Source of the DNA: an uncultured Nitrososphaerota archaeon
GTDB lineage: Archaea > Asgardarchaeota > Njordarchaeia > Njordarchaeales > Njordarchaeaceae
NCBI GenBank assembly: GCA_964518475.1
Contig: CAZFGR010000006.1
Location: 23,355 to 79,229 of the forward strand
Length of the DNA: 55,875 nt
Direction of reading: 5' to 3'
Positions within the stretch are counted from its first letter, which is position 1; every line of letters starts with the position of its first letter. The position numbers were made by a program, and so were the translations under genes. The notes beneath the pieces were generated by a model. That model was not told the DNA's origin and made no database searches. It saw only the letters and a list, made by a program, of their open reading frames with translations. Shown here piece after piece: positions 1 to 55,875 of this stretch.

Positions 1-73
1 GTCACCCCAAGACACGGTGCCTTTTAGAGGAGGGGAGAGGAAAAAGAAGTTGGCGAAAAAATAGAGTTAAAAA

Positions 74-448
74 ATGTTAAATCTTTTCTTCTTTTTGGTG
101 ACTAGCTTGCCTAGGCGCATGCGTTGGGGGCGAATACATCCAGAATTGCGGAACGTGATGATGTTTCTTAGGGCGATTGCTGGAGGACCTAGATGGGGGA
201 TCCTGAGGATTCTTAGCGAAGGAAATAAAACGACTAGTGAGATTTATGATGCTTTGATTAGTAGGTATGGATTATCTATGCCTCGTTCGCTCCTGTATTA
301 CCATTTAGATAGTCTCGAAAGTATGGGAATTATCGAACTTGTGGGTTATCGAGAGACTGGTAAGGGAGGAGCTCCAGAAAAAATTTGGAGGCTGAAGATT
401 CGTAGGGTAGTTATCGATATTATTGAGGGCAAGATCTCTGTAGAATAA
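74..448 (+). CDS. ArsR-like winged-HTH transcriptional regulator (true start possibly ATG at 119)
   Basis: R..IL..L.EG.KTTSEI...LYYHLDSLESMGIIE pattern and a GAPEKIW wing, typical of archaeal ArsR/HTH_20 proteins. Confidence 0.8.
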   Translation: MLNLFFFLVTSLPRRMRWGRIHPELRNVMMFLRAIAGGPRWGILRILSEGNKTTSEIYDALISRYGLSMPRSLLYYHLDSLESMGIIELVGYRETGKGGAPEKIWRLKIRRVVIDIIEGKISVE

Positions 449-493
449 AAATATATTAGAGCCCACAGTATCGACTTTTTTAGGGCTTTCCTT

Positions 494-1588
494 ATGCTAT
501 ATTTCGTGATAGTTACTAGGGTATGTAATCTGCACTGCATATACTGTGGTAATGAGCCCGATCCAAGTGTAGAGCCTCTAGAAATTAGCTATGATATCAA
601 AGATTTAAAACGCTTCATAGAGAAAGATCCAGAACCAATTATCGCTTTTTATGGTGGAGAGCCTCTTCTTAGAATAAATATAATAGAGGAAATTATGGAT
701 AGTATAAGAGCTAGGCATTGGGTTCTCCAAACAAATGGGTTATTCTTAAACAAGCTGGATCCTGATTATTTAGTTAGATTCGATACTATCCTAGTGTCAA
801 TAGATGGAAGACCCGAGGTAACTAATTATTACCGAGGCCCCAGAACTTATGAACGAATCCTACGCAACATCAAGTTAATTCGTGAGAGAGGTTTTAGGGG
901 AGATCTTATAGCGAGAATGGCTGTATCGGAGAGAACAGATATTTATGCTGATGTTAAACACTTACTGCAGCTTAAGGATCCTGGATTTGACCATGTGCAT
1001 TGGCAACTGGATGTTCTTTGGGATTCTCCCCCTTACCAACGCTATAAAAATTTTGATAAATGGGTTCGGGAAATATACAACCCCGGTATCTCGAAACTCG
1101 TAGAATACTGGTATGAAGAAATGATCGAAAAGGGAAGAGTTCTAGGTATAGTGCCCTTCATAGGAGTGATGAAGACCTTATTAAAGGGTGAGAAAACATA
1201 TTTAAGATGCGGTGTTGGTATAGATGCCTTCACAATAACGACTTCTGGTAGAATAATTGCATGTCCAATAGCTCCAGAATTTGACTGGAATTTTCTAGGA
1301 GATATATGGAGTACAGGGCCGAAAGACCTTCCTTGGAGAATCGCTGTTGGAGAACCATGCACGTCCTGCGATATCTATCATTTATGTGGTGGGAGATGTT
1401 TATTCGCTAACAAAACAATGCTTTGGGGAATAGATGGTTTCCGTAAAGTTTGCCAGACAGTTAAACACCTGATAAATGAATTAGAAAAAGTAAAGCCAAA
1501 AATAGAAAAATTAATAGAAAAGGGAGTGATTTCGGAGGAGGACTTTGACTATCCACCCTTCAATAATAGTGTAGAGATAATTCCCTAG
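494..1588 (+). CDS. Radical SAM/SPASM enzyme, AF0577 (TIGR04084)-like family
   Basis: CNLHCIYC SAM motif, YGGEP, SPASM cysteines (C..G, CP, CTSC..LCGGRC) and a C-terminal NSVEIIP. Confidence 0.85.
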   Translation: MLYFVIVTRVCNLHCIYCGNEPDPSVEPLEISYDIKDLKRFIEKDPEPIIAFYGGEPLLRINIIEEIMDSIRARHWVLQTNGLFLNKLDPDYLVRFDTILVSIDGRPEVTNYYRGPRTYERILRNIKLIRERGFRGDLIARMAVSERTDIYADVKHLLQLKDPGFDHVHWQLDVLWDSPPYQRYKNFDKWVREIYNPGISKLVEYWYEEMIEKGRVLGIVPFIGVMKTLLKGEKTYLRCGVGIDAFTITTSGRIIACPIAPEFDWNFLGDIWSTGPKDLPWRIAVGEPCTSCDIYHLCGGRCLFANKTMLWGIDGFRKVCQTVKHLINELEKVKPKIEKLIEKGVISEEDFDYPPFNNSVEIIP

Positions 1589-3063
1589 TCCCCGCTCTCT
1601 TCCTGCCTCATTTTGTCAAGCTGTTTTGCTAGTTGGAGAACCTTGTTAGAGAGGTACCCCAGAATAATCCCGTATACTGTTACTAGGTATATTGGTAGTG
1701 TAAGTAGTATCGTGATTAAGACTATGGGTATTAGCTGGTATATGTAATAACCTAAATAACTAAACACCAATGAGACAGCCATTATTAGGAGGAAAAGAAT
1801 CATTCTCGAATCATACCTAAGCACTCTCTTCTCAAAGATTGCTGGCTTCTTGGTGTATCCTAGGAATAACAATAACACCGCAACGACTGATACAACTGTT
1901 GCAGAAGTATTCATTAATAGTTGAGTAGAGAGCTCGTTAGCAAGTATTAGGGAGAAGTTTGTAGCAGAGAATATTGATAAACCAAGTGCTACCACTGTTG
2001 GTATTAGGAAGTAAGCTGACTTGAGAGGTATTTGTCTTCTATACAACAGCGCGGTGAAGACAATAATAAATGCCCAGATAATCGCCCCTACAACAAAGAA
2101 TATTGCATCAAAACTCTTTGGTGGATCTATGACTATGTCCGTGATCATGGTTGATAACTCGGAATCATACCATCCTCCAAAGGAGACGTATTCAACAGAG
2201 AGAAAACGTATCCATGGAGGGAAAATCTTCGTTAATTTGTTATCTAAATTGGATAATTTGCTTCTTCTAACAGTTATTGAGGGGGACGAGAAAGCATATC
2301 CGTATATATCAAGAGTCTCTAATTCTTCTTCAAGATCTAATGGGGAAGCTGTAATGAAGTACAAGTGAACTCTGAAGTAGCCCTCGTAAGTAGCAGCTGA
2401 TATCTTTAGGGGGTAATAGATCTTATTACTGCGAAAAGTGTATACTAGGGGTGCTATAGTGTTATCCCCAGCCTCTATAGTGACGATATCTATTGCAAAT
2501 ATGTTATATCCCCTACTAATGTAGTCTTCGATGCAATAATCAAGAGTTATATTCTCAAGCGTTGCGTCGAGAGACCCGAAACCATTCTGCTCTGCAATTA
2601 TTTTTAGAGAATATAGAAAACCAGTATAATTCTCCGCTTTGATAACGGTGATGTTATGCGGCCCAAGGACTTTCTGGAGTATTATCTCTACTTCTCCTGC
2701 TGCTGGTACTCCTGATCCTCGGGGTACCCCGAGAGACATGTGCTTTTGCACAATACTTCCTAGACCTTCAAAGACCTTCTTAGTACCTAGCTCTATTTTG
2801 GGTACCGATGGTAGAGGTAATACCTCTATTAATTTGGTGGAGACGGGACTATTAACAACCGTTGTGAGATATAGAACCTCCACACTTCCGTACCACGAAA
2901 TTACCGCATATTGACCAGGTTCTTCTAGTTTATAAGGCGTTGCTGCGATCCCTCCCCTATCAGCAAAAACATACTCCACGTTAGTAAAACTACTGCTCAT
3001 CGCTATCAGAGATAGCAAGAGAATGATAGAAAAACTCGTTAAGTTTCTAGGGATTACTCGCAT
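1585..3063 (-). CDS. Secreted/membrane-anchored DUF2330-like protein with several C-terminal TM helices
   Basis: N-terminal signal peptide ending FA-DRGGI, Q.AVI.W....E.LYL and PLPSVP motifs, YPLKIS, and about 5 hydrophobic C-terminal segments. Confidence 0.6.
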   Translation of the reverse strand: MRVIPRNLTSFSIILLLSLIAMSSSFTNVEYVFADRGGIAATPYKLEEPGQYAVISWYGSVEVLYLTTVVNSPVSTKLIEVLPLPSVPKIELGTKKVFEGLGSIVQKHMSLGVPRGSGVPAAGEVEIILQKVLGPHNITVIKAENYTGFLYSLKIIAEQNGFGSLDATLENITLDYCIEDYISRGYNIFAIDIVTIEAGDNTIAPLVYTFRSNKIYYPLKISAATYEGYFRVHLYFITASPLDLEEELETLDIYGYAFSSPSITVRRSKLSNLDNKLTKIFPPWIRFLSVEYVSFGGWYDSELSTMITDIVIDPPKSFDAIFFVVGAIIWAFIIVFTALLYRRQIPLKSAYFLIPTVVALGLSIFSATNFSLILANELSTQLLMNTSATVVSVVAVLLLFLGYTKKPAIFEKRVLRYDSRMILFLLIMAVSLVFSYLGYYIYQLIPIVLITILLTLPIYLVTVYGIILGYLSNKVLQLAKQLDKMRQEESGD

Positions 3064-3332
3064 AACTACCCCTCATCAAGGAACGAAACGTAGAAAACCG
3101 TATCAGTAGTTATATACTGATGATAAGGGGATAAAATTATACCAGAATGAACACCACGTTCATCCTTATTGAACATTATTAACTATGAACTCTTCTGCTT
3201 CTAGTAGAAGACTGAAGAATAGATTTATTCCATAGAACTCTCAGAAAAATATGCAAAAAGAGGATAGTTATGCTAAAATCTCCATAATAATTGAAAAATA
3301 TTATTGAATAGAGATTTCTCTGCGAGAAAATT

Positions 3333-4649
3333 TTATCTAATCAAATATATTTGAAAAAACTGCGTTAGGTAGCCGAGGAATATTATTAGGATGCCTATGG
3401 GTACGATATATTTCAGGAGCAGGAACCATATTTCTCTTATTTTTTCTTCTTCTGCGAATCTTTCTGCCTTCCATATCCATGCTACAAAAATTGATGTGAA
3501 CAATCCTATTAGGGGAGGGATAATTGTCCATAACCAATCGAATAGCATCCATACATCATATGATAAAGCCGATCCTATTCCAATTAAGAATTGAACAGCT
3601 CCAACAAATATTGCTGCCTTTCTTCTTTCGACCCCAAATTCGTCAATAAGATACGCAGTAGCGACTTCAAAAGCTGCCTTGGTACATTCTAACGCGGCTA
3701 TGGCGAAACTAAGAAAGAATAACACGCCAAATATGTATCCGAGAGGCATTTTCGCAAAGACTTGTGGGAGGACAATGAATGCTAGTTGGGGGCCAGCTGC
3801 TGGATGGAATCCAAATGCGAATACTGCTGGGAATATTGCTAAACCAGCGAGAATTGATGCTAAATTATCTCCAAAGGCGACCAGATAGGTATTATATTCT
3901 ATGTTTTGATCTTTAGCCATGTAGGAACCATAGGTTATTATGAAACCGATCCCTAACGCTGTGGTGAAATATACTTGGCCTAGTGCTTGTAACCACACCA
4001 CGGGATCAGCTAGAGCCTCTATGTGGGGCATGAAAAGGAAAATTATTCCTTCTGATGCGTTGGGTAGTGTGAGAGATCTTACCACACCTATTAGGAGAAT
4101 TATGAATAGTGCAGGCATAAGGATCTGTGTAACTTTCTCTATCCCTCTAGAAACTCCTTTGATAATGAAATATGTGCAGTAAATCGTAGCTATTCCTAGA
4201 CCAATAACAGATAGATATCCTGGGAATACTGATCTCCATATGCTTTCAAGCCTTTGAATATCCGTTGTAAAGATCTTTCCAGTTAGAGAAAGATAAAAAT
4301 AAACAATAGTCCATCCAACAACCACTAAGTACTGAGTATTAAGAAGCGTACCCAGAATAACCGTAGCGTCTCCCAAATATCGCCACTTATAACTCGCCCC
4401 TACCTCCCTAGCCGCTAACTCAAACGCACCTGCCGGCCCTTTCCTTGTCCTCTTACCGAGCAACGTTTCTGCATTATAGGCCGGAATACCTATGAGAATA
4501 TATGCCAAGAAATATATCAGGAGAAAAGCAGCGCCTCCAAACACACCAACTTTGTATGGGAATCTCCAGAGACTACCCAAGCCAATGGTTGCTGCCATAA
4601 AAGCAAAAGCGGCTCCTATTTTGGATTTCCATGTCTCCCTCTCTAGCAT
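3333..4649 (-). CDS. Sodium-dependent transporter, NSS/SNF family (probable amino acid uptake)
   Basis: RETWKS...IGLGSLWRFPY..G..GGAAF TM1 signature, GV.RGIEK, ALGQ..F and TYGSY. Confidence 0.93.
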   Translation of the reverse strand: MLERETWKSKIGAAFAFMAATIGLGSLWRFPYKVGVFGGAAFLLIYFLAYILIGIPAYNAETLLGKRTRKGPAGAFELAAREVGASYKWRYLGDATVILGTLLNTQYLVVVGWTIVYFYLSLTGKIFTTDIQRLESIWRSVFPGYLSVIGLGIATIYCTYFIIKGVSRGIEKVTQILMPALFIILLIGVVRSLTLPNASEGIIFLFMPHIEALADPVVWLQALGQVYFTTALGIGFIITYGSYMAKDQNIEYNTYLVAFGDNLASILAGLAIFPAVFAFGFHPAAGPQLAFIVLPQVFAKMPLGYIFGVLFFLSFAIAALECTKAAFEVATAYLIDEFGVERRKAAIFVGAVQFLIGIGSALSYDVWMLFDWLWTIIPPLIGLFTSIFVAWIWKAERFAEEEKIREIWFLLLKYIVPIGILIIFLGYLTQFFQIYLIR

Positions 4650-4739
4650 AGAGATGCACCAATAGAGATGTAGGGAATAGCAATAAAAAGTTAAGACATT
4701 TAAAGAATGGGTTAAAAAAGAGAGCTAGGAGATGGTGGC

Positions 4740-5072
4740 ATGGAGGAGGCGTTCTCAAAAATATTTACTCTCGTCACTATCCGAGAAATATTTAATATAA
4801 TAAAAGAATGTGCGTTAAGGAACTCTCTTAAAATAACCCGTGTTGACTCAAGCGAGAAGAGTACAGTAATAATGCTGGAAAACGTTAATTGCAAGGTAAT
4901 TATAACCTTAATGAGAAATAACCAAGTAATAGGCAACTCTACTATAAAACTACCGAGAGTAGAGATGATAGTATTCATTAAAGCTTATGCGAGAGAGATT
5001 ATTGATCGAGTAAAAGAGTCTTTATCAAGTTGTATCTCTGAGAAAATATTCTTATTAAGAGGCGGTGGTTAG
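4740..5072 (+). CDS. Hypothetical protein ending in LRGGG
   Basis: 110-aa ORF with a GGTGG SD and alpha/beta-like pattern; fills the gap upstream of the AOR operon. Confidence 0.6.
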   Translation: MEEAFSKIFTLVTIREIFNIIKECALRNSLKITRVDSSEKSTVIMLENVNCKVIITLMRNNQVIGNSTIKLPRVEMIVFIKAYAREIIDRVKESLSSCISEKIFLLRGGG

Positions 5073-5218
5073 GTATTAGTCACTATTTCTTTTCTTTTCT
5101 CCGTTAAAATATGCTCTTTAAAAAAATTAAAAAAGAAAGAACATAAAATTTAAAACACTAAATCAATGCTCCTTTCTTTATCTTTGGACACACAACATGA
5201 ACCACAGTTATTGGATAT

Positions 5219-5638
5219 TTGGTGAATTACTTGGCTAAGAGATTAACAGTTATGGATCCGGATAGATGCGTTGGCTGTCAGCTATGTATGTTCGCATGTA
5301 ATAGAAGATTCGGTGAAGGAGGACTAGAAAAGGCAGCACTGCACGTAAAAAGTGTAGGAGGTTTTGAAAGAGGGTTCACTGTCGTTGTTTGCAGGGCATG
5401 CATTGATCCACCGTGTGCGAGAGTATGTCCGACTGACGCATTAACACCCAGACCCGGAGGCGGTGTAACATTAAATGCTTCAAAGTGCATTGGATGCAAA
5501 GCATGCGTAGATGCCTGTCCCATTGACGCTATTTTCTGGGACGATGCGATTGGCAAGCCCATAATATGTGTTTATTGTGGTTATTGCGTCAATTTCTGTC
5601 CACACGGAGTATTAGCATTGGAGGAGGTTGGTAGGTAA
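5219..5638 (+). CDS. 4Fe-4S polyferredoxin subunit of aldehyde oxidoreductase
   Basis: Four Cys cluster motifs (CVGCQLCMFAC, C..C.DPPC..VCP, CIGCKAC..ACP, CVYCGYC..FCP); TAATG overlap with the next gene. Confidence 0.92.
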   Translation: MVNYLAKRLTVMDPDRCVGCQLCMFACNRRFGEGGLEKAALHVKSVGGFERGFTVVVCRACIDPPCARVCPTDALTPRPGGGVTLNASKCIGCKACVDACPIDAIFWDDAIGKPIICVYCGYCVNFCPHGVLALEEVGR

Positions 5639-7395
5639 TGGTAGACGCTTATTTACGGAGAGTTTTGTATATTGATCTCACGCATAAGAGATACTGGGTC
5701 GAGGATCGAGAAGACTTATTCGAGAAATGGCTTGGTGGAGTAGGTGTTGCTGTACAATTACTCAAAGAGGAACTTCCTAAAGATGCCGACCCCTTGGGCC
5801 CAGATAACGTAATAGTCTTGGCCGTGGGACCTCTAGTAGGATATTACCCACTCGCTTCAAAAACAGTTGCTGTATTCAAGAGTCCCCTAACTGGGAATTA
5901 TGGGGAAAGCCATGCTGGTGGAAGAAGCGCTGTTGCTCTGCGAATGTGTGGTTTCGGAGCCATTGTTATCAAAGGAGCAAGTGATATTCCTATATACTTA
6001 GCGATACACAATGGAAAAGTCTACTTTAGAGATGCTGGAGCCTACTGGGGAATGCGCTCCACGTATACTGTAGGGAGAATTATAAGAGAGAATGAGCCCG
6101 GAGCGGGGCTGAGAACCATTATAAGGATAGGTTTAGCTGGAGAAAACTTGGTGAGGTATGCTTGTGCGACAACAGAAACCTATAGGCACTTCGGAAGACT
6201 CGGTCTCGGAGCTGTTATGGGTTCAAAGAAATTAAAGGCGATAGTAATTAGTGGAAAACGTCTCCTTCCCGTAAAGGATAAGAAACTATATAGGGAGATC
6301 TATCAGGAGATTTATGATAAAGCAGTCAAATCTCCATTAATGAAAAAATATCATGACTATGGAACGCCTGTCAATGTTAAGGTGCTTAACGAGATAAAAG
6401 CACTACCAACAATGAACCTCAAAAAGAGTTTCTTTGAGTATGCCGATTACTTAAGCGGAGAGTTCTTGGCCGAGAATTACTTGGGTAGGCGGGTTGCGTG
6501 CACACACTGTCCAGTCGCCTGCGTACATATAGCGACTTGGAGAGAACCTTACGAGGATGAACCATTCTTCTATAAAACAAAGTTCGTATCCTATGATTAC
6601 GAACCAATATACGCCCTAGGCACAATGCTCGGAATTAAAGATACTGTTGGATTCCTAAGACTATTGGAAGCCGTAGAGATTTATGGTCTAGATGCTATGA
6701 GTACTGGTGCTTGTTTAGCATGGGCAACAGAGGCTTTGGAGAGAGGTATAATTTCCGAGAAAGATACCATCGTCAAACTCTCATGGGGTGACTGGAAGAG
6801 CTATATAAAGGCCGTGGAGTATATTGTGAACCAACCTAATGAATTCTATAAAGCATTAGCAATGGGTGTCGAGTATGCATCCACAAAATATGGTGGGAAA
6901 GACTTCGCCCTTGCTTTTGGCGGTCTAGAGATGCCTGGATATCATACTGGTCCAGCTGCCCATATAGGATATCTCCTAGGTTCTAGACATAGTCACTTAG
7001 ATATGGCTGGTTATAGCCTTGATCAAAAAACTCTTGGGCAGGAATTGACTCCTGAAGAAACTGTTGATCGGTTAATGAAAGAGGAGACTTGGAGACAGAT
7101 TCTTTCGAGTCTTGTGATCTGTTTCTTCGCGAGGGGTATCTACTCGCCTGAGGTAGTGTCTAAAGCTCTAAAGCCTCTGGGATATGATCTATCGGAGGAA
7201 GACCTAAAGAAACTTGGAGAGGAAATCTATAAAGAAAAGTACAGGTTAAAGATACGAGAAGGCTTTGATCCTAGGAAACTCAGAATACCTCGTAGAATCC
7301 TAGAAACCGAATCCGCGAAGGGTAAATTGAGTGAAGAGTATATCCAAAAAGCCATTAGTTATTTCGTACAAAAAATTGGATTAGCTAAGCAGTAG
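5638..7395 (+). CDS. aor: Tungsten-containing aldehyde:ferredoxin oxidoreductase family catalytic subunit
   Basis: KSPLTG..GES.AGG, IG.AGENLV, GRLGLGAVMGSKKLKAIV, C..CPVAC and GLD.MS motifs. Confidence 0.93.
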   Translation: MVDAYLRRVLYIDLTHKRYWVEDREDLFEKWLGGVGVAVQLLKEELPKDADPLGPDNVIVLAVGPLVGYYPLASKTVAVFKSPLTGNYGESHAGGRSAVALRMCGFGAIVIKGASDIPIYLAIHNGKVYFRDAGAYWGMRSTYTVGRIIRENEPGAGLRTIIRIGLAGENLVRYACATTETYRHFGRLGLGAVMGSKKLKAIVISGKRLLPVKDKKLYREIYQEIYDKAVKSPLMKKYHDYGTPVNVKVLNEIKALPTMNLKKSFFEYADYLSGEFLAENYLGRRVACTHCPVACVHIATWREPYEDEPFFYKTKFVSYDYEPIYALGTMLGIKDTVGFLRLLEAVEIYGLDAMSTGACLAWATEALERGIISEKDTIVKLSWGDWKSYIKAVEYIVNQPNEFYKALAMGVEYASTKYGGKDFALAFGGLEMPGYHTGPAAHIGYLLGSRHSHLDMAGYSLDQKTLGQELTPEETVDRLMKEETWRQILSSLVICFFARGIYSPEVVSKALKPLGYDLSEEDLKKLGEEIYKEKYRLKIREGFDPRKLRIPRRILETESAKGKLSEEYIQKAISYFVQKIGLAKQ

Positions 7396-8622
7396 AACCT
7401 CAAGATAGACCTCTGCTCGCACTTTATAATTTTTTTCCACCACATTTTTTATTTCTTTAGGTAAATTATAGACTCTAGAGTTCGTCTCGTTTATACCTAT
7501 TGAAACCCTTATCTTGGCCGTATTTGATGATGGATCATAATTAACATCGATGCTTATAATTTCTACCCAAGGGTATTTCTCCGAAATATAATTAGTGACT
7601 GTTTTTCTTATCGAGTCTTCAAGACTTAGCTCCTTGTAATAGTTAACGGTAGATGCTGTTATAGGTATTAAAACAAGGATTAGTGCTATAATGATGGCTA
7701 ATAATTGCTTCCTAACTAATTTCCTAGCCAGAATTTCTTTTCTAGCGGATAATCCCGGTTTTAGTCCTGATAACCAGAAGTAGAGAATACTCATGGCATT
7801 TATTGCAATAATGTTGATGATTAGAAGGAGAGAAGATCCGAGAATTATCTGGCGTGCGTATGGATTCTTCTTGATAAGGAAAGCGAGACCAATGCCGATA
7901 TTAGCTGCTGGGGGGACTACCGAGGCTGCGATTGCTACTCCTACTAGCATTACTGCTGTTGCACTGGCTACGCTTAATGCTGCTGCTAGACCCGCTATTG
8001 TTGCGAACATTACATCTACTAGAGTAGGTCTCGCTCTAAGCATTATTTGTGAGGTAACTGTGCTATGCGGCATAAGTAGGGTGAAGAAAAAACCTGCTAG
8101 GATTGAGAGTGAGAGACCAACAATTTCTGACACTATACTTATCTTTCGTAAATCTGGAATATCCAGAACGACCCCTAACGATAGACCTAGAATGGGGCCT
8201 ATAACTGGAGCGATAATCATAGATGCTATAATCATTATTACGTTATCTGTTAACAATCCCAAAGTCGCGAGGAGAGAAGCTAATATTGTTCCTAGCACAA
8301 AATTGTTATTTAGTTCTGCAAGCCTTCTAACATCTATAAGAATTTCCTCGCGCGGAATTCTTGTGGGTCTTTTTATCTCAGCAACTGGAATCTCGGGTAA
8401 AGCATATTCAATTGTATAGACTACAAAGCTTCCGTAGAGTGATCCAACACCAACTTTCTTGATTGCATCAATAACAATCTCAGCAAGTTCTTCTGGTATT
8501 GTTAAGAAAATCAAAGTGTTTTTTTGGTCACTTATCATGTCAAATTTGACTTGAAGCATTTCGAGAGTTTTTAAAACAATATCTTTCTTGTCATTTGGAA
8601 CAATAATATTTATTCCTCTCAT
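7381..8622 (-). CDS. TIGR00341/DUF389 family membrane protein
   Basis: LATLGLL.DN...IIASMIIAP..GPI and LVGVAIAASVVPPA motifs, with soluble N- and C-terminal domains. Confidence 0.88.
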   Translation of the reverse strand: MRGINIIVPNDKKDIVLKTLEMLQVKFDMISDQKNTLIFLTIPEELAEIVIDAIKKVGVGSLYGSFVVYTIEYALPEIPVAEIKRPTRIPREEILIDVRRLAELNNNFVLGTILASLLATLGLLTDNVIMIIASMIIAPVIGPILGLSLGVVLDIPDLRKISIVSEIVGLSLSILAGFFFTLLMPHSTVTSQIMLRARPTLVDVMFATIAGLAAALSVASATAVMLVGVAIAASVVPPAANIGIGLAFLIKKNPYARQIILGSSLLLIINIIAINAMSILYFWLSGLKPGLSARKEILARKLVRKQLLAIIIALILVLIPITASTVNYYKELSLEDSIRKTVTNYISEKYPWVEIISIDVNYDPSSNTAKIRVSIGINETNSRVYNLPKEIKNVVEKNYKVRAEVYLEVLLLS

Positions 8623-9524
8623 TCTTCTCCCTTCGTCCCGATTATAACATTTAGAATCTCCTTTAATGTCTTCTTTCTATTCTCTAGAGATTCAATACCG
8701 TAGGATATTGGGAAAAGAGTTAACTTTAGCTCTGGTGCTTTTTCTATCACGCCTACTTCTTTGGAGTCAAAAGTAATTATATCTACTTGTTCCTGGAGAC
8801 TTTCTATAGCTCCAAGAATATCTTGGGAAAATTTGCCTCGAGCTAAGAGAGCTTTGTCTAGCTTTGTAAGCCTATGAGGAAGAATACAGATAATCTCTCC
8901 TTTATGTTTCTCTAGGACCTTCTTTACACTACTAATTTCTCGAATAAATAACATTGTTAGCAATGATGTTTCATAGAGGACGATCCGCGAACTATCCTCG
9001 ATAGCCTCCTTTGCTGCTTCCGTGACTTCTGAGTCCTCACTAAAGAACTTTATTCTCCTTATCTCTTCCCCATCAAATGCCATGTAACTGAGAGGATCTA
9101 TCATTCTATGCTTCGTTTCAATCATTGTGGTTGATGGTGGATCTAGCAAAGGTAGAATCCTGTACTTTATCTTAAGAGCTTCACGAATCTTATCGTACAA
9201 TTGTGTCAATGACCACTCCTTCTCAATCCATATCGTGAGAAGAAACATTAGAACACTATCAAAATCCGTTAGTCTGCGGCCAATAATGTTTAGCGCGTTG
9301 AGAATGTTCGAGACCCTATAAGTTGTTCTAAAATGTCGCCTACCCAACGCTGAGAATACTGATGATAGTCCTGGCGAGAAATGGAATCCTGGATCTAGCT
9401 TAAAATCAAAGGATGGTACGTGGATGATCACAACGTCATTTGATGATAATTGTTTAACTACTTCTGGGAAATGCCATGAAGTATTAATGCCGTCAACTAG
9501 AAAGGTTATCATAGAAATTCTCAT
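8619..9524 (-). CDS. Divergent CofD/UPF0052-fold protein (probably non-catalytic)
   Basis: Colinear resemblance to CofD blocks (FSPGLSSV.SALG, ILP..D....T.IET, A.EAIEDS..I.L), with the conserved catalytic motifs degenerate. Confidence 0.5.
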   Translation of the reverse strand: MRISMITFLVDGINTSWHFPEVVKQLSSNDVVIIHVPSFDFKLDPGFHFSPGLSSVFSALGRRHFRTTYRVSNILNALNIIGRRLTDFDSVLMFLLTIWIEKEWSLTQLYDKIREALKIKYRILPLLDPPSTTMIETKHRMIDPLSYMAFDGEEIRRIKFFSEDSEVTEAAKEAIEDSSRIVLYETSLLTMLFIREISSVKKVLEKHKGEIICILPHRLTKLDKALLARGKFSQDILGAIESLQEQVDIITFDSKEVGVIEKAPELKLTLFPISYGIESLENRKKTLKEILNVIIGTKGEE

Positions 9525-9750
9525 CTCCGATTCATTTTTGAACTCTGGATTCGAGAATAAAGCCTAAATCTTCATTTTTCAAGAAACTTTTTCTTAGCTG
9601 TATACACCTTAGAAAGGATAATAATTTCTACGTATCATCAAATATAAATGTTCCCTCACTAATCTTCTTAAGCTTTATAAATGTTTCCATCTGTAAAAGA
9701 TTCACTCCCTATACCCCTAGGTACTTACGTATTAATCAATTACTGAGGCG

Positions 9751-10008
9751 ATGATATTGTCGAAGATTACAGCTTATATCATGATTAATGTAGAGGTAGG
9801 GAAAACCGCCCACGTTTTTAATATGCTTCAAAAGCTAGATTTTGCCGAGCTCGTCTCTGTTACAGCTGGGGAATTCGATATAATAGTTCGGGTAACCGTA
9901 GACTCGTTGGAGGAACTCTTCTATAAAACTGAGGAGATTCATGGCATCGACGGAGTATCACGGACTCTGACGCTAATCGTAGAGAAAGAGGCAAAGAGAG
10001 AGGATTAA
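9751..10008 (+). CDS. Stand-alone Lrp/AsnC ligand-binding (RAM) domain protein
   Basis: AYIMI.VE.G, GEFDIIVRV and I.GV.RT.TLIV; no HTH. Confidence 0.88.
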   Translation: MILSKITAYIMINVEVGKTAHVFNMLQKLDFAELVSVTAGEFDIIVRVTVDSLEELFYKTEEIHGIDGVSRTLTLIVEKEAKRED

Positions 10009-10021
10009 GGGAGGATTTTTC

Positions 10022-11251
10022 TTGCGCCGGAAATACCTTTTCTATACCCTAGCATTTCTATCTGGCGCATTTACATCATTGATGGTTGCTATGGATATAT
10101 GGATCTCAGCAAAACTCATCCCAGATATCTGGATATTCGGAATAAGTATCCTTTGGGCCGGTGTTTACATTCACGCTTTTCTCCTCCCCATACTTTCATT
10201 GAAAATTTATGAAAACCGACCAATTGGTCATTTCATAGATCCTTTATTTAAGGGAGTCTTTGTTCCAAGTGGAAAAGTTCTTCATTATCTAATAATCGCT
10301 AGTCTTGGTAATGCTATCGCGTCACTTACATACTTTTTCCTTATAGATATAATGCCCGATCCATCAGCTGTTCTCCCGTTTTCGAGCGTTGTTATTATTT
10401 ATTTAATCATCGGGGACATGATTATTGAGAAAGAAAGTCCTTCTATAGCAGAAATTGAAGGATTGTTCATGATACTCATTGGCGTTATTTTGGTATCATT
10501 TTCCAGAGGAAGAATAGATCCCATTAGCCTCTTACTAGTTCTCGGACCAATGAATTTCGGATCATTCCTGTATAATTATGGGCAAAGGAAAGCAAAAATA
10601 TTCGGGAGAAAAATCGGACAATGCGACTCTATAAACTTTCGTTTCTGGAGCTTATTATTCACTACATTAATATTCTCCTTATTATTACTAATATTTTATA
10701 TCTCGCCTCAAATAGTTCTACTCGGTATCTACTATTCAGTGGTCTATTTTCTGCCATTAGCTATTGATATGGTAATAACATTCTTTGCAGCTGTTTTCTA
10801 TATAAGAGCTCTTGGAATGGGTAAGATGAGCATAGTTAACGCCTTATCGTCAACCTCGGTAGTCATTGGCTTACCACTAACATTAGTTCTTTCTTTCTAT
10901 TTCCCCGAAGTGTATAAGATTCCAGAAATGACTGGTTTATTCTTGTACCTCAGATCTATAGGAGTGATTCTAGTATTTCTTGGAATCATTGGTATTTCAC
11001 TCTCAGAAGTAACGGCTTACATATTGATAAGATCGAGACCTGGTTATTCATCAAAACTGTTAGAAGAAATTATCAGAATTAGGGGCGTAGAATCCGTCGC
11101 CGCGATTGTGGGTCGGTATGACTTCATAGTAAGGGTTAGAACTAGGGCTTATAGTAAAGCTTACGATACAGTGTTAAGAAAAATCATTCAGCTAGAAGGT
11201 ATCGAGGACGTTCACTGGGTATCCGTTTTAAAGGAGTGGGAGAGAATATAG
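10022..11251 (+). CDS. EamA/DMT-like membrane transporter fused to a C-terminal Lrp/AsnC RAM domain
   Basis: About 10 TM helices in two repeats (..LEKES..; RAL..GKMS.VN.L.S), followed by AYILIR..PG..I.GVESV....GRYDFIVRV. Confidence 0.72.
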   Translation: MRRKYLFYTLAFLSGAFTSLMVAMDIWISAKLIPDIWIFGISILWAGVYIHAFLLPILSLKIYENRPIGHFIDPLFKGVFVPSGKVLHYLIIASLGNAIASLTYFFLIDIMPDPSAVLPFSSVVIIYLIIGDMIIEKESPSIAEIEGLFMILIGVILVSFSRGRIDPISLLLVLGPMNFGSFLYNYGQRKAKIFGRKIGQCDSINFRFWSLLFTTLIFSLLLLIFYISPQIVLLGIYYSVVYFLPLAIDMVITFFAAVFYIRALGMGKMSIVNALSSTSVVIGLPLTLVLSFYFPEVYKIPEMTGLFLYLRSIGVILVFLGIIGISLSEVTAYILIRSRPGYSSKLLEEIIRIRGVESVAAIVGRYDFIVRVRTRAYSKAYDTVLRKIIQLEGIEDVHWVSVLKEWERI

Positions 11252-11254
11252 AAA

Positions 11255-11788
11255 CTACTCTTCCTTTTTTGATTCTTTAGTCTTTTTCTCGCTTCCGAGA
11301 ATCTCTTGGTATAACTGCTCCTTCTCTTTATAATACTCCTCTACAGCTTCTTCCTCGTAAACCTTCTTTCTCGGTAGCCATGGAGCGTCTATACCATGCT
11401 CCTCTATGTATTTCCGAATAGCTTTTTTCAGAGCGCCAACGGCTAATGCGCTACAATGATACTTTATCTTTGGTAAACCTCCTAGGGCCTCATCAAGCTC
11501 TTTCCAAGTTATTCTCCAAGCCTCTTCAAGGGTTTTTCCCTGAGTCATCATCGTTAACATGCTAGCAGCAGCTATATTAGCGGCGCATCCATAGCTTTCA
11601 AAAGTTATTTTCTCGATCCTATTATCTCTCACTTTTAAGTAGAACGCTATCATATCCCCACAGGCTGGTGATCCCTCCACTACTACTACATCAGCGTCTT
11701 CCATTGGTCCCATATTTACTGGGTTTCTAAAAAGTTCTATAACCTTTTTACTATACCTAAGCGGCATTCTACTTGCCATGCTTACCAC
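11255..11788 (-). CDS. iscU: Fe-S cluster scaffold IscU/NifU-N
   Basis: YS.KV...F.NP.N.G, PACGD, GC and K.HCS motifs. Confidence 0.93.
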   Translation of the reverse strand: MVSMASRMPLRYSKKVIELFRNPVNMGPMEDADVVVVEGSPACGDMIAFYLKVRDNRIEKITFESYGCAANIAAASMLTMMTQGKTLEEAWRITWKELDEALGGLPKIKYHCSALAVGALKKAIRKYIEEHGIDAPWLPRKKVYEEEAVEEYYKEKEQLYQEILGSEKKTKESKKEE

Positions 11789-13004
11789 CTCTATAAATTT
11801 CTCCAGGCTTTATCACTTCTTTACCAGGCTTCCATGCACTTATTTCTCGGAGCCTATTAACAGCTTCTTTTAACTGTTTAATAACATACTCTATGTCTTC
11901 CCGTGATAATCTTGAATGAAGCGAGAAGAGAATACTACCATGCGCTTCTTCATGTTTTCTACCTATAGCTATTAGGACATGACTCGGCTCTAACTCCCTC
12001 ATAGTACATGCACTTCCAGTCGCGACATATATTCCACGCAAACTCAGCTCTATTGTGAGAGCTTCCCCCTCAACGTATAAGAAGCTTATATTTAGATTAT
12101 TTGGTAATCTTTTATCTCCTCGTGGCCCATTTAATAATGTGTAATCTATTTCTCCTAATATTCTTTCCATAAGAGTATCTCTAAGCCCCTTAACTTTCCT
12201 GATGCGCTCATTCCAATTACTTAAAGCTATCTCAATAGCTTTCCCAAAACCAGCAAGAGCTGGAATGTTCTCAACCCCTGGCCGTAGTGGTTGTGTCGAA
12301 ACGGCTCCGTGCAGGATCCTTCCCAGTCTAACTCCTTTTCTGGCAAATAATGCACTCACTCCTTTTGGTCCTAGTATTTTATGACTACTTATCGTGATCA
12401 TATCTATTCCTAGTTTGTCTGGATCAATCGGTACCCATGTGAAAGCGCTTGTAGCGTCGGAATGAATGACTGTTTCAGGGTTTCTATCCTTCACTACTTC
12501 ACTAATGGCTTTTAGATCTTGTATAGTACCTATTTCATAGTTACCAAGACCTATACTCACTAGTATCGTATCCTTAGTGATGCTTTTCTCCAACTCATCA
12601 ATTTTTACAAAGCCTTCAGCATCTACCAGGATTTTAACAACTTCGAACCCAAACTCTTTGCTCAACCATTCCGCTGGAAACAAAACACTCTGATGCTCTA
12701 TTGAGGAAACAATGATTCTCTTACCCTTTCTACGATTCGCCAAAGAATAACCTATTATTGCTAAGTTATTTGATTCCGTATCATCTGCTGTAAATATAAT
12801 GTTTCCATCGTCAGAGTTTAGAGCCTCAAGAACCTTCTCCGAGACCATATCAAAGACTTCAAGAGCTTCTTGTCCAGGTTTATGGGGGATTGCCGGGTTT
12901 CCGTATCCCCTCACATAGTAGTAGGGTTTCATAGCCTCTAATACTTCTGGTAGAACAAATCCAGAATTCTCCACATCTAGATATACTTCTCTCACTCTCG
13001 CCAC
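11769..13004 (-). CDS. iscS: Cysteine desulfurase, IscS/NifS (group I)
   Basis: EHQSV, SSHKILGPKG (PLP Lys) and GSACT (catalytic Cys). Confidence 0.92.
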   Translation of the reverse strand: MARVREVYLDVENSGFVLPEVLEAMKPYYYVRGYGNPAIPHKPGQEALEVFDMVSEKVLEALNSDDGNIIFTADDTESNNLAIIGYSLANRRKGKRIIVSSIEHQSVLFPAEWLSKEFGFEVVKILVDAEGFVKIDELEKSITKDTILVSIGLGNYEIGTIQDLKAISEVVKDRNPETVIHSDATSAFTWVPIDPDKLGIDMITISSHKILGPKGVSALFARKGVRLGRILHGAVSTQPLRPGVENIPALAGFGKAIEIALSNWNERIRKVKGLRDTLMERILGEIDYTLLNGPRGDKRLPNNLNISFLYVEGEALTIELSLRGIYVATGSACTMRELEPSHVLIAIGRKHEEAHGSILFSLHSRLSREDIEYVIKQLKEAVNRLREISAWKPGKEVIKPGEIYRGGKHGK

Positions 13005-13026
13005 CTCTCGGAAGCAAGTTCTTCTC

Positions 13027-13353
13027 TTATTCTCTCAGCCTCTTCAGTTGGTTGTCAAGTATAGTATATGCTATCTCTTCCCTTATATCTCTCGTTACCC
13101 TAGTCACTAATCGGTTCTTTATCGCATTAATAACATTGCCAAAGTCTATGGGTCCGAAGTCTATTGTCCCACCATTAATCTTAACTGTAGGTACTGAAAC
13201 AGCACCTTCCCCCACAGCTCTTAACACATTCTGCCCACAATCTACTAGTTCTACCGAGTTCAAAAGTTTCTTATCTTTGAGCCTTTTCAACAGTTTTAGA
13301 CTAGTAGGACATGATTTATGGTACAGAATAACGCTCTTCTCCAAGTTTTTCAC
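13027..13353 (-). CDS. Thioredoxin/glutaredoxin-fold protein with a CxxS motif (possibly truncated)
   Basis: CPTS at the active-site position and SVP cis-Pro loop; start overlaps the upstream stop (GTGA). Confidence 0.6.
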   Translation of the reverse strand: MKNLEKSVILYHKSCPTSLKLLKRLKDKKLLNSVELVDCGQNVLRAVGEGAVSVPTVKINGGTIDFGPIDFGNVINAIKNRLVTRVTRDIREEIAYTILDNQLKRLRE

Positions 13354-14606
13354 CCTACGGATTTAATTAGTTCTTTTAAGGCATTCACAAAAACATCGAT
13401 TTCCTCCTTCAAGTTATAGAGATAAAAACTGGCTCTGGCAGAGCCTTTCCTAAGACCTAGTCTCTCATGAAGAGGCTGTGCACAATGAAAACCGCTCCTA
13501 ACAGCTATTCCATGAGAATCCAGATATAGTGCGATTTCATGCGGATCAATACCTTTTATGTTAAATGAGATAATCCCTCCCCTCTCCTTTATATCCATAG
13601 GACCATAAATATCGCAATGATCTCCCAGCTCCTCATTCATTCTTCTCAAAGCATACTCCGTTAGTTCTTCTTCGTATCTACGGATGTTTTCCATACCTAT
13701 TCTCTCTAAGTACTCAACGGCAGCCATCAAGCCTATACCACCCGCTATGTTAGGTGTTCCAGCCTCAAATTTCCATGGAAGCCTATTCCAGACAACACTA
13801 CAAGATCCGTTAAGACTACAGCTAACCTCCTTTATCATGTCTCCACCCGATAGGAAGGGATCCATACTCTCCAAAAGTTCTTTTTTCCCATAGAGCACCC
13901 CAATACCCGTAGGCCCCAACATTTTATGACCGCTAAAGCCGAGAAAATCAATGTCGAGATCTTTCACGTTTACAGGCATATGAGGAACCGACTGAGCCCC
14001 ATCAACTACTATAACCGCGTCGTGCTCATGCGCTAGTTTCGCAATCTTTCTGACATCGTTTATTGTTCCAAGAACATTCGACATGTGAACAATCGCAACG
14101 ATCTTAGTTCTCTCCGAAACAATCTCTTCTAACATCGCATAATTGAGTCGATAGTCATCTGTTATATCTACGACTTTTAGTTTCGCACCTTTTAGCATTG
14201 CTAATCTATACCAAGGTAGTAAGTTACTGTGATGCTCCATGATAGATATGACGATTTCATCGCCCCTGTCAACAATCGCTGGTCCCAAAGAATACGCTAC
14301 AAGATTCAGTGCTTCAGAAGTATTCCTTACAAAAATCACTTCTTCCCCGCTTTCTGCACCTATGAATTTAGCCACCCTTTCATGAGCTTCTTCATAAAGT
14401 TCCGAGGCTTCCTGACTTAGAGTGTGAAGCCCCCTATGAATATTTGCATTATGTTGCTCATAGAACTCCTTTATAGCCTCTATAACTTGTCGAGGCCGTT
14501 GAGAAGTAGCTCCATTATCGAAGTATATCAATGGTTTATCACCTATTTTTCGAGAAAATATTGGGAAATCTTCTCGAATTCGCTTTGGATCCATGCCAGT
14601 CACCAT
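13350..14606 (-). CDS. sufS: Cysteine desulfurase, SufS/CsdA (group II)
   Basis: YFDNGATSQ, EHHSN, SGHKMLGPTG and RSGFHCAQP. Confidence 0.93.
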   Translation of the reverse strand: MVTGMDPKRIREDFPIFSRKIGDKPLIYFDNGATSQRPRQVIEAIKEFYEQHNANIHRGLHTLSQEASELYEEAHERVAKFIGAESGEEVIFVRNTSEALNLVAYSLGPAIVDRGDEIVISIMEHHSNLLPWYRLAMLKGAKLKVVDITDDYRLNYAMLEEIVSERTKIVAIVHMSNVLGTINDVRKIAKLAHEHDAVIVVDGAQSVPHMPVNVKDLDIDFLGFSGHKMLGPTGIGVLYGKKELLESMDPFLSGGDMIKEVSCSLNGSCSVVWNRLPWKFEAGTPNIAGGIGLMAAVEYLERIGMENIRRYEEELTEYALRRMNEELGDHCDIYGPMDIKERGGIISFNIKGIDPHEIALYLDSHGIAVRSGFHCAQPLHERLGLRKGSARASFYLYNLKEEIDVFVNALKELIKSVG

Positions 14607-14672
14607 AACACTGTTATATACATAACTTATTAGAAAACATATTTAACTCTATAGTCCTTAAACACGTGAATA

Positions 14673-14686
14673 TTGTTATATAACAA
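14673..14686. promoter_or_regulatory. Perfect 14-bp palindrome TTGTTATATAACAA in the divergent promoter region upstream of sufS
   Basis: Self-reverse-complementary and contains a TATA-like core; TGTTATATA recurs at 14612-14620. Confidence 0.4.
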
Positions 14687-14707
14687 ATACTCCTGAGGCG
14701 AGATCGA

Positions 14708-14983
14708 TTGCTATCCAGAGAACTAAGAAAATATATCTCTACAATAATTGAGCCTTGCGGAGAAGGCAGGAATCTAGTAGTGATGCTTAAGCCAAGCACT
14801 AAAAATACAGTAATAGAAAAAGTAACTTCACGACTAGAAGAAATAATAGTACAGACAAAAGTTATGACAAAAGGATATTACAGGGGAATAGAGATCACCA
14901 TATACTCGTCGGGCAAGCTTTTATTAAAAAACGTTCGAAGCCGTGAAATTGGTGAAAGAATTCTTGCCGAATTACTTCAATAA
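14708..14983 (+). CDS. Small hypothetical protein
   Basis: 91-aa ORF with an EPC motif and ITIYSSGKLLLK beta-hairpin; converges on the next gene. Confidence 0.6.
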   Translation: MLSRELRKYISTIIEPCGEGRNLVVMLKPSTKNTVIEKVTSRLEEIIVQTKVMTKGYYRGIEITIYSSGKLLLKNVRSREIGERILAELLQ

Positions 14984-14985
14984 TT

Positions 14986-15294
14986 TCAGTCTTGAATTCC
15001 TAGTGCCTCCGTAATGGCCTTTATTATTCTTTCGCCCTTTTCTGTTAATTTATAGAGCTTTTCCTCAACTCCAGCGACTTTTCTAGCGGGGGACACCGCC
15101 ACTAATCCATACTCTTCTAACTGTTTCAGTTTTCTAATCGTCGTTGCAATCGTCATTTCAGCATATTTTGACGCAGCTAGGTTTGTTCTGCTTATGTTCT
15201 TTTCTCCATTCTTTAATGCTAGCATTATCGCTATGGCGTATGGATCAAAAACTTTCAGGAACTCATATTCTTTCGCAACTCGGTAAATTCTCAT
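14986..15294 (-). CDS. Winged-HTH (HxlR/MarR-like) transcriptional regulator
   Basis: T..RKLKQLEEYGLV...YKLTEKG; GGGTGA SD. Confidence 0.8.
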   Translation of the reverse strand: MRIYRVAKEYEFLKVFDPYAIAIMLALKNGEKNISRTNLAASKYAEMTIATTIRKLKQLEEYGLVAVSPARKVAGVEEKLYKLTEKGERIIKAITEALGIQD

Positions 15295-15555
15295 TCTAAT
15301 TCACCCCTACAATGACTGGGTTTCTATTCATAGTATATCATTAATGCTACATTAACTACTTAAACGTTTTTTGGATATATTGAGAGAATAGTAACGATTC
15401 ACGAGAAATGAAAGAAAATGCAATAATAAAAAGTTTTATGTATCATCCTCCACATATCTTAAAATTTTGAGAATGTAGAAAAATATCTCTACTAATTTTT
15501 TTGAGCTGATGCATTATTAAATAGTGAAAAAAGAGACATGTATCAGTTTATCTAC

Positions 15556-17226
15556 TTAAATGCCAATATTTATTGCCCTAGAAAGCACTCTGGATCCACG
15601 GTAATCAGGCAACAATATAGGTGCTTTCCTGTCAGTCTCTATTTTCTCCTTCTTCAATAGTTCTTCCCACTTTCTGACATGATCGAGAGTTAACTTACCC
15701 ACGCTTGCGTGTTTAATATGCTTAGCTGCGTATATTCCTGCTCTCCGACCGAATACGTTTATTTCTAAGAGACTATTACCCATTAGCCTATTTTTACCGT
15801 GTACTCCACCCGATACCTCGCCAGCAGCGAATAGTCCAGGAATAGGCTTGCCACCAGCATCTAATGCTTGCGCATAGACGTTTATCTCTACTCCGCCATT
15901 CATATAGTGCAGTGTTGGGAACACGAGTACCGGCTCCTTGGTCATGTCGATTCCGAATCTCATGAATTGCCTATACATCGCTGCTAAGTATCTCTTGATT
16001 GTGCCTTCTCCATGGATTATCTCGATCATCGGTGAATCAAGCCAGACTCCTCTCATACCAGTTGGTGTAATTACTCCCTTGTTTCTTCCATAGCACTCTC
16101 TAATAATGGCAGCAGCAACCACGTCTCTGGGCTCTAGTGGATAGATAAATTGTTCCCCCTCTGCATTTACTAGTTGAGCACCCAATCCTCTAACCTTTTC
16201 CGTAACTAGCTGTCCCACTATTTGCTCTGGATACGCTGCTCCCGTTGGGTGGTACTGTACGGAATCCATATTTACTAGGTGAGCACCGACTCTGTAAGCC
16301 ATTACTACCCCATCCATAGTTGCTCCGTAGTGGTTCGTTGTTGGGAATCCTTGGATATGCAATCTACCGAATCCTCCGGTCGCGAGGATGGTTGCTTTGG
16401 CTCTAACTATGAGATATTCCTTTGTCTCTAGGTTAACTAATACTGCTCCCGCTACCTGACCTCTATCATCCATTAACAATTCTACCGCTGGAGAAAATTC
16501 TAGGATAGGAATTTCTCTATTCAAGACCTCATCCATCAGAACACGCATTATCTCTAATCCCGTATAGTCCTTGGCAGCGTGTAGTCTTTTTCTACAAGTT
16601 CCTCCGCCAGACAATTCTATAAAGTTTCCTTCTTCGTCCTTATCATACATTATTCCGAGTTCCTCATGCCATTTAATTATTCTAAGCGCGTCCTCCACTA
16701 ACGCTCTGACGAGTTCTGGTTTATTGGCGTAGTGTCCTCCTCCCATAACATCTATGAAGTGAAGAACCGGACTATCATTAGGTCTATCAGCTGCTTGAAT
16801 ACCTCCCTGAGCCATTTTCGTGTTAGCGTCTCCGAATCGGAGCTTTGTGGCTAATAATATTCTATCTGCGGGTACTCCACTATAATTCGCCCATAGAGCA
16901 GCGGCTGCTCCCGCTCCTCCACCTCCTATTATGAGAATATCCACATCATAGTCTATTTGATTCAGTGATATCTCATCGGGATTAATTAAGGCATGCGCTT
17001 CTAGTAGATCAGCAACTTCGTTAGGAACAGGATCACCTTTATTAGGACCTATTCTAAGTTTTCTCTTACCCTCTGGTCTATAATCTGGATGCCATTTCTT
17101 CAATAGTTCCTCTTTCTCTTCGGGAGAGATTCTTCTATAAACCTCTTTTAAGCGCCTGTCCCTGGTTTCTTCTACTTTCTCGATGGATTCCCAAAACTCC
17201 TCGGGATAGCCCGGATACTTCTCCAT
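15556..17226 (-). CDS. Fumarate reductase/succinate dehydrogenase-like flavoprotein (soluble, TfrA-like)
   Basis: GGGGAG, T.MAQGG, QYHPTG, TE..RG, PRD, HY.NGG and HG.NRL.GNSL; start placed at ATG 17226 after GAGGTGA. Confidence 0.88.
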   Translation of the reverse strand: MEKYPGYPEEFWESIEKVEETRDRRLKEVYRRISPEEKEELLKKWHPDYRPEGKRKLRIGPNKGDPVPNEVADLLEAHALINPDEISLNQIDYDVDILIIGGGGAGAAAALWANYSGVPADRILLATKLRFGDANTKMAQGGIQAADRPNDSPVLHFIDVMGGGHYANKPELVRALVEDALRIIKWHEELGIMYDKDEEGNFIELSGGGTCRKRLHAAKDYTGLEIMRVLMDEVLNREIPILEFSPAVELLMDDRGQVAGAVLVNLETKEYLIVRAKATILATGGFGRLHIQGFPTTNHYGATMDGVVMAYRVGAHLVNMDSVQYHPTGAAYPEQIVGQLVTEKVRGLGAQLVNAEGEQFIYPLEPRDVVAAAIIRECYGRNKGVITPTGMRGVWLDSPMIEIIHGEGTIKRYLAAMYRQFMRFGIDMTKEPVLVFPTLHYMNGGVEINVYAQALDAGGKPIPGLFAAGEVSGGVHGKNRLMGNSLLEINVFGRRAGIYAAKHIKHASVGKLTLDHVRKWEELLKKEKIETDRKAPILLPDYRGSRVLSRAINIGI

Positions 17227-17249
17227 TTCACTCACCTCTTTCATATATC

Positions 17250-17957
17250 TTATTTTTCAATTTCTCTACTTTCATATAGTTTCTTCCACAATTCTGGCCC
17301 ACCCGTGACTAATTTGTCGAGTTCCTCCTTGAAAGCCCCAGCTTCCAAGGCCTTCAGTTTCTCCTCCAGATGCTTTGATTTCTTGGCTATGTATTTTCCA
17401 TACAGTCTCCTTACTAACTGGAAAACATGATAATGGACTATCTCAGCTGGACATCTCATTGAACAGATGCCGCATGCTATACAGTCGAATGTCATGTGGG
17501 CTGCTTTTTCGATATTGCCTCTAAGAATCTCTTGAACAGCGTCCATTACTTGTATTTCTTGTGGACACGATTTTGTACATGTATTGCAGGAAACGCATCT
17601 AGTGAGTTCTGGGAAAATGCTGATGACTACGGATCCCTCTGGTCTTAATTTCTCAATATCGTATATTGGTTTCTTGGCTGGTACGAATGGGATCATAACA
17701 AGATACATTCCATCTTTTATCGTTGTTTGACATGCTAATCCAGTGTATAGCTTATAGTCATCCTTTAGCCTATAAACTGTGGTGCAAGCCCCACAGAAAC
17801 CCGCTCTACAACCGACCCCTCTGATTAACCTATACCCTACATACTCTAGGGCCTTTAGAATTGTCAGACCTTCTGGTACTTCATATTTCTTTCCCATTAC
17901 ATATATTGTTACAGTTTTCATCTTAGGTTGCTTAGCAGCTACCTGCTCCTCAGCCAC
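17250..17957 (-). CDS. FrdB/SdhB-like Fe-S subunit ([2Fe-2S] + 2x[4Fe-4S])
   Basis: CRAGFCGAC...C, CVSCNTC...CP and CIACGIC...CP. Confidence 0.88.
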   Translation of the reverse strand: MAEEQVAAKQPKMKTVTIYVMGKKYEVPEGLTILKALEYVGYRLIRGVGCRAGFCGACTTVYRLKDDYKLYTGLACQTTIKDGMYLVMIPFVPAKKPIYDIEKLRPEGSVVISIFPELTRCVSCNTCTKSCPQEIQVMDAVQEILRGNIEKAAHMTFDCIACGICSMRCPAEIVHYHVFQLVRRLYGKYIAKKSKHLEEKLKALEAGAFKEELDKLVTGGPELWKKLYESREIEK

Positions 17958-18830
17958 TTATCCATCACCTCTAACAAGCTTAGTTAATTCTTCAACAATT
18001 TCTTTTTCAATAAGATTCTCTAACCCAAGGGAAAAAGCAAGAAGTTCGGTAAAATACAATAAAATAACTTTCTCTTTCAATTCTTTTCTAGCCATCTCAA
18101 GACCTTTTTCCAGGTTGTAGTGGCATAGAGGACAGGTAGTTACAATTATTTTAGCCTCCCTATTCAAAGCCCCTTGAATAATCTTTATAGCTCGCTCCTT
18201 AATCACCTCCGCATTATTGACAACGTGATAAGCCCCACAGCATTCTGTCTTAAACGGATAATCTATGGGTTCTCCGCCAAGAACTTCTACTAGATCATCC
18301 ATGATCGTGGGATCTTCTGGATCATCTATTCCAGTGTCCCTAGGCTTAACAAGCATACAACCATAATAGCATGCGACCTTTACGCCATTAAGCTGCTTCT
18401 TGACCTTCTCAGCTATTTTTTGGAAACCAATATCGTCTCTCAGTACCGTTAGGTAGTGTAAAACATTTATTTCTCCTAAATAATCTTCCTCATCGTCCAT
18501 GAACTTGTTAAGCTTCTCAAGAGCTTCCGGATCCTCCTTAAGGAGATTGTTCACTCTCTTAAGAACATGATAGCACATGGAACAGAGGGTGACCAAGTTC
18601 TTCGTCTTGACCTCTCTAGAAAATTCCTGAGCCCTTATGAGGTTTCTAGCCGGTGCTATATGATGAAAAACACTATCTTCCGCGAGCCCGAACACTACTC
18701 CGCAACAGTTCCAGCGCTTTAATTCAACCATTTCAAAACCAAGAGCTTTTGCCACCGCCAAAGCTGTTTTCTCATAGCGTTCTCCATAAGTCTTCATAGT
18801 GCAACCAGGATAGTACATGTATCTGATCAT
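17958..18830 (-). CDS. hdrB: Heterodisulfide reductase subunit B (two CCG domains)
   Basis: YYPGC, WNCCG, CSMC, YYGC, ECCG and CPLC. Confidence 0.92.
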   Translation of the reverse strand: MIRYMYYPGCTMKTYGERYEKTALAVAKALGFEMVELKRWNCCGVVFGLAEDSVFHHIAPARNLIRAQEFSREVKTKNLVTLCSMCYHVLKRVNNLLKEDPEALEKLNKFMDDEEDYLGEINVLHYLTVLRDDIGFQKIAEKVKKQLNGVKVACYYGCMLVKPRDTGIDDPEDPTIMDDLVEVLGGEPIDYPFKTECCGAYHVVNNAEVIKERAIKIIQGALNREAKIIVTTCPLCHYNLEKGLEMARKELKEKVILLYFTELLAFSLGLENLIEKEIVEELTKLVRGDG

Positions 18831-18837
18831 TTTCGCT

Positions 18838-19221
18838 TCACCCAGTCAATTTCCTAGACGCAGCAACCAATGCAATGGTCGGTAACTCCTCCACATTCTT
18901 AAGTTTCCTGAGATTGATCCTATCAATACCCCTTCTTAATGTAATCAAGCGTAACGCTTCCATTATCTTCGAAATATCCACGTCTCTAGGACATCTCACA
19001 GAGCAAGTAAAGCATGCAGCACAGATCCACGGAGTTTTCGCCAGTAAAACACTTTCGTCTCCCAGTTGAATCTTGTGAATAACAACGTTAGGCAATAGAT
19101 CCATATTACTAGTAAAGGGGCAGCTACCGGAACACTTTCCACATTGGTAGCAAGCATAAACATTCTGTCCACTAATCTGGAATACCTTCTCAGCTAATTC
19201 GTTTGGAAAAACTCCCTCCAT
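18838..19221 (-). CDS. hdrC: Heterodisulfide reductase subunit C
   Basis: CYQCGKCSGSCP and PWICAACFTCSVRCPR. Confidence 0.92.
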   Translation of the reverse strand: MEGVFPNELAEKVFQISGQNVYACYQCGKCSGSCPFTSNMDLLPNVVIHKIQLGDESVLLAKTPWICAACFTCSVRCPRDVDISKIMEALRLITLRRGIDRINLRKLKNVEELPTIALVAASRKLTG

Positions 19222-19692
19222 TCAACATCCCCTCAAATCATTATTAATGATTAGGGAAACGACTTTCTTAACAACTTTTTTGATTGGTTCTGAAATTTTT
19301 TCACCGAAAAAGGTGTTACGAGAAATATTTACAGCGTATACAATAACATCTTTTGGCACCTGATCCGGCAAGGCGTTCCTCAGCAGGTTATATGCTGTGA
19401 TTAAATCCACATTATGAGGAGAGAAAGTAGAAGGAGTCGTCGTTACCTCATTTATTCTGAACCTTATTACTTCCCCTTCTGCTAGGTTTTCTAATCTTAT
19501 AGAATCAATAATAACTGCTTTGTCATATCCTAAGCACTCTTCTAGCACTGAAAATGCATTACCTATCATTTTCTTCACGACCACATCTCCGCATCTTAGG
19601 CGCTTTTCCAGTTCCTCAGCAATGATTAGTCCTACTGAGTCGTCTCCTAGAAGATCGTTTCCTAAACCAATGACTATGGTTTTCATTTTCAC
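19222..19692 (-). CDS. [NiFe]-hydrogenase maturation protease
   Basis: GLGN.L.GDD.VG, IIDS and SPH motifs. Confidence 0.92.
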   Translation of the reverse strand: MKMKTIVIGLGNDLLGDDSVGLIIAEELEKRLRCGDVVVKKMIGNAFSVLEECLGYDKAVIIDSIRLENLAEGEVIRFRINEVTTTPSTFSPHNVDLITAYNLLRNALPDQVPKDVIVYAVNISRNTFFGEKISEPIKKVVKKVVSLIINNDLRGC

Positions 19693-21140
19693 TCCCTCCT
19701 AAGCACCTTGATAACTTCGCCTCTCTCGTTCTTTATAACCACTTTTAACGGAATACCTCCTGGTAAGCTATGAGTAGAGCATGCTAAGCAGGGATCATAC
19801 GCTCTGAAAGCCATTTCAACCATGTTGAGAATCTCGTCACTTACTTTACCATTGGTAATTAAGTGCTGTGCCGCTTTTTTCACATCCATGTTTATCGCTG
19901 GATTATTCTGCGTCGTCGGAATTACAAGGTTAACGAGAGTAACTATGCCGTTTGAGTCTGTTTCATAATGATGGTACAAGATTCCGCGGGGAGCTTCAAC
20001 AACTCCAACTCCTTTCCCAGAGAACTCGCCTTCATAGTTTACTATATCATCACTTGTTATTGCGTCATCACTGGCGAGCTCAACTATTCTTTCACTGGCA
20101 TAGAGCATCTCTATGACTCTGGCCCAGTGATATGCCATTGTATAGTGAGCTGGTTTACCTAGGGTCTCGATGTATTTCTCATAAGCCTCTTGTGCTTTCT
20201 CTGTGGCAAAACCATCTGCCACATTTAGCCGTCCTAGAGGTCCGACTCTATATATTCCACTCTCGGGCCCATCAACGAATCCTTTCCACCCAATGTTTTT
20301 TAGGTATGGGAATTTTGTGTAGCTCCACGGCTCTACTCTCTCCCTTATATAATCGAGATACTCAATGGGTCTAAACTTAGCAACTTCTCTTCCCTTCTGA
20401 TCCACAACTCTGATGTCTCCATCATAGAAGTTAACCTTGTTGTTTCTATCTACGAGACCCATGTAGTAAGTTTCGAGGTAGTACATATCCTTTTGGATAA
20501 ATAGTTTCTCATAATTTTTCAGAATCAAAGACTCGAATTTCTCTATCCATTCTTCAAAGAACTTTACCAGTTCCTTTCCCATTTCTAAAATTTCCTTTCT
20601 TTCCTCTTCCGTAAGCCTTTTGCTTACGCCTCCAGGTAATCCACAGACGGGATGAATCGATTTTCCTCCAATAATTTCCTCAATCTTTACAATATATTTC
20701 CTATGTTTAACAATATTCTTAACCAACTCTGGGTTCTTCTTGAACATCCCGATTACATTTCTTTCGGACCTAGGAGCTCCTGGCGATAAGATAAAATCTG
20801 GTATTGCTAGTATGTAGAAGTGCACCGTGTGGCTATCAATTATATGTGCACAGTAAGCTAGCTCCCGAATTTTCTTAGCTGTTTCTGTAGGTTCTCTACC
20901 GAATATTTCATCCAAAGCTTTCGTTGACGCCATGTGATGAGCCCATGGACATACTCCACATATTCTTGTAACAATCCTAGGCATCTCCTCAACTGGTCTG
21001 CCAACACAGAATTTTTCAAACCCCTTGAACTCCACCACGTGAAAGAAAGCTTCCTTGACTTTTCCCTCATCATCCAAGATTATAGTAATTTCTCCTTCTC
21101 CCTCCAGTCTAGATATTGGAAGAATCTTTATCTCTCTCAA
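19689..21140 (-). CDS. mvhA: Group 3c [NiFe]-hydrogenase large subunit
   Basis: RLEG, RICGVC (L1) and YDPCLACSTH (L2) followed by a cleavable tail. Confidence 0.93.
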   Translation of the reverse strand: MREIKILPISRLEGEGEITIILDDEGKVKEAFFHVVEFKGFEKFCVGRPVEEMPRIVTRICGVCPWAHHMASTKALDEIFGREPTETAKKIRELAYCAHIIDSHTVHFYILAIPDFILSPGAPRSERNVIGMFKKNPELVKNIVKHRKYIVKIEEIIGGKSIHPVCGLPGGVSKRLTEEERKEILEMGKELVKFFEEWIEKFESLILKNYEKLFIQKDMYYLETYYMGLVDRNNKVNFYDGDIRVVDQKGREVAKFRPIEYLDYIRERVEPWSYTKFPYLKNIGWKGFVDGPESGIYRVGPLGRLNVADGFATEKAQEAYEKYIETLGKPAHYTMAYHWARVIEMLYASERIVELASDDAITSDDIVNYEGEFSGKGVGVVEAPRGILYHHYETDSNGIVTLVNLVIPTTQNNPAINMDVKKAAQHLITNGKVSDEILNMVEMAFRAYDPCLACSTHSLPGGIPLKVVIKNERGEVIKVLRRE

Positions 21141-22135
21141 CCCTCACCCTCCTCTCTTTGTGTCTTATCGATTATTCCTCTACCAAGAGTAAAGCGGTAA
21201 AAGTATCCTACTGGGTCTGGAATTTCCTGAACTCTCTTTACTAATTCTTCATCACTCAAGCTTCTCTCTCGATCCACCTCAATAAGAGACGCGAGAGAAG
21301 TGATGAATTTAGCGCCTGGGTCTTTCACAGCAGGCGCTGGCCCCATACATCCTCTGCATGGCATATTAGCTTTGATACAGGGCAGACCACATCCACTTCT
21401 AGTGACCGGACCTAGGCATATAATCCCTTGGGCCAGAAAACATTTCTCAGGATCAACAGGTCCTTCATGAATTCTCCTAAATCTCCGGATCACTATTTTA
21501 TCTGGCTTTTCTCGCGGGCATTCATCACAGATAGTCTTTATATCTGCTAAGACTACTCCTCTCTCTGGCACTAAGCCATTCTCTATGTAGTCTTTAATTA
21601 CTTCGACTAGTTTTTCAAGCACCTTGTCTCTCGGTGGACATCCAGGGGCATAAACGTCCACGCTTACTAATTTGTCTAGGGGCATATTCCAGTCGATTAG
21701 CTCTGGGATTTTGATAATTATGTTATCGATTTTCACAAGTTCTCCAGGGAATTTCTTTTGCTCATTCTCAGTACTCGGCGTTAACAAATATCCCATTTCT
21801 AACAATTCCTTACGGAAGAATAAGTTTCCAAGTGCATAGATTCCTCCAAAGCAAGCACATGCTCCATAGGCTACTAAGATCTTTGCTTTCTTTCTAGCCA
21901 TTTTGAGAAGTTCCTCATGTGCTTTTGTCCTAATAGATCCTTCGAAAATCACTATATCTATGTGCTCTATTTTTTCCAAATCCTCCATTTTCTGATCAAT
22001 AGCTGTTGGCCAATAAACTATATCAACAAGCTCGGAAAGTTCTAAGAGTTTCTCATGAAGATTAACTAATGAAACATCACAGCCTCCGCATCCAGCACCC
22101 GGGCATACAGCTATTTTTATCTTTTCTTCAGCCAA
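21137..22135 (-). CDS. mvhG: Group 3c hydrogenase small subunit
   Basis: CGGC, GACA, PGCPP and C-terminal C..C...C/C.GP...C...C...CRGC clusters. Confidence 0.92.
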   Translation of the reverse strand: MAEEKIKIAVCPGAGCGGCDVSLVNLHEKLLELSELVDIVYWPTAIDQKMEDLEKIEHIDIVIFEGSIRTKAHEELLKMARKKAKILVAYGACACFGGIYALGNLFFRKELLEMGYLLTPSTENEQKKFPGELVKIDNIIIKIPELIDWNMPLDKLVSVDVYAPGCPPRDKVLEKLVEVIKDYIENGLVPERGVVLADIKTICDECPREKPDKIVIRRFRRIHEGPVDPEKCFLAQGIICLGPVTRSGCGLPCIKANMPCRGCMGPAPAVKDPGAKFITSLASLIEVDRERSLSDEELVKRVQEIPDPVGYFYRFTLGRGIIDKTQREEGEG

Positions 22136-22141
22136 TCATTA

Positions 22142-22558
22142 TCACCTCAGTTTCAAAGGACCCATTCTCTTTATTTCTTCAACAAACTCCTTGACGACTT
22201 CTGCAAATTTTCTACCCTCGGTAGCTGATATCCATTCAATTCGGACTCTCTTAGGATTGATACCCAGCTGCTCCAACAGTTTCTTAAGTAAGGCAATTCT
22301 TTTCAAAGCCTTGAAGTTTCCAGAGAAATAGTGACAATCATTTGGAGTGTGACAGCCAGCAATGAGTACTCCATCAGCCCCTTTTCTAAAAGCCTCTAGG
22401 ACGAACTGGACATCTAATCTTCCCGTACAGGGAATCTGAATCGTTACTATATTTGGAGGATACTCCAATCTACTAACACCAGCTAGATCAGCACCAGCGT
22501 ATCCACACCATTTACAGAGAAAACCAATTATTTTAGGTTCAAAATCATCGTTTTCCAA
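22142..22558 (-). CDS. mvhD: Hydrogenase [2Fe-2S] subunit D
   Basis: C.WC.Y.GADLAG, PCTGR, GC...DCHY..GN and WISA.EG. Confidence 0.94.
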   Translation of the reverse strand: MENDDFEPKIIGFLCKWCGYAGADLAGVSRLEYPPNIVTIQIPCTGRLDVQFVLEAFRKGADGVLIAGCHTPNDCHYFSGNFKALKRIALLKKLLEQLGINPKRVRIEWISATEGRKFAEVVKEFVEEIKRMGPLKLR

Positions 22559-22564
22559 GAATCA

Positions 22565-24511
22565 TCACCTACTCAAAACGGCCTCTATCATCGATAAGAT
22601 CTGTTCATCAGTGGTATTTCTTAGAGTAATAGCTCCAGAGGGGCATGCGGAAACACATATACCGCATCCTTCACACACGACTTCATTCACATTAGCGACA
22701 CGATTTGTTACTGAGACGGCCCCGAACGGACAGAGAGATTGACAAATGCCACAACCACTACAAGCATCTTCATTTACCTGAGCAATCGTTGGTTCGTGGT
22801 ATAGCCTATCCCTTGATAAAAGTGCAATAGCTTTAGCCGCAGCAGCACTAGCTTGTGCCACAGATTCAGATATATCCTTGGGAGCTTGAGCGGCTCCACA
22901 TACAAAGATTCCACTAGAAGGGCTCTCAACTGGTCTTAGCTTAGGATGAACCTCTTGGAAGAATCCATACTTATCGGTTGGGATTTTTAGCAGGGCTGCT
23001 AATTTTTTACTATCTTTTGACGGTACAATACCCATTGCCAGTACAACCATATCAACTGGTAACTCTATCTTCTCATTCGTCAATGTGTCTACTGCTTGAA
23101 CAATTAGTTTACCATTCTCTGGATACACTTTCGCAACTTTTCCTCGAATATAAACGACTCCGTACTCTTCCTGAACTCTCTTAATGAATTCTTCATAACC
23201 TTTACCAGCAGCTCTTATGTCGATGTAGAAGACATAGGCTTTACCATCGGGAACCAAGTGTTTATACAGCATCGCATGCTTCGCTGTATACATGCAACAG
23301 ATCTTAGAGCAATACTCCAGATGCTGAGAATCCCTAGAACCCACGCACTGTATAAATGCTATTGATTTAGGCACTTTTCCATCACTCGGTCTTCTAATTT
23401 CACCACCCGTGGGACCACTAGCAGATAATAACCTCTCGAACTGAAGCGAATCTATAACGTCTTCATATTTTCCGTAACCATACTCTCCGATCTTCTCTTT
23501 TGGATATAATTCATATCCAGTCGCAACAATAATAGCACCAACTTCTTCAACAATGTACTCGTCACCCATGTTAGGGTTTATAGCTTCTTGATCACAAGCC
23601 TCTATACATGCTCCACATGTGATAGGATTAAGGCCTAGACAGTGCTCTGGATCGATCACATATGCCGCTGGCACTGCTTGAGGGAATGGGATATAAATAG
23701 CTTTTCTGAGGCTTAATCCTCTATTAAATTCATCAATCACAATAACTGGGCAAGCATCTGCGCAATCTCCACATATATTACATTTATCCTCGATCACGTA
23801 TCTAGGTCTTTTATGAATTCTTACACGGAAGTTTCCTACGAAACCGTCAACTTCGACAACTTCGGCATTAGTATAAAGTTTGATATTAGGGTGTCTCGAA
23901 ACAGCCACCATTTTTGGGGTGAGAATACATTGAGCGCAGTCCAGAGTAGGAAATGTTTCCGCTAGTTGAGCCATACGGCCCCCGATTGTAGGGGATTTTT
24001 CAACTAAGATGACCTCAAATCCAGCATCGGCTACGTCAAGAGCTGCTTGAATCCCTGCTATTCCTCCACCTATCACTAAGCACTTCTTTTTGATCCCTAC
24101 ACTAACGGGTTCTAGTGGTTCGTTTCGAAGAACCTTCTCTATTATTGAGTAAACAATTTTAATAGCTTTTTGAGTGGCTTTCTCTTTGTCCTTATGAACC
24201 CATGAGCATTGCTCTCTAATATTAGCGATCTCACACATGTAGGGATTTAATCCAGCTTCCTGGCAAACCTTTCTAAAAGTTTCTTCATGCATCGTAGGTG
24301 TACAAGCGGCTACAATAACTCTCGTTAACCTATGCTCTACTATAGCTTTTTTGATCAGATTCTGTCCTGGATCCGAGCACATATATGCATAATCTGTGGC
24401 ATAAACAACGCTGGGATGCTTGGAAGCTTCCTCAGCAACTTTTTTTACGTCTACGGTTTCAGCTATATTCCTACCACAATGGCAAACGAATACTCCGATT
24501 CTTTCAGCCAT
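22565..24511 (-). CDS. hdrA: Heterodisulfide reductase subunit A (canonical, electron-bifurcating type)
   Basis: CHCG.NI, GGGIAG, TFPTLDCAQC, inserted ferredoxin, QFER, CS.ICCMY..K and C-terminal ferredoxin. Confidence 0.95.
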   Translation of the reverse strand: MAERIGVFVCHCGRNIAETVDVKKVAEEASKHPSVVYATDYAYMCSDPGQNLIKKAIVEHRLTRVIVAACTPTMHEETFRKVCQEAGLNPYMCEIANIREQCSWVHKDKEKATQKAIKIVYSIIEKVLRNEPLEPVSVGIKKKCLVIGGGIAGIQAALDVADAGFEVILVEKSPTIGGRMAQLAETFPTLDCAQCILTPKMVAVSRHPNIKLYTNAEVVEVDGFVGNFRVRIHKRPRYVIEDKCNICGDCADACPVIVIDEFNRGLSLRKAIYIPFPQAVPAAYVIDPEHCLGLNPITCGACIEACDQEAINPNMGDEYIVEEVGAIIVATGYELYPKEKIGEYGYGKYEDVIDSLQFERLLSASGPTGGEIRRPSDGKVPKSIAFIQCVGSRDSQHLEYCSKICCMYTAKHAMLYKHLVPDGKAYVFYIDIRAAGKGYEEFIKRVQEEYGVVYIRGKVAKVYPENGKLIVQAVDTLTNEKIELPVDMVVLAMGIVPSKDSKKLAALLKIPTDKYGFFQEVHPKLRPVESPSSGIFVCGAAQAPKDISESVAQASAAAAKAIALLSRDRLYHEPTIAQVNEDACSGCGICQSLCPFGAVSVTNRVANVNEVVCEGCGICVSACPSGAITLRNTTDEQILSMIEAVLSR

Positions 24512-24717
24512 CCTCAGCTACACCTTTCCAGACCATAAAGAAAGTGAAGAATAACCCAGTTTCTCTTGAAAAAACACGATCTATGCTCATTAAGGATTAT
24601 TCATATATATAAGGATAAGTTCTTATCCATGAAAATATTAACACGATAGAAATTTATATATCAGAGAATGATGTATATTCAGTAAATGCATAGATGTATA
24701 TACATAAACATCGCTCT

Positions 24718-25113
24718 TTAGTCCCCATACTCACGGAAAAAGTGAGGGTTCCTCTCCAAAACCTCTACACCGATTCCCTCTTTAGAGAGAGTTTTTATTA
24801 GATCCGATAGTTGCTCCTCGCAATTCTTTAAAAAAGTACTATCCTTTCCAAGCATAATTCCGCCGAGTGCTATGAATTTTATGAGAGTTTTCTCACCCAT
24901 ATCTTCTAAGAGTAACAATGTTCCAATAAATTCCTTGGATCTTCTCAAAAAATCCTGCCCTACAACTATTCCTAAGAAAGATCCATCTCTTCTCTGATGT
25001 TCTTCTATATGGATGTTTCCAAAAGCAGTAGCTACTATGGTAAAAACCCTCTTAAAAGACGAATTTGCTCTTAGACAGGCGTAGTATGGCATCCAGAAAT
25101 CGCCCCTTTCCAT
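24718..25113 (-). CDS. Hypothetical protein
   Basis: 131-aa beta-rich ORF; no confidently recognised motif. Confidence 0.55.
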   Translation of the reverse strand: MERGDFWMPYYACLRANSSFKRVFTIVATAFGNIHIEEHQRRDGSFLGIVVGQDFLRRSKEFIGTLLLLEDMGEKTLIKFIALGGIMLGKDSTFLKNCEEQLSDLIKTLSKEGIGVEVLERNPHFFREYGD

Positions 25114-25200
25114 AGTTCATATCCTATTAATGAATTCTGCTTATAAATGATTAAATATTAGACTCACTATCCATCCTTTAATGATACTTTATAAATTCGG

Positions 25201-25614
25201 GTGATTCTTTTGGAGATCTGTGAAATCTGTAACGAGAGAAAAGCGGAAACTATCTGTATTCGTTGCAGACGACCTATCTGCAGTAGCTGTGAGTCGCCAC
25301 AAGCTATGCTTTGCAAAGAGTGTTATGAATTTAAACGAGCTTTAGAGGAGCAAAGGGAATTAATGGTTAATTATATTGAGAAGATGACCAAGTTATCGTC
25401 TCTTAAATTGAAGAATTCTGAGTGTCTCCAGTGTAATATATTGCGTGAATTTTTATTATCTCTTTACAAGATGCTCAAAGAGCTCATAGATGAAGCTAAT
25501 AGAGAACTTTTCAACGAGGTTTTAAACAGAGGTAGAGAGATTGAAAAAAGGCTTAAAAAACTGCTTCTAACTGTGTTGACGTTGCAGGGACTGTCTATTA
25601 GTGAGAGAGATTAG
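25201..25614 (+). CDS. B-box-like zinc-finger protein with helical C-terminus
   Basis: CEIC..CIRC.R.IC..C...LC..C, plus a further CxxC inside a coiled-coil-like region. Confidence 0.7.
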   Translation: MILLEICEICNERKAETICIRCRRPICSSCESPQAMLCKECYEFKRALEEQRELMVNYIEKMTKLSSLKLKNSECLQCNILREFLLSLYKMLKELIDEANRELFNEVLNRGREIEKRLKKLLLTVLTLQGLSISERD

Positions 25615-26744
25615 CCGAAAACTGCTTTCTCTTCAATAAGCTTTCCTAGCTTTATTCTCTCGAAACTCAATCTTTCTGCTTGTGGAATTGATGGTTTTCC
25701 ATCAATTATCCATTCCGCAAGCACCTTCCCGACGATTGGAGCCATCATAAACCCGTGTCCACTAAAACCTGTCGCCACGTATAGTCCAGTTATGTTTTCT
25801 AATGGACCTAGGATGGGATGTCTATCAGGGCTCATCACATAGTATCCAGTCCAGTATCTCAGAATATTCACATGCTTAAGCCATGGGAAGAGCTTTACCA
25901 TTATTCTTACCGCTCTTGGAATATAGTCTATCCTCTGAGTAGCGGGGGAATCTGGTTCTTCCTCTACATCGGCCCCTATCAAGAAAGTTCCAGCATGCGT
26001 TTGAACTATGTAGCTACTTGTTGTCCAGTCTATTACCAGGGGTTTAAAAACTTCCCGAAACTTCTCCGTCACTAATGCATGTCTCGGTACGTTTTTGAGG
26101 GGTAGATTAATACCTACTGTTCTAGCTAGTTCTCTTGAGCCATATCCAGCTGCTATAACCACGTTTGAAGATTCGATTTCACCAATCGATGTTTTGACCC
26201 CTTTTACTTTATTATTCTCTACAATTATTTTCTCAACCCTCGTCTGAGTACAGATTTTGGCTCCCATGCTCCTAATTGCTTTTGCAAGGGATAAGACGGC
26301 TTCAAAGGGATCAGCTTTACCAGCTAATGGGTCATGAAGACCTCCTATAATGCCATTAGTATTTATTGTTGGGACAAGCTCTTTTATCTCCTCTGGTTGT
26401 ACTATTCTTGTGGGAACACCGTACTTGTTATGGATTTTTGAATACTCTGTAAACGCTTTTAACTGCTCCTCTGTTCTTAGTAACCATACATAACCGCTAC
26501 GTGAATAGAAAAAGTTCAGTTTCTCTGATAATTCCTTCCAGAGGTTGATACTTTCCCTGAGGAGAACTATGTGCTCCTCTGTTGTGAATGATGCTCTTAT
26601 TCCCGTTGCACATCTGAAGGTTCCGCCGCTTCCAAGATAGTTCTGCTCTACGAGTACTAAATCTTTGTGACCCATGGTAGCCAGATAATAAGCTATGGAA
26701 AGACCTACTATTCCACCGCCTATGATTACAGTCTCACTCCTCAT
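25611..26744 (-). CDS. Dye-linked L-proline dehydrogenase/sarcosine oxidase beta-like FAD subunit
   Basis: IIGGGIVG, GGTFRCATGIR, W.G.Y.MSPD.HP and GFSGHGFMMAP. Confidence 0.9.
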   Translation of the reverse strand: MRSETVIIGGGIVGLSIAYYLATMGHKDLVLVEQNYLGSGGTFRCATGIRASFTTEEHIVLLRESINLWKELSEKLNFFYSRSGYVWLLRTEEQLKAFTEYSKIHNKYGVPTRIVQPEEIKELVPTINTNGIIGGLHDPLAGKADPFEAVLSLAKAIRSMGAKICTQTRVEKIIVENNKVKGVKTSIGEIESSNVVIAAGYGSRELARTVGINLPLKNVPRHALVTEKFREVFKPLVIDWTTSSYIVQTHAGTFLIGADVEEEPDSPATQRIDYIPRAVRIMVKLFPWLKHVNILRYWTGYYVMSPDRHPILGPLENITGLYVATGFSGHGFMMAPIVGKVLAEWIIDGKPSIPQAERLSFERIKLGKLIEEKAVFG

Positions 26745-27039
26745 CCTTTTCCCCTCCACCTAGGAATATTTTTGCAGGGATTGGTGATATCGGTGGTCGG
26801 GGCTTAGGGATTAGAAGCTCATCGGGTCTTTTCTTTAGCTTTCTCGCGAGCAGTCTTATCACAACTGGTAAGCATGTCCTCCCTTGACACGGACCCATTC
26901 CGATTCTCAATTTTCTTTTAAGCGTTTCTAAGTCAGTTATTCCTTCCTTGATGGCCTCCTCTATTTGCTCAAGCGTAACGTTTTCACACCTACATATTAT
27001 GACTGGGTGTTCCTTATTCTTTACTTCTTCCCTACCCAT
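26734..27039 (-). CDS. BFD-like [2Fe-2S] subunit of the proline dehydrogenase-like complex
   Basis: ICRCE...GMGPCQGRTC...RPP. Confidence 0.9.
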   Translation of the reverse strand: MGREEVKNKEHPVIICRCENVTLEQIEEAIKEGITDLETLKRKLRIGMGPCQGRTCLPVVIRLLARKLKKRPDELLIPKPRPPISPIPAKIFLGGGEKDEE

Positions 27040-27521
27040 ATCGCCCTCACCTCAAAAACTAATTCTTTGGGCACTTCTACGGTTACCACATAGGTCTTGT
27101 TACGCTCGAAAACTCGAACTACCTTTCCCGTACCTAAGGTTCTGCCATCTTTTCCCAACAGGGTGACTTCCTCGCCTTTCTTCGGTGCTGGTAAGAATTC
27201 GTGGGGCACTGTTACGTATCCCTTATCTTCCTGAGAGAGGTCAATGACAAAGATCGCTAATCCGGGACAAAGAGCTACACAAGTAGCGCATCCCACACAT
27301 TTATTCCAGTCCACTTTTGGTATGTCTGTTATAGAATTCATTGAAATAGCCCCGTAGGGACATGCGCTTACGCAAATATTACATGGTATTCTTTCGGGGC
27401 ACTCTATAAGCACTACTGGACCTTTTTTTAACCTTTCTTCTGGAGGCAATAGTCCGAGCTCTTTAATTACTTCAAGAGGAATTATACCATTTACTCTGTA
27501 GGGGGGAATTTCCTTATTCAT
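27021..27521 (-). CDS. 4Fe-4S ferredoxin subunit of the proline dehydrogenase-like complex
   Basis: ECP..IPCN.C...CP and CVGC..C...CPGLAIF; start placed at ATG 27521. Confidence 0.88.
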   Translation of the reverse strand: MNKEIPPYRVNGIIPLEVIKELGLLPPEERLKKGPVVLIECPERIPCNICVSACPYGAISMNSITDIPKVDWNKCVGCATCVALCPGLAIFVIDLSQEDKGYVTVPHEFLPAPKKGEEVTLLGKDGRTLGTGKVVRVFERNKTYVVTVEVPKELVFEVRAIWVGKK

Positions 27522-28974
27522 AACACTCACCCTCCGTAAGCAATACTTTCTTAATACCTTCTCTAACACGAGCTAAAAGAGGAGACTGACGATACTCATC
27601 AAGAATCTTAACGAGTTTCTCTCGCTCTTCCACAGCTTTGGGGATTTCTCCTTTCACTTTAATAACCGCTGATAATGCGGCTATTTGTCCCTCTAGCATA
27701 GCAACTGTTGCTTCTTCGATTCCCTTAACATCCCCAGCTATAAATACTCCAGGTACAGTGGTTTCCATATATTTGGTTCTGTACGCTACTAAACCACCCA
27801 GTTCTGATACCCAAGCCATCTTGGCGCCAGTCTGAGCTAGGAGACTAGCGTCTGGTGTGAGACCGACAGCGAGTAGGACTAAATCGCATTCAATATCTTT
27901 CTCTGTTCCAGGAATAGGCTGAAAGTTTTCATCTACTTGAACTATTGTTGCGCCCTCTACACGGTCTTTTCCCCAAACTCTCTTTATTGTATGTCTTGTG
28001 AAAATCGGTATCCCGTACCTCCTCACTTTTGCAGCATGAACTGCCCAACCTCCTATTTGGGGCATTATTTCAACGATTCCTTTTACGTTTACGCCAGCTT
28101 GGAGAAGCTGATAAGCTATTATTAACCCAACGTTCCCAGCACCTACAACGAGAGCATTATTCCCTGGTCTTACCCCGTATTCATTCATTAAGGTTTGTGC
28201 ACCACCAGCCCCCATCACTCCTGGCAAATCGTTTCCTGGGAATGCTAGGTAATTCTCGTGAGCACCAGTTGCGAAAATCATTGTTTTTGCTCTAACCCTA
28301 TAATGCTTGTTTTTCGATGCTAATCCTACCCATCCATCTCTGAATACTCCGTAAGCAATGGTCTCGGTAAGTACCTTAATATTCTCGTTATTCAATACCT
28401 TATCCGCTAACATCTCAGCAATCTGGAAACCTCTGAGACCACCAAAAAGCTCTTTTGATCCAAAAAATTTATGCGTTTGTTTAACTAGTTGACCTCCGAG
28501 TCTAAAATGATCTTCTACAAGAAGAACATTTAGGCCGTATTCTGCTGCTTTGAGAGCTGCAGAAAGACCAGCCGGTCCTCCCCCTATAATTAAGACATCC
28601 GTTTCTAACACTTCCTCCTCAGGAGACTCGCCTTCCTCTCGAACTTCTGGTATAGAGGGTAATCCTCTTTGACGAAATACTTGTAGCCCCTCTCTCACAG
28701 GTTCTCTGCACGTTCTTGTATTTGGAACCCCATTTACGACCATGAAACAACTACTGCACTTTCCTATCATACAAAAGGCTCCTCTAGGTCGTCCTTGTGG
28801 AGTCCAAGACAATATGTCTATTCCAGAAGCATAGAGAGCTATTGCTATCGACTCGTTCTCATAACCCTCTACTTCTTTTCCCTCGAAATAGAACTTGACT
28901 TTTTTACCGCGTTTAAATTCTAGAATTGGATGAGCCCATATTCTCCTATCAACTCCATTACTCGCACTTGGCAA
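27514..28974 (-). CDS. Proline dehydrogenase/sarcosine oxidase alpha-like subunit ([2Fe-2S] + FAD/NAD oxidoreductase)
   Basis: RPRG.FCMIGKCSSC...RTC, GGGPAG, GGQL.KQTHKFFG and GAGNVG. Confidence 0.9.
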   Translation of the reverse strand: MPSASNGVDRRIWAHPILEFKRGKKVKFYFEGKEVEGYENESIAIALYASGIDILSWTPQGRPRGAFCMIGKCSSCFMVVNGVPNTRTCREPVREGLQVFRQRGLPSIPEVREEGESPEEEVLETDVLIIGGGPAGLSAALKAAEYGLNVLLVEDHFRLGGQLVKQTHKFFGSKELFGGLRGFQIAEMLADKVLNNENIKVLTETIAYGVFRDGWVGLASKNKHYRVRAKTMIFATGAHENYLAFPGNDLPGVMGAGGAQTLMNEYGVRPGNNALVVGAGNVGLIIAYQLLQAGVNVKGIVEIMPQIGGWAVHAAKVRRYGIPIFTRHTIKRVWGKDRVEGATIVQVDENFQPIPGTEKDIECDLVLLAVGLTPDASLLAQTGAKMAWVSELGGLVAYRTKYMETTVPGVFIAGDVKGIEEATVAMLEGQIAALSAVIKVKGEIPKAVEEREKLVKILDEYRQSPLLARVREGIKKVLLTEGECYE

Positions 28975-29226
28975 TAAGGCATCACCATACTCTAATTAAT
29001 GACCCAACTAACAGAGAGTTCTCTAGAAAGATCCAATACCCAAGCTACGTTAATACATTTTTTAGTATTATGCTTATTTTCACAGGAGAGTTGAAAGGTA
29101 GTTGAATTCTTTAGAAGCTGAGGCTTAGCAACTTATTAACTAGAATACAGCACATGTTGTAACTGTAATTATTTAAATTCTTCAAAACACATATCTATTT
29201 TGCCACCACTGAAAGGAGGATAAAAT

Positions 29227-29466
29227 ATGCGTGCGTATGTTCTCGCTAAAATAGAGGCTGGTAAAGAAGATGAGGCCATAAATGCTCTACTTAAAATACC
29301 TGAGGTAAAAAGGTTAATGGAAGTTCTAGGGCCTTACGATTTAATTGCTGAGATAGAGATTAGGGACGAAGCTCATCTTAATGACGTAGTTATTAGAAAC
29401 ATCCGGGCCTTAGAATCCATCAGAGATACATTAACTCTAATAGTTGCTAGGGAACATGAATCATAG
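29227..29466 (+). CDS. Stand-alone Lrp/AsnC ligand-binding (RAM) domain protein
   Basis: AYVL...E.G, GPYDLIA and IR....I.DT.TLIV; strong GGAGG SD. Confidence 0.9.
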   Translation: MRAYVLAKIEAGKEDEAINALLKIPEVKRLMEVLGPYDLIAEIEIRDEAHLNDVVIRNIRALESIRDTLTLIVAREHES

Positions 29467-29768
29467 ACATAAGATTATTCCGAACCACCTCATCTTACAC
29501 CAATTCAAAGTCATCAAATTGATTTAACAAAAATCACGTACCAAACTTTACCTCCCAACCTTTATTTTTTCAAACTATCTAAAGCAGTATTTTTTCTCCT
29601 TAGATCTTTTTCGTTGCGTATTAACGATTTCCACGGTACTCTATTTTGGTAAATCGCATGATAAATTTCTAAGAAAGTGTTCTATTAGGCACAGCTTCTC
29701 ATAAAAAAGCTTAAATATTGTTTCTCTCTCGCTTTGTCTTAATCTTCGCTCTTAAAAGTTGATAAGGC

Positions 29769-30989
29769 ATGGAAATTCCAGAAATTTGTGAAGCTTTAGT
29801 AGAATTCTTCTTTAGAGCCCTTGATAATGGCGTTTTGGGGTACGCTAAAGTTCCAGAGAATATCGTGTCTGAATGTAAGAGAGACCCAATCCTTGCAGAC
29901 ATAGCTCTCTCTATTAATATGTATCCGGAACATGAAAGTGTTCTAGAGGAGTTATCTATCCCAGAACTCGTTTCGTTGGCTAAACAGATTCCTAAAGGAA
30001 GCGAGTTTTTATTAATGTGTGGTATGTTATTCGATCACGCCAATGCCCCCGAGAAAGCAGTACATATATTCACGGAGGCGGAGGAAATCTCTAAGGAACC
30101 ATTAGTAACTGCTCTAATAAAATATGAGAAAGGAAAGACTCTCTATGCCAATGATTTGTTGAAAGAGGCTTTAAAGACGTTTGATGAAGCAGCTGATGTA
30201 GCGTCCAAGTTGAGCGATGTATCTATCCTTGTAGAGATCTTATCCAGAAAAGCGTTTACGGCAAAAATGTTAGGCGATATCAATGGTTTAGAAAAGAGTC
30301 TCAACGAGCTAGAAAGATACGGAAACTATATGAGCGATTTCCACATTACCTTATTCTCATTGCTGAAAGCTTGGTTAGAGAGGGAAAGAGGTAATATAGA
30401 GGAATTCAAGGAGATATGCGAAGCAGCAAAACTGGAGCCAGATAAAGTGGATGATGAAATATCCTTTGCTCACGCAATATTCCTAGCTGAGAGAGGACGA
30501 CTAGAAAAAGTCTTAACCATTAGCAACGATCCCGAGTTTATCTCAGATTTAGCCTACTCAATAAGGGGAATAGCACCAGCATTCTCTGAAGAACTACTAA
30601 ATAAGGCTATGGAGATCGATCCTAGAAATCCTCTCCCACATCTCTACTTTGGAATCTTAGCTAGAGACAGAGGAGATAACGAAACAGCTTTACAGATGTT
30701 TAAGAAAGTAATAGAACTTAATCCAAAAGACGTTACGGGATATATTCACACAGCTAGCACACTCTTAACCATGGAGAAAATAGATGAAGCTAAAGAGTAT
30801 ATTGAACGAGCACAAAAAGTAGCCCCTGATAACCCGTATATCCCATACCTCTATGGCTTGCTATATATAAGGAGGAAAGATATAGAAACCGCAAAGAAAT
30901 TTCTCCAAGAAGCAGCGGAAAAAGGAGTCATGGCTGCATTCGTGCTACTTTCGATGATTGAGAAAAAAGAAGCTGGAGCAGGCTCATAG
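29769..30989 (+). CDS. Tetratricopeptide repeat protein
   Basis: Repeated A..idP.n...h...G TPR patterns in the C-terminal half. Confidence 0.85.
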   Translation: MEIPEICEALVEFFFRALDNGVLGYAKVPENIVSECKRDPILADIALSINMYPEHESVLEELSIPELVSLAKQIPKGSEFLLMCGMLFDHANAPEKAVHIFTEAEEISKEPLVTALIKYEKGKTLYANDLLKEALKTFDEAADVASKLSDVSILVEILSRKAFTAKMLGDINGLEKSLNELERYGNYMSDFHITLFSLLKAWLERERGNIEEFKEICEAAKLEPDKVDDEISFAHAIFLAERGRLEKVLTISNDPEFISDLAYSIRGIAPAFSEELLNKAMEIDPRNPLPHLYFGILARDRGDNETALQMFKKVIELNPKDVTGYIHTASTLLTMEKIDEAKEYIERAQKVAPDNPYIPYLYGLLYIRRKDIETAKKFLQEAAEKGVMAAFVLLSMIEKKEAGAGS

Positions 30990-31119
30990 AGAACGTTTCG
31001 CACAGGGCTATTTTTCATTTATTTTTAAGGATAGCGTTTCTCTAAGAGGAAAGAAGAACGAAAAGATTTTAAACCTTATTTATAGATAGATAGTGACTTC
31101 TCCTTTTATGGTGATTCCT

Positions 31120-31299
31120 ATGCCAGAGCTCCTTATATATAAGAGTAAAGTTCGTGAAATTGTAAAAAATGAGGGGCTCCGAGTCTCCGAGAAATTCTAC
31201 GAAGCCTTAAACACTAAGGTTGAAGAATTAGTGAAGAAGGCTATCGAAAAAGCAAAGAGTGAGGGAAGAAAAACTTTAGGCCCAGAGCACCTTGAATGA
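31120..31299 (+). CDS. Short histone-fold protein (59 aa, alpha3-truncated type)
   Basis: LI.KSKVRE......RVS..F..AL...V..L...A...A...GRKT histone-fold pattern; GGTGA SD at 31110. Confidence 0.8.
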   Translation: MPELLIYKSKVREIVKNEGLRVSEKFYEALNTKVEELVKKAIEKAKSEGRKTLGPEHLE

Positions 31300-31367
31300 A
31301 TAACTCATCACTTTTAACTTATTTTTGGATCAACTTCAACTCTTTTTTTATTTTTGTTATCAAAAAG

Positions 31368-32195
31368 CTAGTAGCAGAAGTCTATTTGAAGTCCTAGCTC
31401 TTTAGATCTTCTAGTAATTTTTTTCTTTAAACTTAGGAAGTATTGTGTGCTTCTCGCTGCTCTCCAGAATTCTGATACTGTGTGTGGGTCAAGATTATTT
31501 CTTAAGGCAATGTTAATACTTACCCAGTTTTTGGCTTTAAGATTTAGCTTATCCACTAATATTCTTCCTACACCAATATCTGCTAGAGTCTCTAGTAGCG
31601 AATCGATCTCCTTGTCTACAAAAAGGGGGAGCAAAGGCCCGATGAGTGCATATGTTCTAATTCCTTCCTTTACCAGCATTTTCAGTGCTCTAATCCTATT
31701 TTCTGGTTTAGGCGCCATAGGTTCAAAAATTTCACGAACATCATCGTTTAATGACGTGATCGTTAGCCCTACCTCAATCTCCGAGAATTTTTTGAAGAGA
31801 TCTATATCTCTCAGGACTAGATCTGATTTGGTAAGAATCACTACTGGATAACCATATCTATGCAAAACCTCCAAGATTCTTCGAGTGAGGAACTCTCTAC
31901 GCTCCAGGGGTTGATAAGGATCAGTAACGCTGCTTATTAGAACCACACCTCTCCTATTCCGAACCACTTCTCGCTTCAATAACTCGACCGCATTTGCCTT
32001 TGCAACAACTCGTTTACCCCATTCAAGAGGATCTTTTCCCATACTTATATAAACGAACCTAGCGTAGCAATAAACACAACCATGTTCACAACCAATGTAG
32101 GGATTGATAGCGTAATCAACTCCATAGAGCTTGCTCTTCGCCATTATTGTCCTTACTCTCGATTTAGCATATTCAACCAATTCATAATCCACCAT
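31368..32195 (-). CDS. Radical SAM protein, SplB/Rv2578c-like (DNA repair-associated family)
   Basis: INPY.GCEHGCVYCYA, SS.TDPYQP.E, LTKS....RD and FEP.AP. Confidence 0.88.
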   Translation of the reverse strand: MVDYELVEYAKSRVRTIMAKSKLYGVDYAINPYIGCEHGCVYCYARFVYISMGKDPLEWGKRVVAKANAVELLKREVVRNRRGVVLISSVTDPYQPLERREFLTRRILEVLHRYGYPVVILTKSDLVLRDIDLFKKFSEIEVGLTITSLNDDVREIFEPMAPKPENRIRALKMLVKEGIRTYALIGPLLPLFVDKEIDSLLETLADIGVGRILVDKLNLKAKNWVSINIALRNNLDPHTVSEFWRAARSTQYFLSLKKKITRRSKELGLQIDFCY

Positions 32196-32449
32196 AATAA
32201 TCCAATGCTAGTTGAAAAGATCCTTAAAGTCTATATTTAACTTCAAAATACAGCATGCACAAAAGTAATTCCTAGCCTTTAAAATAGTTTCTAATAACGT
32301 CTTGATACATCCTAATAGTTTGTGCTACATAATTAACATTATATGTTTCCTAATTTCAGATTTTCATTAAGCAACAACATAGTTTAGTGAGTCAAGAATA
32401 TATCCTTCCTTACATTAGAGCAGATAACGATGAGAAATTAATCCCGTAG

Positions 32450-33859
32450 ATGATTAAGATGTTATCGATTTCAGAAAGCACAAAAATACGACCAGAACTC
32501 TCTCTGATCCTTAGGAAGGTATTAGAAAAAATTACTCCAAAACCTAATGAGGAAGAGAAGTTACAAAAAGTAGCTGAAAAAGTTTGTGAAGAAGTGAGAG
32601 AGGCCCTAAATGGACTTCCAGTTCCATTCTCCGTTGAAGTTCATGGATCCTTTGCCCACGATACATGGTTATCGGGTGATAGGGACATCGACATATTCAT
32701 CTTATTGAGAGAGTGCAAGCCGAAAGACTTTCTCCAAGAAATTCTTAATATCCTAGAAGAGAAACTACCTTACCAGTTTGAGCATAGATACGCAGAGCAC
32801 CCATATTTGAAAACCCTTATTGATGATGTAGAAATAGAAATCGTTCCAGGCTATTACATAGAAGATAAAGTATTATCCGCCGTTGATAGGACGCCGCGTC
32901 ATACACGTTTTCTTAAACAGCATTTGACGAGAGAATTATGCGACGAAGTCCGTCTCCTCAAAGCATTTCTCAAAGGAATTGGTGCTTATGGGGCTGAGAT
33001 AAAAGTTCAGGGATTTTCTGGTTATGCTTGTGAACTATTAATAATTCATTATAGATCCTTTCTCAGAACTCTCTTGGAAATCGCTAATAAACCTCGAATA
33101 TTTATTGATTTTACTAAGACATGGACAGAGAAGGAGGCAAAAAAGACATTCAAAAAAAGAGTGATTATAATAGATCCAACAGATCCCAAGAGAAACGTCA
33201 CCGCTAATCTCTCAAACCAAACATTTCTGAAAGTTAAAATAGCGGCTAAACTATTTCTAGAAAAACCTAGTGACACTTTTTTCTTTCCAAAAGAAGCCAT
33301 CTTGCCCCCAAACGAATTACTAAAGCATCTCCAAGAAAGATCAATCATTCTCGTAGAACTCGAGATAAATCCAGACGTGTCCCCAGATACTTACTGGGGT
33401 CAGGCTAAAAGAATAATGGATAAAATACAACAATTTATCAGGAAACAAGAAGATGTATACTTATACAATATCGATATTTTTGAGGGTAGGAAAAGCATTC
33501 TAATTCTCCTAGAAACAAATACTAAGAAATTACCTCTCTATATGAGAATCCGTGGACCTCCCGTATGGGCTTCGGGCAGAGATTTGTTAAACTTCCTGAA
33601 GAAACATCAAAAAGAAATCGGACCCATAATCACATTAGGCCCAAGAATTGCGTTTATTACTAGGAGAAGAGAAGATGAGATCCCCGTAGCCAATCTTTTG
33701 AAAAAATTTATATCAACTATCAAAATTAAGCCCTCATTTCTGACCGTAAATGTCTATGATTCCCCGAATGATATTCTAGAAATAGTATCTAGAGAAAACG
33801 CCTTAGCAAATTTTTCTCACTTCATAACTGGTAAACCCCCATGGCTTCCAGAACTCTAA
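32450..33859 (+). CDS. cca: Archaeal (class I) CCA-adding enzyme
   Basis: GSFAHDTWL.GD.DIDIF, YAEHPY, SAVDRTP.H, YGAE....GFSGY..ELL and DP.DP.RNV. Confidence 0.95.
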   Translation: MIKMLSISESTKIRPELSLILRKVLEKITPKPNEEEKLQKVAEKVCEEVREALNGLPVPFSVEVHGSFAHDTWLSGDRDIDIFILLRECKPKDFLQEILNILEEKLPYQFEHRYAEHPYLKTLIDDVEIEIVPGYYIEDKVLSAVDRTPRHTRFLKQHLTRELCDEVRLLKAFLKGIGAYGAEIKVQGFSGYACELLIIHYRSFLRTLLEIANKPRIFIDFTKTWTEKEAKKTFKKRVIIIDPTDPKRNVTANLSNQTFLKVKIAAKLFLEKPSDTFFFPKEAILPPNELLKHLQERSIILVELEINPDVSPDTYWGQAKRIMDKIQQFIRKQEDVYLYNIDIFEGRKSILILLETNTKKLPLYMRIRGPPVWASGRDLLNFLKKHQKEIGPIITLGPRIAFITRRREDEIPVANLLKKFISTIKIKPSFLTVNVYDSPNDILEIVSRENALANFSHFITGKPPWLPEL

Positions 33860-34166
33860 AAATCTCTAAACTATTCGGAAAATTACTTTATATTAAGTAA
33901 GATTTAAGATTTATACATTGGAGAAAATCATGGATATGGAAAAATCGTAATTCTCGACATTCTTAAGGACGATCCCTATCCTCACACCAAGATACTTAAA
34001 GAAGCTATACAAAGAGCATTGAGTAGAGGAAGACGATAATATAAACCTCTAAAGCTTGTAGAATGCACATGCTTGAAGTGGTAGGAAATTATCAATATTC
34101 ATAAATAAATAATTAGAAATAAATGACTAGGAAAGTATTAGAAAAGATATGGAATAAAAGTGAAAA

Positions 34167-35315
34167 CTATTTGCTGATTTTTAATTTTTGATACTCATAG
34201 AACCATACAGCAATTATTCGATAGCCAAAGTGTGCAAATTTTGTAAATGGAGCCGTTACAATTAGATCGAAGACAAATATTAGATGTGTCGCGAACATCA
34301 CGTATGCTAGAAGAAACATGTTTGTGTACATGAATATGTCTATTAGGAAACCAGTCAATATTGCGAGGAATACAAGTATCAGGAAAGACCAATCGCTCTC
34401 ATGACTATATTGGGAGTAAACATCATTTTTGATTAATCTTTTATAGATAAAGTATATGGATCCATAAGCACCGATTAAGCCTCCAATGATACCGAATGCT
34501 CTAGCTAGAACTCCAAAAAATTCGATATCTATGGCTCTAAGAATTTCAAAGCTTTCTCTCAATCCAAGTAAATTGCTGTTTTTCAGATAATCTAGTGATG
34601 TAGCGAGGAACATTAGAACAAAGCCCCAGAATATTGCCAGATGTGCTATGTACCTATTCTGTCTCTCACACTTCGAGTAACGTCGTTCAGCAAGCACTTC
34701 TCCAAAAAGTATAATGAAAAAGCTCTTAACTAAATTTTTGACTTTTGTCCCAGTTGACAAGTTTCCTTCTAGAGCGCCATGTTTTATGTAATTGTACATT
34801 TTTATCCCTTGTAGTAAAGCGATAACAGCAATATAAACAGCTAAAACTAGGCCCGCTGTGTGGATAAACTCGTAGCTCAGTAATGAGAACGGATTAAACT
34901 TTGTGAGATCTAGCGGTTTCTTAAACAAGTATATTCCTAAAGCGGCGATAATAGATAGGATAATTAGGGACACTACTGACATTAACTTGGAATAGAATAT
35001 TCTCGCGATGCCGCCCAGAGAGTATTTTATGATAGCGTATCTCCTAGCAGCCATCATTAACGCTCCAGGATCAGCGTCGCGAGGGCAAGATTCGCTACAC
35101 TCTCCACAATAATAGCATAACCATAGTTGTGGACTCGATAATAACTTGTCTTCTAACCCGAGTATCGAGTACCTTATCATCATTCGTGGCAATTCAAAGT
35201 TATTCTCTGATAGTGGGCAAATAGCAGTACATTCCCCGCAACTATAACAAGCTGTGATATCAAACGCTCCAAGTTTCTTAATTTCTTTTATAAGATTCGG
35301 ATTTGTTCTCACCAT
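34167..35315 (-). CDS. QmoC-like protein: N-terminal 2x[4Fe-4S] HdrC-like domain plus heme b membrane anchor
   Basis: CYSCGECTAICP, WLCYYCGECSESCPR, about 6 TM helices with H..IFWGF, H...V and PFTKFAH..YR histidines. Confidence 0.85.
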   Translation of the reverse strand: MVRTNPNLIKEIKKLGAFDITACYSCGECTAICPLSENNFELPRMMIRYSILGLEDKLLSSPQLWLCYYCGECSESCPRDADPGALMMAARRYAIIKYSLGGIARIFYSKLMSVVSLIILSIIAALGIYLFKKPLDLTKFNPFSLLSYEFIHTAGLVLAVYIAVIALLQGIKMYNYIKHGALEGNLSTGTKVKNLVKSFFIILFGEVLAERRYSKCERQNRYIAHLAIFWGFVLMFLATSLDYLKNSNLLGLRESFEILRAIDIEFFGVLARAFGIIGGLIGAYGSIYFIYKRLIKNDVYSQYSHESDWSFLILVFLAILTGFLIDIFMYTNMFLLAYVMFATHLIFVFDLIVTAPFTKFAHFGYRIIAVWFYEYQKLKISK

Positions 35316-35322
35316 AGCTTAA

Positions 35323-35628
35323 TCACCTGCTTCCAACCCATTTATATTTCCAATATCCTTCATCCGTTTTCTCAACTGGTTCAATCTGCTTGTATCTTAG
35401 ATACGTCATTAGGTACCAAAATACCGTGTAGGTATCTATTCCAGTCTCTTTAGCTATTTCTGGTACTGTTTTAGGTCCGGTTTTCAATGCTTCTAGAATC
35501 TTTTTCTTTATCTCGTTCTGCTCTTTAAGCCGCTCCTGTAGTTCTTTGGGCGGAGCCTTAAAACCTATTTTTTCCCGAAGATAAAGGAAAGTATTTCTTT
35601 TTTCACGACTCCTCTCCTTTCCACTCAT
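35323..35628 (-). CDS. Small winged-HTH protein inside the Hdr/Qmo-like operon
   Basis: ILEALK.GPKTVPEIAKETG......W.L. Confidence 0.8.
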   Translation of the reverse strand: MSGKERSREKRNTFLYLREKIGFKAPPKELQERLKEQNEIKKKILEALKTGPKTVPEIAKETGIDTYTVFWYLMTYLRYKQIEPVEKTDEGYWKYKWVGSR

Positions 35629-35629
35629 T

Positions 35630-37588
35630 TCAAATCTCCTCCGCCATAGCTTTAATCATAGCTCTGATCTGCTCAGTAGATAGTGTCTTTAATTGAATAG
35701 CTTCTGTTGGGCATACAGCGACACATGATCCACAACCAATGCATAAAGCTTCATTTACCCAAGCTTTAATCCCTATTCCTTCATACTCTTTTTCTTGAAT
35801 CGCATTAACTGGACACTCCTTCATACATAGCTTAGATAGATTACATCTGCTTGGATCCACAAAAGCAACCAATGGCTCAAGCTCTATTGTCTCCCTCAAT
35901 ACAATGGATGCGGCCTTAGCAGCAGCCGCTGATGCAGATGCCAGCGTCTCCTGGATATTTCTTGGTGCTTGACAAGTACCAGCTATCAGAACCCCTGCAA
36001 TATTTGTTTCTACTGGTCGTAACTTGGGATGAACCTCCTGATAGAATCCATCTCTACCAATAGGTAGCTTCAGAATTTCTTCTAGCTTCTTATTTTCTCT
36101 CGCTACCATTCCAGTAACTAACACAACAAGATCGACAGGGATCTCTATCTCTTCTCTGTTCGTTAATAAATCTTTAACAGTGATGATGAGTTTATCTCCC
36201 TCTGAATGGACTCGTGGTGGATCATTTGGGTCATATCTAATAAAGACCGCTCCTTTCCTTCCCGCCTCTTCGTAATATGTTTCGTATTTACCATATGTTC
36301 GAATGTCTCTGTAGATGTTATAGATTGTCAAATCTTTGAATTTCTTAAACAACTCTGCGTTGAGATGCGTTGTAACTGAGCAACAGTACCTAGAGCAGTA
36401 CTCATTAACCTTCTCTGGACCAGTTGGTAGTTGCCTGCTCCCAACACAGTAGATAAAAGCTATCGATTTTACTTCTTTTCCATTAAACATTATTTTTTCA
36501 TCACTACTAATATCTAAGATTCTTTCAAACTGCGGCAATGTTATAACGTTTTGGAATTTCTTGTAACCAAATTCTCCTTCTTTGGGTTCGTACGTGTCAA
36601 AGCCAGTCGCAACGATTACTGCACCAACGTTAAGCGTGATTGTTTGTGGTTGTTGATTAAAGTCCACTGCATCGCCTAAAATCTTTACGCATTCACCACA
36701 TTTATTACAATGTTCCATATCTATTACGGGTAGATCTGGGTAGGCCCCCTCGTAAGGAATATAAATCGCTTTTCTCTTCGTAAGCCCGTAATCAAACTCG
36801 TTAGGAACCTCTATTGGGCACTTCTCAATAGCCTCTGCTATTTTAGGATGCTTCTTTACGATATATCTTGGATTAACTTTAATTTTAACAGTGAAATTAC
36901 CCAAAAAACCACTAAAGCTCTCAACCTCAGCATTCGTATAGACAACGATGTTATCCCTTTTCTTAAGCTCCTCTATTAATCTTCGCACAATATCTTTCCC
37001 GCTCTCTCCGCTCGGAAAAGCTTTCCATATCTGAGCTACTCTTCCACCCAAGAATGGTGACTTTTCAACCAAGAATACATTTACACCCATCCTTGATAGA
37101 TCAAGGGCCGCCCTAATTCCTGCAATACCCCCACCTATGATTAATACACTCGGCGTTGTCTTAACTTTAATCTTCTCTAATGGTTTTGCACGCCGCACAT
37201 ATTCGATACCCGCTTTTACATGCCTAATAGCTTTCTTAGTCGCTTCCTCTGGGTTATCCGAATGCGCCCACGATACATCCTCTCTAATGTTAACGTGATA
37301 GAAAAGATATGGGTTCAAACCAGCCCTGGCTACACAGTTTCTAAATGTCATTTCATGCAACTTCGGAGAACACGAAGCAACAACGACGCCGTCGAGATTA
37401 TACTTCTTTATGTCCTCCTCGATCATTTTTTGTCCAGCATCCGAGCACATGAACATGAAATGTTTTGCCACGACTACTCCTGGGTAATTCTTGATTACCT
37501 CAACTACCTTCTCAACATCAACAACATCCGATATATTCCCGCCGCAATGGCATACATACACTCCGATCCGCTTAGCCATATACATCAC
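35630..37588 (-). CDS. HdrA-like flavoprotein (QmoB-like, lacks the FPTxDCxxC cysteines)
   Basis: N-terminal CHCG domain, GGGIAG, AFPSGES in place of TFPTxDC, CVGSR, CSRYCC and C-terminal ferredoxin. Confidence 0.9.
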   Translation of the reverse strand: MMYMAKRIGVYVCHCGGNISDVVDVEKVVEVIKNYPGVVVAKHFMFMCSDAGQKMIEEDIKKYNLDGVVVASCSPKLHEMTFRNCVARAGLNPYLFYHVNIREDVSWAHSDNPEEATKKAIRHVKAGIEYVRRAKPLEKIKVKTTPSVLIIGGGIAGIRAALDLSRMGVNVFLVEKSPFLGGRVAQIWKAFPSGESGKDIVRRLIEELKKRDNIVVYTNAEVESFSGFLGNFTVKIKVNPRYIVKKHPKIAEAIEKCPIEVPNEFDYGLTKRKAIYIPYEGAYPDLPVIDMEHCNKCGECVKILGDAVDFNQQPQTITLNVGAVIVATGFDTYEPKEGEFGYKKFQNVITLPQFERILDISSDEKIMFNGKEVKSIAFIYCVGSRQLPTGPEKVNEYCSRYCCSVTTHLNAELFKKFKDLTIYNIYRDIRTYGKYETYYEEAGRKGAVFIRYDPNDPPRVHSEGDKLIITVKDLLTNREEIEIPVDLVVLVTGMVARENKKLEEILKLPIGRDGFYQEVHPKLRPVETNIAGVLIAGTCQAPRNIQETLASASAAAAKAASIVLRETIELEPLVAFVDPSRCNLSKLCMKECPVNAIQEKEYEGIGIKAWVNEALCIGCGSCVAVCPTEAIQLKTLSTEQIRAMIKAMAEEI

Positions 37589-38913
37589 CTCTTTGCACGA
37601 CGTTTATGCTCATTCAGATAAGCCATACATTGTGCTGCAGCTGCATCAGCTTCAACTATAGAATCAGGGATATCTTTAGGCCCCAAGACACATCCAGCTG
37701 CGAATACTCCTGGCACCGATGTAGCTGTGGGATTATTATTTGGATCCACTTGCTTTATCCATCCTACCTCATCAAGTTCTATATTCACGTTCTTAAATAC
37801 TTTTACAATATCAGAATTCGGTAACGCTCCTACAGCTAAGACAACAAGATCAAATGTATCCTCCTTTAGTTTACCTCCATCATCCATATCCTCATATTTC
37901 ACTACTACGTTACCTTTTTCATCCTCATCAACAACTACAACCCGACCCTTAATAAACATCGTACCCATCGCTTGAGTTTGATTAAAGAATTCCTCAAAGC
38001 CCTTACCAAAAGCTCTAATATCGATATAGAATATCGATACATCCGCTAATGGTAGAGCACCCATAATCAATTGTGCTTGCTTTATAGAGTACATACAGCA
38101 TATCTGTGAGCAATAGGGATTACCCACCTTGTGATCACGAGAACCAACGCAGAGAATATAAGCAATTCTCATAGGTTCTTTGCCGTCCGAAGGTCTTAAG
38201 ACACTATTATATGGTCTTGTTGGAGCAAGTAAGCGGTCCATTTGCATGGCGGTTATAACATTCTTGCATCTACCGTAACCGAATTCTGGTCTAAGCGTGG
38301 GCGAAAATAGTTTAAAGCCTGTAGCAATTATTATTGCTCCTACTTTTACCTCTAATATTTCTGGTTCTTGGGTAAAATCAATAGCACCAGCTGGGCACGC
38401 TCTTTCACAACTTCCACACAATATACAATTATCGAGATCTATAATCGCTTTCTTTGGTACAGCAATATCGAATGGTATATAAGCTGCTTTACGTCCTCTC
38501 ATATCGAATTGAAATTCATCTGAAACTATCACTGGACATACATTCTCACAAACACCGCAACCAGTACAAGCATCCAAATCAACATACCTAGGTTTCTTTA
38601 ATATCTTGACTGAGAAATCTGCTTCTCCGTTCTTAACAACTTCCTGTACCTCCGAATATGTTAATAAAGTAATGTTCGGATGATGCGCCGCAGCTGCCAT
38701 TTTTGGTGTAGAAATACAGCTTGCACAATCTAATGTTGGGAAAGTCTTACTTAATAGCGCCATCTTTCCTCCAATACTCCCCTCTTTCTCCACCAATAGA
38801 ACCTTATAACCAGCATCTCCCAGTGTTAGAGAGGCTTCAATGCCGGCTATGCCCCCACCTATTACTAATACATCATACTCATTCGCTCGCTTCATTTTTG
38901 CATACCTCATCAT
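37585..38913 (-). CDS. Short HdrA-like flavoprotein (QmoA-like core with inserted ferredoxin)
   Basis: Begins at GGGIAG; has TFPTLDCASC, a 2x[4Fe-4S] insert and CSQICCMY; no N-terminal domain or C-terminal ferredoxin. Confidence 0.9.
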   Translation of the reverse strand: MMRYAKMKRANEYDVLVIGGGIAGIEASLTLGDAGYKVLLVEKEGSIGGKMALLSKTFPTLDCASCISTPKMAAAAHHPNITLLTYSEVQEVVKNGEADFSVKILKKPRYVDLDACTGCGVCENVCPVIVSDEFQFDMRGRKAAYIPFDIAVPKKAIIDLDNCILCGSCERACPAGAIDFTQEPEILEVKVGAIIIATGFKLFSPTLRPEFGYGRCKNVITAMQMDRLLAPTRPYNSVLRPSDGKEPMRIAYILCVGSRDHKVGNPYCSQICCMYSIKQAQLIMGALPLADVSIFYIDIRAFGKGFEEFFNQTQAMGTMFIKGRVVVVDEDEKGNVVVKYEDMDDGGKLKEDTFDLVVLAVGALPNSDIVKVFKNVNIELDEVGWIKQVDPNNNPTATSVPGVFAAGCVLGPKDIPDSIVEADAAAAQCMAYLNEHKRRAKR

Positions 38914-39326
38914 TCTGTCTTCTTCTTAACCGGACCTAGTTTCTTCACTTTTTCATAGAGATCATGAATATGCTTCAAGAACGGCTCAACACATACGGAA
39001 CATATCGCGGACATTTTTAGTCTTTCTGGCTCAATACCGTGCTTCTTAAGCAGTTCTACTGCTTCTGCAATCCTTTTAGCGGTTCTATCGGAACAATCCT
39101 TTAGGAATGGACAATCGGTACCATCAGCCGCTACAAATACTCCGTCAAAGCCGCATTGGAATGCATAAAGTATTATGTCTGGTCTTATCATGCTAGAACA
39201 TGGTACTCTTATAATCGATGTAGTAGCAGGGTAATGCCTATGAAGTAGCCCCGTCAAATCAATTGCTAGATCCGATATAAAATCGGTTGAAAAGATAAGA
39301 ATCTTTGGTTTAAACTCTTCTGACAT
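38910..39326 (-). CDS. Divergent MvhD/FlpD-like Fe-S protein
   Basis: F.PKI..F, Y......IR.PCS, AF..G.DGV and GI.PERL align with MvhD at 22142; Cys pattern altered. Confidence 0.85.
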   Translation of the reverse strand: MSEEFKPKILIFSTDFISDLAIDLTGLLHRHYPATTSIIRVPCSSMIRPDIILYAFQCGFDGVFVAADGTDCPFLKDCSDRTAKRIAEAVELLKKHGIEPERLKMSAICSVCVEPFLKHIHDLYEKVKKLGPVKKKTE

Positions 39327-39389
39327 TTTAAAACACCAAAATGGTTCTTTAAGCGGTAGAAAAAAGAGAAAAAGTAGCTAGTAAAGGGC

Positions 39390-39647
39390 TCACTTCTTCC
39401 TTCTAACAAATATTCTCCAATAACCCGGCTCCTCAATGACTCCTAAAAATTCGTGCCCTACTTTCTTGGCCCACAGTGGTAGATCCCTAGCAGTACCTGG
39501 ATCGGAAGAAAGAACCTCTAAAATTCCTCCAATAGGTACCTCTGTAATGGCTCTTTTAGCTGCTAGAAGAGGGCCTGGACAAGATACGCCTCTTGCATCA
39601 ACAGTTTTGTCGGGTTTTATTTTCCTTAGATCAATTTCCTCAGGCAT
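39390..39647 (-). CDS. tusA: TusA/SirA family sulfur carrier
   Basis: DARG.SCPGP, EVLS.DP....D.P.W. Confidence 0.92.
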   Translation of the reverse strand: MPEEIDLRKIKPDKTVDARGVSCPGPLLAAKRAITEVPIGGILEVLSSDPGTARDLPLWAKKVGHEFLGVIEEPGYWRIFVRRKK

Positions 39648-39657
39648 CTTTATCCCC

Positions 39658-40068
39658 CTATATGAAAAGCGCTACATCAGCCTGCCTTGCGGCATCAACC
39701 ATCTCAGTAGCTCCACACATATCATCTACAAGTATCAAGTCATCTAATGTTGCATTCCAAGCCTTAGCAGCAGCTCCACACGCATGAATCCTTACAGTAC
39801 CCATCTCTTTGAGCTCTTTTAACATCTCGTACCATGGTTTCAGACCAGCTCTCTTTAAACCTTCTTCAACTTGGGAAGCAAGCTCTTTGTGCTCTATTAA
39901 CTCTTTATTTTTCTCTACGACATCCTTTCTGAAAGCGTAGACTCCCCAAAGCATTAAGTATATGTCTACTTCCATATCTAGAGCTACAGCACCACTTACA
40001 AGAACAGCCATTCCAAGCAATCTGTCAGGCGTTCCATTATTGACAATTATGACCATTCTTCCAGGCAT
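39658..40068 (-). CDS. DsrE/DrsE-family sulfurtransferase-like protein
   Basis: A.ALD.EV.IY...WGV, IHAC and ..GA..M....A...LFI; start placed at ATG 40068 after GGTG. Confidence 0.85.
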   Translation of the reverse strand: MPGRMVIIVNNGTPDRLLGMAVLVSGAVALDMEVDIYLMLWGVYAFRKDVVEKNKELIEHKELASQVEEGLKRAGLKPWYEMLKELKEMGTVRIHACGAAAKAWNATLDDLILVDDMCGATEMVDAARQADVALFI

Positions 40069-40601
40069 ACATAACACCTAGGAAACTATTATATCTTAAC
40101 ACAAGTAGAGATCCTTTTTTAGCATTTAATATAAGGTCTATAGGGAAAATGATTGTAAAAATAATAAGTTTATTACGTCTATTGATTCTATATATTCCAA
40201 TCAGTTATAAGTATAGAAGTAGTATAGTATATATTATACCTTCATATATAGTATATAAAGAAGCGTTGTTCTATAACTTTGTCTACGAGATACTAACTGT
40301 ATTTCATCATTCCCCCTCGAAACTAGGATTTATATTCACGGTTCTAAGGTAAGAATTCGCTTCACGATAACAGATAACTTGGCTGATATTATCGATATTA
40401 TAGTGGCCATCTTGTTGATCTTCTTCCGTACTAAATAGTACTTGGAGAAGATATTTGAAACTATTTCTGTGTTATATTAACGAAAACAAGTTAAATTAAC
40501 TCCTTCTACGGTCTAACAATTTATTTTAAATATTAGCCATGCCTAATTAATACTTATTTTTGTAGAAATATATAGGTTCCTCCAAAACTCAGGGACCTTG
40601 A

Positions 40602-41996
40602 ATGCGTATTCTTTTAATAAACCCACCAACAATCCACGCTTTGAAGAAAATAGCTGGTGTTACTGGTCCCCCTCTGGGCCTAGCCTATTTAGCAGCAGTA
40701 GCTAGGGAAAATGGTTTTACTGTTAAAATAATTGATGCTGTAGCTGAGAATCTATCGCTGAAGGAGCTTTCACGGGAGATAAAATTTTTTGACCCCGATG
40801 TTGTTGGGGTAACGGCTACTACTCCTATGATACCTGATGCCTACGCGGTTGCGCATATAACCAAGATGATCAATCCGAACGCCCTAGTAATTATCGGAGG
40901 GCCGCATGTAACTTTCTTGCCAGAAAGAACGCTTCGAGAATGCCCTTACATCGATATAGTTGTGCGGGGAGAGGGAGAAAAAACATTCGAAGAATTACTA
41001 AACACTATAGATTCTGAAAAGAGACTACAAGATGTCAGAGGAATCACTTATCTTGATAAAGAGGGGAGAATAAGATCCACCCCTCCCCGCCCACTAATAA
41101 GGAATATTGATGATATTCCCATCCCAGCCTACGATCTATTACCTCTAGACAAGTATCAAATTGACGGCATCAACTTCGCCACAATCATAACTTCCCGGGG
41201 CTGTCCCTATAATTGCATTTTCTGCTCTTCATCAGCATTATTTGGTCACGTATATAGAGCACACAGCGTGGATAGAGTCTTAGAAGAGGTAAGTCTCCTT
41301 AGATACAAATTCAATATCCGAGAAATCGAATTCTTGGACGACACCTTCACATTAAATAAGAAACGAGCGAAGGAGATCTCTAAAGAGATAGTTAGAAATG
41401 ATATGGATGTTTCCTGGAGCGCCTCGTCTCGTGTAAATACTATCGATTACGAGACCGCTTTATACATGAGACGTGCTGGGGCTCATACAGTGTATCTTGG
41501 GATTGAATCAGGCACTCAAAAAATCCTGAATTTCATTCGGAAAAAAATAACTCTAAATCAAGCTAGAGACGCTGTTAAAGTTTCTAAGAAAGCAGGTTTA
41601 GGCGTTCTCGGATCATTTGTAATCGGCTTTCCCATAGAGACGCTCCAGGACATAAATACTACAATAAGTTTTTCGAAAAGTCTTGATCTCGAAGCTGCCC
41701 AGTATACTGTAGCTACGCCCTATCCCGGCACAGATCTCTGGACTTATTCTATCCGACACAAGTTATTATTAACAGAGGATTGGCGGAAATACACCGCCTT
41801 AGACGTTGTAATGAAGAGCTTTTTCTTATCACCGAAGCAGATAAAGCGCTTATTATTCAAAGCTTACGTGTCTTTTTATCTCAGGCTAAAGTATATTGTC
41901 GAGGATATCGTTAAGCGCGGCGGCTTAATCACTCTGAAGGCGATAGTAGGTACCATAAAATCAATTATTGAAAAGTTGTGGTTAACAAAAAGCTAG
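40602..41996 (+). CDS. B12-binding radical SAM enzyme
   Basis: PPLGLAYLAA, GGPH.T, VVRGEGE, SRGCPYNCIFC and GIESG. Confidence 0.92.
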   Translation: MRILLINPPTIHALKKIAGVTGPPLGLAYLAAVARENGFTVKIIDAVAENLSLKELSREIKFFDPDVVGVTATTPMIPDAYAVAHITKMINPNALVIIGGPHVTFLPERTLRECPYIDIVVRGEGEKTFEELLNTIDSEKRLQDVRGITYLDKEGRIRSTPPRPLIRNIDDIPIPAYDLLPLDKYQIDGINFATIITSRGCPYNCIFCSSSALFGHVYRAHSVDRVLEEVSLLRYKFNIREIEFLDDTFTLNKKRAKEISKEIVRNDMDVSWSASSRVNTIDYETALYMRRAGAHTVYLGIESGTQKILNFIRKKITLNQARDAVKVSKKAGLGVLGSFVIGFPIETLQDINTTISFSKSLDLEAAQYTVATPYPGTDLWTYSIRHKLLLTEDWRKYTALDVVMKSFFLSPKQIKRLLFKAYVSFYLRLKYIVEDIVKRGGLITLKAIVGTIKSIIEKLWLTKS

Positions 41997-42049
41997 AGAC
42001 TATTTAGGAAAAGAAAAAGAGAAAATGTGACATAGTATAAGGAAGCTTT

Positions 42050-43558
42050 TTAAGATACTGCAGCCCAGTAGATTGAGGGATTTAGAAGGCTCTCTGTTGC
42101 GTTTTGGATATAGCTTAGCACGATGCCTGGATAGATGCTTACAATTATTATTGCAACGAATATTAGTGTCAACGCAGCTATCATTTCATTCAATTCTTTG
42201 TAATTACTCTCTTTTGTTACTTTCTTTTCTTTTGGTTGCTTCATTATTATGTATTTTATGAGTCTTCCATAGTACCCTATTGAAATTATACTATTCACGA
42301 GTACTAATGCGGCGATTATCAGACCTCGATATCCATCAATGCTTAATGCCGCCCATACGATGAGAAGCTTTGAGAAGAACGTCGAGAAGGGTGGGAGACC
42401 CATTAAACCTATTGCTCCTCCTCCGAAAATAGTTCCAGCTATGGGCATTGATCTACCTATACCGCTTAGATCGTCGAGTTTTCGGCTTCCCGCTTCGTGA
42501 ACAAAAATACCTGCCCCCATGAACATCATTGCTTTAAATAATGCATGATTTATCATGTGGAAAATTGCTGCAGCTATGCCCAACGCTGTTCCTGTTGCTA
42601 CACCGACGAGTATTACTCCTATATTATAGATGCTTGAGTACGCTAGTATCCTCTTTACATCGTCTTGAGCGAGAGCTATTATATTGGGTATAGTAATTGT
42701 CAAGGCACCAATTATCAAGAGGAGATCATATAGTTCAAATCTTATACCAGAGGAGAGTACTAGAAGCCTTATTATAGCGTAAACACCCGATTTAATAACC
42801 ACACCAGATAGCATAGCACTTATGCCACTAGGCGCTGCTGGGTGGGCATCAATTAGCCACGAGTGCATGGGGAATATAGCGGCTTTAAACGAGAATCCAC
42901 AGACTAGCAGAGTAATCACGAAAAACTTTGTCAAGTTGGAGCCCATTTCATATAATTGCTTTGTTGCTAATGCAATGTTTAGAGTTCCAGCTACACCATA
43001 TAGAAGAGCAAAACCTAGGAGAACCAGTGTACTCCCAGTAGCGTCCATTATCAAGTATTTAAAAGCTGCTTCAACCGCTTCCTCATTCTTAAAATAAGCT
43101 ACTAATGAGATAGCGCTGACGCTCAAAGATTCGTAAAAGACAAAGAATGTTAAGAAGTCTCCAGCATAAACTATACCTATGAGACTGAGTAGCATGACTA
43201 GTAAGAGAATATAATAGGCATTGAGTGCATGTCTTCCCTCCATGTATTTTAGGGAATATATAGCGACTACGAATGTTACAAATGCAAAAAGTACGGCCAT
43301 GATAGCGCTGAAGCTGTCGATTATTAGACAAGATGTACTCGGGGACTGTGCTGTAAACCATACAGTGATTGGGTAATGCAGCGTCATTTGGAGAACTTGT
43401 ACAGTTTCTATTAGTGTTAATAGTGATACTACAGCTCCAATGCTTCCAAGTAAATAATTATTTTTCCTTACTGACTCTTTCAGTCCCACTAACACTATTA
43501 ATACTATACCTAAAATGATAGTTAGGAAAATGTTTAATGGAGGCGATAAAAGGTTCAT
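42050..43558 (-). CDS. Antiporter-like subunit (MrpD/NuoM-N type) of the group 4 hydrogenase
   Basis: FVF.E, EAAFKY, KAA.FP.H.WL.DAHP.AP, KR.LAYSS and NHALFK. Confidence 0.9.
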   Translation of the reverse strand: MNLLSPPLNIFLTIILGIVLIVLVGLKESVRKNNYLLGSIGAVVSLLTLIETVQVLQMTLHYPITVWFTAQSPSTSCLIIDSFSAIMAVLFAFVTFVVAIYSLKYMEGRHALNAYYILLLVMLLSLIGIVYAGDFLTFFVFYESLSVSAISLVAYFKNEEAVEAAFKYLIMDATGSTLVLLGFALLYGVAGTLNIALATKQLYEMGSNLTKFFVITLLVCGFSFKAAIFPMHSWLIDAHPAAPSGISAMLSGVVIKSGVYAIIRLLVLSSGIRFELYDLLLIIGALTITIPNIIALAQDDVKRILAYSSIYNIGVILVGVATGTALGIAAAIFHMINHALFKAMMFMGAGIFVHEAGSRKLDDLSGIGRSMPIAGTIFGGGAIGLMGLPPFSTFFSKLLIVWAALSIDGYRGLIIAALVLVNSIISIGYYGRLIKYIIMKQPKEKKVTKESNYKELNEMIAALTLIFVAIIIVSIYPGIVLSYIQNATESLLNPSIYWAAVS

Positions 43559-43574
43559 AGTCTGTTCACCCCAG

Positions 43575-45557
43575 TTAGATCAGCACTAATATGAGAAGGA
43601 TTACTATTCCAGCAACAGCATAAGCAATATTCACATTCGAAATACCAGTCTGAATCCTTCGTAATACTTGAGAAACGCCTTTAACTCCATCTACAAATAT
43701 GACATAGTAAGCCTTGTTGATATACCATCGATTATACAAGAACTTCCATATAGCTCTTAGAACAATACTCTTCTCCATAAGCTTCTTCACATCGATTGTC
43801 TGTTTAACAAACGCATAATAGCTTGGTACTAAGCCGACTACGATTAGGGCTCCCGATATGAAAAATGTTCTTGAAGAAAGAGTCTCTAGGAAGTATGTGA
43901 GTATATTAGCGGGCTCAAACGCATGAGATAATGTACCGTGCTCGATGAATTCGAAGATCGCAGGTCCTAGGATACTTAAAATCACTGTTGACGCTGCTAG
44001 GACTATTAGAGGAAGCACCATTGATATGCTCTTCTCTCTTATGCCATGCTCCTCAATAATATGCTTTACATGCTCGCTCTCTTTTCCAAAGAATACGTAC
44101 CCAATCATTCGAATTGTGTAGAAAGCTGTGAGTGCTACTGTAACGACCGCCAATAGGAAAAGTATCATGTTGCCAGACTCGTAACTGGCTGCGATTATAC
44201 CTTCTTTGCTGAAGGCTCCAGAGAATGGTGGGATACCCATTAATGAAAGAGCCCCCATCAGCATTGTCCAGAAGGTTATTGGCATGTATTTAGCCAGTCC
44301 TCCCATCTCATCTAGGTATTTTGTGTGAACTGTGTGAAGAATCGCTCCTGCTGCTAGGAATAATAATGCTTTGAATACAGCGTGAGATGCTAGGTGGTAG
44401 AGTCCGTAGAGATATGCATGCTCATGATGAATTATTAAGCCAGCTACTCCCAATGCTAGGAACATGTAGCCCAGTTGGCTTATTGTTGAGTACGCAAGGA
44501 CTTTCTTTAGCTCTCTCGCAACCATTCCTTGAGAAGCTGCTAGGAAAGCGGTGAAAGCACCAATATAAGCCACTATTAGGAAGAACATTTTTGCTTGCGG
44601 ATAATAATTTGTTGCTTCTAACATTATCGGGAAGAACCTAGCAACAAAGTATACACCAGCTTTCACCATCGTAGCCGCGTGGATAAGTGCACTAACCGTT
44701 GTTGGACCAGCCATCGCTTCCGGCAACCATTCGTGATAGGGAAATTGAGCACTCTTACCGAAAGGTCCAGAGAGGATAAACAAGGTAAATACTGGTAGAA
44801 GTCCTAGCCTCGCTAATTCCCCTATCCATTTCAGTTCTTGATCAGCCATTAATCTGGTGAATGAGAATATCGGCGCTCCATAAACTCTCCAAGTGACCCA
44901 GCCAATCATGAGGATTGCTACTAAGAAGAATGTGTCCGCGAACCCCGTCGTTACTAAGGCTTTAAAGCCGCAATGTGCATTATATTCTCCCTCGGTGGCA
45001 AATCGGGGATCTGGACTTGGAGCTGTAGATTTGTACCAAAAACTGATTAGTCCCCAGCTGCATAATCCTACAAGTTCCCACGATATAAACATCTGCAGTA
45101 GATTATTCGATAGTACTAGGAGGATCATGGATCCAACGAATAGATTCATCCAGAACCAGTACCTTCCAATGTCCACTTCTTCACCCATATAATAAATGCT
45201 GAAAACAAAGATCCATAGCGCGATAAAGGACACTATATTAGCCATGAAGACACTTAATGGATCTATTAAGAAGCCCAGATTAATACTGCTCCTGACTATT
45301 TTTGCGAGATCTATCCATACAAATTCGTGATCAAAAGGTATTTCCCCTAAGACTCTACCTGGCGAATATGTAGCGTAGCCAGCGAGAATATCTGGAATCA
45401 TAGATACCGCACATATGAAGGATGTTGTTACGCTAGCTATAGATAACGCAAATACAGCTGTTCTAGAGATTTTCGCGATGAATGGGGATAGTGCCGCAAT
45501 AATTATTGGAACTAACCATATCAAAATATCCGCATATGGGATCATATCACTCACCAC
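43575..45557 (-). CDS. Antiporter-like subunit (NuoL type) of the group 4 hydrogenase
   Basis: WELVGLCS, GKSAQFP.H.WLP.AMAGPT.VSALIHAATMV.AG and KKVLAYSTISQLG. Confidence 0.92.
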   Translation of the reverse strand: MVSDMIPYADILIWLVPIIIAALSPFIAKISRTAVFALSIASVTTSFICAVSMIPDILAGYATYSPGRVLGEIPFDHEFVWIDLAKIVRSSINLGFLIDPLSVFMANIVSFIALWIFVFSIYYMGEEVDIGRYWFWMNLFVGSMILLVLSNNLLQMFISWELVGLCSWGLISFWYKSTAPSPDPRFATEGEYNAHCGFKALVTTGFADTFFLVAILMIGWVTWRVYGAPIFSFTRLMADQELKWIGELARLGLLPVFTLFILSGPFGKSAQFPYHEWLPEAMAGPTTVSALIHAATMVKAGVYFVARFFPIMLEATNYYPQAKMFFLIVAYIGAFTAFLAASQGMVARELKKVLAYSTISQLGYMFLALGVAGLIIHHEHAYLYGLYHLASHAVFKALLFLAAGAILHTVHTKYLDEMGGLAKYMPITFWTMLMGALSLMGIPPFSGAFSKEGIIAASYESGNMILFLLAVVTVALTAFYTIRMIGYVFFGKESEHVKHIIEEHGIREKSISMVLPLIVLAASTVILSILGPAIFEFIEHGTLSHAFEPANILTYFLETLSSRTFFISGALIVVGLVPSYYAFVKQTIDVKKLMEKSIVLRAIWKFLYNRWYINKAYYVIFVDGVKGVSQVLRRIQTGISNVNIAYAVAGIVILLILVLI

Positions 45558-45871
45558 TTAAGCTTACTCAGTTTTCTTACATCTCTGGTCTTGAAGACTC
45601 GATATACCAGAATTGTAAGAGAGACAGCGAGTGCAGCGACTATTGATCCAACGGCCATCGAGATAATGACTATGCTACGGACTAGAGGATCAATTACACC
45701 AGGGGAGAACCAGTAACTAACGACAACAAATGTCATGTTAGCTGCTGCAAGCATCAGCTCTATCGCTAAGATCATTCGAAGCACGTTTCTTTTCGCTATT
45801 AAGGTGTATATCCCAATAGCATAGATTGCAAAACAAAGGGCAAAGTATACTTGAATCGGTAAAACAGTCAT
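45551..45871 (-). CDS. NuoK/MrpC-like membrane subunit
   Basis: G.Y.L..KRN..R...AIELM and C-terminal L..LKW; start placed at ATG 45871 after GGAGGTGA. Confidence 0.85.
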   Translation of the reverse strand: MTVLPIQVYFALCFAIYAIGIYTLIAKRNVLRMILAIELMLAAANMTFVVVSYWFSPGVIDPLVRSIVIISMAVGSIVAALAVSLTILVYRVFKTRDVRKLSKLKW

Positions 45872-45872
45872 G

Positions 45873-46142
45873 TCATTCACCTCCAGCTTCTTTACCAAAG
45901 AATATTGCCATACCAGCAGCCATCGCCACGACTAATATAGCCTGGATTATAATATCGAAGCCCCTTAAGAACCACAAGAACTCTGGCAACTTTTGTGAGA
46001 GAGCTTGTAAACTTGTTATAATCCTGGTGTTCCAGTCTGGTATTGCAGACGGATTCGCTATAGGTGTGTATGGCATGTAATAATATACGCTCAAGAAGAC
46101 AATAATTGCAATTACGCCGGCCAGGAAATATCCTATTCTCAT
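45873..46142 (-). CDS. Small membrane subunit (NuoJ C-terminal/MrpB-like)
   Basis: Two TM helices with an LW..RGFD motif; located in the operon. Confidence 0.7.
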   Translation of the reverse strand: MRIGYFLAGVIAIIVFLSVYYYMPYTPIANPSAIPDWNTRIITSLQALSQKLPEFLWFLRGFDIIIQAILVVAMAAGMAIFFGKEAGGE

Positions 46143-46420
46143 TTCTCTTCCTCCTCCACCTCTATCACTTCTGCCTTAGTTATGCTCAGATACAGGAGTA
46201 AGAGACTTGAAACAGCACCAGCGTATATTGTAGCTTGAAAAGCGGCCAGGTATGGATAACCGAGATATAAAAAGAGGATAGCCACAAGCATACTGAATAG
46301 CATGAAACCTCCCACTGCTCTCGAAACGGGCGAAGCTTCAGCCACGTAAATAGCGGCCACAAGTATCGCAATTATTATAAAGACCTCTAAAATCATTTCT
46401 GGGCTAATCATTCTTATCAC
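46139..46420 (-). CDS. Small membrane subunit (NuoJ N-terminal-like)
   Basis: Three TM helices with A.FQ..IYAGAV. Confidence 0.78.
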   Translation of the reverse strand: MIRMISPEMILEVFIIIAILVAAIYVAEASPVSRAVGGFMLFSMLVAILFLYLGYPYLAAFQATIYAGAVSSLLLLYLSITKAEVIEVEEEEK

Positions 46421-46421
46421 C

Positions 46422-47393
46422 TCACAATATGTAGGCCCTTACAATAACTGCTAAGAGAGCCTGCAACACGGCTAGAGGCGTGATTGCTTTCCAGAATCCT
46501 CTAAGAACATGATCGATCCTATACCTAGCCATAATAGCCTCAACTAATGAAACGATGAAAACCAATATGATCAGCTTAACCAAGAACCACACGAAATACA
46601 TTATTGGACCAAAAACATCTACGAAGGGCCCATAGCCTCCTCCTAGGTATAGAGCTACGCACAGACTTATTGCTAGTAAGAGTTCTAAATCCATGCTTAA
46701 TCTGTAGAAAGCAAGTCTTCGTCCACTAAGCTCTACCTGCCAACCACCAGCTATCTCCGTCTCGGCTTCTGCAATATCGAATGGTACCCTCTCTGTTTTG
46801 GCCATCGTGCTTATTAGCATTATGACGAATCCTAATGGAGCGTAGATGAAGATTGGTCCATATACTGTCTGGAATCGTGCAATATCCGCAATTATTGTAG
46901 AGCCAGCTATTAAGGCGGCTGACGCTATAGAGAGCACGTATGATATTTCAAATGATATTGTTAGCTCAGCGTACCTGGCTGAGCCTACTATGGCATAGGG
47001 GCTAGGAGTAACATATCCCGTCAACACGATTAGTGTGGCGAATATTGCTGAGAGACCAATGATGAATATGAGGTCTCCTGGATAGCTTAAGATTGGTTCT
47101 GGCGAGAAGATTGGTATGAACATTAGAGAGAAGGTAACTAAAGATGCTTGAAGAATGGGGATTATTGTTAATAATAGTTTGTCCGCGCCAGTGGGGGTTA
47201 TTTCTTCCTTACTCATAAGTTTTAAAAAGTCCGCTAATGGTTGCAGAAAACCTTTTGGTCCCGTAACCAATGGCCCTATCCTTGACTGCATCCTTGCAAC
47301 AAATTTTCTCTCAAGCCACTCTACAATAAACGCAAATATCATGAAGATAGGAATTAGTACTACTATCACGTATTCCATAGTCCTCCCTCTCAT
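46422..47393 (-). CDS. NuoH/HycD-like membrane subunit
   Basis: ERK..ARMQSRIGP, QPLADFLKL..KE and R.PFD.AEAE.E. Confidence 0.93.
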   Translation of the reverse strand: MRGRTMEYVIVVLIPIFMIFAFIVEWLERKFVARMQSRIGPLVTGPKGFLQPLADFLKLMSKEEITPTGADKLLLTIIPILQASLVTFSLMFIPIFSPEPILSYPGDLIFIIGLSAIFATLIVLTGYVTPSPYAIVGSARYAELTISFEISYVLSIASAALIAGSTIIADIARFQTVYGPIFIYAPLGFVIMLISTMAKTERVPFDIAEAETEIAGGWQVELSGRRLAFYRLSMDLELLLAISLCVALYLGGGYGPFVDVFGPIMYFVWFLVKLIILVFIVSLVEAIMARYRIDHVLRGFWKAITPLAVLQALLAVIVRAYIL

Positions 47394-47704
47394 TCTTTAG
47401 GTGCTAGTAAAAGGGCTAGCAGAATTATCAGAATGTAGATTAATGGAAGAACTATCAACACTCCAGCTCCAAATGCTAGAAGTACTAGCAGACCAGCTGT
47501 TTCAAAAGCCGTGAACAGACTAACGTAATAAATCCACTTTATCCTGTAAGGTACTCTCATCGGATGATATTTCTCTCCACTTACGAATGGGAGAAGAGCC
47601 TCCCTCTTCTTTCCCTTCCTCTCGCCCTTTCCTAGACTATACAAAATGGCGAAGAATACCACAATTATAATAAACGCTATAGCGAGATCCCAGAACGTAA
47701 CCAT
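47390..47704 (-). CDS. NuoA-like membrane subunit
   Basis: TM, PF.SGE loop, Y...F..FE, then 2 TM helices. Confidence 0.7.
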   Translation of the reverse strand: MVTFWDLAIAFIIIVVFFAILYSLGKGERKGKKREALLPFVSGEKYHPMRVPYRIKWIYYVSLFTAFETAGLLVLLAFGAGVLIVLPLIYILIILLALLLAPKE

Positions 47705-47753
47705 TTAAAATCACCCTTTCAATAATTCTCTATCGCCATGGAAAAATTAGTTA

Positions 47754-48098
47754 TCAGATTCTAAGTTCGTCTTTCTTGATAATTGCAGTGTGGTAATTCT
47801 TGGTAAAACTGATTGCCTTAGTGGGACAAATCTCGATACAAGAGCCACAGAAAACGCATTTTGATAGATCGAATGAGGGTCTCTTTTTTGTTTTTGTTCT
47901 CTCATCAGGAACCATTGTTATTACTTGTGTAGGACATACACGTGCACAAGAGCCGCATCCAATGCATTTCGAAATATCAAACATTAATACCCCTCTATAG
48001 CCGTCGGGAACAGGTGTCTCTTTCATAGGATACGGTAGAGTAGCTGGCTTCCGAACAAAGCTTTTAAGGGCTTCTTTAAATAGTACTCCCCAAGACAT
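47754..48098 (-). CDS. NuoI/HycF-like 2x[4Fe-4S] subunit
   Basis: T..YP.....P..YRG, CIGCGSC...CP and CVFCGSC...CP. Confidence 0.92.
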   Translation of the reverse strand: MSWGVLFKEALKSFVRKPATLPYPMKETPVPDGYRGVLMFDISKCIGCGSCARVCPTQVITMVPDERTKTKKRPSFDLSKCVFCGSCIEICPTKAISFTKNYHTAIIKKDELRI

Positions 48099-49304
48099 TT
48101 ATCTCCTCTCCTCCCTAACCAGTAATTTATTCCTCTTATACCATTTCAGAGAGTAGCGGTGCAACTCCTCATGACTCATAACAGTTTTCTTCTCCTTGTT
48201 CACATCAACAATCACCACCCTATCCATACAACTCATACAAGGATCAATACCTGCGACGATTGGTGGGATGTCAGCGATATAATGTCCCTTCACCATGTGA
48301 ATCACTGAGGCTATGTTAGCAAGGGTTGGTGTACGTATCTTTATTCGTTCCGGATTTAACGAGCCATTGGATTTTAGATAGTAGAAGAGTTCTCCTCTAG
48401 GAGCTTCTACTCGAGAAATTGCTTCGTTTTCAGGCGGCTTCATAAATGGAGAGATTTTTAGATTAATAGCGCCGTTCTTAGGCATGTTAAAAACTATCCA
48501 TTTAATGACGTCAGCACTGATAACCATCTCTCTAATACGGACAAGAATCCGAGCCAATACATCACATCCAGTATCTACTACTATAGAGAAAGGAGCTTCT
48601 TCATAAACACCATACGGCATGTCTTGTCTCACGTCTCTACGAACTCCAGATGCTCTAGCAGTGGGCCCGACCGTGTTTAATCTAATCGCGTCTGTTTTGC
48701 TTAGATATCCCACTCCTTGTGTTCGATCTAGTACTGTTCTTTCGTTTAAGACAACTTTTTCGTAGAATTGTGCTCTCTCCGCTATATAATTAGCTACATC
48801 CATTGCTTTCTTGAGCATCTCATACGTTACGTCTCTCCTAACTCCTCCAATCGTGCTTATTGAGTATCCAACTCTTCTGCCACTAATCAACTCTACCAGA
48901 TCGAGAACATATTCCCTATCCTTCCAAGTATACATGAATAATGTATCAAACCCAATCTCGTGCATTATTACTCCTAGCCATAATAAGTGACTATGCAGCC
49001 TCTCTAATTCCCACATAAGAGTCCTTATATACAAGGCTTTCTCAGGCGGTTCTTTCTCGTAGATTTTTTCAGCTCCCTGAGCATAACACCCCTGGTGAGC
49101 AGAAGAGCATATTCCACAGACTTTCTCTAGGAGATATAGGTTCTGGAACCACGTTTTCCTTTCCGCCAACTTTTCTATACCTCTGTGCACGAACCCAATA
49201 TTAGGCTCTGCATCAACCACGACTTCTCCTTCAACATAAAAAGTCAGATTTATTGGCTCTTTAAGCATTGGATGGATAGGTCCTATGGGCAGTTTAACAC
49301 TCAT
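48099..49304 (-). CDS. Group 4 [NiFe]-hydrogenase large subunit
   Basis: GP.HP, HRGIEK, CGIC (L1) and DPCMSCMDR (L2) with all four Ni-Fe cysteines, plus a C-terminal extension. Confidence 0.92.
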   Translation of the reverse strand: MSVKLPIGPIHPMLKEPINLTFYVEGEVVVDAEPNIGFVHRGIEKLAERKTWFQNLYLLEKVCGICSSAHQGCYAQGAEKIYEKEPPEKALYIRTLMWELERLHSHLLWLGVIMHEIGFDTLFMYTWKDREYVLDLVELISGRRVGYSISTIGGVRRDVTYEMLKKAMDVANYIAERAQFYEKVVLNERTVLDRTQGVGYLSKTDAIRLNTVGPTARASGVRRDVRQDMPYGVYEEAPFSIVVDTGCDVLARILVRIREMVISADVIKWIVFNMPKNGAINLKISPFMKPPENEAISRVEAPRGELFYYLKSNGSLNPERIKIRTPTLANIASVIHMVKGHYIADIPPIVAGIDPCMSCMDRVVIVDVNKEKKTVMSHEELHRYSLKWYKRNKLLVREERR

Positions 49305-49314
49305 AGTTCTTCAC

Positions 49315-49752
49315 CTACTCAAACTTAGCATCCTTCCTAAGAGGGTGGAAATCTTCCGGCACGTCTTCCGGGAGAAGAAGCCTCTTGAGTCTTGGATGAC
49401 CATCGAACTTAACGCCCAGTAAATCGTAAACCTCTCTCTCATAAACTAGAGCACTTGGATAAAGATCTATGACTGAGGGAGCTATCGGATTATCCCTATC
49501 TACAAATGTTCTAACATTCACATTTACAGCACGTCCATCAGTAAACTTCACTAGATGATAAACGAGCATGATCTTCTCTCCAGTATCATATCCAGTAATC
49601 GTTGATAAATGATCAAATCCGTTCTTGGCTAGATAACCTAGAACCTCCTTCAGTGATTCGATACTGATCTCTACCCACGCCTCACCAAATTTATCCACAT
49701 AACAATTCGCCTTATCGCCAAAAACTTTCGAGATCTCCTCGCAGATACTCAT
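49315..49752 (-). CDS. NuoC-like subunit
   Basis: YERE.YDL.G..F.GHP....L and HPLRKD. Confidence 0.92.
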   Translation of the reverse strand: MSICEEISKVFGDKANCYVDKFGEAWVEISIESLKEVLGYLAKNGFDHLSTITGYDTGEKIMLVYHLVKFTDGRAVNVNVRTFVDRDNPIAPSVIDLYPSALVYEREVYDLLGVKFDGHPRLKRLLLPEDVPEDFHPLRKDAKFE

Positions 49753-50189
49753 TTCTCACCCCTCTCTATCTTCTCTATCAACTTAACAAACGCGTCTATA
49801 ATCGCTTCTGGCTTCGCTGGACAACCAATAACATAAGCATCTACAGGCAAGACCTTGTCCACTGATCCCATTGTGTTATAAGATCCTTGGAAAAGACCTC
49901 CCGTACTTCCACAAGTACCAACAACTACAACATATTTAGGATCCGGCATTTGTTCGTATACTCTTAACACCCTGGGGAGTGACTTCTTTGTAATGGGACC
50001 AGTAACCACAAGGACATCAGCGTGCCTAGGAGACCCAACAAGCTTTATTCCGAAACGTTCGACGTCGTATCGTGGAGTAAATAGGTCTAGAATCTCTATA
50101 TCGCAACCATTGCAACTACCAGTATTTAGATGAAAAACCCATAGAGATCTCTTCAAAGCCCATTTTTTCAGTCGAGAAAGCAACGGCAT
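49749..50189 (-). CDS. Group 4 hydrogenase small subunit (NuoB/HycG-like)
   Basis: SCNGCDIE, DVERFG, SPRHAD, GTC and GCP; start placed at ATG 50189 after GGGTG. Confidence 0.93.
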   Translation of the reverse strand: MPLLSRLKKWALKRSLWVFHLNTGSCNGCDIEILDLFTPRYDVERFGIKLVGSPRHADVLVVTGPITKKSLPRVLRVYEQMPDPKYVVVVGTCGSTGGLFQGSYNTMGSVDKVLPVDAYVIGCPAKPEAIIDAFVKLIEKIERGEK

Positions 50190-50207
50190 ACAAGCACCCA
50201 TAGAATA

Positions 50208-50244
50208 TCCTGAGATTTACATACATGAATTAAAAATCTCAGGA
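50208..50244. promoter_or_regulatory. 11-bp perfect inverted repeat upstream of the group 4 hydrogenase operon
   Basis: TCCTGAGATTT-N15-AAATCTCAGGA, lying between the TATA-like run at about 50277-50290 and the first gene. Confidence 0.5.
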
Positions 50245-50510
50245 AACGTGTATTCTAAAAATGCGCCTTATATTGTATATATATACTATATGAGATACTA
50301 TACATTTACATTCTTAGGAATATAGAGAATATAGGATTGTTTACCGCCGACAGAATGATAAAGAGTAGAGGCAGAAAATTATTAAAGCATCTACAAGCTA
50401 AAAACTCGGAATCTAAAGGGAGGTAAATCTATTGAGGAAATTTCTGAAGAAGTACTGAAAAAGTAAAGAGTAAGAAGCAATCATAAAAATTCTAAAAATC
50501 TTCTACGAAG

Positions 50511-50801
50511 TTACCCGTATCGGTAATGAACACCAAAGCCTCCTCTGGGATTGTTCCATTTAACAGCTCCTAGAGGACAGACTATTCTACATGATCCGCA
50601 CTCTAAACAACCTTCATAATTAAACATTATCTCTCCATTCTCTAGCTTATATAGGTTGGCTGGACAAGCATATATGCATGGTTTTCCTTCGCACTTTTTA
50701 CAGATCTCCTTGTCTACGATAATGTGCGGTTCCTTATCTATTTCGAAGTTTACTAGAGCTAGTCTTTCATCAATACTTAACTTCTTCTCAAGCGTGCTCA
50801 T
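50511..50801 (-). CDS. fixX: FixX-like ferredoxin
   Basis: C..C..KPC...CPA, CLECGSCR..CP and W..PRGG.GV.YRYG. Confidence 0.92.
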   Translation of the reverse strand: MSTLEKKLSIDERLALVNFEIDKEPHIIVDKEICKKCEGKPCIYACPANLYKLENGEIMFNYEGCLECGSCRIVCPLGAVKWNNPRGGFGVHYRYG

Positions 50802-52081
50802 AGGGATCTCACCGCCCCGATAACATCTTTTAGAATTGTTAATAGCGAAACTCTACCCTTCATTACCTTTCTTAGAGTAGGATACACTCTCTTAGGCTCT
50901 CCATCGATGCGATATATCTCTCGGAAGAAGCTGCATAGTATTTTTGGGTAATCAGAGTACAGTCTTTTGTTCCCGAGGAATTTCGGTGCTTTTCTAAAAG
51001 CTTTTAATTCTCTCAGAACAAAACTGTTTCTTAGCTTCTTTACGTATTCTCCTAAGGCTTCACTATCCTTTCTTCCTTTCTCGTGTGCTTCGATAATCGT
51101 CTCTGCGGCTAATTTTCCAGATTCCATAGCGAAGTCTACGCCTCTAACGGTGAATCCTGTGTTTAATTCAAAACCAGCAGCGTCTCCAACCACTAAATAT
51201 CCATTTCCATAAAGTTCTTTTTCGTCAGCAGCTCCTTTTTCGACTATTAAATGTGCTAAGTACTCTAGTAGATAGCCATCTTTCAGGAGAGGTTTTATCA
51301 TTGGGTGCATCCTTAGATCCTCTACTAGCTCATGCGAATATATTTTATTTCTTTGGAATTCATCCAATCTAACAACGACTCCTAACGTTACTTCGTTCCT
51401 CATAGTATACATGAATCCTCCGCCGATCATTCCCTTAGAGACTTCCCCTATTAGAAGGGCAGCAGTACCTTCTTCGGATGATTCTAAACCAAACCTCTGG
51501 TTAATTGCCTGTTCGTCAAGTCTAATCACTTCCTTTATTCCCAACGCCACTTCATGAGGCTCTGTTTTCTTCTTTAAACCAGCATTTTCTAAGAGAATAG
51601 AGTTTGCACCCTCCGCTACTATTGTATAGTCGGCCTCCATTTTTTCCCCATCAGCAATAACTCCCTTCACCGCACCATTTTCTACCAGTAGCGAATCCAC
51701 TCGAACCCCTGTAGCAATTAGGGCTCCTTCATTTTCTGCTTTGGTTCCTAACCACCTAACGAACTTTGTTAAATAAGCTGTGAAGCTATTCTTTAGTTCC
51801 TCGTCACTTTTGTGGAATTCAAGCGAGATCCCGTCTTTCCCGTCAAGAATCATTATTTTTTCCTTTCTTATCCACCGCTCTATGGGAGCCTCTTTTTCGA
51901 ATTCTGGAAAAAGTTTATAGAGAGCATGGGAGTATATTCGTCCTCCATATACGTTTTTAGCGCCTAGTTCTTTGCCTCGCTCTAATACTACGCAGTTCAA
52001 TCCAGCCTTTGCCAGGAAGTATGCTGCAGTTAATCCGCTGGGTCCGCCTCCAACGACTATTACATCGAATTTCTCTGACAA
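50798..52081 (-). CDS. fixC: FixC-like ETF:quinone oxidoreductase flavoprotein
   Basis: GGGPSG, ERG...GAKN..GG, GIKE, VGDAAG and RG.D.A..SG; start is a TTG. Confidence 0.9.
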   Translation of the reverse strand: MSEKFDVIVVGGGPSGLTAAYFLAKAGLNCVVLERGKELGAKNVYGGRIYSHALYKLFPEFEKEAPIERWIRKEKIMILDGKDGISLEFHKSDEELKNSFTAYLTKFVRWLGTKAENEGALIATGVRVDSLLVENGAVKGVIADGEKMEADYTIVAEGANSILLENAGLKKKTEPHEVALGIKEVIRLDEQAINQRFGLESSEEGTAALLIGEVSKGMIGGGFMYTMRNEVTLGVVVRLDEFQRNKIYSHELVEDLRMHPMIKPLLKDGYLLEYLAHLIVEKGAADEKELYGNGYLVVGDAAGFELNTGFTVRGVDFAMESGKLAAETIIEAHEKGRKDSEALGEYVKKLRNSFVLRELKAFRKAPKFLGNKRLYSDYPKILCSFFREIYRIDGEPKRVYPTLRKVMKGRVSLLTILKDVIGAVRSL

Positions 52082-52088
52082 TTATTTT

Positions 52089-53039
52089 TCACCCTTTAAG
52101 TTCTTTCAGCTTCTTTACCAATTCTGGAACTATCTGGTACGCGTCACCTACTATTCCATAATCGGCGAACTGGAATATTGGTGCGTCAGGATCCTTGTTT
52201 ATCGCAACGATAATTTTGGAGTCTCTAATCCCAGATGTGTGCTGTGGCTGCCCAGAGATTCCAACCGCTATGTATAGTTTCGGCCTAATAGGAACTCCTG
52301 AAATTCCTATCCATATGGGTGCCCAACCATAATCAGCTGCCAGTGGCCTAGTAACACCCCACGAACCTCCTAACACTTTAGCCAGTTCTTTTATCATTTC
52401 AAGATCTTCCTGCTTCCTTATACCCCTGCCCGCTCCGACTACTACCTCCGCATCTTCTAGTCTCATCTCTCCAGCCACTTCTTTTGGTTTGTACTCCTCT
52501 ACAACTACTTTTAGATCTTCCAAGATGATGTCTTTCTTAACGACTTCTCCACCACCGCTTTCCTCAACGGGCTTAAAAGCTCCTGGATTAACCGATATTA
52601 CTAGTGATTCACCGGTTGTTTCCTCCTCAGCAACTGCTCTTCCAGCGTACGTAACTCTCTTGTAGATTATCTTGTCTCCTCTTTTTTCGAACTCTATTAC
52701 ATCATTTATTGCGCCACATTCAAGTTTTCCACTAAGAATACCTGCTAATATTTTTCCTTTTATGTCAGATTCTAGAAGAATAATCTTAGCTCCTACCTCT
52801 TTAGCTATCTCTATTAAAACCCGAGCATAGGCCTCTGGGTTATATATCTCTAGCTCTGGCTTATCTACTAGATACACTTTTGAACCAGACAGCTTCGCCA
52901 CTTTTTCTGCTAATTCCTCAACTCCGTGCCCTATCACAGTAGCGATTAGATCGCCACCAATTAATTCTTGGAGAGCTTTACCCCCAGCTATAACTTGAGG
53001 ATATGTTTTTTCGCTAAAAGCATGGACTAGAATCGTCAT
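52089..53039 (-). CDS. etfA: Electron transfer flavoprotein alpha subunit (FixB)
   Basis: L.DAE.VVG.GRG, LY.AVGISGQ.QH and AINKD..APIF..ADYG. Confidence 0.93.
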   Translation of the reverse strand: MTILVHAFSEKTYPQVIAGGKALQELIGGDLIATVIGHGVEELAEKVAKLSGSKVYLVDKPELEIYNPEAYARVLIEIAKEVGAKIILLESDIKGKILAGILSGKLECGAINDVIEFEKRGDKIIYKRVTYAGRAVAEEETTGESLVISVNPGAFKPVEESGGGEVVKKDIILEDLKVVVEEYKPKEVAGEMRLEDAEVVVGAGRGIRKQEDLEMIKELAKVLGGSWGVTRPLAADYGWAPIWIGISGVPIRPKLYIAVGISGQPQHTSGIRDSKIIVAINKDPDAPIFQFADYGIVGDAYQIVPELVKKLKELKG

Positions 53040-53809
53040 AATACACCCTCCTCCTTCAACTTGTTAATCAAATTCTCAATAATTTCTGGAATCTTCGATG
53101 GATCGGAGGCATCCCAGATGACGTTTTTGCGTTTTTCTTCATACGCCTTAGTATCGGTGATTAATACTTTGGGAGTTTCTCCAGCTAGTCCCAAATCATC
53201 GATCTTGAGCTCGTTTATCGGTTTCTTCTTAGCCTTTAATATTTGTGGAAGCTTAGGAATTCTTGGCTCGTTAATTTCTAAAGAAACCGTAACAATTGCT
53301 GGCAACTTACTTCTCAGCTTATATGTCCCATCTCCCAAGTCACTCTCAACAACAACTTCTTGCTCACTTACTTCAATCTTCTTAGCCATTGGTAATAATG
53401 GGAGACCAAGCTCTCCGGAAAGCCTGGATCCCACCAAAGCTGTGAAACTATCCGTGGATATACCTCCCAGCAATACTAGGTCGAAAGGTCCCTTGGTCTT
53501 ATAGAATGCTGATAGTATCTTAGATACTATATAGGAATCATAGGCTTCAGGAGGAGTGATTAAGTAAGCATCGTCAGCGCCCATAGCGTAGGCTTCTGTG
53601 ATTATCTTTCGTGCCTCTTGGGGTCCAATACATACTACTGTTACAGCTCCTCCCAATTTTTCTTTTATTCGAAGGGCCTCCTCTAAAGCTCTCTTGCTTA
53701 ACTCCTCCATTTGCTTTGGCGTATCAGCTTCAAGGACCTTACGGGATCTGGGATCTATCACTAGATTCTCTACTTTTAATCCATATTTTATACCTACTAG
53801 AATCTTCAT
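53036..53809 (-). CDS. etfB: Electron transfer flavoprotein beta subunit (FixA)
   Basis: ALEEAL.IKE, AMGAD.A and NEPR.P....I..AKKK. Confidence 0.92.
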   Translation of the reverse strand: MKILVGIKYGLKVENLVIDPRSRKVLEADTPKQMEELSKRALEEALRIKEKLGGAVTVVCIGPQEARKIITEAYAMGADDAYLITPPEAYDSYIVSKILSAFYKTKGPFDLVLLGGISTDSFTALVGSRLSGELGLPLLPMAKKIEVSEQEVVVESDLGDGTYKLRSKLPAIVTVSLEINEPRIPKLPQILKAKKKPINELKIDDLGLAGETPKVLITDTKAYEEKRKNVIWDASDPSKIPEIIENLINKLKEEGVL

Positions 53810-53868
53810 ACCTAAAACCTCGCGGAAATCTTTCTTAAAGAGATGATGATAAAAAAGTAAAGAATAGG

Positions 53869-53927
53869 GAGCTCAGCCGATGCCCACTCGATCATCTATG
53901 TCTCATCGTAGTCCTATCATCATCGAG
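53869..53927 (-). ncRNA. Box C/D 2'-O-methylation guide sRNA (predicted 16S rRNA targets)
   Basis: Minus strand reads: C box ATGATGA (53923-53917), guide TAGGACTACG, D' ATGA, C' TAGATGA, guide CGAGTGGGCATCGG, D box CTGA (53876-53873). The guides are complementary to 16S-like GUAGUCCUA and CGAUGCCCACU. Confidence 0.8.
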
Positions 53928-54005
53928 GAATGAAAAGTATCGCAAAAATCCGCTTCTTTATAACTCTTTTAATGAGGAAGCCATGCATTAAACTTTTGCT
54001 ATTTA

Positions 54006-55232
54006 TTACTCCTTAACATATTCTCGTCCAATGATATCTCGCGCGATTATGTATCTCATTATGTTCTGCGCACCCTCCGCTCCTATTGTGTACGAGAACG
54101 TACCTAGCCATCCTCTATAGACATTTGATTCCTTAGTATAACCATAGGCACCAAGCCACTTTAGTACTTCTTCATAGATTCTAGTAGCTAGTTCTGGCGC
54201 CTTCATCTTAACTATTGCTACAGGAACATTTAGATCTTTTGGTTTCATTGAGGGATCCTTCTCCTTGTAAATCTTATCGGCCATCCAGGCTGCTTTATAG
54301 ACCATTAGTCGAACCATTTCGAGCTCGGCATAAAGTTCCGCAAACTTGAAGCTTATTCCTTGGAAGGATGATAAGTATCTGCCGAAAATCTTTTTCTCCC
54401 GGAAATGATCAATTGCCTGGTCAAGGGCCCATCTGGCGGAGCCTACGCATGCTGCAGCGACGAGAATTCTAGCTAGGTTAAATCCCTGCATTATTAGGTA
54501 GAATCCCTCGCCAACATTTCCTAATCGGTAGACATCTTCAACCTCGAAGTCCGTGAGCTTAAAACCGCCTGTTGATAATGCATGTCTACCAATATCCTCA
54601 TATATCGATGGTTCGAAACCTGGTTTAAGCTCTCCTTTCCATTTAGGAAGAACAGAAAAAGCTGTTAAGCCTCTATGACCTTCCTCTGGTTTCCCAGTCC
54701 TTGTTATTGTGAAGAATCCGCCTCCATATGGAAGTTCTTGAAGCTCTCTTACTCCACTTATGTAAACTTTCTCACCATTCAGTACCCATACATCTCCTTT
54801 CTTCTCCGCACGCATTCTAGTACCAGCAACATCACTTCCTCCGTGGGGCTCTGTAGATGCTATTCCGTAGAATGCTTCTCCACTAGCTACTCTTGGAATT
54901 ATTTCCTGTTTTGCCTCTTCCGTACCAAAAAGCTCCAGGGCATATGGCCAACCGTTGTTCAATAGAGTATATACAGCAAGCCCTACAGCTGGTTCGTGAT
55001 AAGCAACCTCTTCCACAGCAATAGTAGCCATTAGGTATGTTCCACCCATTCCTCCATAGGTGTCCGAACAGGGAATACAGAATAATCCTTGCTCACCCAT
55101 CTTTTTTATAAGTTCGATGGGGATCCTACCTTTTTCATCTAACTCTACCCATACGGGTTCTATGTGTCGCTTACAGAATTCTATAACACTCTCTCTAAAT
55201 AGTTCTTCCTCTTCAGAGAATTTGAAATCCAT
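54006..55232 (-). CDS. Acyl-CoA dehydrogenase
   Basis: TEP.GGSD, LNGEK.YISG, GEGF, R...A, FQ.I.F..A, G..GY and AEG catalytic Glu. Confidence 0.94.
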   Translation of the reverse strand: MDFKFSEEEELFRESVIEFCKRHIEPVWVELDEKGRIPIELIKKMGEQGLFCIPCSDTYGGMGGTYLMATIAVEEVAYHEPAVGLAVYTLLNNGWPYALELFGTEEAKQEIIPRVASGEAFYGIASTEPHGGSDVAGTRMRAEKKGDVWVLNGEKVYISGVRELQELPYGGGFFTITRTGKPEEGHRGLTAFSVLPKWKGELKPGFEPSIYEDIGRHALSTGGFKLTDFEVEDVYRLGNVGEGFYLIMQGFNLARILVAAACVGSARWALDQAIDHFREKKIFGRYLSSFQGISFKFAELYAELEMVRLMVYKAAWMADKIYKEKDPSMKPKDLNVPVAIVKMKAPELATRIYEEVLKWLGAYGYTKESNVYRGWLGTFSYTIGAEGAQNIMRYIIARDIIGREYVKE

Positions 55233-55359
55233 ACCAATTCCCCTTTTAATATATGAGCAGAGAAGGAAATACTAATTGTTATATAGTAAAGACGATGTAT
55301 ATACTCGATTCTAACATGTACTATCCATTAAACAAGAAAAATATGTTGAAAATACAGGG

Positions 55360-55875
55360 GGCTTTGTTTCAAATTTATCTCTTTTCTTAGCCTAGTTCTT
55401 GCCAATTAGCGTCTTTCTCGTGACTTTGTGGTGGGGGCGCCTTTATAGGTATTATAGCCGTATTACTTGCGACCACATCGGAAAAAGGGCGCCCCCGATG
55501 AAGATATGTTGGCTCGGCAGGTTTATAATTGTTAAGGCTATTTATAAACTGGCTAGGAGAAGTCTGCTTAGGCAGAGAAAGAGGAGAGGGCCGAAGAGAT
55601 ATGCCACAGCCTCCAAAGTAGCTGTTTTGGCATGGGTAGTCCTCAGCAACTAGAGCTATAGGCGAGCACTGGACGATCTCAAAAGACTCAACGTATGCGC
55701 GAGGATTGGTCTGGAAAGAGTGCCAAGCCCAGCCTCGGTGAGTAGGTGGAAGAGGAACCTTCTGGCAACAGTAGCCTTGTTGATAAGGCTCACCTTCTAC
55801 AGACTGGCAAGGACGAGGTATCGCGGAAAACTCCTAGCAATCGTGGACGGGACCGGTATCAGGCTCGGGAGGGCG
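55360..55875 (+). mobile_element. IS5-family (IS903-like) insertion sequence, left part, truncated by the window edge
   Basis: Starts with GGCTTTGTTTCAAATT, resembling the IS903 IR GGCTTTGTTG; GC content visibly rises; a DDE transposase fragment follows. Confidence 0.65.
55498..55875 (+). pseudogene. DDE transposase N-terminal part interrupted by an in-frame TAG (55651-55653)
   Basis: Reading through the stop gives ..SN*SYRRALDDL...VPSPASVSRW...LLAIVDGTGIRLGRA, with the IS5-type SYR, P..S..SR and IVD.TG (first catalytic Asp) motifs. Confidence 0.72.

Follow-up and report, generated by a model that had tools for sequence, protein, structure and literature searches.

Nine minus-strand genes at positions 24511-15556 of the window, hdrA-mvhD-mvhG-mvhA-protease-hdrC-hdrB-frdB'-frdA', form an operon that encodes, with a probability we put at about 0.62, one soluble enzyme bifurcating electrons from H2 to ferredoxin and fumarate, with a direct wire to the latter through HdrB. 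The window is the whole stretch of DNA analysed, 55,875 nt of contig CAZFGR010000006.1 (assembly GCA_964518475.1). Bifurcation from H2 to ferredoxin and fumarate had already been proposed in a preliminary description of this DNA, and as a prediction it is supported by synteny, catalytic residues, gene neighbours and the genome inventory. The features, all on the minus strand, are:

24512..24717, minus strand: AT-rich upstream spacer of 206 bp, 5' of hdrA, likely promoter region (read from sequence)
22565..24511, minus strand: hdrA, 648-aa FAD/Fe-S flavoprotein, presumed electron-bifurcating subunit
22142..22558, minus strand: mvhD, 138-aa [2Fe-2S] adaptor from hydrogenase to HdrA (PF02662 FlpD, 179.7 bits, full length)
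21137..22135, minus strand: mvhG, small subunit of a group 3c-type [NiFe]-hydrogenase (PF01058; NCBIfam VhuG, 212.8 bits)
19689..21140, minus strand: mvhA, [NiFe]-hydrogenase large subunit (NCBIfam VhuA, 430 bits)
19222..19692, minus strand: hydrogenase maturation endopeptidase (TIGR00072, 86.5 bits, above the cut-off of 47.45)
18838..19221, minus strand: hdrC, short 127-aa 2x[4Fe-4S] relay subunit (TIGR03290, 74 bits; Fer4_8/Fer4_17; 8 Cys)
17958..18830, minus strand: hdrB, two CCG domains (PF02754 x2), i.e., two non-cubane [4Fe-4S] sites
17250..17957, minus strand: frdB', 235 aa, N-terminal [2Fe-2S] domain, two CxxCxxCxxxCP motifs, helical tail, no CCG
15556..17244, minus strand: frdA', 562-aa fumarate-reductase-type flavoprotein (PF00890, 261 bits, residues 102-492)
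15480..15555, minus strand: T-rich stretch directly 3' of the frdA' stop codon, likely archaeal terminator region (read from sequence)

Pfam and NCBIfam agree with each of the nine gene assignments. The contiguous run had been described before, and its order, strand and coordinates stand; the gaps, given as about 0-25 bp, are in fact -4 to +7 bp, the successive junctions from hdrA to frdA' being +6, +6, -4, -4, 0, +7, 0, and +5 bp when longest-ORF starts are used. Junctions this tight would not accommodate a promoter of frdB'A' alone. No TM-like segment was detected in any operon protein (maximum Kyte-Doolittle 19-residue mean below 1.6). Downstream of frdA', the next ORF is separated by 260 bp of AT-rich sequence that includes a T-run; it encodes a small soluble protein without Pfam match; therefore, there is no membrane anchor gene either in the operon or as the next downstream ORF, as had been noted previously.

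All six MvhADG-HdrABC subunit types are encoded together, as judged from Pfam and NCBIfam, the CCG cysteines and the RxCGxC and DPCxxCxxH motifs of MvhA (RICGVC at residue 59 and DPCLACSTH at residue 449, the latter followed by a C-terminal extension). HdrA contains Pfam Pyr_redox_2 and Fer4 domains and three CxxCxxCxxxC motifs; it scores 876 bits with NCBIfam HdrA2 (cut-off 1100) and 686 bits with HdrA, both under the curated cut-offs. The HdrC score does not reach the equivalog cut-off of 160, nor does HdrB reach that of its NCBIfam model (162.6 bits vs. 345). The HdrB profile nevertheless gives full-length matches to solved HdrB chains of methanogens (E 1e-51 to 1e-60), and all 10 CCG cysteines are invariant in 27 Frd-linked HdrBs. 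Overall, the operon resembles methanogen MvhAGD-HdrABC (PDB 5ODC, 8RVU, 9SFI) in its six subunit types, complete CCG cysteines and intact [NiFe] motifs, but differs from it in the three Hdr subunits scoring under equivalog cut-offs, in the short HdrC, in the two extra subunits, FrdB' and FrdA', encoded after hdrB, and in its genomic context. In one methanogen with a Frd cluster, a second, divergent HdrB is also encoded (394 vs. 175 bits), which indicates that the Frd-linked HdrB forms a subtype of its own.

With a completeness of 91% and a contamination of 5.8%, the host genome allows only provisional statements on absences. Neither mcrA (TIGR03256) nor ComA (PF02679) was found in it, while the controls were matched; for these two markers, the lack of methanogenesis genes pointed out earlier for the window extends genome-wide. 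CoM-S-S-CoB was rejected as the Hdr substrate on the basis of these two absences.

FrdB' shows the motif order of the SdhB/FrdB type, a [2Fe-2S] domain (Pfam Fer2/Fer2_4) followed by two cluster motifs (Fer4_9), and its 12 cluster cysteines are invariant. By sequence, it is only a distant SdhB relative: it scores 33 bits on TIGR00384 (cut-off 88), gives weak TfrB and dhsB matches, and no SdhB was found among the PDB matches of its sequence profile. The top Foldseek match of its AF2 model is E. coli FrdB, full length over 244 columns, but with a TM of 0.29. That FrdB' lacks CCG domains and abuts hdrB had been recognised from the start, together with an analogy to methanogen TfrB. Indeed, Pfam detects no CCG domain in FrdB', and of the fused TfrB model in NCBIfam, the N-terminal part is matched by FrdB' and the C-terminal one by HdrB; no longer fused relatives of FrdB' were found. 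The thiol:fumarate reductase TfrAB of Methanothermobacter, reportedly characterised by Heim et al. in 1998 (cited in PMC6315080), is likewise soluble and joins HdrB-type CCG domains to the Fe-S subunit of a fumarate reductase; TfrB is, however, one fused protein, whereas here frdB' and hdrB are distinct genes and stand in reverse order.

FrdA' belongs to the SdhA/FrdA superfamily: it has the FAD_binding_2 domain, the catalytic His of the HPT motif, the Thr-Glu...Arg element, the proton-donor Arg and the second His and Arg. All dicarboxylate-site residues of SdhA/FrdA/Fcc3 are retained, and the catalytic H332, T348, E349, R352, R373, H446, and R486 are invariant. The AF2 model (pTM 0.83) finds its best structural matches among fumarate reductases. 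The protein begins with a conserved 98-aa extension and is devoid of the C-terminal helical domain (Succ_DH_flav_C; no PF02910 match, 32 residues after the FAD domain). Its best NCBIfam family score is with TfrA, 334 bits where the cut-off is 718, matching model positions 6-425 of 546; compared with TfrA it lacks the last ~120 model positions and gains the N-terminal extension. We therefore rejected FrdA'B' as a TfrAB equivalog, given this score, the unmatched C-terminal domain and an FrdB' without CCG fusion. Full-length SdhA/TfrA-like paralogues share 31-36% identity with FrdA'.

The flavoprotein might act on a substrate other than fumarate, e.g., as an L-aspartate oxidase or on another enoate or dicarboxylate, the Hdr link then serving a different reduction. 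NadB models score 265 bits, near the 279 bits of the generic SdhA/FrdA model and with none at its cut-off, and FrdA' is distinguished by unique regions at both termini and by four residues inserted behind HPT. We consider this very improbable: the fumarate-site residues are all invariant, the NadB scores lie below that of TfrA, and the neighbours in other genomes handle fumarate and succinate. In particular, a role as L-aspartate oxidase appears unlikely because a search of the 91%-complete genome revealed no NadA (PF02445), while 12 of 14 controls were matched.

The position of the His that carries covalent 8-alpha-histidyl FAD is occupied in FrdA' by Asn141, and this Asn is invariant in a 20-sequence alignment; the RSH histidine is kept in 4 of the 6 SdhA/TfrA-like paralogues examined from other archaea. 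E. coli FrdA His44 mutants, in which the covalent link is lost, have a lower flavin potential and no longer oxidise succinate, and members of the SdhA/FrdA family with non-covalent flavin are poor succinate oxidisers. The substitution thus points to reduction as the predicted direction of FrdA'. In the reverse direction, succinate and reduced ferredoxin would be confurcated to H2, serving amino-acid (glutamate) fermentation through 2-oxoglutarate, succinyl-CoA, succinate, fumarate, malate, and pyruvate. Kor, SucCD, fumarase and malic enzyme could run oxidatively and Mvh-type hydrogenases are in principle reversible; such a direction has been proposed for the 'TfrA' of Culexarchaeia, succinate oxidation to H2 becoming feasible above 65°C (PMC9723716). 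On the other hand, besides the invariant Asn, the potentials of succinate/fumarate and ferredoxin average, by our own estimate, well above that of H+/H2 unless H2 and fumarate are very low, and a cultured organism with an analogous operon excretes succinate (PMC7282089). Reverse operation thus seems improbable to us.

Members of the FrdA' family are present in at least 596 species genomes, archaeal as well as bacterial. Its synteny was counted in 80 loci from different species, with assessable loci as denominators; the proteins of P. thermosuccinogenes, Endoriftia, and Celaenobacter are not among them. FrdB' adjoins FrdA' in 76/77 loci and HdrB lies directly upstream (hdrB-frdB'-frdA') in 50 of the 69 assessable ones, being not adjacent in the other 19. 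Since this adjacency recurs in different species, the arrangement is not due to chance, and the synteny on which the preliminary reading depended holds in both domains. HdrC is next to HdrB in 50/50 of these loci and HdrA is within the locus in 42/50, so that hdrC-hdrB-frdB'-frdA' with hdrA is conserved across archaeal and bacterial phyla. Mvh is present in 22 of 50 loci with full upstream flank, and Flx-type genes, FrhB-like in 12 loci and PyrK-like in 10, are confined to loci without MvhA: the donor modules are interchangeable and exclusive, either Mvh or a Flx-like set, never both. Recurrent neighbours of FrdA' are 2-oxoacid:ferredoxin oxidoreductase (30-33 loci), class I fumarase (19-20), malic enzyme (14), and SucCD, succinyl-CoA synthetase (10-13).

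From these data we infer complex formation, bifurcation, its direction and the direct wire through HdrB. MvhAG would oxidise H2 and pass electrons via MvhD to the bifurcating FAD of HdrA. One branch would reduce ferredoxin; the other would lead from HdrC through the two non-cubane clusters of HdrB to FrdB' ([4Fe-4S], [4Fe-4S], [2Fe-2S]) and the non-covalent FAD of FrdA', where fumarate would be reduced to succinate. The predicted net reaction is 2 H2 + fumarate + Fd(ox) -> succinate + Fd(red, 2e-) + 2 H+, fumarate (E0' ~ +30 mV) taking the role of the CoM-S-S-CoB of methanogens.

Alternatively, the same net reaction could proceed through a diffusible or bound thiol intermediate instead of a continuous wire: MvhADG-HdrABC would reduce a low-molecular-weight or protein disulfide, and HdrB(C)-FrdB'-FrdA', as a split thiol:fumarate reductase, would re-oxidise the thiols. 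HdrB can be aligned with its methanogen counterpart along the entire length and keeps the full CCG cysteine set of the heterodisulfide-reducing site, methanogen TfrB is such an FrdB plus CCG arrangement, with both halves of its model matched here, and in some loci hdrCB occurs twice, next to Mvh and again next to frdB'A' (L002, L017, L058, L059). However, the host genome has exactly one FrdA', one FrdB' and one HdrB, with no second HdrB found, and the operon copy would have to serve both assemblies. Furthermore, the operon offers no candidate thiol carrier, ComA was not found in the genome, and hdrA accompanies hdrCB-frdB'A' even without hydrogenase, suggesting one complex. We thus regard a thiol cycle as unlikely, albeit a serious competitor of the direct wire; with all ten cysteines of the disulfide-reducing site retained in HdrB, thiol/disulfide chemistry may still be involved.

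A Hdr-linked soluble fumarate reductase is not a new concept, having already been published for bacteria (PMC7282089, PMC6315080, PMC8542988), and the novelty implied by the preliminary description was overestimated. The 'succinate operon' of P. (Pseudoclostridium) thermosuccinogenes, a cultured succinate producer, comprises fumarase, Flx-Hdr and fumarate reductase, is expressed and was read in the same way (PMC7282089), a proposal traced to a 2019 preprint of Koendjbiharie and van Kranenburg as cited there. Tubeworm symbionts carry flxABCD-hdrABC-korABCD-tfrAB (2019; PMC6315080, PMC11636981) and Cloacimonadota (Ca. Celaenobacter, 2021) a TFR-OGOR-fumarase-SCS-Mvh-Hdr cluster, likewise with a group 3c Mvh hydrogenase (PMC8542988). 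In the literature on these cases, all interpreted as bifurcation to fumarate and ferredoxin, we found no biochemical test. By gene layout, our operon is of the same kind, an anchor-less frdA/frdB-like pair contiguous with hdrC-hdrB and joined to hdrA and a donor module, and in the loci of our survey both Mvh-type and Flx-like versions surround the same FrdA' family. Unlike the bacterial clusters, the archaeal (Njordarchaeales-like) copy is cut to nine core genes; no TCA gene lies inside the operon in this window, whereas many relatives have one. Type E succinate:quinone reductases and MFR (SdhABE) also combine an SdhAB-type pair with an HdrB-like two-CCG subunit, and the HdrB of the window reaches 125 bits with the SdhE model of MFR vs. 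162.6 bits with the HdrB model; these enzymes, however, are membrane-associated and quinone-linked, with no link to HdrA or hydrogenase (PMC2754724).

Elsewhere in the host genome we found Kor, FumAB, malic enzyme, and SucCD; citrate synthase and aconitase were not found in this 91%-complete genome. The sole TCA segment found is malic enzyme, fumarase, Frd, succinyl-CoA synthetase and 2-oxoacid:ferredoxin oxidoreductase, and in this order the bifurcating enzyme would feed it, the last step using up ferredoxin reduced by bifurcation. A group-4 hydrogenase module is also present within the window, and surplus reduced ferredoxin could pass to this membrane-bound enzyme. Fumarate would thus probably serve as electron sink and so allow ferredoxin to be reduced with H2 in a non-methanogenic archaeon.

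The stretch is part of contig C6 (bases 23355–79229) of an assembly of 2.33 Mb in 121 contigs, with a completeness of 91% and a contamination of 5.8%. The closest protein relatives carry the labels Candidatus Njordarchaeales or Njordarchaeia, and one related locus belongs to Ca. Njordarchaeum guaymaensis. Between positions 24511 and 15556, nine ORFs follow one another on the minus strand, with junctions of +6, +6, −4, −4, 0, +7, 0, and +5 bp.

ORFs of the operon (24511–15556), assigned with Pfam and NCBIfam
ORF 1, minus strand, HdrA
ORF 2, minus strand, MvhD (FlpD, 180 bits)
ORF 3, minus strand, MvhG
ORF 4, minus strand, MvhA (motifs RICGVC and DPCLACSTH)
ORF 5, minus strand, hydrogenase maturation protease
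ORF 6, minus strand, HdrC, short
ORF 7, minus strand, HdrB, with two CCG domains
ORF 8, minus strand, FrdB′, a 235-aa Fe-S protein
ORF 9, minus strand, FrdA′, a 562-aa FAD_binding_2 flavoprotein

The preliminary description had noted that the operon has no membrane anchor gene and that its FrdB-like protein is devoid of CCG domains. Both points hold, as TM-like segments are found in none of the nine proteins, the first ORF downstream encodes a small soluble protein without Pfam match, and the domain assignment of FrdB′ includes no CCG. The operon is preceded by a 206-bp AT-rich spacer 5′ of hdrA and followed by a T-rich stretch 3′ of frdA′; a scan for sigma-70 promoters and intrinsic terminators, whose model does not cover archaeal signals, returned sites no more commonly than in shuffled sequence. 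Just upstream (25611–28974, minus strand) lies a gene set encoding a DAO-type FAD oxidoreductase, a BFD-like [2Fe-2S]/sarcosine-oxidase A3 protein, a 2x[4Fe-4S] ferredoxin and a Pyr_redox_2 protein with an N-terminal Fer2_4 domain, a make-up like that of heterotetrameric sarcosine-oxidase or proline-dehydrogenase-type enzymes.

Residues 100–512 of FrdA′ align to SdhA, FrdA, and flavocytochrome c3, and the catalytic set is retained, namely H332 (in an HPT motif), T348, E349, R352, R373, H446, and R486; none of these residues varies among 20 aligned sequences. The protein carries a conserved, confidently modelled N-terminal extension of 98 aa, and its C-terminus is reduced to about 30 residues as compared to the C-terminal domain of about 115–145 residues in SdhA/TfrA. 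Orthologues share at least 59% identity across archaea and bacteria. The histidine that binds FAD covalently in SdhA/FrdA is replaced by an invariant asparagine (Asn141). Family members whose FAD is bound non-covalently work as fumarate reductases and are poor succinate oxidisers. A complex working in reverse, by confurcating succinate oxidation, is disfavoured both by the probably non-covalent flavin of FrdA′ and by thermodynamics.

Several other archaeal genomes with FrdA′ also encode full-length SdhA/TfrA-like paralogues (31–36% identity to FrdA′), and the RSH motif is retained in four of the six paralogues examined. At loci L097–L100 (genomes G048, G043, G068, and G035, from the phylum sampled around G031), at least three genomes possess both an RSH-type SdhA/TfrA-like flavoprotein, with its C-terminal domain present, and an Asn-type FrdA′; at L097, an HdrB-like gene adjoins the SdhA/TfrA-like gene.

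FrdB′ contains a plant-type [2Fe-2S] motif (C50, C55, C58, and C76) and two CxxCxxCxxxCP motifs, all invariant among 27 orthologues. It is only a distant relative of SdhB: the NCBIfam scores are 45 bits for TfrB and 33 bits for dhsB, and a FrdB′ profile run against PDB sequences matched generic ferredoxin domains only, SdhB not being among the matches. The AF2 model (pTM 0.65) has E. coli FrdB as its top Foldseek match, which spans the full length but has a TM of only 0.29. In methanogens, the TfrB subunit of thiol:fumarate reductase is a FrdB-type domain fused to HdrB-type CCG domains. One part of the TfrB model is matched by FrdB′ and the other by HdrB, which provides an argument of the Rosetta-stone type for the docking of FrdB′ on HdrB. 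Prediction of the HdrB–FrdB′ complex gave a median ipSAE of 0.28 against a mark of 0.32, a value that carries no weight on binding either way. A search for longer, fused FrdB′ relatives found none, which is weak evidence. At loci without adjacent hdrB (L013, L015, L024, L050, L054, and L065), FrdB′ tends to be called as a longer ORF (257–293 aa vs. about 230–240 aa).

When a single genome of each species was scanned, at least 596 genomes were found to encode the FrdA′ family, and the best 80 loci were retained. Their archaeal carriers include Asgard lineages, Bathyarchaeia, Thermoplasmatota, Theionarchaea, Methanofastidiosum, and Thermoproteota; the bacterial ones include Bipolaricaulota/Acetothermia, Thermotogae, Chloroflexota, Bacillota (among them Desulfofundulus thermobenzoicus, which is in culture), WOR-3, and Spirochaetota. 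In the lineage of the operon itself, FrdA′ is present in five of six other genomes of the genus and six of seven others of the order, with a patchy distribution in the phylum. Among the best 80 loci, FrdB′ adjoins FrdA′ in 76 of 77 and HdrB lies directly upstream of FrdB′ in 50 of 69, HdrC adjoining this HdrB in every case (50/50); where the upstream flank is complete, HdrA is found in 42 and MvhA in 22 of 50 loci. Clustering of the remaining ORFs identified as recurrent neighbours the three subunits of a 2-oxoacid:ferredoxin oxidoreductase (30–33 of the 80 loci), class I fumarase alpha and beta (19–20), malic enzyme (14), and succinyl-CoA synthetase beta (13) and alpha (10), the typical layout being korABG-hdrA-mvhDGA-(protease)-hdrCB-frdB′A′.

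Twelve of these loci (L015, L016, L024, L049, L050, L057, L062, L066, L068, L070, L071, and L073) carry, between mvhD and the Hdr-Frd genes, a FrhB-like Fe-S protein, often together with a PyrK-like NAD(P)H/FAD protein (PyrK-like genes are seen in 10 of the 80 loci); both are NADH-dehydrogenase components of the Flx type. Since these genes occur only where MvhA is absent, and the two donors never co-occur among the best 80 loci, the donor module is swapped on a constant acceptor side (HdrA, HdrC, HdrB, FrdB′, and FrdA′). This is the pattern expected of a single modular enzyme.

In the 91%-complete genome, searches for mcrA, ComA, NadA, citrate synthase, aconitase, and Rnf found none of them, all these absences being provisional; for mcrA and ComA, this carries the lack of methanogenesis genes that the preliminary description had noted in the window over to the whole genome. 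The following enzymes are encoded outside the window's contig.

Contig C5, Kor-type oxidoreductase
Contig C13, FumAB
Contig C24, malic enzyme
Contig C3, SucCD

HdrB, FrdA′, and FrdB′ were each found as a single copy. The genome's other CCG proteins were rejected as a second HdrB. They are encoded in LutABC-like clusters and in FAD-oxidase-linked (GlcF-like) ones, except for a third, single-CCG protein, whose gene lies beside that of an MFS transporter. Separate from the operon, at C24:15914–19300 (L087) and C24:10793–12118, a GlpA-like (DAO + BFD) and GlpB-like (partial FAD_binding_2) pair is followed by an adjoining HdrC-like ORF, some 5 kb away from the gene for malic enzyme; the pair is probably an anaerobic glycerol-3-phosphate dehydrogenase.

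For a genome in which one HdrB and no CoM pathway were found, the simpler model is a direct wire from HdrB to FrdB′. Alternatively, a bound or soluble thiol/disulfide intermediate may operate between Hdr and the fumarate reductase, given that HdrB has all its disulfide-site cysteines and can be aligned to methanogen HdrB from one end to the other. Some genomes have two hdrCB pairs. In a methanogenic Methanofastidiosum sp. (G032), a Frd-linked Mvh-Hdr cluster and a second hdrA-hdrC-hdrB-mvhD-protease cluster are present (L106 on its contig C14 and L107 on its C20), and the two HdrBs score 394 and 175 bits, respectively, on a profile of Frd-linked HdrB. The divergence of the second set shows the Frd-linked HdrB to be a subtype of its own.

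The preliminary description had read the operon as a system bifurcating electrons of H2 to ferredoxin and fumarate (or a similar acceptor). The recurrent hdrB-frdB′-frdA′ synteny, the TCA-enzyme neighbours and the catalytic residues of FrdA′ all support this proposal, and H2-driven flavin-based bifurcation, with fumarate in place of the heterodisulfide, is the best-supported reading. Electrons would pass from H2 through MvhAG and MvhD to the FAD of HdrA, and from there, on one branch, to ferredoxin and, on the other, through HdrC, HdrB, FrdB′, and the FAD of FrdA′ to fumarate. The pathway pieces present fit a reductive malate-to-2-oxoglutarate route, and the ferredoxin produced per fumarate reduced would equal that required by the oxoacid synthase. 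Any reduced ferredoxin left over could power a group-4 membrane hydrogenase, which could thus re-oxidise the ferredoxin of the Hdr-Frd complex.

46422–50201, minus strand, group-4 membrane-bound [NiFe]-hydrogenase or complex-I-like module (NuoB-like, NuoC-like, NiFeSe_Hases-matching large subunit, NuoI-like ferredoxin, NuoH-like membrane subunit)
50798–55232, minus strand, acyl-CoA dehydrogenase, EtfB, EtfA and FixC/ETF-QO-like flavoprotein as consecutive genes, immediately 5′ of those for the membrane hydrogenase

A second large subunit is encoded on contig C14 of the same genome; the acyl-CoA dehydrogenase-Etf-FixC-like row may be a further electron-bifurcating set.

The same reading has been put forward before. 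The cultured succinate producer P. thermosuccinogenes expresses a 'succinate operon' of fumarase, Flx-Hdr, and fumarate reductase, which is described as a unique fumarate reductase coupled to ferredoxin reduction (PMC7282089, citing a preprint of Koendjbiharie and van Kranenburg from 2019). In tubeworm symbionts, FlxABCD-HdrABC, KorABCD, and TfrAB were proposed to form an electron-shuttling complex (Rubin-Blum et al., 2019; PMC6315080), and co-expression data were later added (Mitchell et al., 2024; PMC11636981). A functional link was likewise inferred for a Ca. Celaenobacter cluster with TFR, OGOR, fumarase, succinyl-CoA synthetase, group 3c Mvh, and Hdr (Williams et al., 2021; PMC8542988), and an archaeal homologue was annotated as TfrA, without a link to Mvh-Hdr, in the Culexarchaeia paper (PMC9723716). 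Our literature searches found no biochemical characterisation of an Hdr-linked fumarate reductase, although such a study may exist. The operon is real, and is a new archaeal example, with a predicted function, of a kind of enzyme already proposed. Particular to the present analysis are the single HdrB in a 91%-complete genome in which no Mcr, CoM, or NadA genes and only the C4–C5 segment of the TCA cycle were found, the invariant asparagine that stands in FrdA′ in place of the histidine for covalent FAD, and the strict exclusivity of Mvh or Flx donors around a constant Hdr-Frd core in the best 80 loci.

Outside the methanogens, HdrABC-MvhADG genes have a wide distribution that takes in Asgard archaea, Bathyarchaeia, Thermoplasmatota, and many bacterial phyla, and genome papers usually give their acceptor as 'an unknown disulfide'. 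Conserved physical linkage to a fumarate reductase points instead to a definite acceptor that can be tested; the value added by this window is modest, being one more archaeal example, but with a clean genome-level argument. Tentatively, and at somewhat less than even odds, we propose that the HdrB of FrdA′-linked clusters no longer reduces disulfides and that its pair of non-cubane clusters acts only as a relay from the bifurcating flavin of HdrA to the fumarate reductase. If so, fumarate would be the long-sought high-potential Hdr acceptor in Asgard-related and many other non-methanogenic anaerobes, and the complex would be a self-balanced H2-driven engine for the segment from fumarate to 2-oxoglutarate, one reduced ferredoxin being made per fumarate reduced and one used per succinyl-CoA carboxylated. 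If the fumarate link is true, the oxidation of H2 (or NADH) would be coupled to ferredoxin reduction without quinones or membranes, with a bearing on 2-oxoglutarate synthesis and energy conservation in such archaea.

Follow-up and report, generated by a model that had tools for sequence, protein, structure and literature searches.

The locus described here raises the question of which redox partner is served by a Qmo-shaped set of HdrA and QmoC-like proteins when the genes beside them encode sulfur carriers and not APS reductase. Seven co-oriented genes on the minus strand (34167-40077 of the window, the whole stretch of 55,875 nucleotides of DNA that was analysed) encode, from the map of open reading frames and from profile matches, a DsrE-family protein, TusA, an MvhD-type protein (MvhD'), a short HdrA, a long HdrA, a winged-helix protein (wHTH) and a QmoC-like anchor. 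The earlier note on this DNA had described seven tightly spaced genes with neither aprAB nor hdrB among them, and the analysis agrees: all seven frames are present over this interval, each matches the family assigned to it there, and both aprAB and hdrB are missing from the operon. We propose that the products form a membrane-anchored, Qmo-shaped complex whose redox partner would be the cysteine-bound sulfur of TusA and DsrE rather than APS reductase, and which likely operates in the reductive direction, a reading based on sequence comparison that we hold with about even confidence.

Layout and conservation of the operon

The genes for MvhD' and the short HdrA, and those for the short and the long HdrA, overlap by 4 nt, and the other junctions within the operon are gaps of 1, 7 and 10 nt plus one T-rich spacer of 63 nt on the 3' side of tusA (39327-39389, minus strand, read directly from the sequence), which may be a partial archaeal terminator between tusA and mvhD'. 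Upstream of dsrE lies an AT-rich non-coding region (40078-40601) that is common to dsrE and a divergent B12-radical-SAM gene, and within which a 67-aa open reading frame gave no family match. A putative TATA-like element, TTATATTAAA, is found about 45-55 nt before the dsrE start. At the other end, oligo-T runs directly 3' of the qmoC stop (34100-34166, minus strand), where the next gene is convergent, are likely an archaeal terminator. The DNA datasets that contain the operon are sediment and hydrothermal-vent metagenomes, the best of which may be the source sample, while no RNA dataset was listed as containing either the operon or the short hdrA alone.

The seven genes are one conserved unit across Bacteria and Archaea. 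Among 42 related loci with enough flanking sequence, from about 15 phyla, the wHTH gene is present in all 42, MvhD' and TusA are each present in 41, and a DsrE-family gene is present in at least 35, while the hydrogenase subunit MvhA and HdrB are found in none of the 42. The earlier note had made its interpretation depend on dsrE and tusA staying beside the hdrA pair in other genomes, and they do so in both domains. The hosts include Aminicenantes, Acidobacteria, Chloroflexota, Planctomycetota, Clostridia and Desulfobacterota among the Bacteria, and Thermoproteota, Bathyarchaeia, Thermoplasmata, Archaeoglobales, Heimdall and Njord lineages among the Archaea, and most of these lineages are fermentative. 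Outside the core, any one neighbouring gene family occurs in at most 8 of 62 loci and these are mostly regulators; three Aminicenantes loci have a Rex-type regulator upstream. Relatives of the QmoC anchor occur in at least 587 species-level genomes, with the sulfur-carrier build in most of the loci examined.

Closer to the organism itself, the distribution is patchy, with the operon present in three of the seven genomes of the genus and in 17 of 201 Asgard archaea genomes. A recently transferred copy that is non-functional or decaying in this archaeon would fit such a pattern, as well as the finding that, beyond the genus, the closest relatives share only 45-50% identity and belong to other phyla. 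We nevertheless consider decay very improbable, as none of the seven frames is disrupted, all cofactor ligands are present, the GC content of the operon is like that of the surrounding DNA, and two other genomes of the genus have kept the operon at 89% identity.

The subunits and their cysteines

The DsrE-family sulfur carrier (39658-40077, minus strand; 139 aa as called) matches the Pfam models DsrE (38 bits) and DrsE_2 (34 bits) and contains the conserved active-site Cys100 in a HACG motif, invariant in 15 upstream-type homologs, which together place it in the DsrE superfamily; at the level of subfamily, it scores 34 bits with the NCBIfam DsrE2 model, whose cut-off is 210 bits. The annotated GTG start probably lies 9 or 21 nt upstream of the true one, which would be an ATG at 40068 or 40056. 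The second carrier, TusA (39390-39647, minus strand; 85 aa; Pfam TusA, 81 bits), has the motif DARGxxCPGP, including Cys23, and the Cys-Pro-Gly-Pro part that marks it as a TusA is invariant in 24 sequences. The cluster-linked TusA proteins of 23 other genomes are 47-79% identical to it across phyla. TusA of E. coli has biosynthetic roles in thiolated tRNA or cofactors, and the TusA and DsrE of the operon are the only TusA and the only DsrE-family gene found in this genome, in which a search gave no rhodanese, YeeE/YedE or polysulfide reductase to feed sulfur to TusA. On such grounds the carriers could serve biosynthesis of the E. coli type, with the HdrA and QmoC proteins supplying reducing power in a housekeeping function and not an energy module. 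This is quite improbable in our view: a membrane complex of 2,000 residues, carrying two flavins and about nine iron-sulfur clusters, would be oversized for that task, and the patchy occurrence within the genus and the Asgard archaea is unlike that of a housekeeping function.

The most distinctive subunit is MvhD' (38910-39326, minus strand; 138 aa; MvhD/FlpD, 97 bits). Its AF2 model (pLDDT 93.6) superimposes on MvhD of the methanogen complex (5odc_D) with a TM score of 0.87 and an rmsd of 1.3 Å, so the FlpD fold is kept. The canonical four-cysteine set for the [2Fe-2S] cluster of MvhD (at about positions 15, 43, 68 and 72) is incomplete, with only Cys43 and Cys72 remaining. The protein no longer has the canonical CxxC at 15/18 and has gained Cys78, Cys109 and Cys112, the last two forming a new CxxC that the model places between a strand (103-107) and a helix (113-130). 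This CxxC is found in 45 of 46 cluster-linked homologs, and in three from Anaerolineae it is the sole cysteine pair. It is found neither in canonical MvhD, nor in the domain that corresponds to MvhD in 10 type I QmoB proteins, nor in the MvhD of the hydrogenase-linked sister build, QmoC-HdrA-HdrA-MvhD-MvhG-MvhA. Similarly, in a library of 1.84 billion proteins, all 25 of the best matches that cover the site carry the CxxC, the remaining eight CxxC matches being lower-ranked and lying amid matches with the canonical pattern. Hence, as judged from these sequences, the CxxC is a family-specific mark of MvhD'. It should be noted that its association with TusA is not statistically independent, because it has essentially one evolutionary origin. 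A prediction of the complex between MvhD' and TusA, both given as alignments, scored 0.30 against a mark of 0.32 and is given no weight either way. An apparent TusA-MvhD' fusion in one related locus (L057) proved to be a 215-aa frame in which no TusA domain is present and the N-terminal extension is unassigned.

The two HdrA proteins, for both of which HdrA2 is the best NCBIfam match, have lost different parts of the canonical protein. The short, QmoA-like HdrA (37585-38913, minus strand; 442 aa; positions 138-562 of the HdrA2 model) has the FAD domain, the TLDCxxC motif (Cys63/66, at the "Cys197" position), an inserted ferredoxin domain for two [4Fe-4S] clusters and a 4-Cys cluster, and has neither the N-terminal domain nor the C-terminal ferredoxin domain. 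The long, QmoB-like HdrA (35630-37588, minus strand; 652 aa; HdrA2 positions 1-643), which has no fused MvhD domain, retains the 4-Cys domain at its N-terminus and the ferredoxin domain at its C-terminus, together with a 4-Cys cluster; its FAD domain lacks TLDCxxC and its inserted ferredoxin domain is degenerate. The pattern is general: TLDCxxC and the eight cysteines of the inserted ferredoxin domain are kept in 25 of 25 short HdrAs, while among 25 long HdrAs the four N-terminal cysteines are present in all, TLDCxxC is present in none, and the inserted domain is degenerate. Given these complementary losses, the two are expected to pair as an obligate heterodimer in which electrons follow a single, asymmetric path; indeed, complementarity between Cys197 and the N-terminal domain has been taken elsewhere as heterodimer formation (PMC9012536).

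The QmoC-like anchor (34167-35315, minus strand; 382 aa) combines an HdrC-like domain carrying two [4Fe-4S] motifs with about six hydrophobic membrane segments that contain conserved histidine ligands, features that fit a haem-b anchor of the QmoC/HdrE/NarI type. It matches NF038018, the curated equivalog model for QmoC, over positions 4-359 with 210.5 bits, which is below the cut-off of 300 bits. Scores against this model are bimodal, at 189-210 bits for type II proteins and 373-525 bits for bona fide type I proteins. In 80 type II QmoC proteins compared, each of the eight cluster cysteines is kept in at least 78, His225, His344 and His362 are kept in all 80, and His152 and His305 in 64, and all eight cysteines and the same three histidines (225, 344 and 362) are also kept in six type I QmoC proteins. 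Lastly, the gene for the ArsR-like wHTH protein (35323-35628, minus strand; 101 aa, with no Cys or His) is found at all 42 loci, each time between the long hdrA and qmoC. The protein gave weak HTH_5 and FaeA matches only, its AF2 model (pLDDT 87.6) retrieved generic winged helices of the ArsR/SmtB, Zalpha, TFE or MarR kind, and its nearest ESM Atlas clusters are ArsR-like, with no DsrD-like or other specific match in either search. It may be a subunit of the complex or simply a regulator.

Electron partners and the direction of flow

The genome, which is 91% complete, contains no detectable aprA, dsrA, mcrA or DsrC, so aprAB was not found elsewhere in it, and its only HdrB is encoded in the same window, 13 kb away, in a canonical Mvh-Hdr cluster. 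In 44 related genomes, AprA is present in five and DsrB in eight. An HdrA tree of 81 sequences places type I QmoA and QmoB in a clade of their own (support 100), and the short and long HdrAs of type II form two separate monophyletic clades (100% and 99% SH-aLRT, respectively) amid canonical HdrA. Both operon HdrAs therefore fall outside the bona fide QmoA/QmoB clade, within which they would have nested had this been an ordinary QmoABC. With a conserved gene unit, AprA missing here and in 39 of the 44 genomes, and HdrAs outside QmoA and QmoB, a sulfur-carrier-linked membrane redox complex, the core of what the earlier note had suggested, appears to be the most economical reading of these sequences.

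The same data bear on whether the complex could be a general Qmo-type hub whose acceptor depends on the host, being APS reductase in Vulcanisaeta, Thermoproteaceae and Ammonifex, with TusA and DsrE acting as accessories in maturation or regulation and not handling substrate. In Vulcanisaeta and Thermoproteaceae genomes that encode AprA and DsrB, the type II protein is the only QmoC-type gene found, and it has been proposed to be the Qmo of these organisms (PMC10504309). The Vulcanisaeta (L040) and Thermoproteaceae (L077) copies group with the operon short HdrA (98) and long HdrA (96), those from Vulcanisaeta being from Vulcanisaeta sp. JCM genomes and not from V. moutnovskia. We regard such a hub as unlikely, however, in view of the scarcity of AprA among genomes with this operon type, of a Vulcanisaeta cluster that adjoins neither aprAB nor dsrAB, and of an Archaeoglobales genome that encodes a type I QmoC (399 bits) in addition to the operon-type one (189 bits). 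Moreover, TusA, kept in 41 of the 42 loci, is more conserved than the enzymes it would merely assist.

Three ports of the HdrA heterodimer were inferred from its homology with MvhADG-HdrABC, a complex of solved structure. In the mechanism we put forward, the C-terminal ferredoxin domain of the long HdrA would be the docking site of MvhD' (port 1), the 4-Cys clusters would lead to the HdrC-like domain of QmoC and so to the membrane (port 2), and the inserted ferredoxin domain of the short HdrA would face ferredoxin (port 3), a position at which many bacterial relatives have a built-in NAD(P)H module instead. TusA and DsrE would deliver or remove sulfane sulfur at the CxxC of MvhD', and this pair would undergo thiol/persulfide exchange and either hand two electrons to the HdrA flavin or receive them from it. 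In the reductive direction, sulfane sulfur on the carriers would be converted to H2S at the expense of reduced ferredoxin, whether or not a membrane carrier takes part, and this would serve as an electron sink. The role given to the CxxC draws on its conservation and position, in a complex that has no HdrB-type catalytic site. We further propose, tentatively and with considerable doubt, that the CxxC is a new kind of terminal site, a thiol/persulfide exchange centre for protein-carried sulfur in place of HdrB. The S0/sulfide couple would then be linked directly to ferredoxin and a membrane partner through flavin-based bifurcation or confurcation.

The original reading also named the "quinone pool" as a partner. 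No ALAD for haem, no MqnA/D and no MenB over the cut-off were found in the 91% complete genome, for which uptake of haem or quinone would still be possible, and among related genomes with this operon type ALAD is missing in 27 of 44 and MqnA/D in 33 of 44. A lone UbiA-type, MenA-like prenyltransferase (94.9 bits against a cut-off of 102 bits) was rejected as a quinone gene, as the genes around it, for an amidohydrolase, a deaminase and a DHH phosphoesterase, offer no quinone context. Likewise, the complex encoded at 42050-50201 was considered as a Nuo-like sign of quinones; its large subunit has both NiFe motifs (CGIC and DPCMSC), and it is therefore a group 4 membrane hydrogenase and uninformative on quinones. 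Because known haem and futalosine-menaquinone genes are missing here and in most hosts, the quinone part of the reading is unsupported. The complex thus has a membrane port without an evident partner in the genome, yet the QmoC histidines are invariant. How QmoC-type anchors function in the majority of hosts, which share this gap, is a puzzle of its own.

The direction of flow is less constrained. The same complex could oxidise sulfide or carrier-bound sulfur at MvhD', with the flavin bifurcating electrons to a membrane carrier via QmoC and to ferredoxin, and with TusA and DsrE carrying off the sulfane product, as an HdrB-less analogue of sHdr or in an SQR-like function. The S0/HS- midpoint of about -270 mV, midway between menaquinone and ferredoxin, would suit such a bifurcation, the sister build has a hydrogenase, an electron donor, at the MvhD port, and DsrE/TusA pairs go with oxidative sHdr systems. 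By homology, MvhD is the entry port for a mid-potential donor in Mvh-Hdr (PMC9012536), and a Hdr-TusA-sulfurtransferase cluster of Cloacimonadota has been interpreted as oxidative (PMC8542988). Against this, the genome has no quinol acceptor, quinone pathway or haem pathway, no sulfite-handling or downstream genes were found in it (no Dsr or Apr), and the hosts are mostly of fermentative lineages. Sat is present but lies beside APS kinase and a sugar dehydrogenase, a sulfation context, and the single molybdopterin enzyme, considered as a Psr or Phs, is an orphan FdhA-like protein. We regard oxidation as possible but less probable. The reductive, electron-sink reading is favored by its context, namely the group 4 H2-evolving hydrogenase, Mvh-Hdr and ETF/acyl-CoA dehydrogenase encoded in the same window, and the Rex-type regulator of the Aminicenantes loci. 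In a fermentative, hydrogen-cycling archaeon the reductive direction seems somewhat more likely.

Relation to known complexes

The earlier note had called this module uncharacterised, which holds in part. The QmoABC-like core had already been named "type II Qmo" by Chernyh 2020, as cited in PMC10504309 and PMC8477390, and also appears in Neukirchen 2023. From the accessible text of PMC10504309 and PMC8477390, type II Qmo also occurs in organisms without Dsr or Apr, where its role was left open, and is treated as a three-subunit Qmo, without mention of TusA, DsrE, a stand-alone CxxC MvhD' or wHTH. The link to these four proteins, on the other hand, was described nowhere in the openly accessible literature searched. 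The almost constant company of TusA, DsrE and a CxxC-bearing MvhD' turns the role of type II Qmo left open in Neukirchen 2023 into a concrete hypothesis, namely that the complex may act on zero-valent sulfur bound to these carriers as its terminal reductase or oxidase. If this is true, cryptic sulfur cycling by "fermenters" would be under-counted, since the hosts include abundant sediment Aminicenantes, Bathyarchaeia, Chloroflexota and Planctomycetota, and a sulfur-linked electron sink would be added to an Asgard metabolism otherwise viewed as hydrogen-based. Were the CxxC indeed the terminal site, this would be a widespread and overlooked sulfur-dependent energy route in fermentative anaerobes, Asgard archaea among them.

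The operon belongs with type II Qmo by its HdrA-like subunits, their grouping with the Vulcanisaeta copies and the low-scoring QmoC. As in the type II Qmo of 'Ca. Vulcanisaeta moutnovskia' and Ammonifex degensii, HdrA and not classical Qmo is the nearer relative of its QmoA/B/C-like proteins. It differs from type II Qmo as published in that the core of Vulcanisaeta and Ammonifex was proposed to serve APS reductase (PMC10504309), which the host genome here does not have. Type I QmoABC of sulfate reducers and green sulfur bacteria resembles the operon in having two HdrA-derived flavoproteins and an HdrC/haem-b fusion anchor. In type I QmoB, however, an MvhD domain with the canonical 4-Cys set and no CxxC is fused C-terminally, whereas the operon long HdrA stops after its C-terminal ferredoxin domain, and type I loci are encoded with aprAB and have no wHTH, TusA or DsrE nearby. 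The QmoC score, the HdrA clades, the fused MvhD and the co-occurrence with aprAB all separate the operon from type I.

The operon shares with MvhADG-HdrABC of methanogens (PDB 5odc) the HdrA domain set, the cluster ligands and the MvhD fold. It differs in having no hydrogenase and no HdrB, in the replacement of an HdrA homodimer by a complementary heterodimer, in the fusion of HdrC to a membrane domain, and in an MvhD' that has exchanged the CxxC at 15/18 for one at 109/112. With the sHdr system (DsrE3, TusA, LbpA) it has in common DsrE-family and TusA genes that adjoin Hdr-type subunits. That system has HdrB1/B2 and HdrC1/C2 catalytic subunits, lipoate-binding proteins, a single HdrA and no membrane anchor, whereas its CCG-domain HdrB1/HdrB2 subunits are found neither in the operon nor in the 42 related loci. 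The tandem heterodimeric HdrA pairs of ANME archaea (PMC9012536) have other partners and gene contexts, with no QmoC, TusA or DsrE. Set beside these systems, what is new here is the complementary losses of the two HdrAs, the CxxC mark of MvhD' and the gap in known haem and futalosine-menaquinone genes in this genome and most host genomes.

The operon and its conservation

The module is real, intact and strongly conserved, and the earlier note described its seven genes exactly as we find them, with ORFs, strand and families all confirmed. The ORFs occupy the minus strand of window positions 34167-40077 and encode, in order, a DsrE-family protein (family match), TusA (motif DARGxxCPGP), an MvhD/FlpD protein (family match; MvhD'), a short HdrA of 442 aa containing only the flavin domain and the inserted ferredoxin domain, a long HdrA of 652 aa in which the N-terminal and C-terminal domains are present, a winged-helix protein of 101 aa (wHTH), and a QmoC-like protein of 382 aa in which an HdrC-like 2x[4Fe-4S] domain is fused to a six-helix membrane domain. 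The last aligns end to end with the curated QmoC model (NF038018) at 210 bits, under its cut-off of 300 bits. Overlaps of 4 nt join two of the gene pairs, three gaps measure 1-10 nt, and the longest gap is a 63-nt T-rich spacer between tusA and mvhD' (39327-39389) with runs of 5-6 T, a sequence that could act as a leaky archaeal terminator and so make carrier transcripts more abundant than those of the enzyme. Upstream of dsrE the DNA is AT-rich and contains a TATA-like element, oligo-T runs follow qmoC, and a gene for an archaeal CCA-adding enzyme adjoins the locus. The genome is a 2.33-Mb MAG (91% complete, 5.8% contamination), in which the window spans C6:23355-79229, and the closest public relative of the locus, in a 'Candidatus Njordarchaeota' MAG, is 89% identical.

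The placement of dsrE and tusA beside the hdrA pair, on which the earlier reading depended, is conserved elsewhere (42 loci). Relatives of the QmoC-like protein number at least 587 in a scan of one genome per species; two HdrAs are present in 42 of the 49 loci assessed, each with at least 5.8 kb upstream. All 42 contain the wHTH gene, 41 each contain MvhD' and TusA, and at least 35 contain a DsrE-family gene, located either ahead of the cluster as in the window or, as a DrsE_2-type gene, after qmoC, while MvhA or HdrB is found in none of them. The hosts are bacteria (Aminicenantes, Acidobacteria, Chloroflexota, Planctomycetota, Clostridia, Actinomycetota and Desulfobacterota) and archaea (Thermoproteota, including cultured Vulcanisaeta, Bathyarchaeia, Nitrososphaeria, Thermoplasmata, Archaeoglobales, Heimdall and Njord). 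The wHTH protein, which lacks Cys and His and has a generic ArsR-like winged-helix fold (structural comparison gave generic folds only and no specific match), is fixed between hdrA and qmoC, a position compatible with a role as a subunit or as a regulator encoded within the operon. Neighbor families beyond the core are each common to at most 8 of 62 loci and are mostly regulators (ArsR, sigma-54 activator, LysR, Rex), together, in some Aminicenantes, with a FadL-type channel. Three Aminicenantes loci have a Rex-type redox-sensing regulator upstream of the cluster (one at L008:3604-4233), and four loci have a FadL/TodX-type outer-membrane channel downstream of it (one at L008:11550-12836).

Within the Asgard archaea, a relative of the QmoC-like protein is present in 17 of 201 sampled genomes and 9 of 59 genera. 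Three of seven genomes of the window's own genus have it, the two other copies being 89% identical to that of the window, and the next best Asgard copy has 45% identity. In the tree, the window's copies cluster with sequences from Nitrososphaerales, Thermoproteota and Vulcanisaeta, and a Heimdall copy clusters with bacterial sequences. This distribution and grouping fit horizontal spread of the module.

Separation from classical Qmo

Two observations set beforehand against the earlier reading, aprAB elsewhere in the genome and nesting of the subunits in bona fide Qmo clades, were sought by genome search and tree, respectively, and neither was found. Searches of the 91%-complete genome for aprA, dsrA, mcrA and DsrC/TusE found none of them. 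Sat is present beside APS kinase and a sugar dehydrogenase, and its context is sulfation. The series of Sat, an unassigned protein of 460 aa, APS kinase and a UDP-GlcNAc 3-dehydrogenase-like gene (G000:C9:56831-57943, locus L104 of the same genome) has the look of an Asgard PAPS/sulfation cassette.

For reference we used ten classical qmoABC loci, of which nine are Desulfobacterota loci and the tenth comes from an Archaeoglobales genome. In an HdrA-family tree of 81 sequences, classical QmoA and QmoB form their own clade (SH-aLRT 100), and the short and long HdrAs of the operon type are each monophyletic (SH-aLRT 100 and 99) among canonical HdrAs, with the matching subunit of a second build as sister in both cases. 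This second build, QmoC-HdrA(430 aa)-HdrA(650 aa)-MvhD-MvhG-MvhA, occurs in Bathyarchaeia, Nitrososphaeria and some bacteria (homologous loci L014, L018, L026, L035, L063, L082 and L083). This sister build has the same membrane/HdrA core but is wired to a [NiFe] hydrogenase, and its MvhD cysteines are canonical; TusA, DsrE and wHTH are absent from its cluster, with one weak TusA-like match about 6 kb upstream in L014. Scores against the QmoC model are bimodal, at 373-525 bits for classical copies versus 189-210 bits for this type, and the two types co-occur in one Archaeoglobales genome. Among genomes with the sulfur-carrier build, AprA was found in 5 of 44 and DsrB in 8 of 44.

A candidate exchange site and a complementary HdrA pair

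The AF2 model of MvhD' (pLDDT 93.6) superimposes on the MvhD of 5odc with a TM of 0.87 and an rmsd of 1.3 Å. Of the canonical cysteines MvhD' keeps Cys43 and Cys72 alone, and it gains Cys78 and a CxxC (Cys109, Cys112) that the model places after strand 103-107 and before helix 113-130. Of 46 cluster-linked homologs, 45 have the CxxC, the remaining cysteines being lineage-variable (three Anaerolineae have CxxC alone). The motif was not found in the window's canonical MvhD, in the MvhD domain of ten classical QmoB proteins or in the MvhD of the hydrogenase-linked sister build. In a profile search over 1.84 billion representative proteins, the best 25 matches covering the site all contain CxxC, and eight further CxxC matches rank lower, amid matches with the canonical four-Cys pattern. 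The CxxC thus travels with TusA and DsrE, and the canonical ligands with a hydrogenase, an association that is suggestive rather than statistical proof since it represents essentially one evolutionary split. In Vulcanisaeta sp. JCM 14467 (L040:6102-7766), the C-terminal 90 residues of MvhD' (48-137) are in frame with the short HdrA in a 554-aa ORF. Either the two genes are fused or the draft assembly contains a frameshift; with that caveat, the ORF hints at physical association of the two proteins.

The carriers are likewise conserved, with TusA at 47-79% identity across phyla and an invariant Cys motif, and with one invariant Cys kept in DsrE. These are the sole TusA and DsrE genes found in the genome, and none of the TusA feeders sought there (rhodanese, YeeE/YedE, polysulfide/thiosulfate reductase) was found.

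In all 25 HdrA pairs compared, the short HdrA keeps TLDCxxC (the 'Cys197' position), all eight Cys in its inserted ferredoxin domain, and a 4-Cys cluster, and lacks the N-terminal domain as well as the C-terminal ferredoxin domain; the long HdrA keeps the four N-terminal Cys, never has TLDCxxC and has a degenerate inserted domain. The solved structure of Mvh-Hdr shows Cys197 of one HdrA completing the N-terminal cluster of its partner HdrA, and equal complementarity in tandem ANME HdrAs was interpreted as heterodimer formation (PMC9012536). By analogy, given the complementary losses, the short and long HdrAs should form an obligate heterodimer in which electrons follow one asymmetric path. The short HdrA of many bacteria reaches about 900 aa and has, where the ferredoxin domain is inserted, a GltD/NfnB-like NAD(P)H module that is missing from the archaeal form in the window.

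Direction, membrane partner and known systems

We propose a mechanism with three ports mapped from Mvh-Hdr, in which the long HdrA would receive MvhD' at its C-terminal ferredoxin domain, QmoC would offer a route into the membrane through its HdrC-like domain in place of HdrBC, and the short HdrA would face ferredoxin with its inserted ferredoxin domain. Sulfane sulfur would be swapped between TusA/DsrE and the MvhD' CxxC, and the HdrA flavin would accept or give up two electrons. Textbook potentials put S0/HS- roughly halfway between menaquinone and ferredoxin, so the reaction could run in either direction. Elsewhere in the window lie genes for an H2-evolving group 4 hydrogenase, for Mvh-Hdr and ETF/acyl-CoA dehydrogenase, and for amino-acid dehydrogenases, and no respiratory acceptor system was found among those tested in the genome; for these reasons we lean modestly toward reduction of carrier-bound sulfur as an electron sink over its oxidation. 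Because it is the only Qmo-type complex alongside AprAB in Vulcanisaeta, the complex may alternatively have a more general role as an electron hub.

Four other minus-strand loci of the window are as follows. Positions 15556-24511 encode a canonical HdrA-MvhD-MvhG-MvhA-maturation protease-HdrC-HdrB cluster followed by a 235-aa Fe-S protein and a TfrA/SdhA-like flavoprotein. In this genome, which lacks mcrA, the set may represent a hydrogen-driven Hdr linked to a module resembling fumarate reductase. At 42050-50201 is a membrane complex with Mrp-type antiporter subunits; since the two NiFe motifs (CGIC, DPCMSC) are retained in the large subunit (48099-49304), it is a group 4 H2-evolving hydrogenase, Nuo being rejected on the same motifs. 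The SoxB-like, small GlpA-C-terminal-like, ferredoxin-like and SoxA/TrxR-like genes in series at 25611-28974 resemble Thermococcales heteromeric proline/sarcosine dehydrogenase complexes. A FixC/ETF-QO-like flavoprotein, EtfA, EtfB and acyl-CoA dehydrogenase are in series at 50798-55232; an ETF-QO-type quinone-binding domain is encoded here in a genome without a detected quinone pathway.

The quinone pool named earlier as the membrane partner is unsupported: neither ALAD nor MqnA/D was found in the genome, nor MenB above cut-off, and without ALAD there is no known haem route. A MenA-like prenyltransferase is below cut-off, in a gene neighborhood without quinone context. The QmoC-like protein has eight cluster Cys and three invariant His in common with classical QmoC, and these histidines are invariant also in hosts without ALAD or MqnA/D. 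ALAD was found in 17 and MqnA/D in 11 of 44 genomes with this build. Among the 50 genomes with QmoC-like genes (G001-G050), 30 are without ALAD and 38 without MqnA/D, including every Aminicenantes genome.

The module brings a concrete mechanistic hypothesis, the CxxC exchange site, and a puzzle over its membrane partner. With reference to Chernyh et al. 2020, both Neukirchen et al. 2023 (PMC10504309) and DiSCo (PMC8477390) describe a 'type II' QmoABC that has A and B subunits close to HdrA, and its role outside Dsr/Apr organisms is said there to await experiments. The window's HdrA proteins group in the tree with the Vulcanisaeta and Thermoproteaceae copies, which, on sequence, places the operon core in type II Qmo. 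The sulfur-carrier/MvhD'/wHTH build is, as far as we searched, undescribed, these neighbors being mentioned in none of the open-access literature covered; the closest account found there concerns Cloacimonadota, in which an Hdr cluster encoded together with TusA, a sulfurtransferase and a transporter was interpreted as oxidizing sulfur (PMC8542988).

Follow-up and report, generated by a model that had tools for sequence, protein, structure and literature searches.

The gene considered here, mvhD', is part of an operon in the window, by which we mean the whole stretch of 55,875 nucleotides that was analysed (Table 1). The first-pass annotation gave no strand for it; it is read from the minus strand. 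The gene order (dsrE)-tusA-mvhD'-short hdrA-long hdrA-wHTH-qmoC was fixed in the locus sets of both clades of the protein, clade 1, to which the present gene belongs, and a sister clade. In 74 of 78 loci tusA lay directly upstream of mvhD', and the CPGP motif of TusA was conserved in the loci of both clades. HdrA2 was the best-matching model for both HdrA proteins of the operon, of which the long one has arm domains and the short one does not. FPTLDCxxC is kept by the short HdrA in both clades, and the DCxxC pair was absent from the long HdrA in all 70 operon copies checked. Within this motif 72 of 74 sister-clade copies of the short HdrA read DCCSC, versus DCASC in clade 1. The QmoC-like subunit scored 210 bits with the NCBIfam qmoC model, under the type I cut-off of 300.

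Table 1. Positions in the window of the mvhD' operon, of the cysteine motifs of its product and of the canonical mvhD used for comparison
Feature	Position	Strand	Description
mvhD'	38910..39326	-	138-aa FlpD/MvhD-fold protein, ATG start; cysteine set C43, C72, C78, C109, C112
P42-C43-S44	39195..39203	-	canonical 'PC' ligand position, kept, after beta2
D68-G-T-D71-C72-P-F-L-K-D-C78	39093..39125	-	loop following beta3; D68 stands where canonical MvhD has a Cys ligand, C72 at a kept ligand position, C78 new
C109-S-V-C112	38991..39002	-	end of strand beta4/N-terminus of helix alpha4 (DSSP); invariant in both clades
dsrE-like sulfur carrier	39658..40077	-	139 aa; Pfam DsrE and DrsE_2; in many, not all, loci
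tusA	39390..39647	-	85 aa, CPGP active-site Cys23; directly upstream of mvhD'; Pfam TusA 81 bits
short HdrA (QmoA-like)	37585..38913	-	442 aa; without N- and C-terminal arm domains; keeps FPTLDCASC
long HdrA (QmoB-like, without fused MvhD domain)	35630..37588	-	652 aa; N-terminal and C-terminal ferredoxin arm domains; DCxxC pair lost
winged-HTH-like small protein	35323..35628	-	101 aa; conserved operon member; weak Pfam HTH matches
QmoC-like subunit	34167..35315	-	HdrC-type Fe-S domain and NarI/HdrE-type membrane domain; Pfam Fer4, Nitrate_red_gam
canonical mvhD (comparator)	22142..22558	-	hdrA-mvhDGA operon beside [NiFe] hydrogenase small and large subunits; Pfam FlpD 180 bits

The operon contains no hydrogenase, Fdh or HdrB gene and thus does not have the neighbourhood of a canonical MvhD. 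As far as the operon goes, the annotation is therefore right that no hydrogenase is adjacent; about 2.7 kb away, past a divergent radical-SAM gene, a group-4 hydrogenase-like cluster begins. No CCG/HdrB protein is encoded in or beside the operon within the window, and neither dsrA nor aprA nor dsrC was found in the organism's own genome (91% complete). The module tusA-mvhD'-hdrA-hdrA-wHTH-qmoC was present in at least 588 species-level genomes ranging from Asgard and TACK archaea to Actinomycetota, Bacillota, Chloroflexota, Bacteroidota and Aminicenantes, many of them without Dsr or Apr. A word-indexed search for longer proteins revealed no fused forms of MvhD'. The TusA-FlpD protein P0131 and the FlpD-HdrL proteins P0140 and P0149 were rejected as natural fusions; the domain is truncated at each joint, so that they look like frameshift or gene-calling artefacts.

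MvhD' is a member of the FlpD superfamily, matching Pfam PF02662 with 97 bits (cut-off 22.3; E 1e-27) over profile positions 1-123 of 123. It shares 30% identity with the canonical MvhD of the window (BLASTP E 5e-23). The AF2 model (pLDDT 93.5) has the MvhD fold: Foldseek aligned it to MvhD 5odc_D with E 5.7e-14, a TM-score of 0.88 and an rmsd of 1.3 Å, and to the group of MvhD, VhuD and ElpC (5odc_D, 7bkb_F, 8rvu_F) with TM-scores of 0.85-0.88 and rmsd values of 1.2-1.5 Å. In this model the cofactor site is predicted at the top of a four-stranded parallel sheet, and all five cysteines are placed in loops or N-caps after beta2, beta3 and beta4. DSSP assigned a strand to residues 103-107 and a helix to residues 113-130, with C109 and C112 between them. 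A CxxC pair at a strand end and helix N-terminus is what thioredoxin-like proteins have; the fold itself is MvhD/flavodoxin-like and not that of thioredoxin. The CSVC motif was not found in any solved structure of the family (canonical MvhD, ElpC and VhuD only), and our literature search found no paper describing the subunit. A kinship with the MvhD-like N-terminal domain of HdrA, with which MvhD' shares an 'NISD'-type loop, was considered and rejected, the hhalign probabilities of 0.6% and 0.1% not being significant.

In canonical MvhD, the second cysteine of the CxxC motif (Cys16) is an 'additional', non-ligand residue, and from the same source we take the cluster ligands to be the first cysteine of that motif, after beta1, and those of PC, GC and DC (PMC13580544). 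In the HMM alignment, the canonical C15, C18, C44, C69 and C75 correspond to T14, I17, C43, D68 and C72 of MvhD'. Of the four [2Fe-2S] ligand positions of canonical MvhD, two thus still hold a cysteine (C43 and C72) and two do not (T14 and D68), so that the canonical four-cysteine ligand set is not present; the accessory position is occupied by I17, and C78, C109 and C112 are new. The four exchanges described in the first-pass annotation are all real when MvhD' is aligned with canonical MvhD. The change reported there as CKWC to STDFIS is seen as FLCKWCGY against FSTDFISD, and that of GC...DCHY as AGCHTPNDCHYF against AADGT--DCPFLKDC. The cysteine of PC is retained (IPC to VPC, the residue being C43), and CSVC stands in place of WISA (EWISATEG to SAICSVCVE).

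Conservation was followed in 80 species genomes with 52-94% identity, out of at least 588 species with the gene. C43, C72, C78, C109 and C112 were invariant in all 80, so that the refuting case named in the annotation, new cysteines that are not conserved, does not apply. The wider pattern of T14, I17, D19, C43, D68, D/E71, C72, C78, C109 and C112 was essentially invariant, the exceptions being T14S in two copies, D19Y in one and a further copy truncated at a contig end; the remaining cysteine, C58, is not conserved. This pattern is far beyond chance. As a variant of MvhD, MvhD' is genuine and strongly conserved, and its cysteines form a different set. Sets of five cysteines, four ligands and one spare, recur in the family, canonical MvhD included. 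Among subfamilies C68 and C78 are mutually exclusive, as a ligand swap would predict.

The sister clade occurs in the same tusA-...-qmoC operon. C72 and C78 are missing from its proteins, and C43 from 25% of the copies, whereas C109 and C112 were both kept in 80 of 80 loci. With these losses the sister-clade protein is unable to hold a four-cysteine cluster alone. In the tree, a branch with SH-aLRT 95 separated all proteins with C109 and C112 from canonical MvhD and from the MvhD domain of type I QmoB. Since C109-x-x-C112 is all that remains of the cysteine set in the sister clade, apart from C43 in most copies, the pair appears to be the hallmark of the FlpD clade associated with type II Qmo, independent of a cluster.

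In summary of its relation to known proteins, MvhD' resembles MvhD, VhuD and ElpC in fold, length, Pfam family, the PC and DC positions, D71 and HdrA-type flavoprotein neighbours. It differs from them in the loss of two ligands (T14, D68) and of the accessory cysteine (I17), in the new C78, C109 and C112, in the lack of a hydrogenase, Fdh or HdrBC partner, in its position downstream of tusA and in forming a separate clade. The sHdr system has TusA and DsrE-family carriers (DsrE3) encoded beside an HdrA-containing complex, as is the case here. Its catalytic site is provided by HdrB1, B2, C1 and C2 with the noncubane clusters of CCG domains, and it also has LbpA. To our knowledge, sHdr includes neither MvhD nor QmoC. 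Type I QmoB, a subunit of QmoABC in sulfate reducers and Chlorobi, carries an MvhD-like domain at its C-terminus (Pires 2003; Ramos 2012, PMC3333476). This domain probably occupies the same position in the complex as MvhD', on the long HdrA-like subunit; in type I it is fused to QmoB, whereas MvhD' is encoded by a separate gene before the short HdrA and has rewired cysteines. The one type I QmoB examined (Desulfotruncus, L085) has C14, C43, C68 and C72 and lacks C109/C112.

Type II Qmo has been described for 'Ca. Vulcanisaeta moutnovskia' and Ammonifex degensii, with a QmoA and a QmoB that resemble HdrA more than they do the type I proteins (PMC10504309). The operon of MvhD' is very probably this published, uncharacterised module, a match made by description. 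It has HdrA-like QmoA and QmoB and a QmoC-type subunit, and it also occurs in Vulcanisaeta, in a MAG (L024) whose QmoC-like gene in this operon is the best qmoC match of that genome. The searchable text and supplements on type II Qmo mention neither an MvhD-like subunit nor its cysteines nor a linkage to tusA/dsrE (Neukirchen 2023, PMC10504309). The module is known in print only as 'type II Qmo', with no assigned role.

We tentatively attribute to MvhD' the role of connector of a TusA/DsrE-linked type II Qmo, with a re-ligated cluster and, separate from it, a functional CxxC pair; of the readings considered we prefer this one, although we would give it slightly less than an even chance. MvhD' would be the small connector subunit of a complex of short HdrA, long HdrA and QmoC, equivalent to the MvhD domain that type I QmoB carries as a fusion, but encoded on its own. 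The homologous structures of Mvh-Hdr, Elp-Hdr and Fdh-Hdr would place it on the N-/C-terminal arm domains of the long HdrA, from where it would look onto the flavin of the short HdrA, the HdrA expected to face it and the only one with DCxxC. MvhD' probably still holds an Fe-S cluster at a rebuilt site: the ligand positions that end beta1 and beta3 have no cysteine (T14, D68), the loop ligands C43 and C72 are kept, and C78, located at the alpha3 N-cap, may substitute for C68. In clade 1, the cluster would be bound by C43, C72, C78 and one of C109, C112 and D68, and such a subunit would still pass electrons. The C109-x-x-C112 pair at the strand end and helix N-cap would have a role independent of the cluster, most likely as a dithiol/disulfide or as a bidentate contact between the DCxxC motif of the short HdrA and the persulfide of TusA. 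A thiol or persulfide role of the pair is plausible. As mvhD' sits between tusA and the Qmo-like genes, the complex may meet carrier-bound sulfur there; for a putative contact between TusA and MvhD', gene adjacency is the one link.

The annotation had offered a choice between a re-ligated cluster and a redox-active CxxC. Both alternatives survive, sharpened by the conserved cysteines, the ligand-swap pattern and the CxxC of the sister clade. Selenocysteine at C109 or C112 would have marked a redox-active residue, and its absence counts against the preferred connector with a functional pair. None of the five cysteines was replaced by selenocysteine in 160 operon loci, one apparent gap being a contig end, nor in three further members from 401 Bacillota genomes. 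An in-frame TGA was found in canonical MvhDs as well, in one case at the accessory cysteine and in another at the position of the GC ligand, and selenocysteine is for this reason no clean discriminator.

Somewhat unlikely in our view, MvhD' could be an electron wire and nothing else, in which four of the five cysteines, C109 and/or C112 among them, restore a site of the standard [2Fe-2S] or [4Fe-4S] kind, without any thiol chemistry; the sister clade would then share ligands with a partner or serve as a structural adaptor. Five cysteines would correspond to four ligands and one spare, like in canonical MvhD, the cofactor face of the modelled fold carries every one of them, and the mutual exclusion of C68 and C78 fits as well. 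In the flavodoxin-like Fe-S domains of the [NiFe]-hydrogenase small subunit and NuoB, cysteines follow several strands, which also favours simple re-ligation. This is opposed by the sister clade, where C109 and C112 are invariant in 80 of 80 copies without C72 and C78 and often without C43. Mere ligands should drift freely after the loss of the cluster.

A stronger claim for the pair, which we regard as unlikely, is that C109-x-x-C112 is a catalytic thiol/persulfide site that accepts sulfane sulfur from TusA-SSH and is regenerated via the DCxxC motif and FAD of the short HdrA, the MvhD fold doing the job of HdrB. In every other Hdr-type enzyme known to us, that job falls to the CCG-domain noncubane clusters of HdrB. 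The annotation had suggested such a replacement of HdrB as the site reacting with the TusA persulfide, and it would fit the adjacency of tusA and the lack of an HdrB gene next to this operon within the window. A complex without HdrB raises the question of where sulfur is handled, and MvhD' is the one subunit with systematically rebuilt redox-active residues, encoded beside TusA. If the site were catalytic, it would represent a new and very widespread route, in archaea and more than ten bacterial phyla, by which protein-bound sulfur is coupled to quinone, NAD(P)H or ferredoxin pools. The subunit also bears on an unsolved step in the Hdr complexes of methanogens, the passage of electrons from MvhD to the flavin of HdrA.

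It is quite improbable that clade 1 is free of a cluster altogether and that MvhD' is a thioredoxin-like dithiol carrier, with sulfur passing from TusA-SSH to C109/C112, perhaps via C72/C78 and C43, the short HdrA recycling the pair through FAD/DCxxC and HdrB being fully replaced. As the complex can work with a sister-clade subunit unable to bind a four-cysteine cluster alone, clade 1 might lack the cluster too, which counts against the cluster of the preferred reading; the sister clade retains just the CxxC. The position of this pair at a strand end and helix N-cap, the adjacency of tusA, the retention of DCxxC solely in the facing, short HdrA and the lack of a CCG/HdrB protein in the operon within the window point in the same direction. 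However, MvhD' still has two of the canonical ligand positions as well as D71, and C43, C72, C78 and the D68-G-T-D loop, invariant over huge phylogenetic distances, look like a metal site. In addition, we know of no biochemical precedent for a disulfide carrier with the MvhD fold.

Maps of Mvh-Hdr contain the density of an unknown ligand that is held by HdrA C202/C205 and contacted by MvhD D71 (PMC13580544), a residue that is kept in MvhD', where the position is D or E across the 80 genomes. It is very improbable that this place is an inter-subunit site, at which a cluster or metal ion, the 'unknown ligand' on C202/C205, would be shared between the C109/C112 pair of MvhD' and the DCxxC motif of the short HdrA and would feed electrons to the flavin. 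Such a site would agree with this density, with the kept D71 and with the sister clade, where MvhD has lost cysteines and the motif of the short HdrA has one more (DCCSC). Against it, the co-variation is a single evolutionary event, residues 109-112 have to be presumed at the HdrA interface, and the corresponding WISA(S/T)EG loop of canonical MvhD is free of cysteine.

Finally, the beta1 loop of MvhD', its cysteines gone, is still highly conserved (S-T-N-x-I-S-D). Conservation in spite of this loss suggests a new function of the loop, one outside the preferred reading of MvhD' as a connector with a re-ligated cluster and a separate CxxC pair.

The rewired MvhD paralogue MvhD' belongs over its full length to the Pfam FlpD family (97 bits, covering all 123 profile positions) and shares 30% identity with the window's canonical MvhD. 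A word-indexed search recovered 386 relatives, which are 54-99% identical and come from Njord-, Odin-, Hod- and Promethearchaeota, Thermoproteota, Bacillota, Fermentibacteria and other groups. When one genome was scanned for each species, at least 588 genomes encoded the protein. A subset of its close homologues (P0015, P0018, P0024, P0026-P0028, P0031 and P0038; 212-217 aa, 66-73% identity) carry, before the FlpD domain, an N-terminal extension of ~75 aa that matches no Pfam family.

Coordinates of mvhD', its canonical comparator and neighboring genes in the window
Feature	Positions	Strand	Remarks
mvhD' ORF	38910-39326	minus	ATG start, 138 aa
canonical mvhD (comparator)	22142-22558	minus	operon hdrA-mvhD-mvhG-mvhA-protease
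short hdrA	37585-38913	minus	QmoA-like
long hdrA	35630-37588	minus	QmoB-like
B12-binding radical SAM gene	40602-41996	plus	divergent, upstream of dsrE
Complex-I-like hydrogenase cluster	starting at 42050		

The AlphaFold2 model of MvhD' (81-sequence alignment; pLDDT 93.5, pTM 0.88) has the topology b1(9-14)-a1(18-27)-b2(36-41)-a2(49-57)-b3(62-67)-a3(78-95)-b4(103-107)-a4(113-130). Its top Foldseek matches were the MvhD chains 5odc_D, 8rvu_F and 7bkb_F (TM 0.85-0.88, rmsd 1.2-1.5 Å), followed at TM near 0.5 by lumazine synthases, whose flavodoxin-like sheet has the strand order 2-1-3-4. All five cysteines are placed in loops or helix N-caps after strands b2, b3 and b4, on the face that carries the cluster in canonical MvhD.

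The substitutions relative to MvhD listed in the first-pass annotation were all recovered in the HMM alignment and the translations; the strand, which that annotation left unstated, is the minus strand. Canonical C15, C18, C44, C69 and C75 correspond to T14, I17, C43, D68 and C72 of MvhD', and C78, C109 and C112 are without canonical counterpart. The new cysteines, whose conservation that annotation had left to be checked in homologues, proved to be invariant together with C43 and C72 in 20 diverse members, among which C58 is not conserved. Across 80 species genomes, T14, I17, D19, C43, D68, D/E71, C72, C78, C109 and C112 are essentially fixed. In M. marburgensis MvhD, Cys16, the second cysteine of the CxxC, is described as an 'additional' conserved cysteine, and an unassigned density is bound by an HdrA cysteine pair and MvhD Asp71 (PMC13580544). 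The canonical ligands are thus the first Cys of CxxC and those of the PC, GC and DC motifs. MvhD' retains two of these four positions (C43 and C72) plus Asp71, and the ligand cysteines terminating strands b1 and b3, as well as the accessory Cys, are gone.

Six more distant proteins (P0137, P0141, P0142, P0153, P0155 and P0173; 35-41% identity) all carry A-[IV]-C-[ST]-[VI]-C and differ in their remaining cysteines. At least 470 metagenome stretches carry the P0141 type, and in 28/28 contigs long enough to judge tusA lies directly upstream of the mvhD-like gene and short hdrA follows, with the rest of the operon behind it as far as the contig extends. In this sister clade (clade 2, the MvhD' type being clade 1), 80/80 copies read T14, G17, Y19, C/S43 (60 Cys, 20 Ser), S68, D71 and S72, with a gap at 78 and with C109 and C112. 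A quick ML tree placed all C109/C112 proteins on one side of a branch with an SH-aLRT of 95, and on the other both the type I QmoB domain and canonical MvhD. Nested among the C109/C112 proteins are clade 1 (98) and a group of clade 2 and its allies (98); the alignment had only 133 columns and many forks were unresolved. C68 and C78 never occur together: P0142, P0155 and P0169 have C68 and C72, clade 1 has C72 and C78, as a ligand swap would predict. Two metagenome contigs (L155:442-8381 and L156:6-8336) each carry a tandem of paralogous tusA-mvhD-hdrA-hdrA-wHTH-qmoC operons, one belonging to clade 1, in which short HdrA is HdrL-like, and the other to clade 2.

The order (dsrE)-tusA-mvhD'-short hdrA-long hdrA-wHTH-qmoC is kept in 80 genome loci as far as contigs extend. 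tusA is immediately upstream of mvhD' in 74 of the 78 loci having upstream sequence (median gap 34 nt) and elsewhere within the locus in two further ones; none was found within the fetched flank of L004 and L047. In two archaeal loci dsrE-tusA lies downstream of qmoC instead of upstream of mvhD' (L005:11005-11702, L016:14749-15462). The operon of the window matches exactly the description of 'type II' QmoABC, which was placed closer to HdrA, reported for V. moutnovskia and A. degensii as well as for genomes both having and lacking Dsr/Apr, and given no assigned function; neither an MvhD-like subunit nor TusA is named in the text or supplements of that work (Neukirchen et al. 2023, PMC10504309). 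Both HdrAs of the window fit the HdrA2 model best, and the NCBIfam qmoC model matches the QmoC-like protein with 210 bits, below its cut-off of 300. The mvhD' operon is also present in a Vulcanisaeta MAG (L024), where its QmoC-like gene is the best qmoC-model match of the genome. No dsrA, aprA or dsrC was found in the window's own genome (91% complete), and APS reductase is therefore not the partner here.

The radical SAM gene, which stands between the operon and the hydrogenase cluster, is not a conserved neighbor of the operon, giving only two weak matches in the 80 loci. In the closest relative, a Njordarchaeota MAG (L001, MvhD' 94% identical), a second short and long HdrA pair of 50-55% identity directly follows qmoC (5978-8793), whereas the window has a CCA-adding enzyme gene there on the opposite strand.

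Unlike MvhD', the MvhD domain fused in the type I QmoB of Desulfotruncus alcoholivorax (L085, an 806-aa open frame) has Cys at 14, 43, 68 and 72 and lacks C109/C112, so that the rewiring is peculiar to the type II module linked to TusA. Two canonical MvhD genes, one from the same organism (L084) and L176, contain an in-frame TGA, at the accessory Cys (FCCHY-U-AY) and at the 'GC' ligand position (VAG-U-HPGDCHY), respectively, which probably encodes selenocysteine.

Taken together, the data show that the C109/C112 FlpD proteins are a distinct, ancient and horizontally spread clade, whose hallmark is the b4-a4 CxxC and which is tied to TusA and type II Qmo. We think that clade 1 MvhD' would still bind a cluster, because it retains two of the ligand positions, because the replacement of C68 by C78 fits re-ligation and because the D68-G-T-D71 loop is invariant. 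As the CxxC is intact in a clade unable to bind a four-Cys cluster alone, C109 and C112 must act as a pair. The pair may serve as a dithiol/disulfide relay, make a bidentate contact to a site that it shares with short HdrA, or accept the TusA persulfide; the last, the bolder proposal of the first-pass annotation, is consistent with all observations and proven by none.

The two HdrAs complement each other. Long HdrA has an N-terminal MvhD-like and a C-terminal ferredoxin domain and reads FPSGESGKD where HdrA usually has FPTLDCxxC; the DCxxC pair was found in 0/70 operon copies. Short HdrA has neither arm domain and retains the pair in clade 1, as DCASC (FPTLDCASC), and in clade 2, as DCCSC. In methanogen complexes, MvhD sits on the N-/C-terminal 'mobile arm' of one HdrA, and the electrons that it delivers pass the Cys pair of the other HdrA on their way to the FAD' there (PMC13580544). 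By homology, MvhD' would sit on long HdrA, facing the flavin and DCxxC of short HdrA. The three-Cys form FPTLDCCSC was seen in 72/74 clade 2 short HdrAs (loci L090-L169), and the lineage with this extra Cys is also the one in which C72 and C78 were lost from the MvhD-like subunit.

In many bacteria short HdrA has an insert of ~450 aa after residue ~176 (e.g. L015:9413-12124, Aminicenantes, the gap pattern of which recurs in many bacterial loci). This insert, a GltD/NfnB-type module (Fer4_20 and Pyr_redox_2), makes the protein HdrL-like and suggests NAD(P)H as redox partner of these versions; the archaeal short HdrA of the window is without it. QmoC was matched only over its first ~80-95 residues, the HdrC-like Fe-S part, in many bacterial operons (e.g. 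L068:14080-14307; also G001:C7:127527-127778), and the Desulfotruncus QmoC open frame is no longer than 109 aa. These operons may lack the membrane domain or have a strongly diverged one, and its absence would make those complexes soluble.
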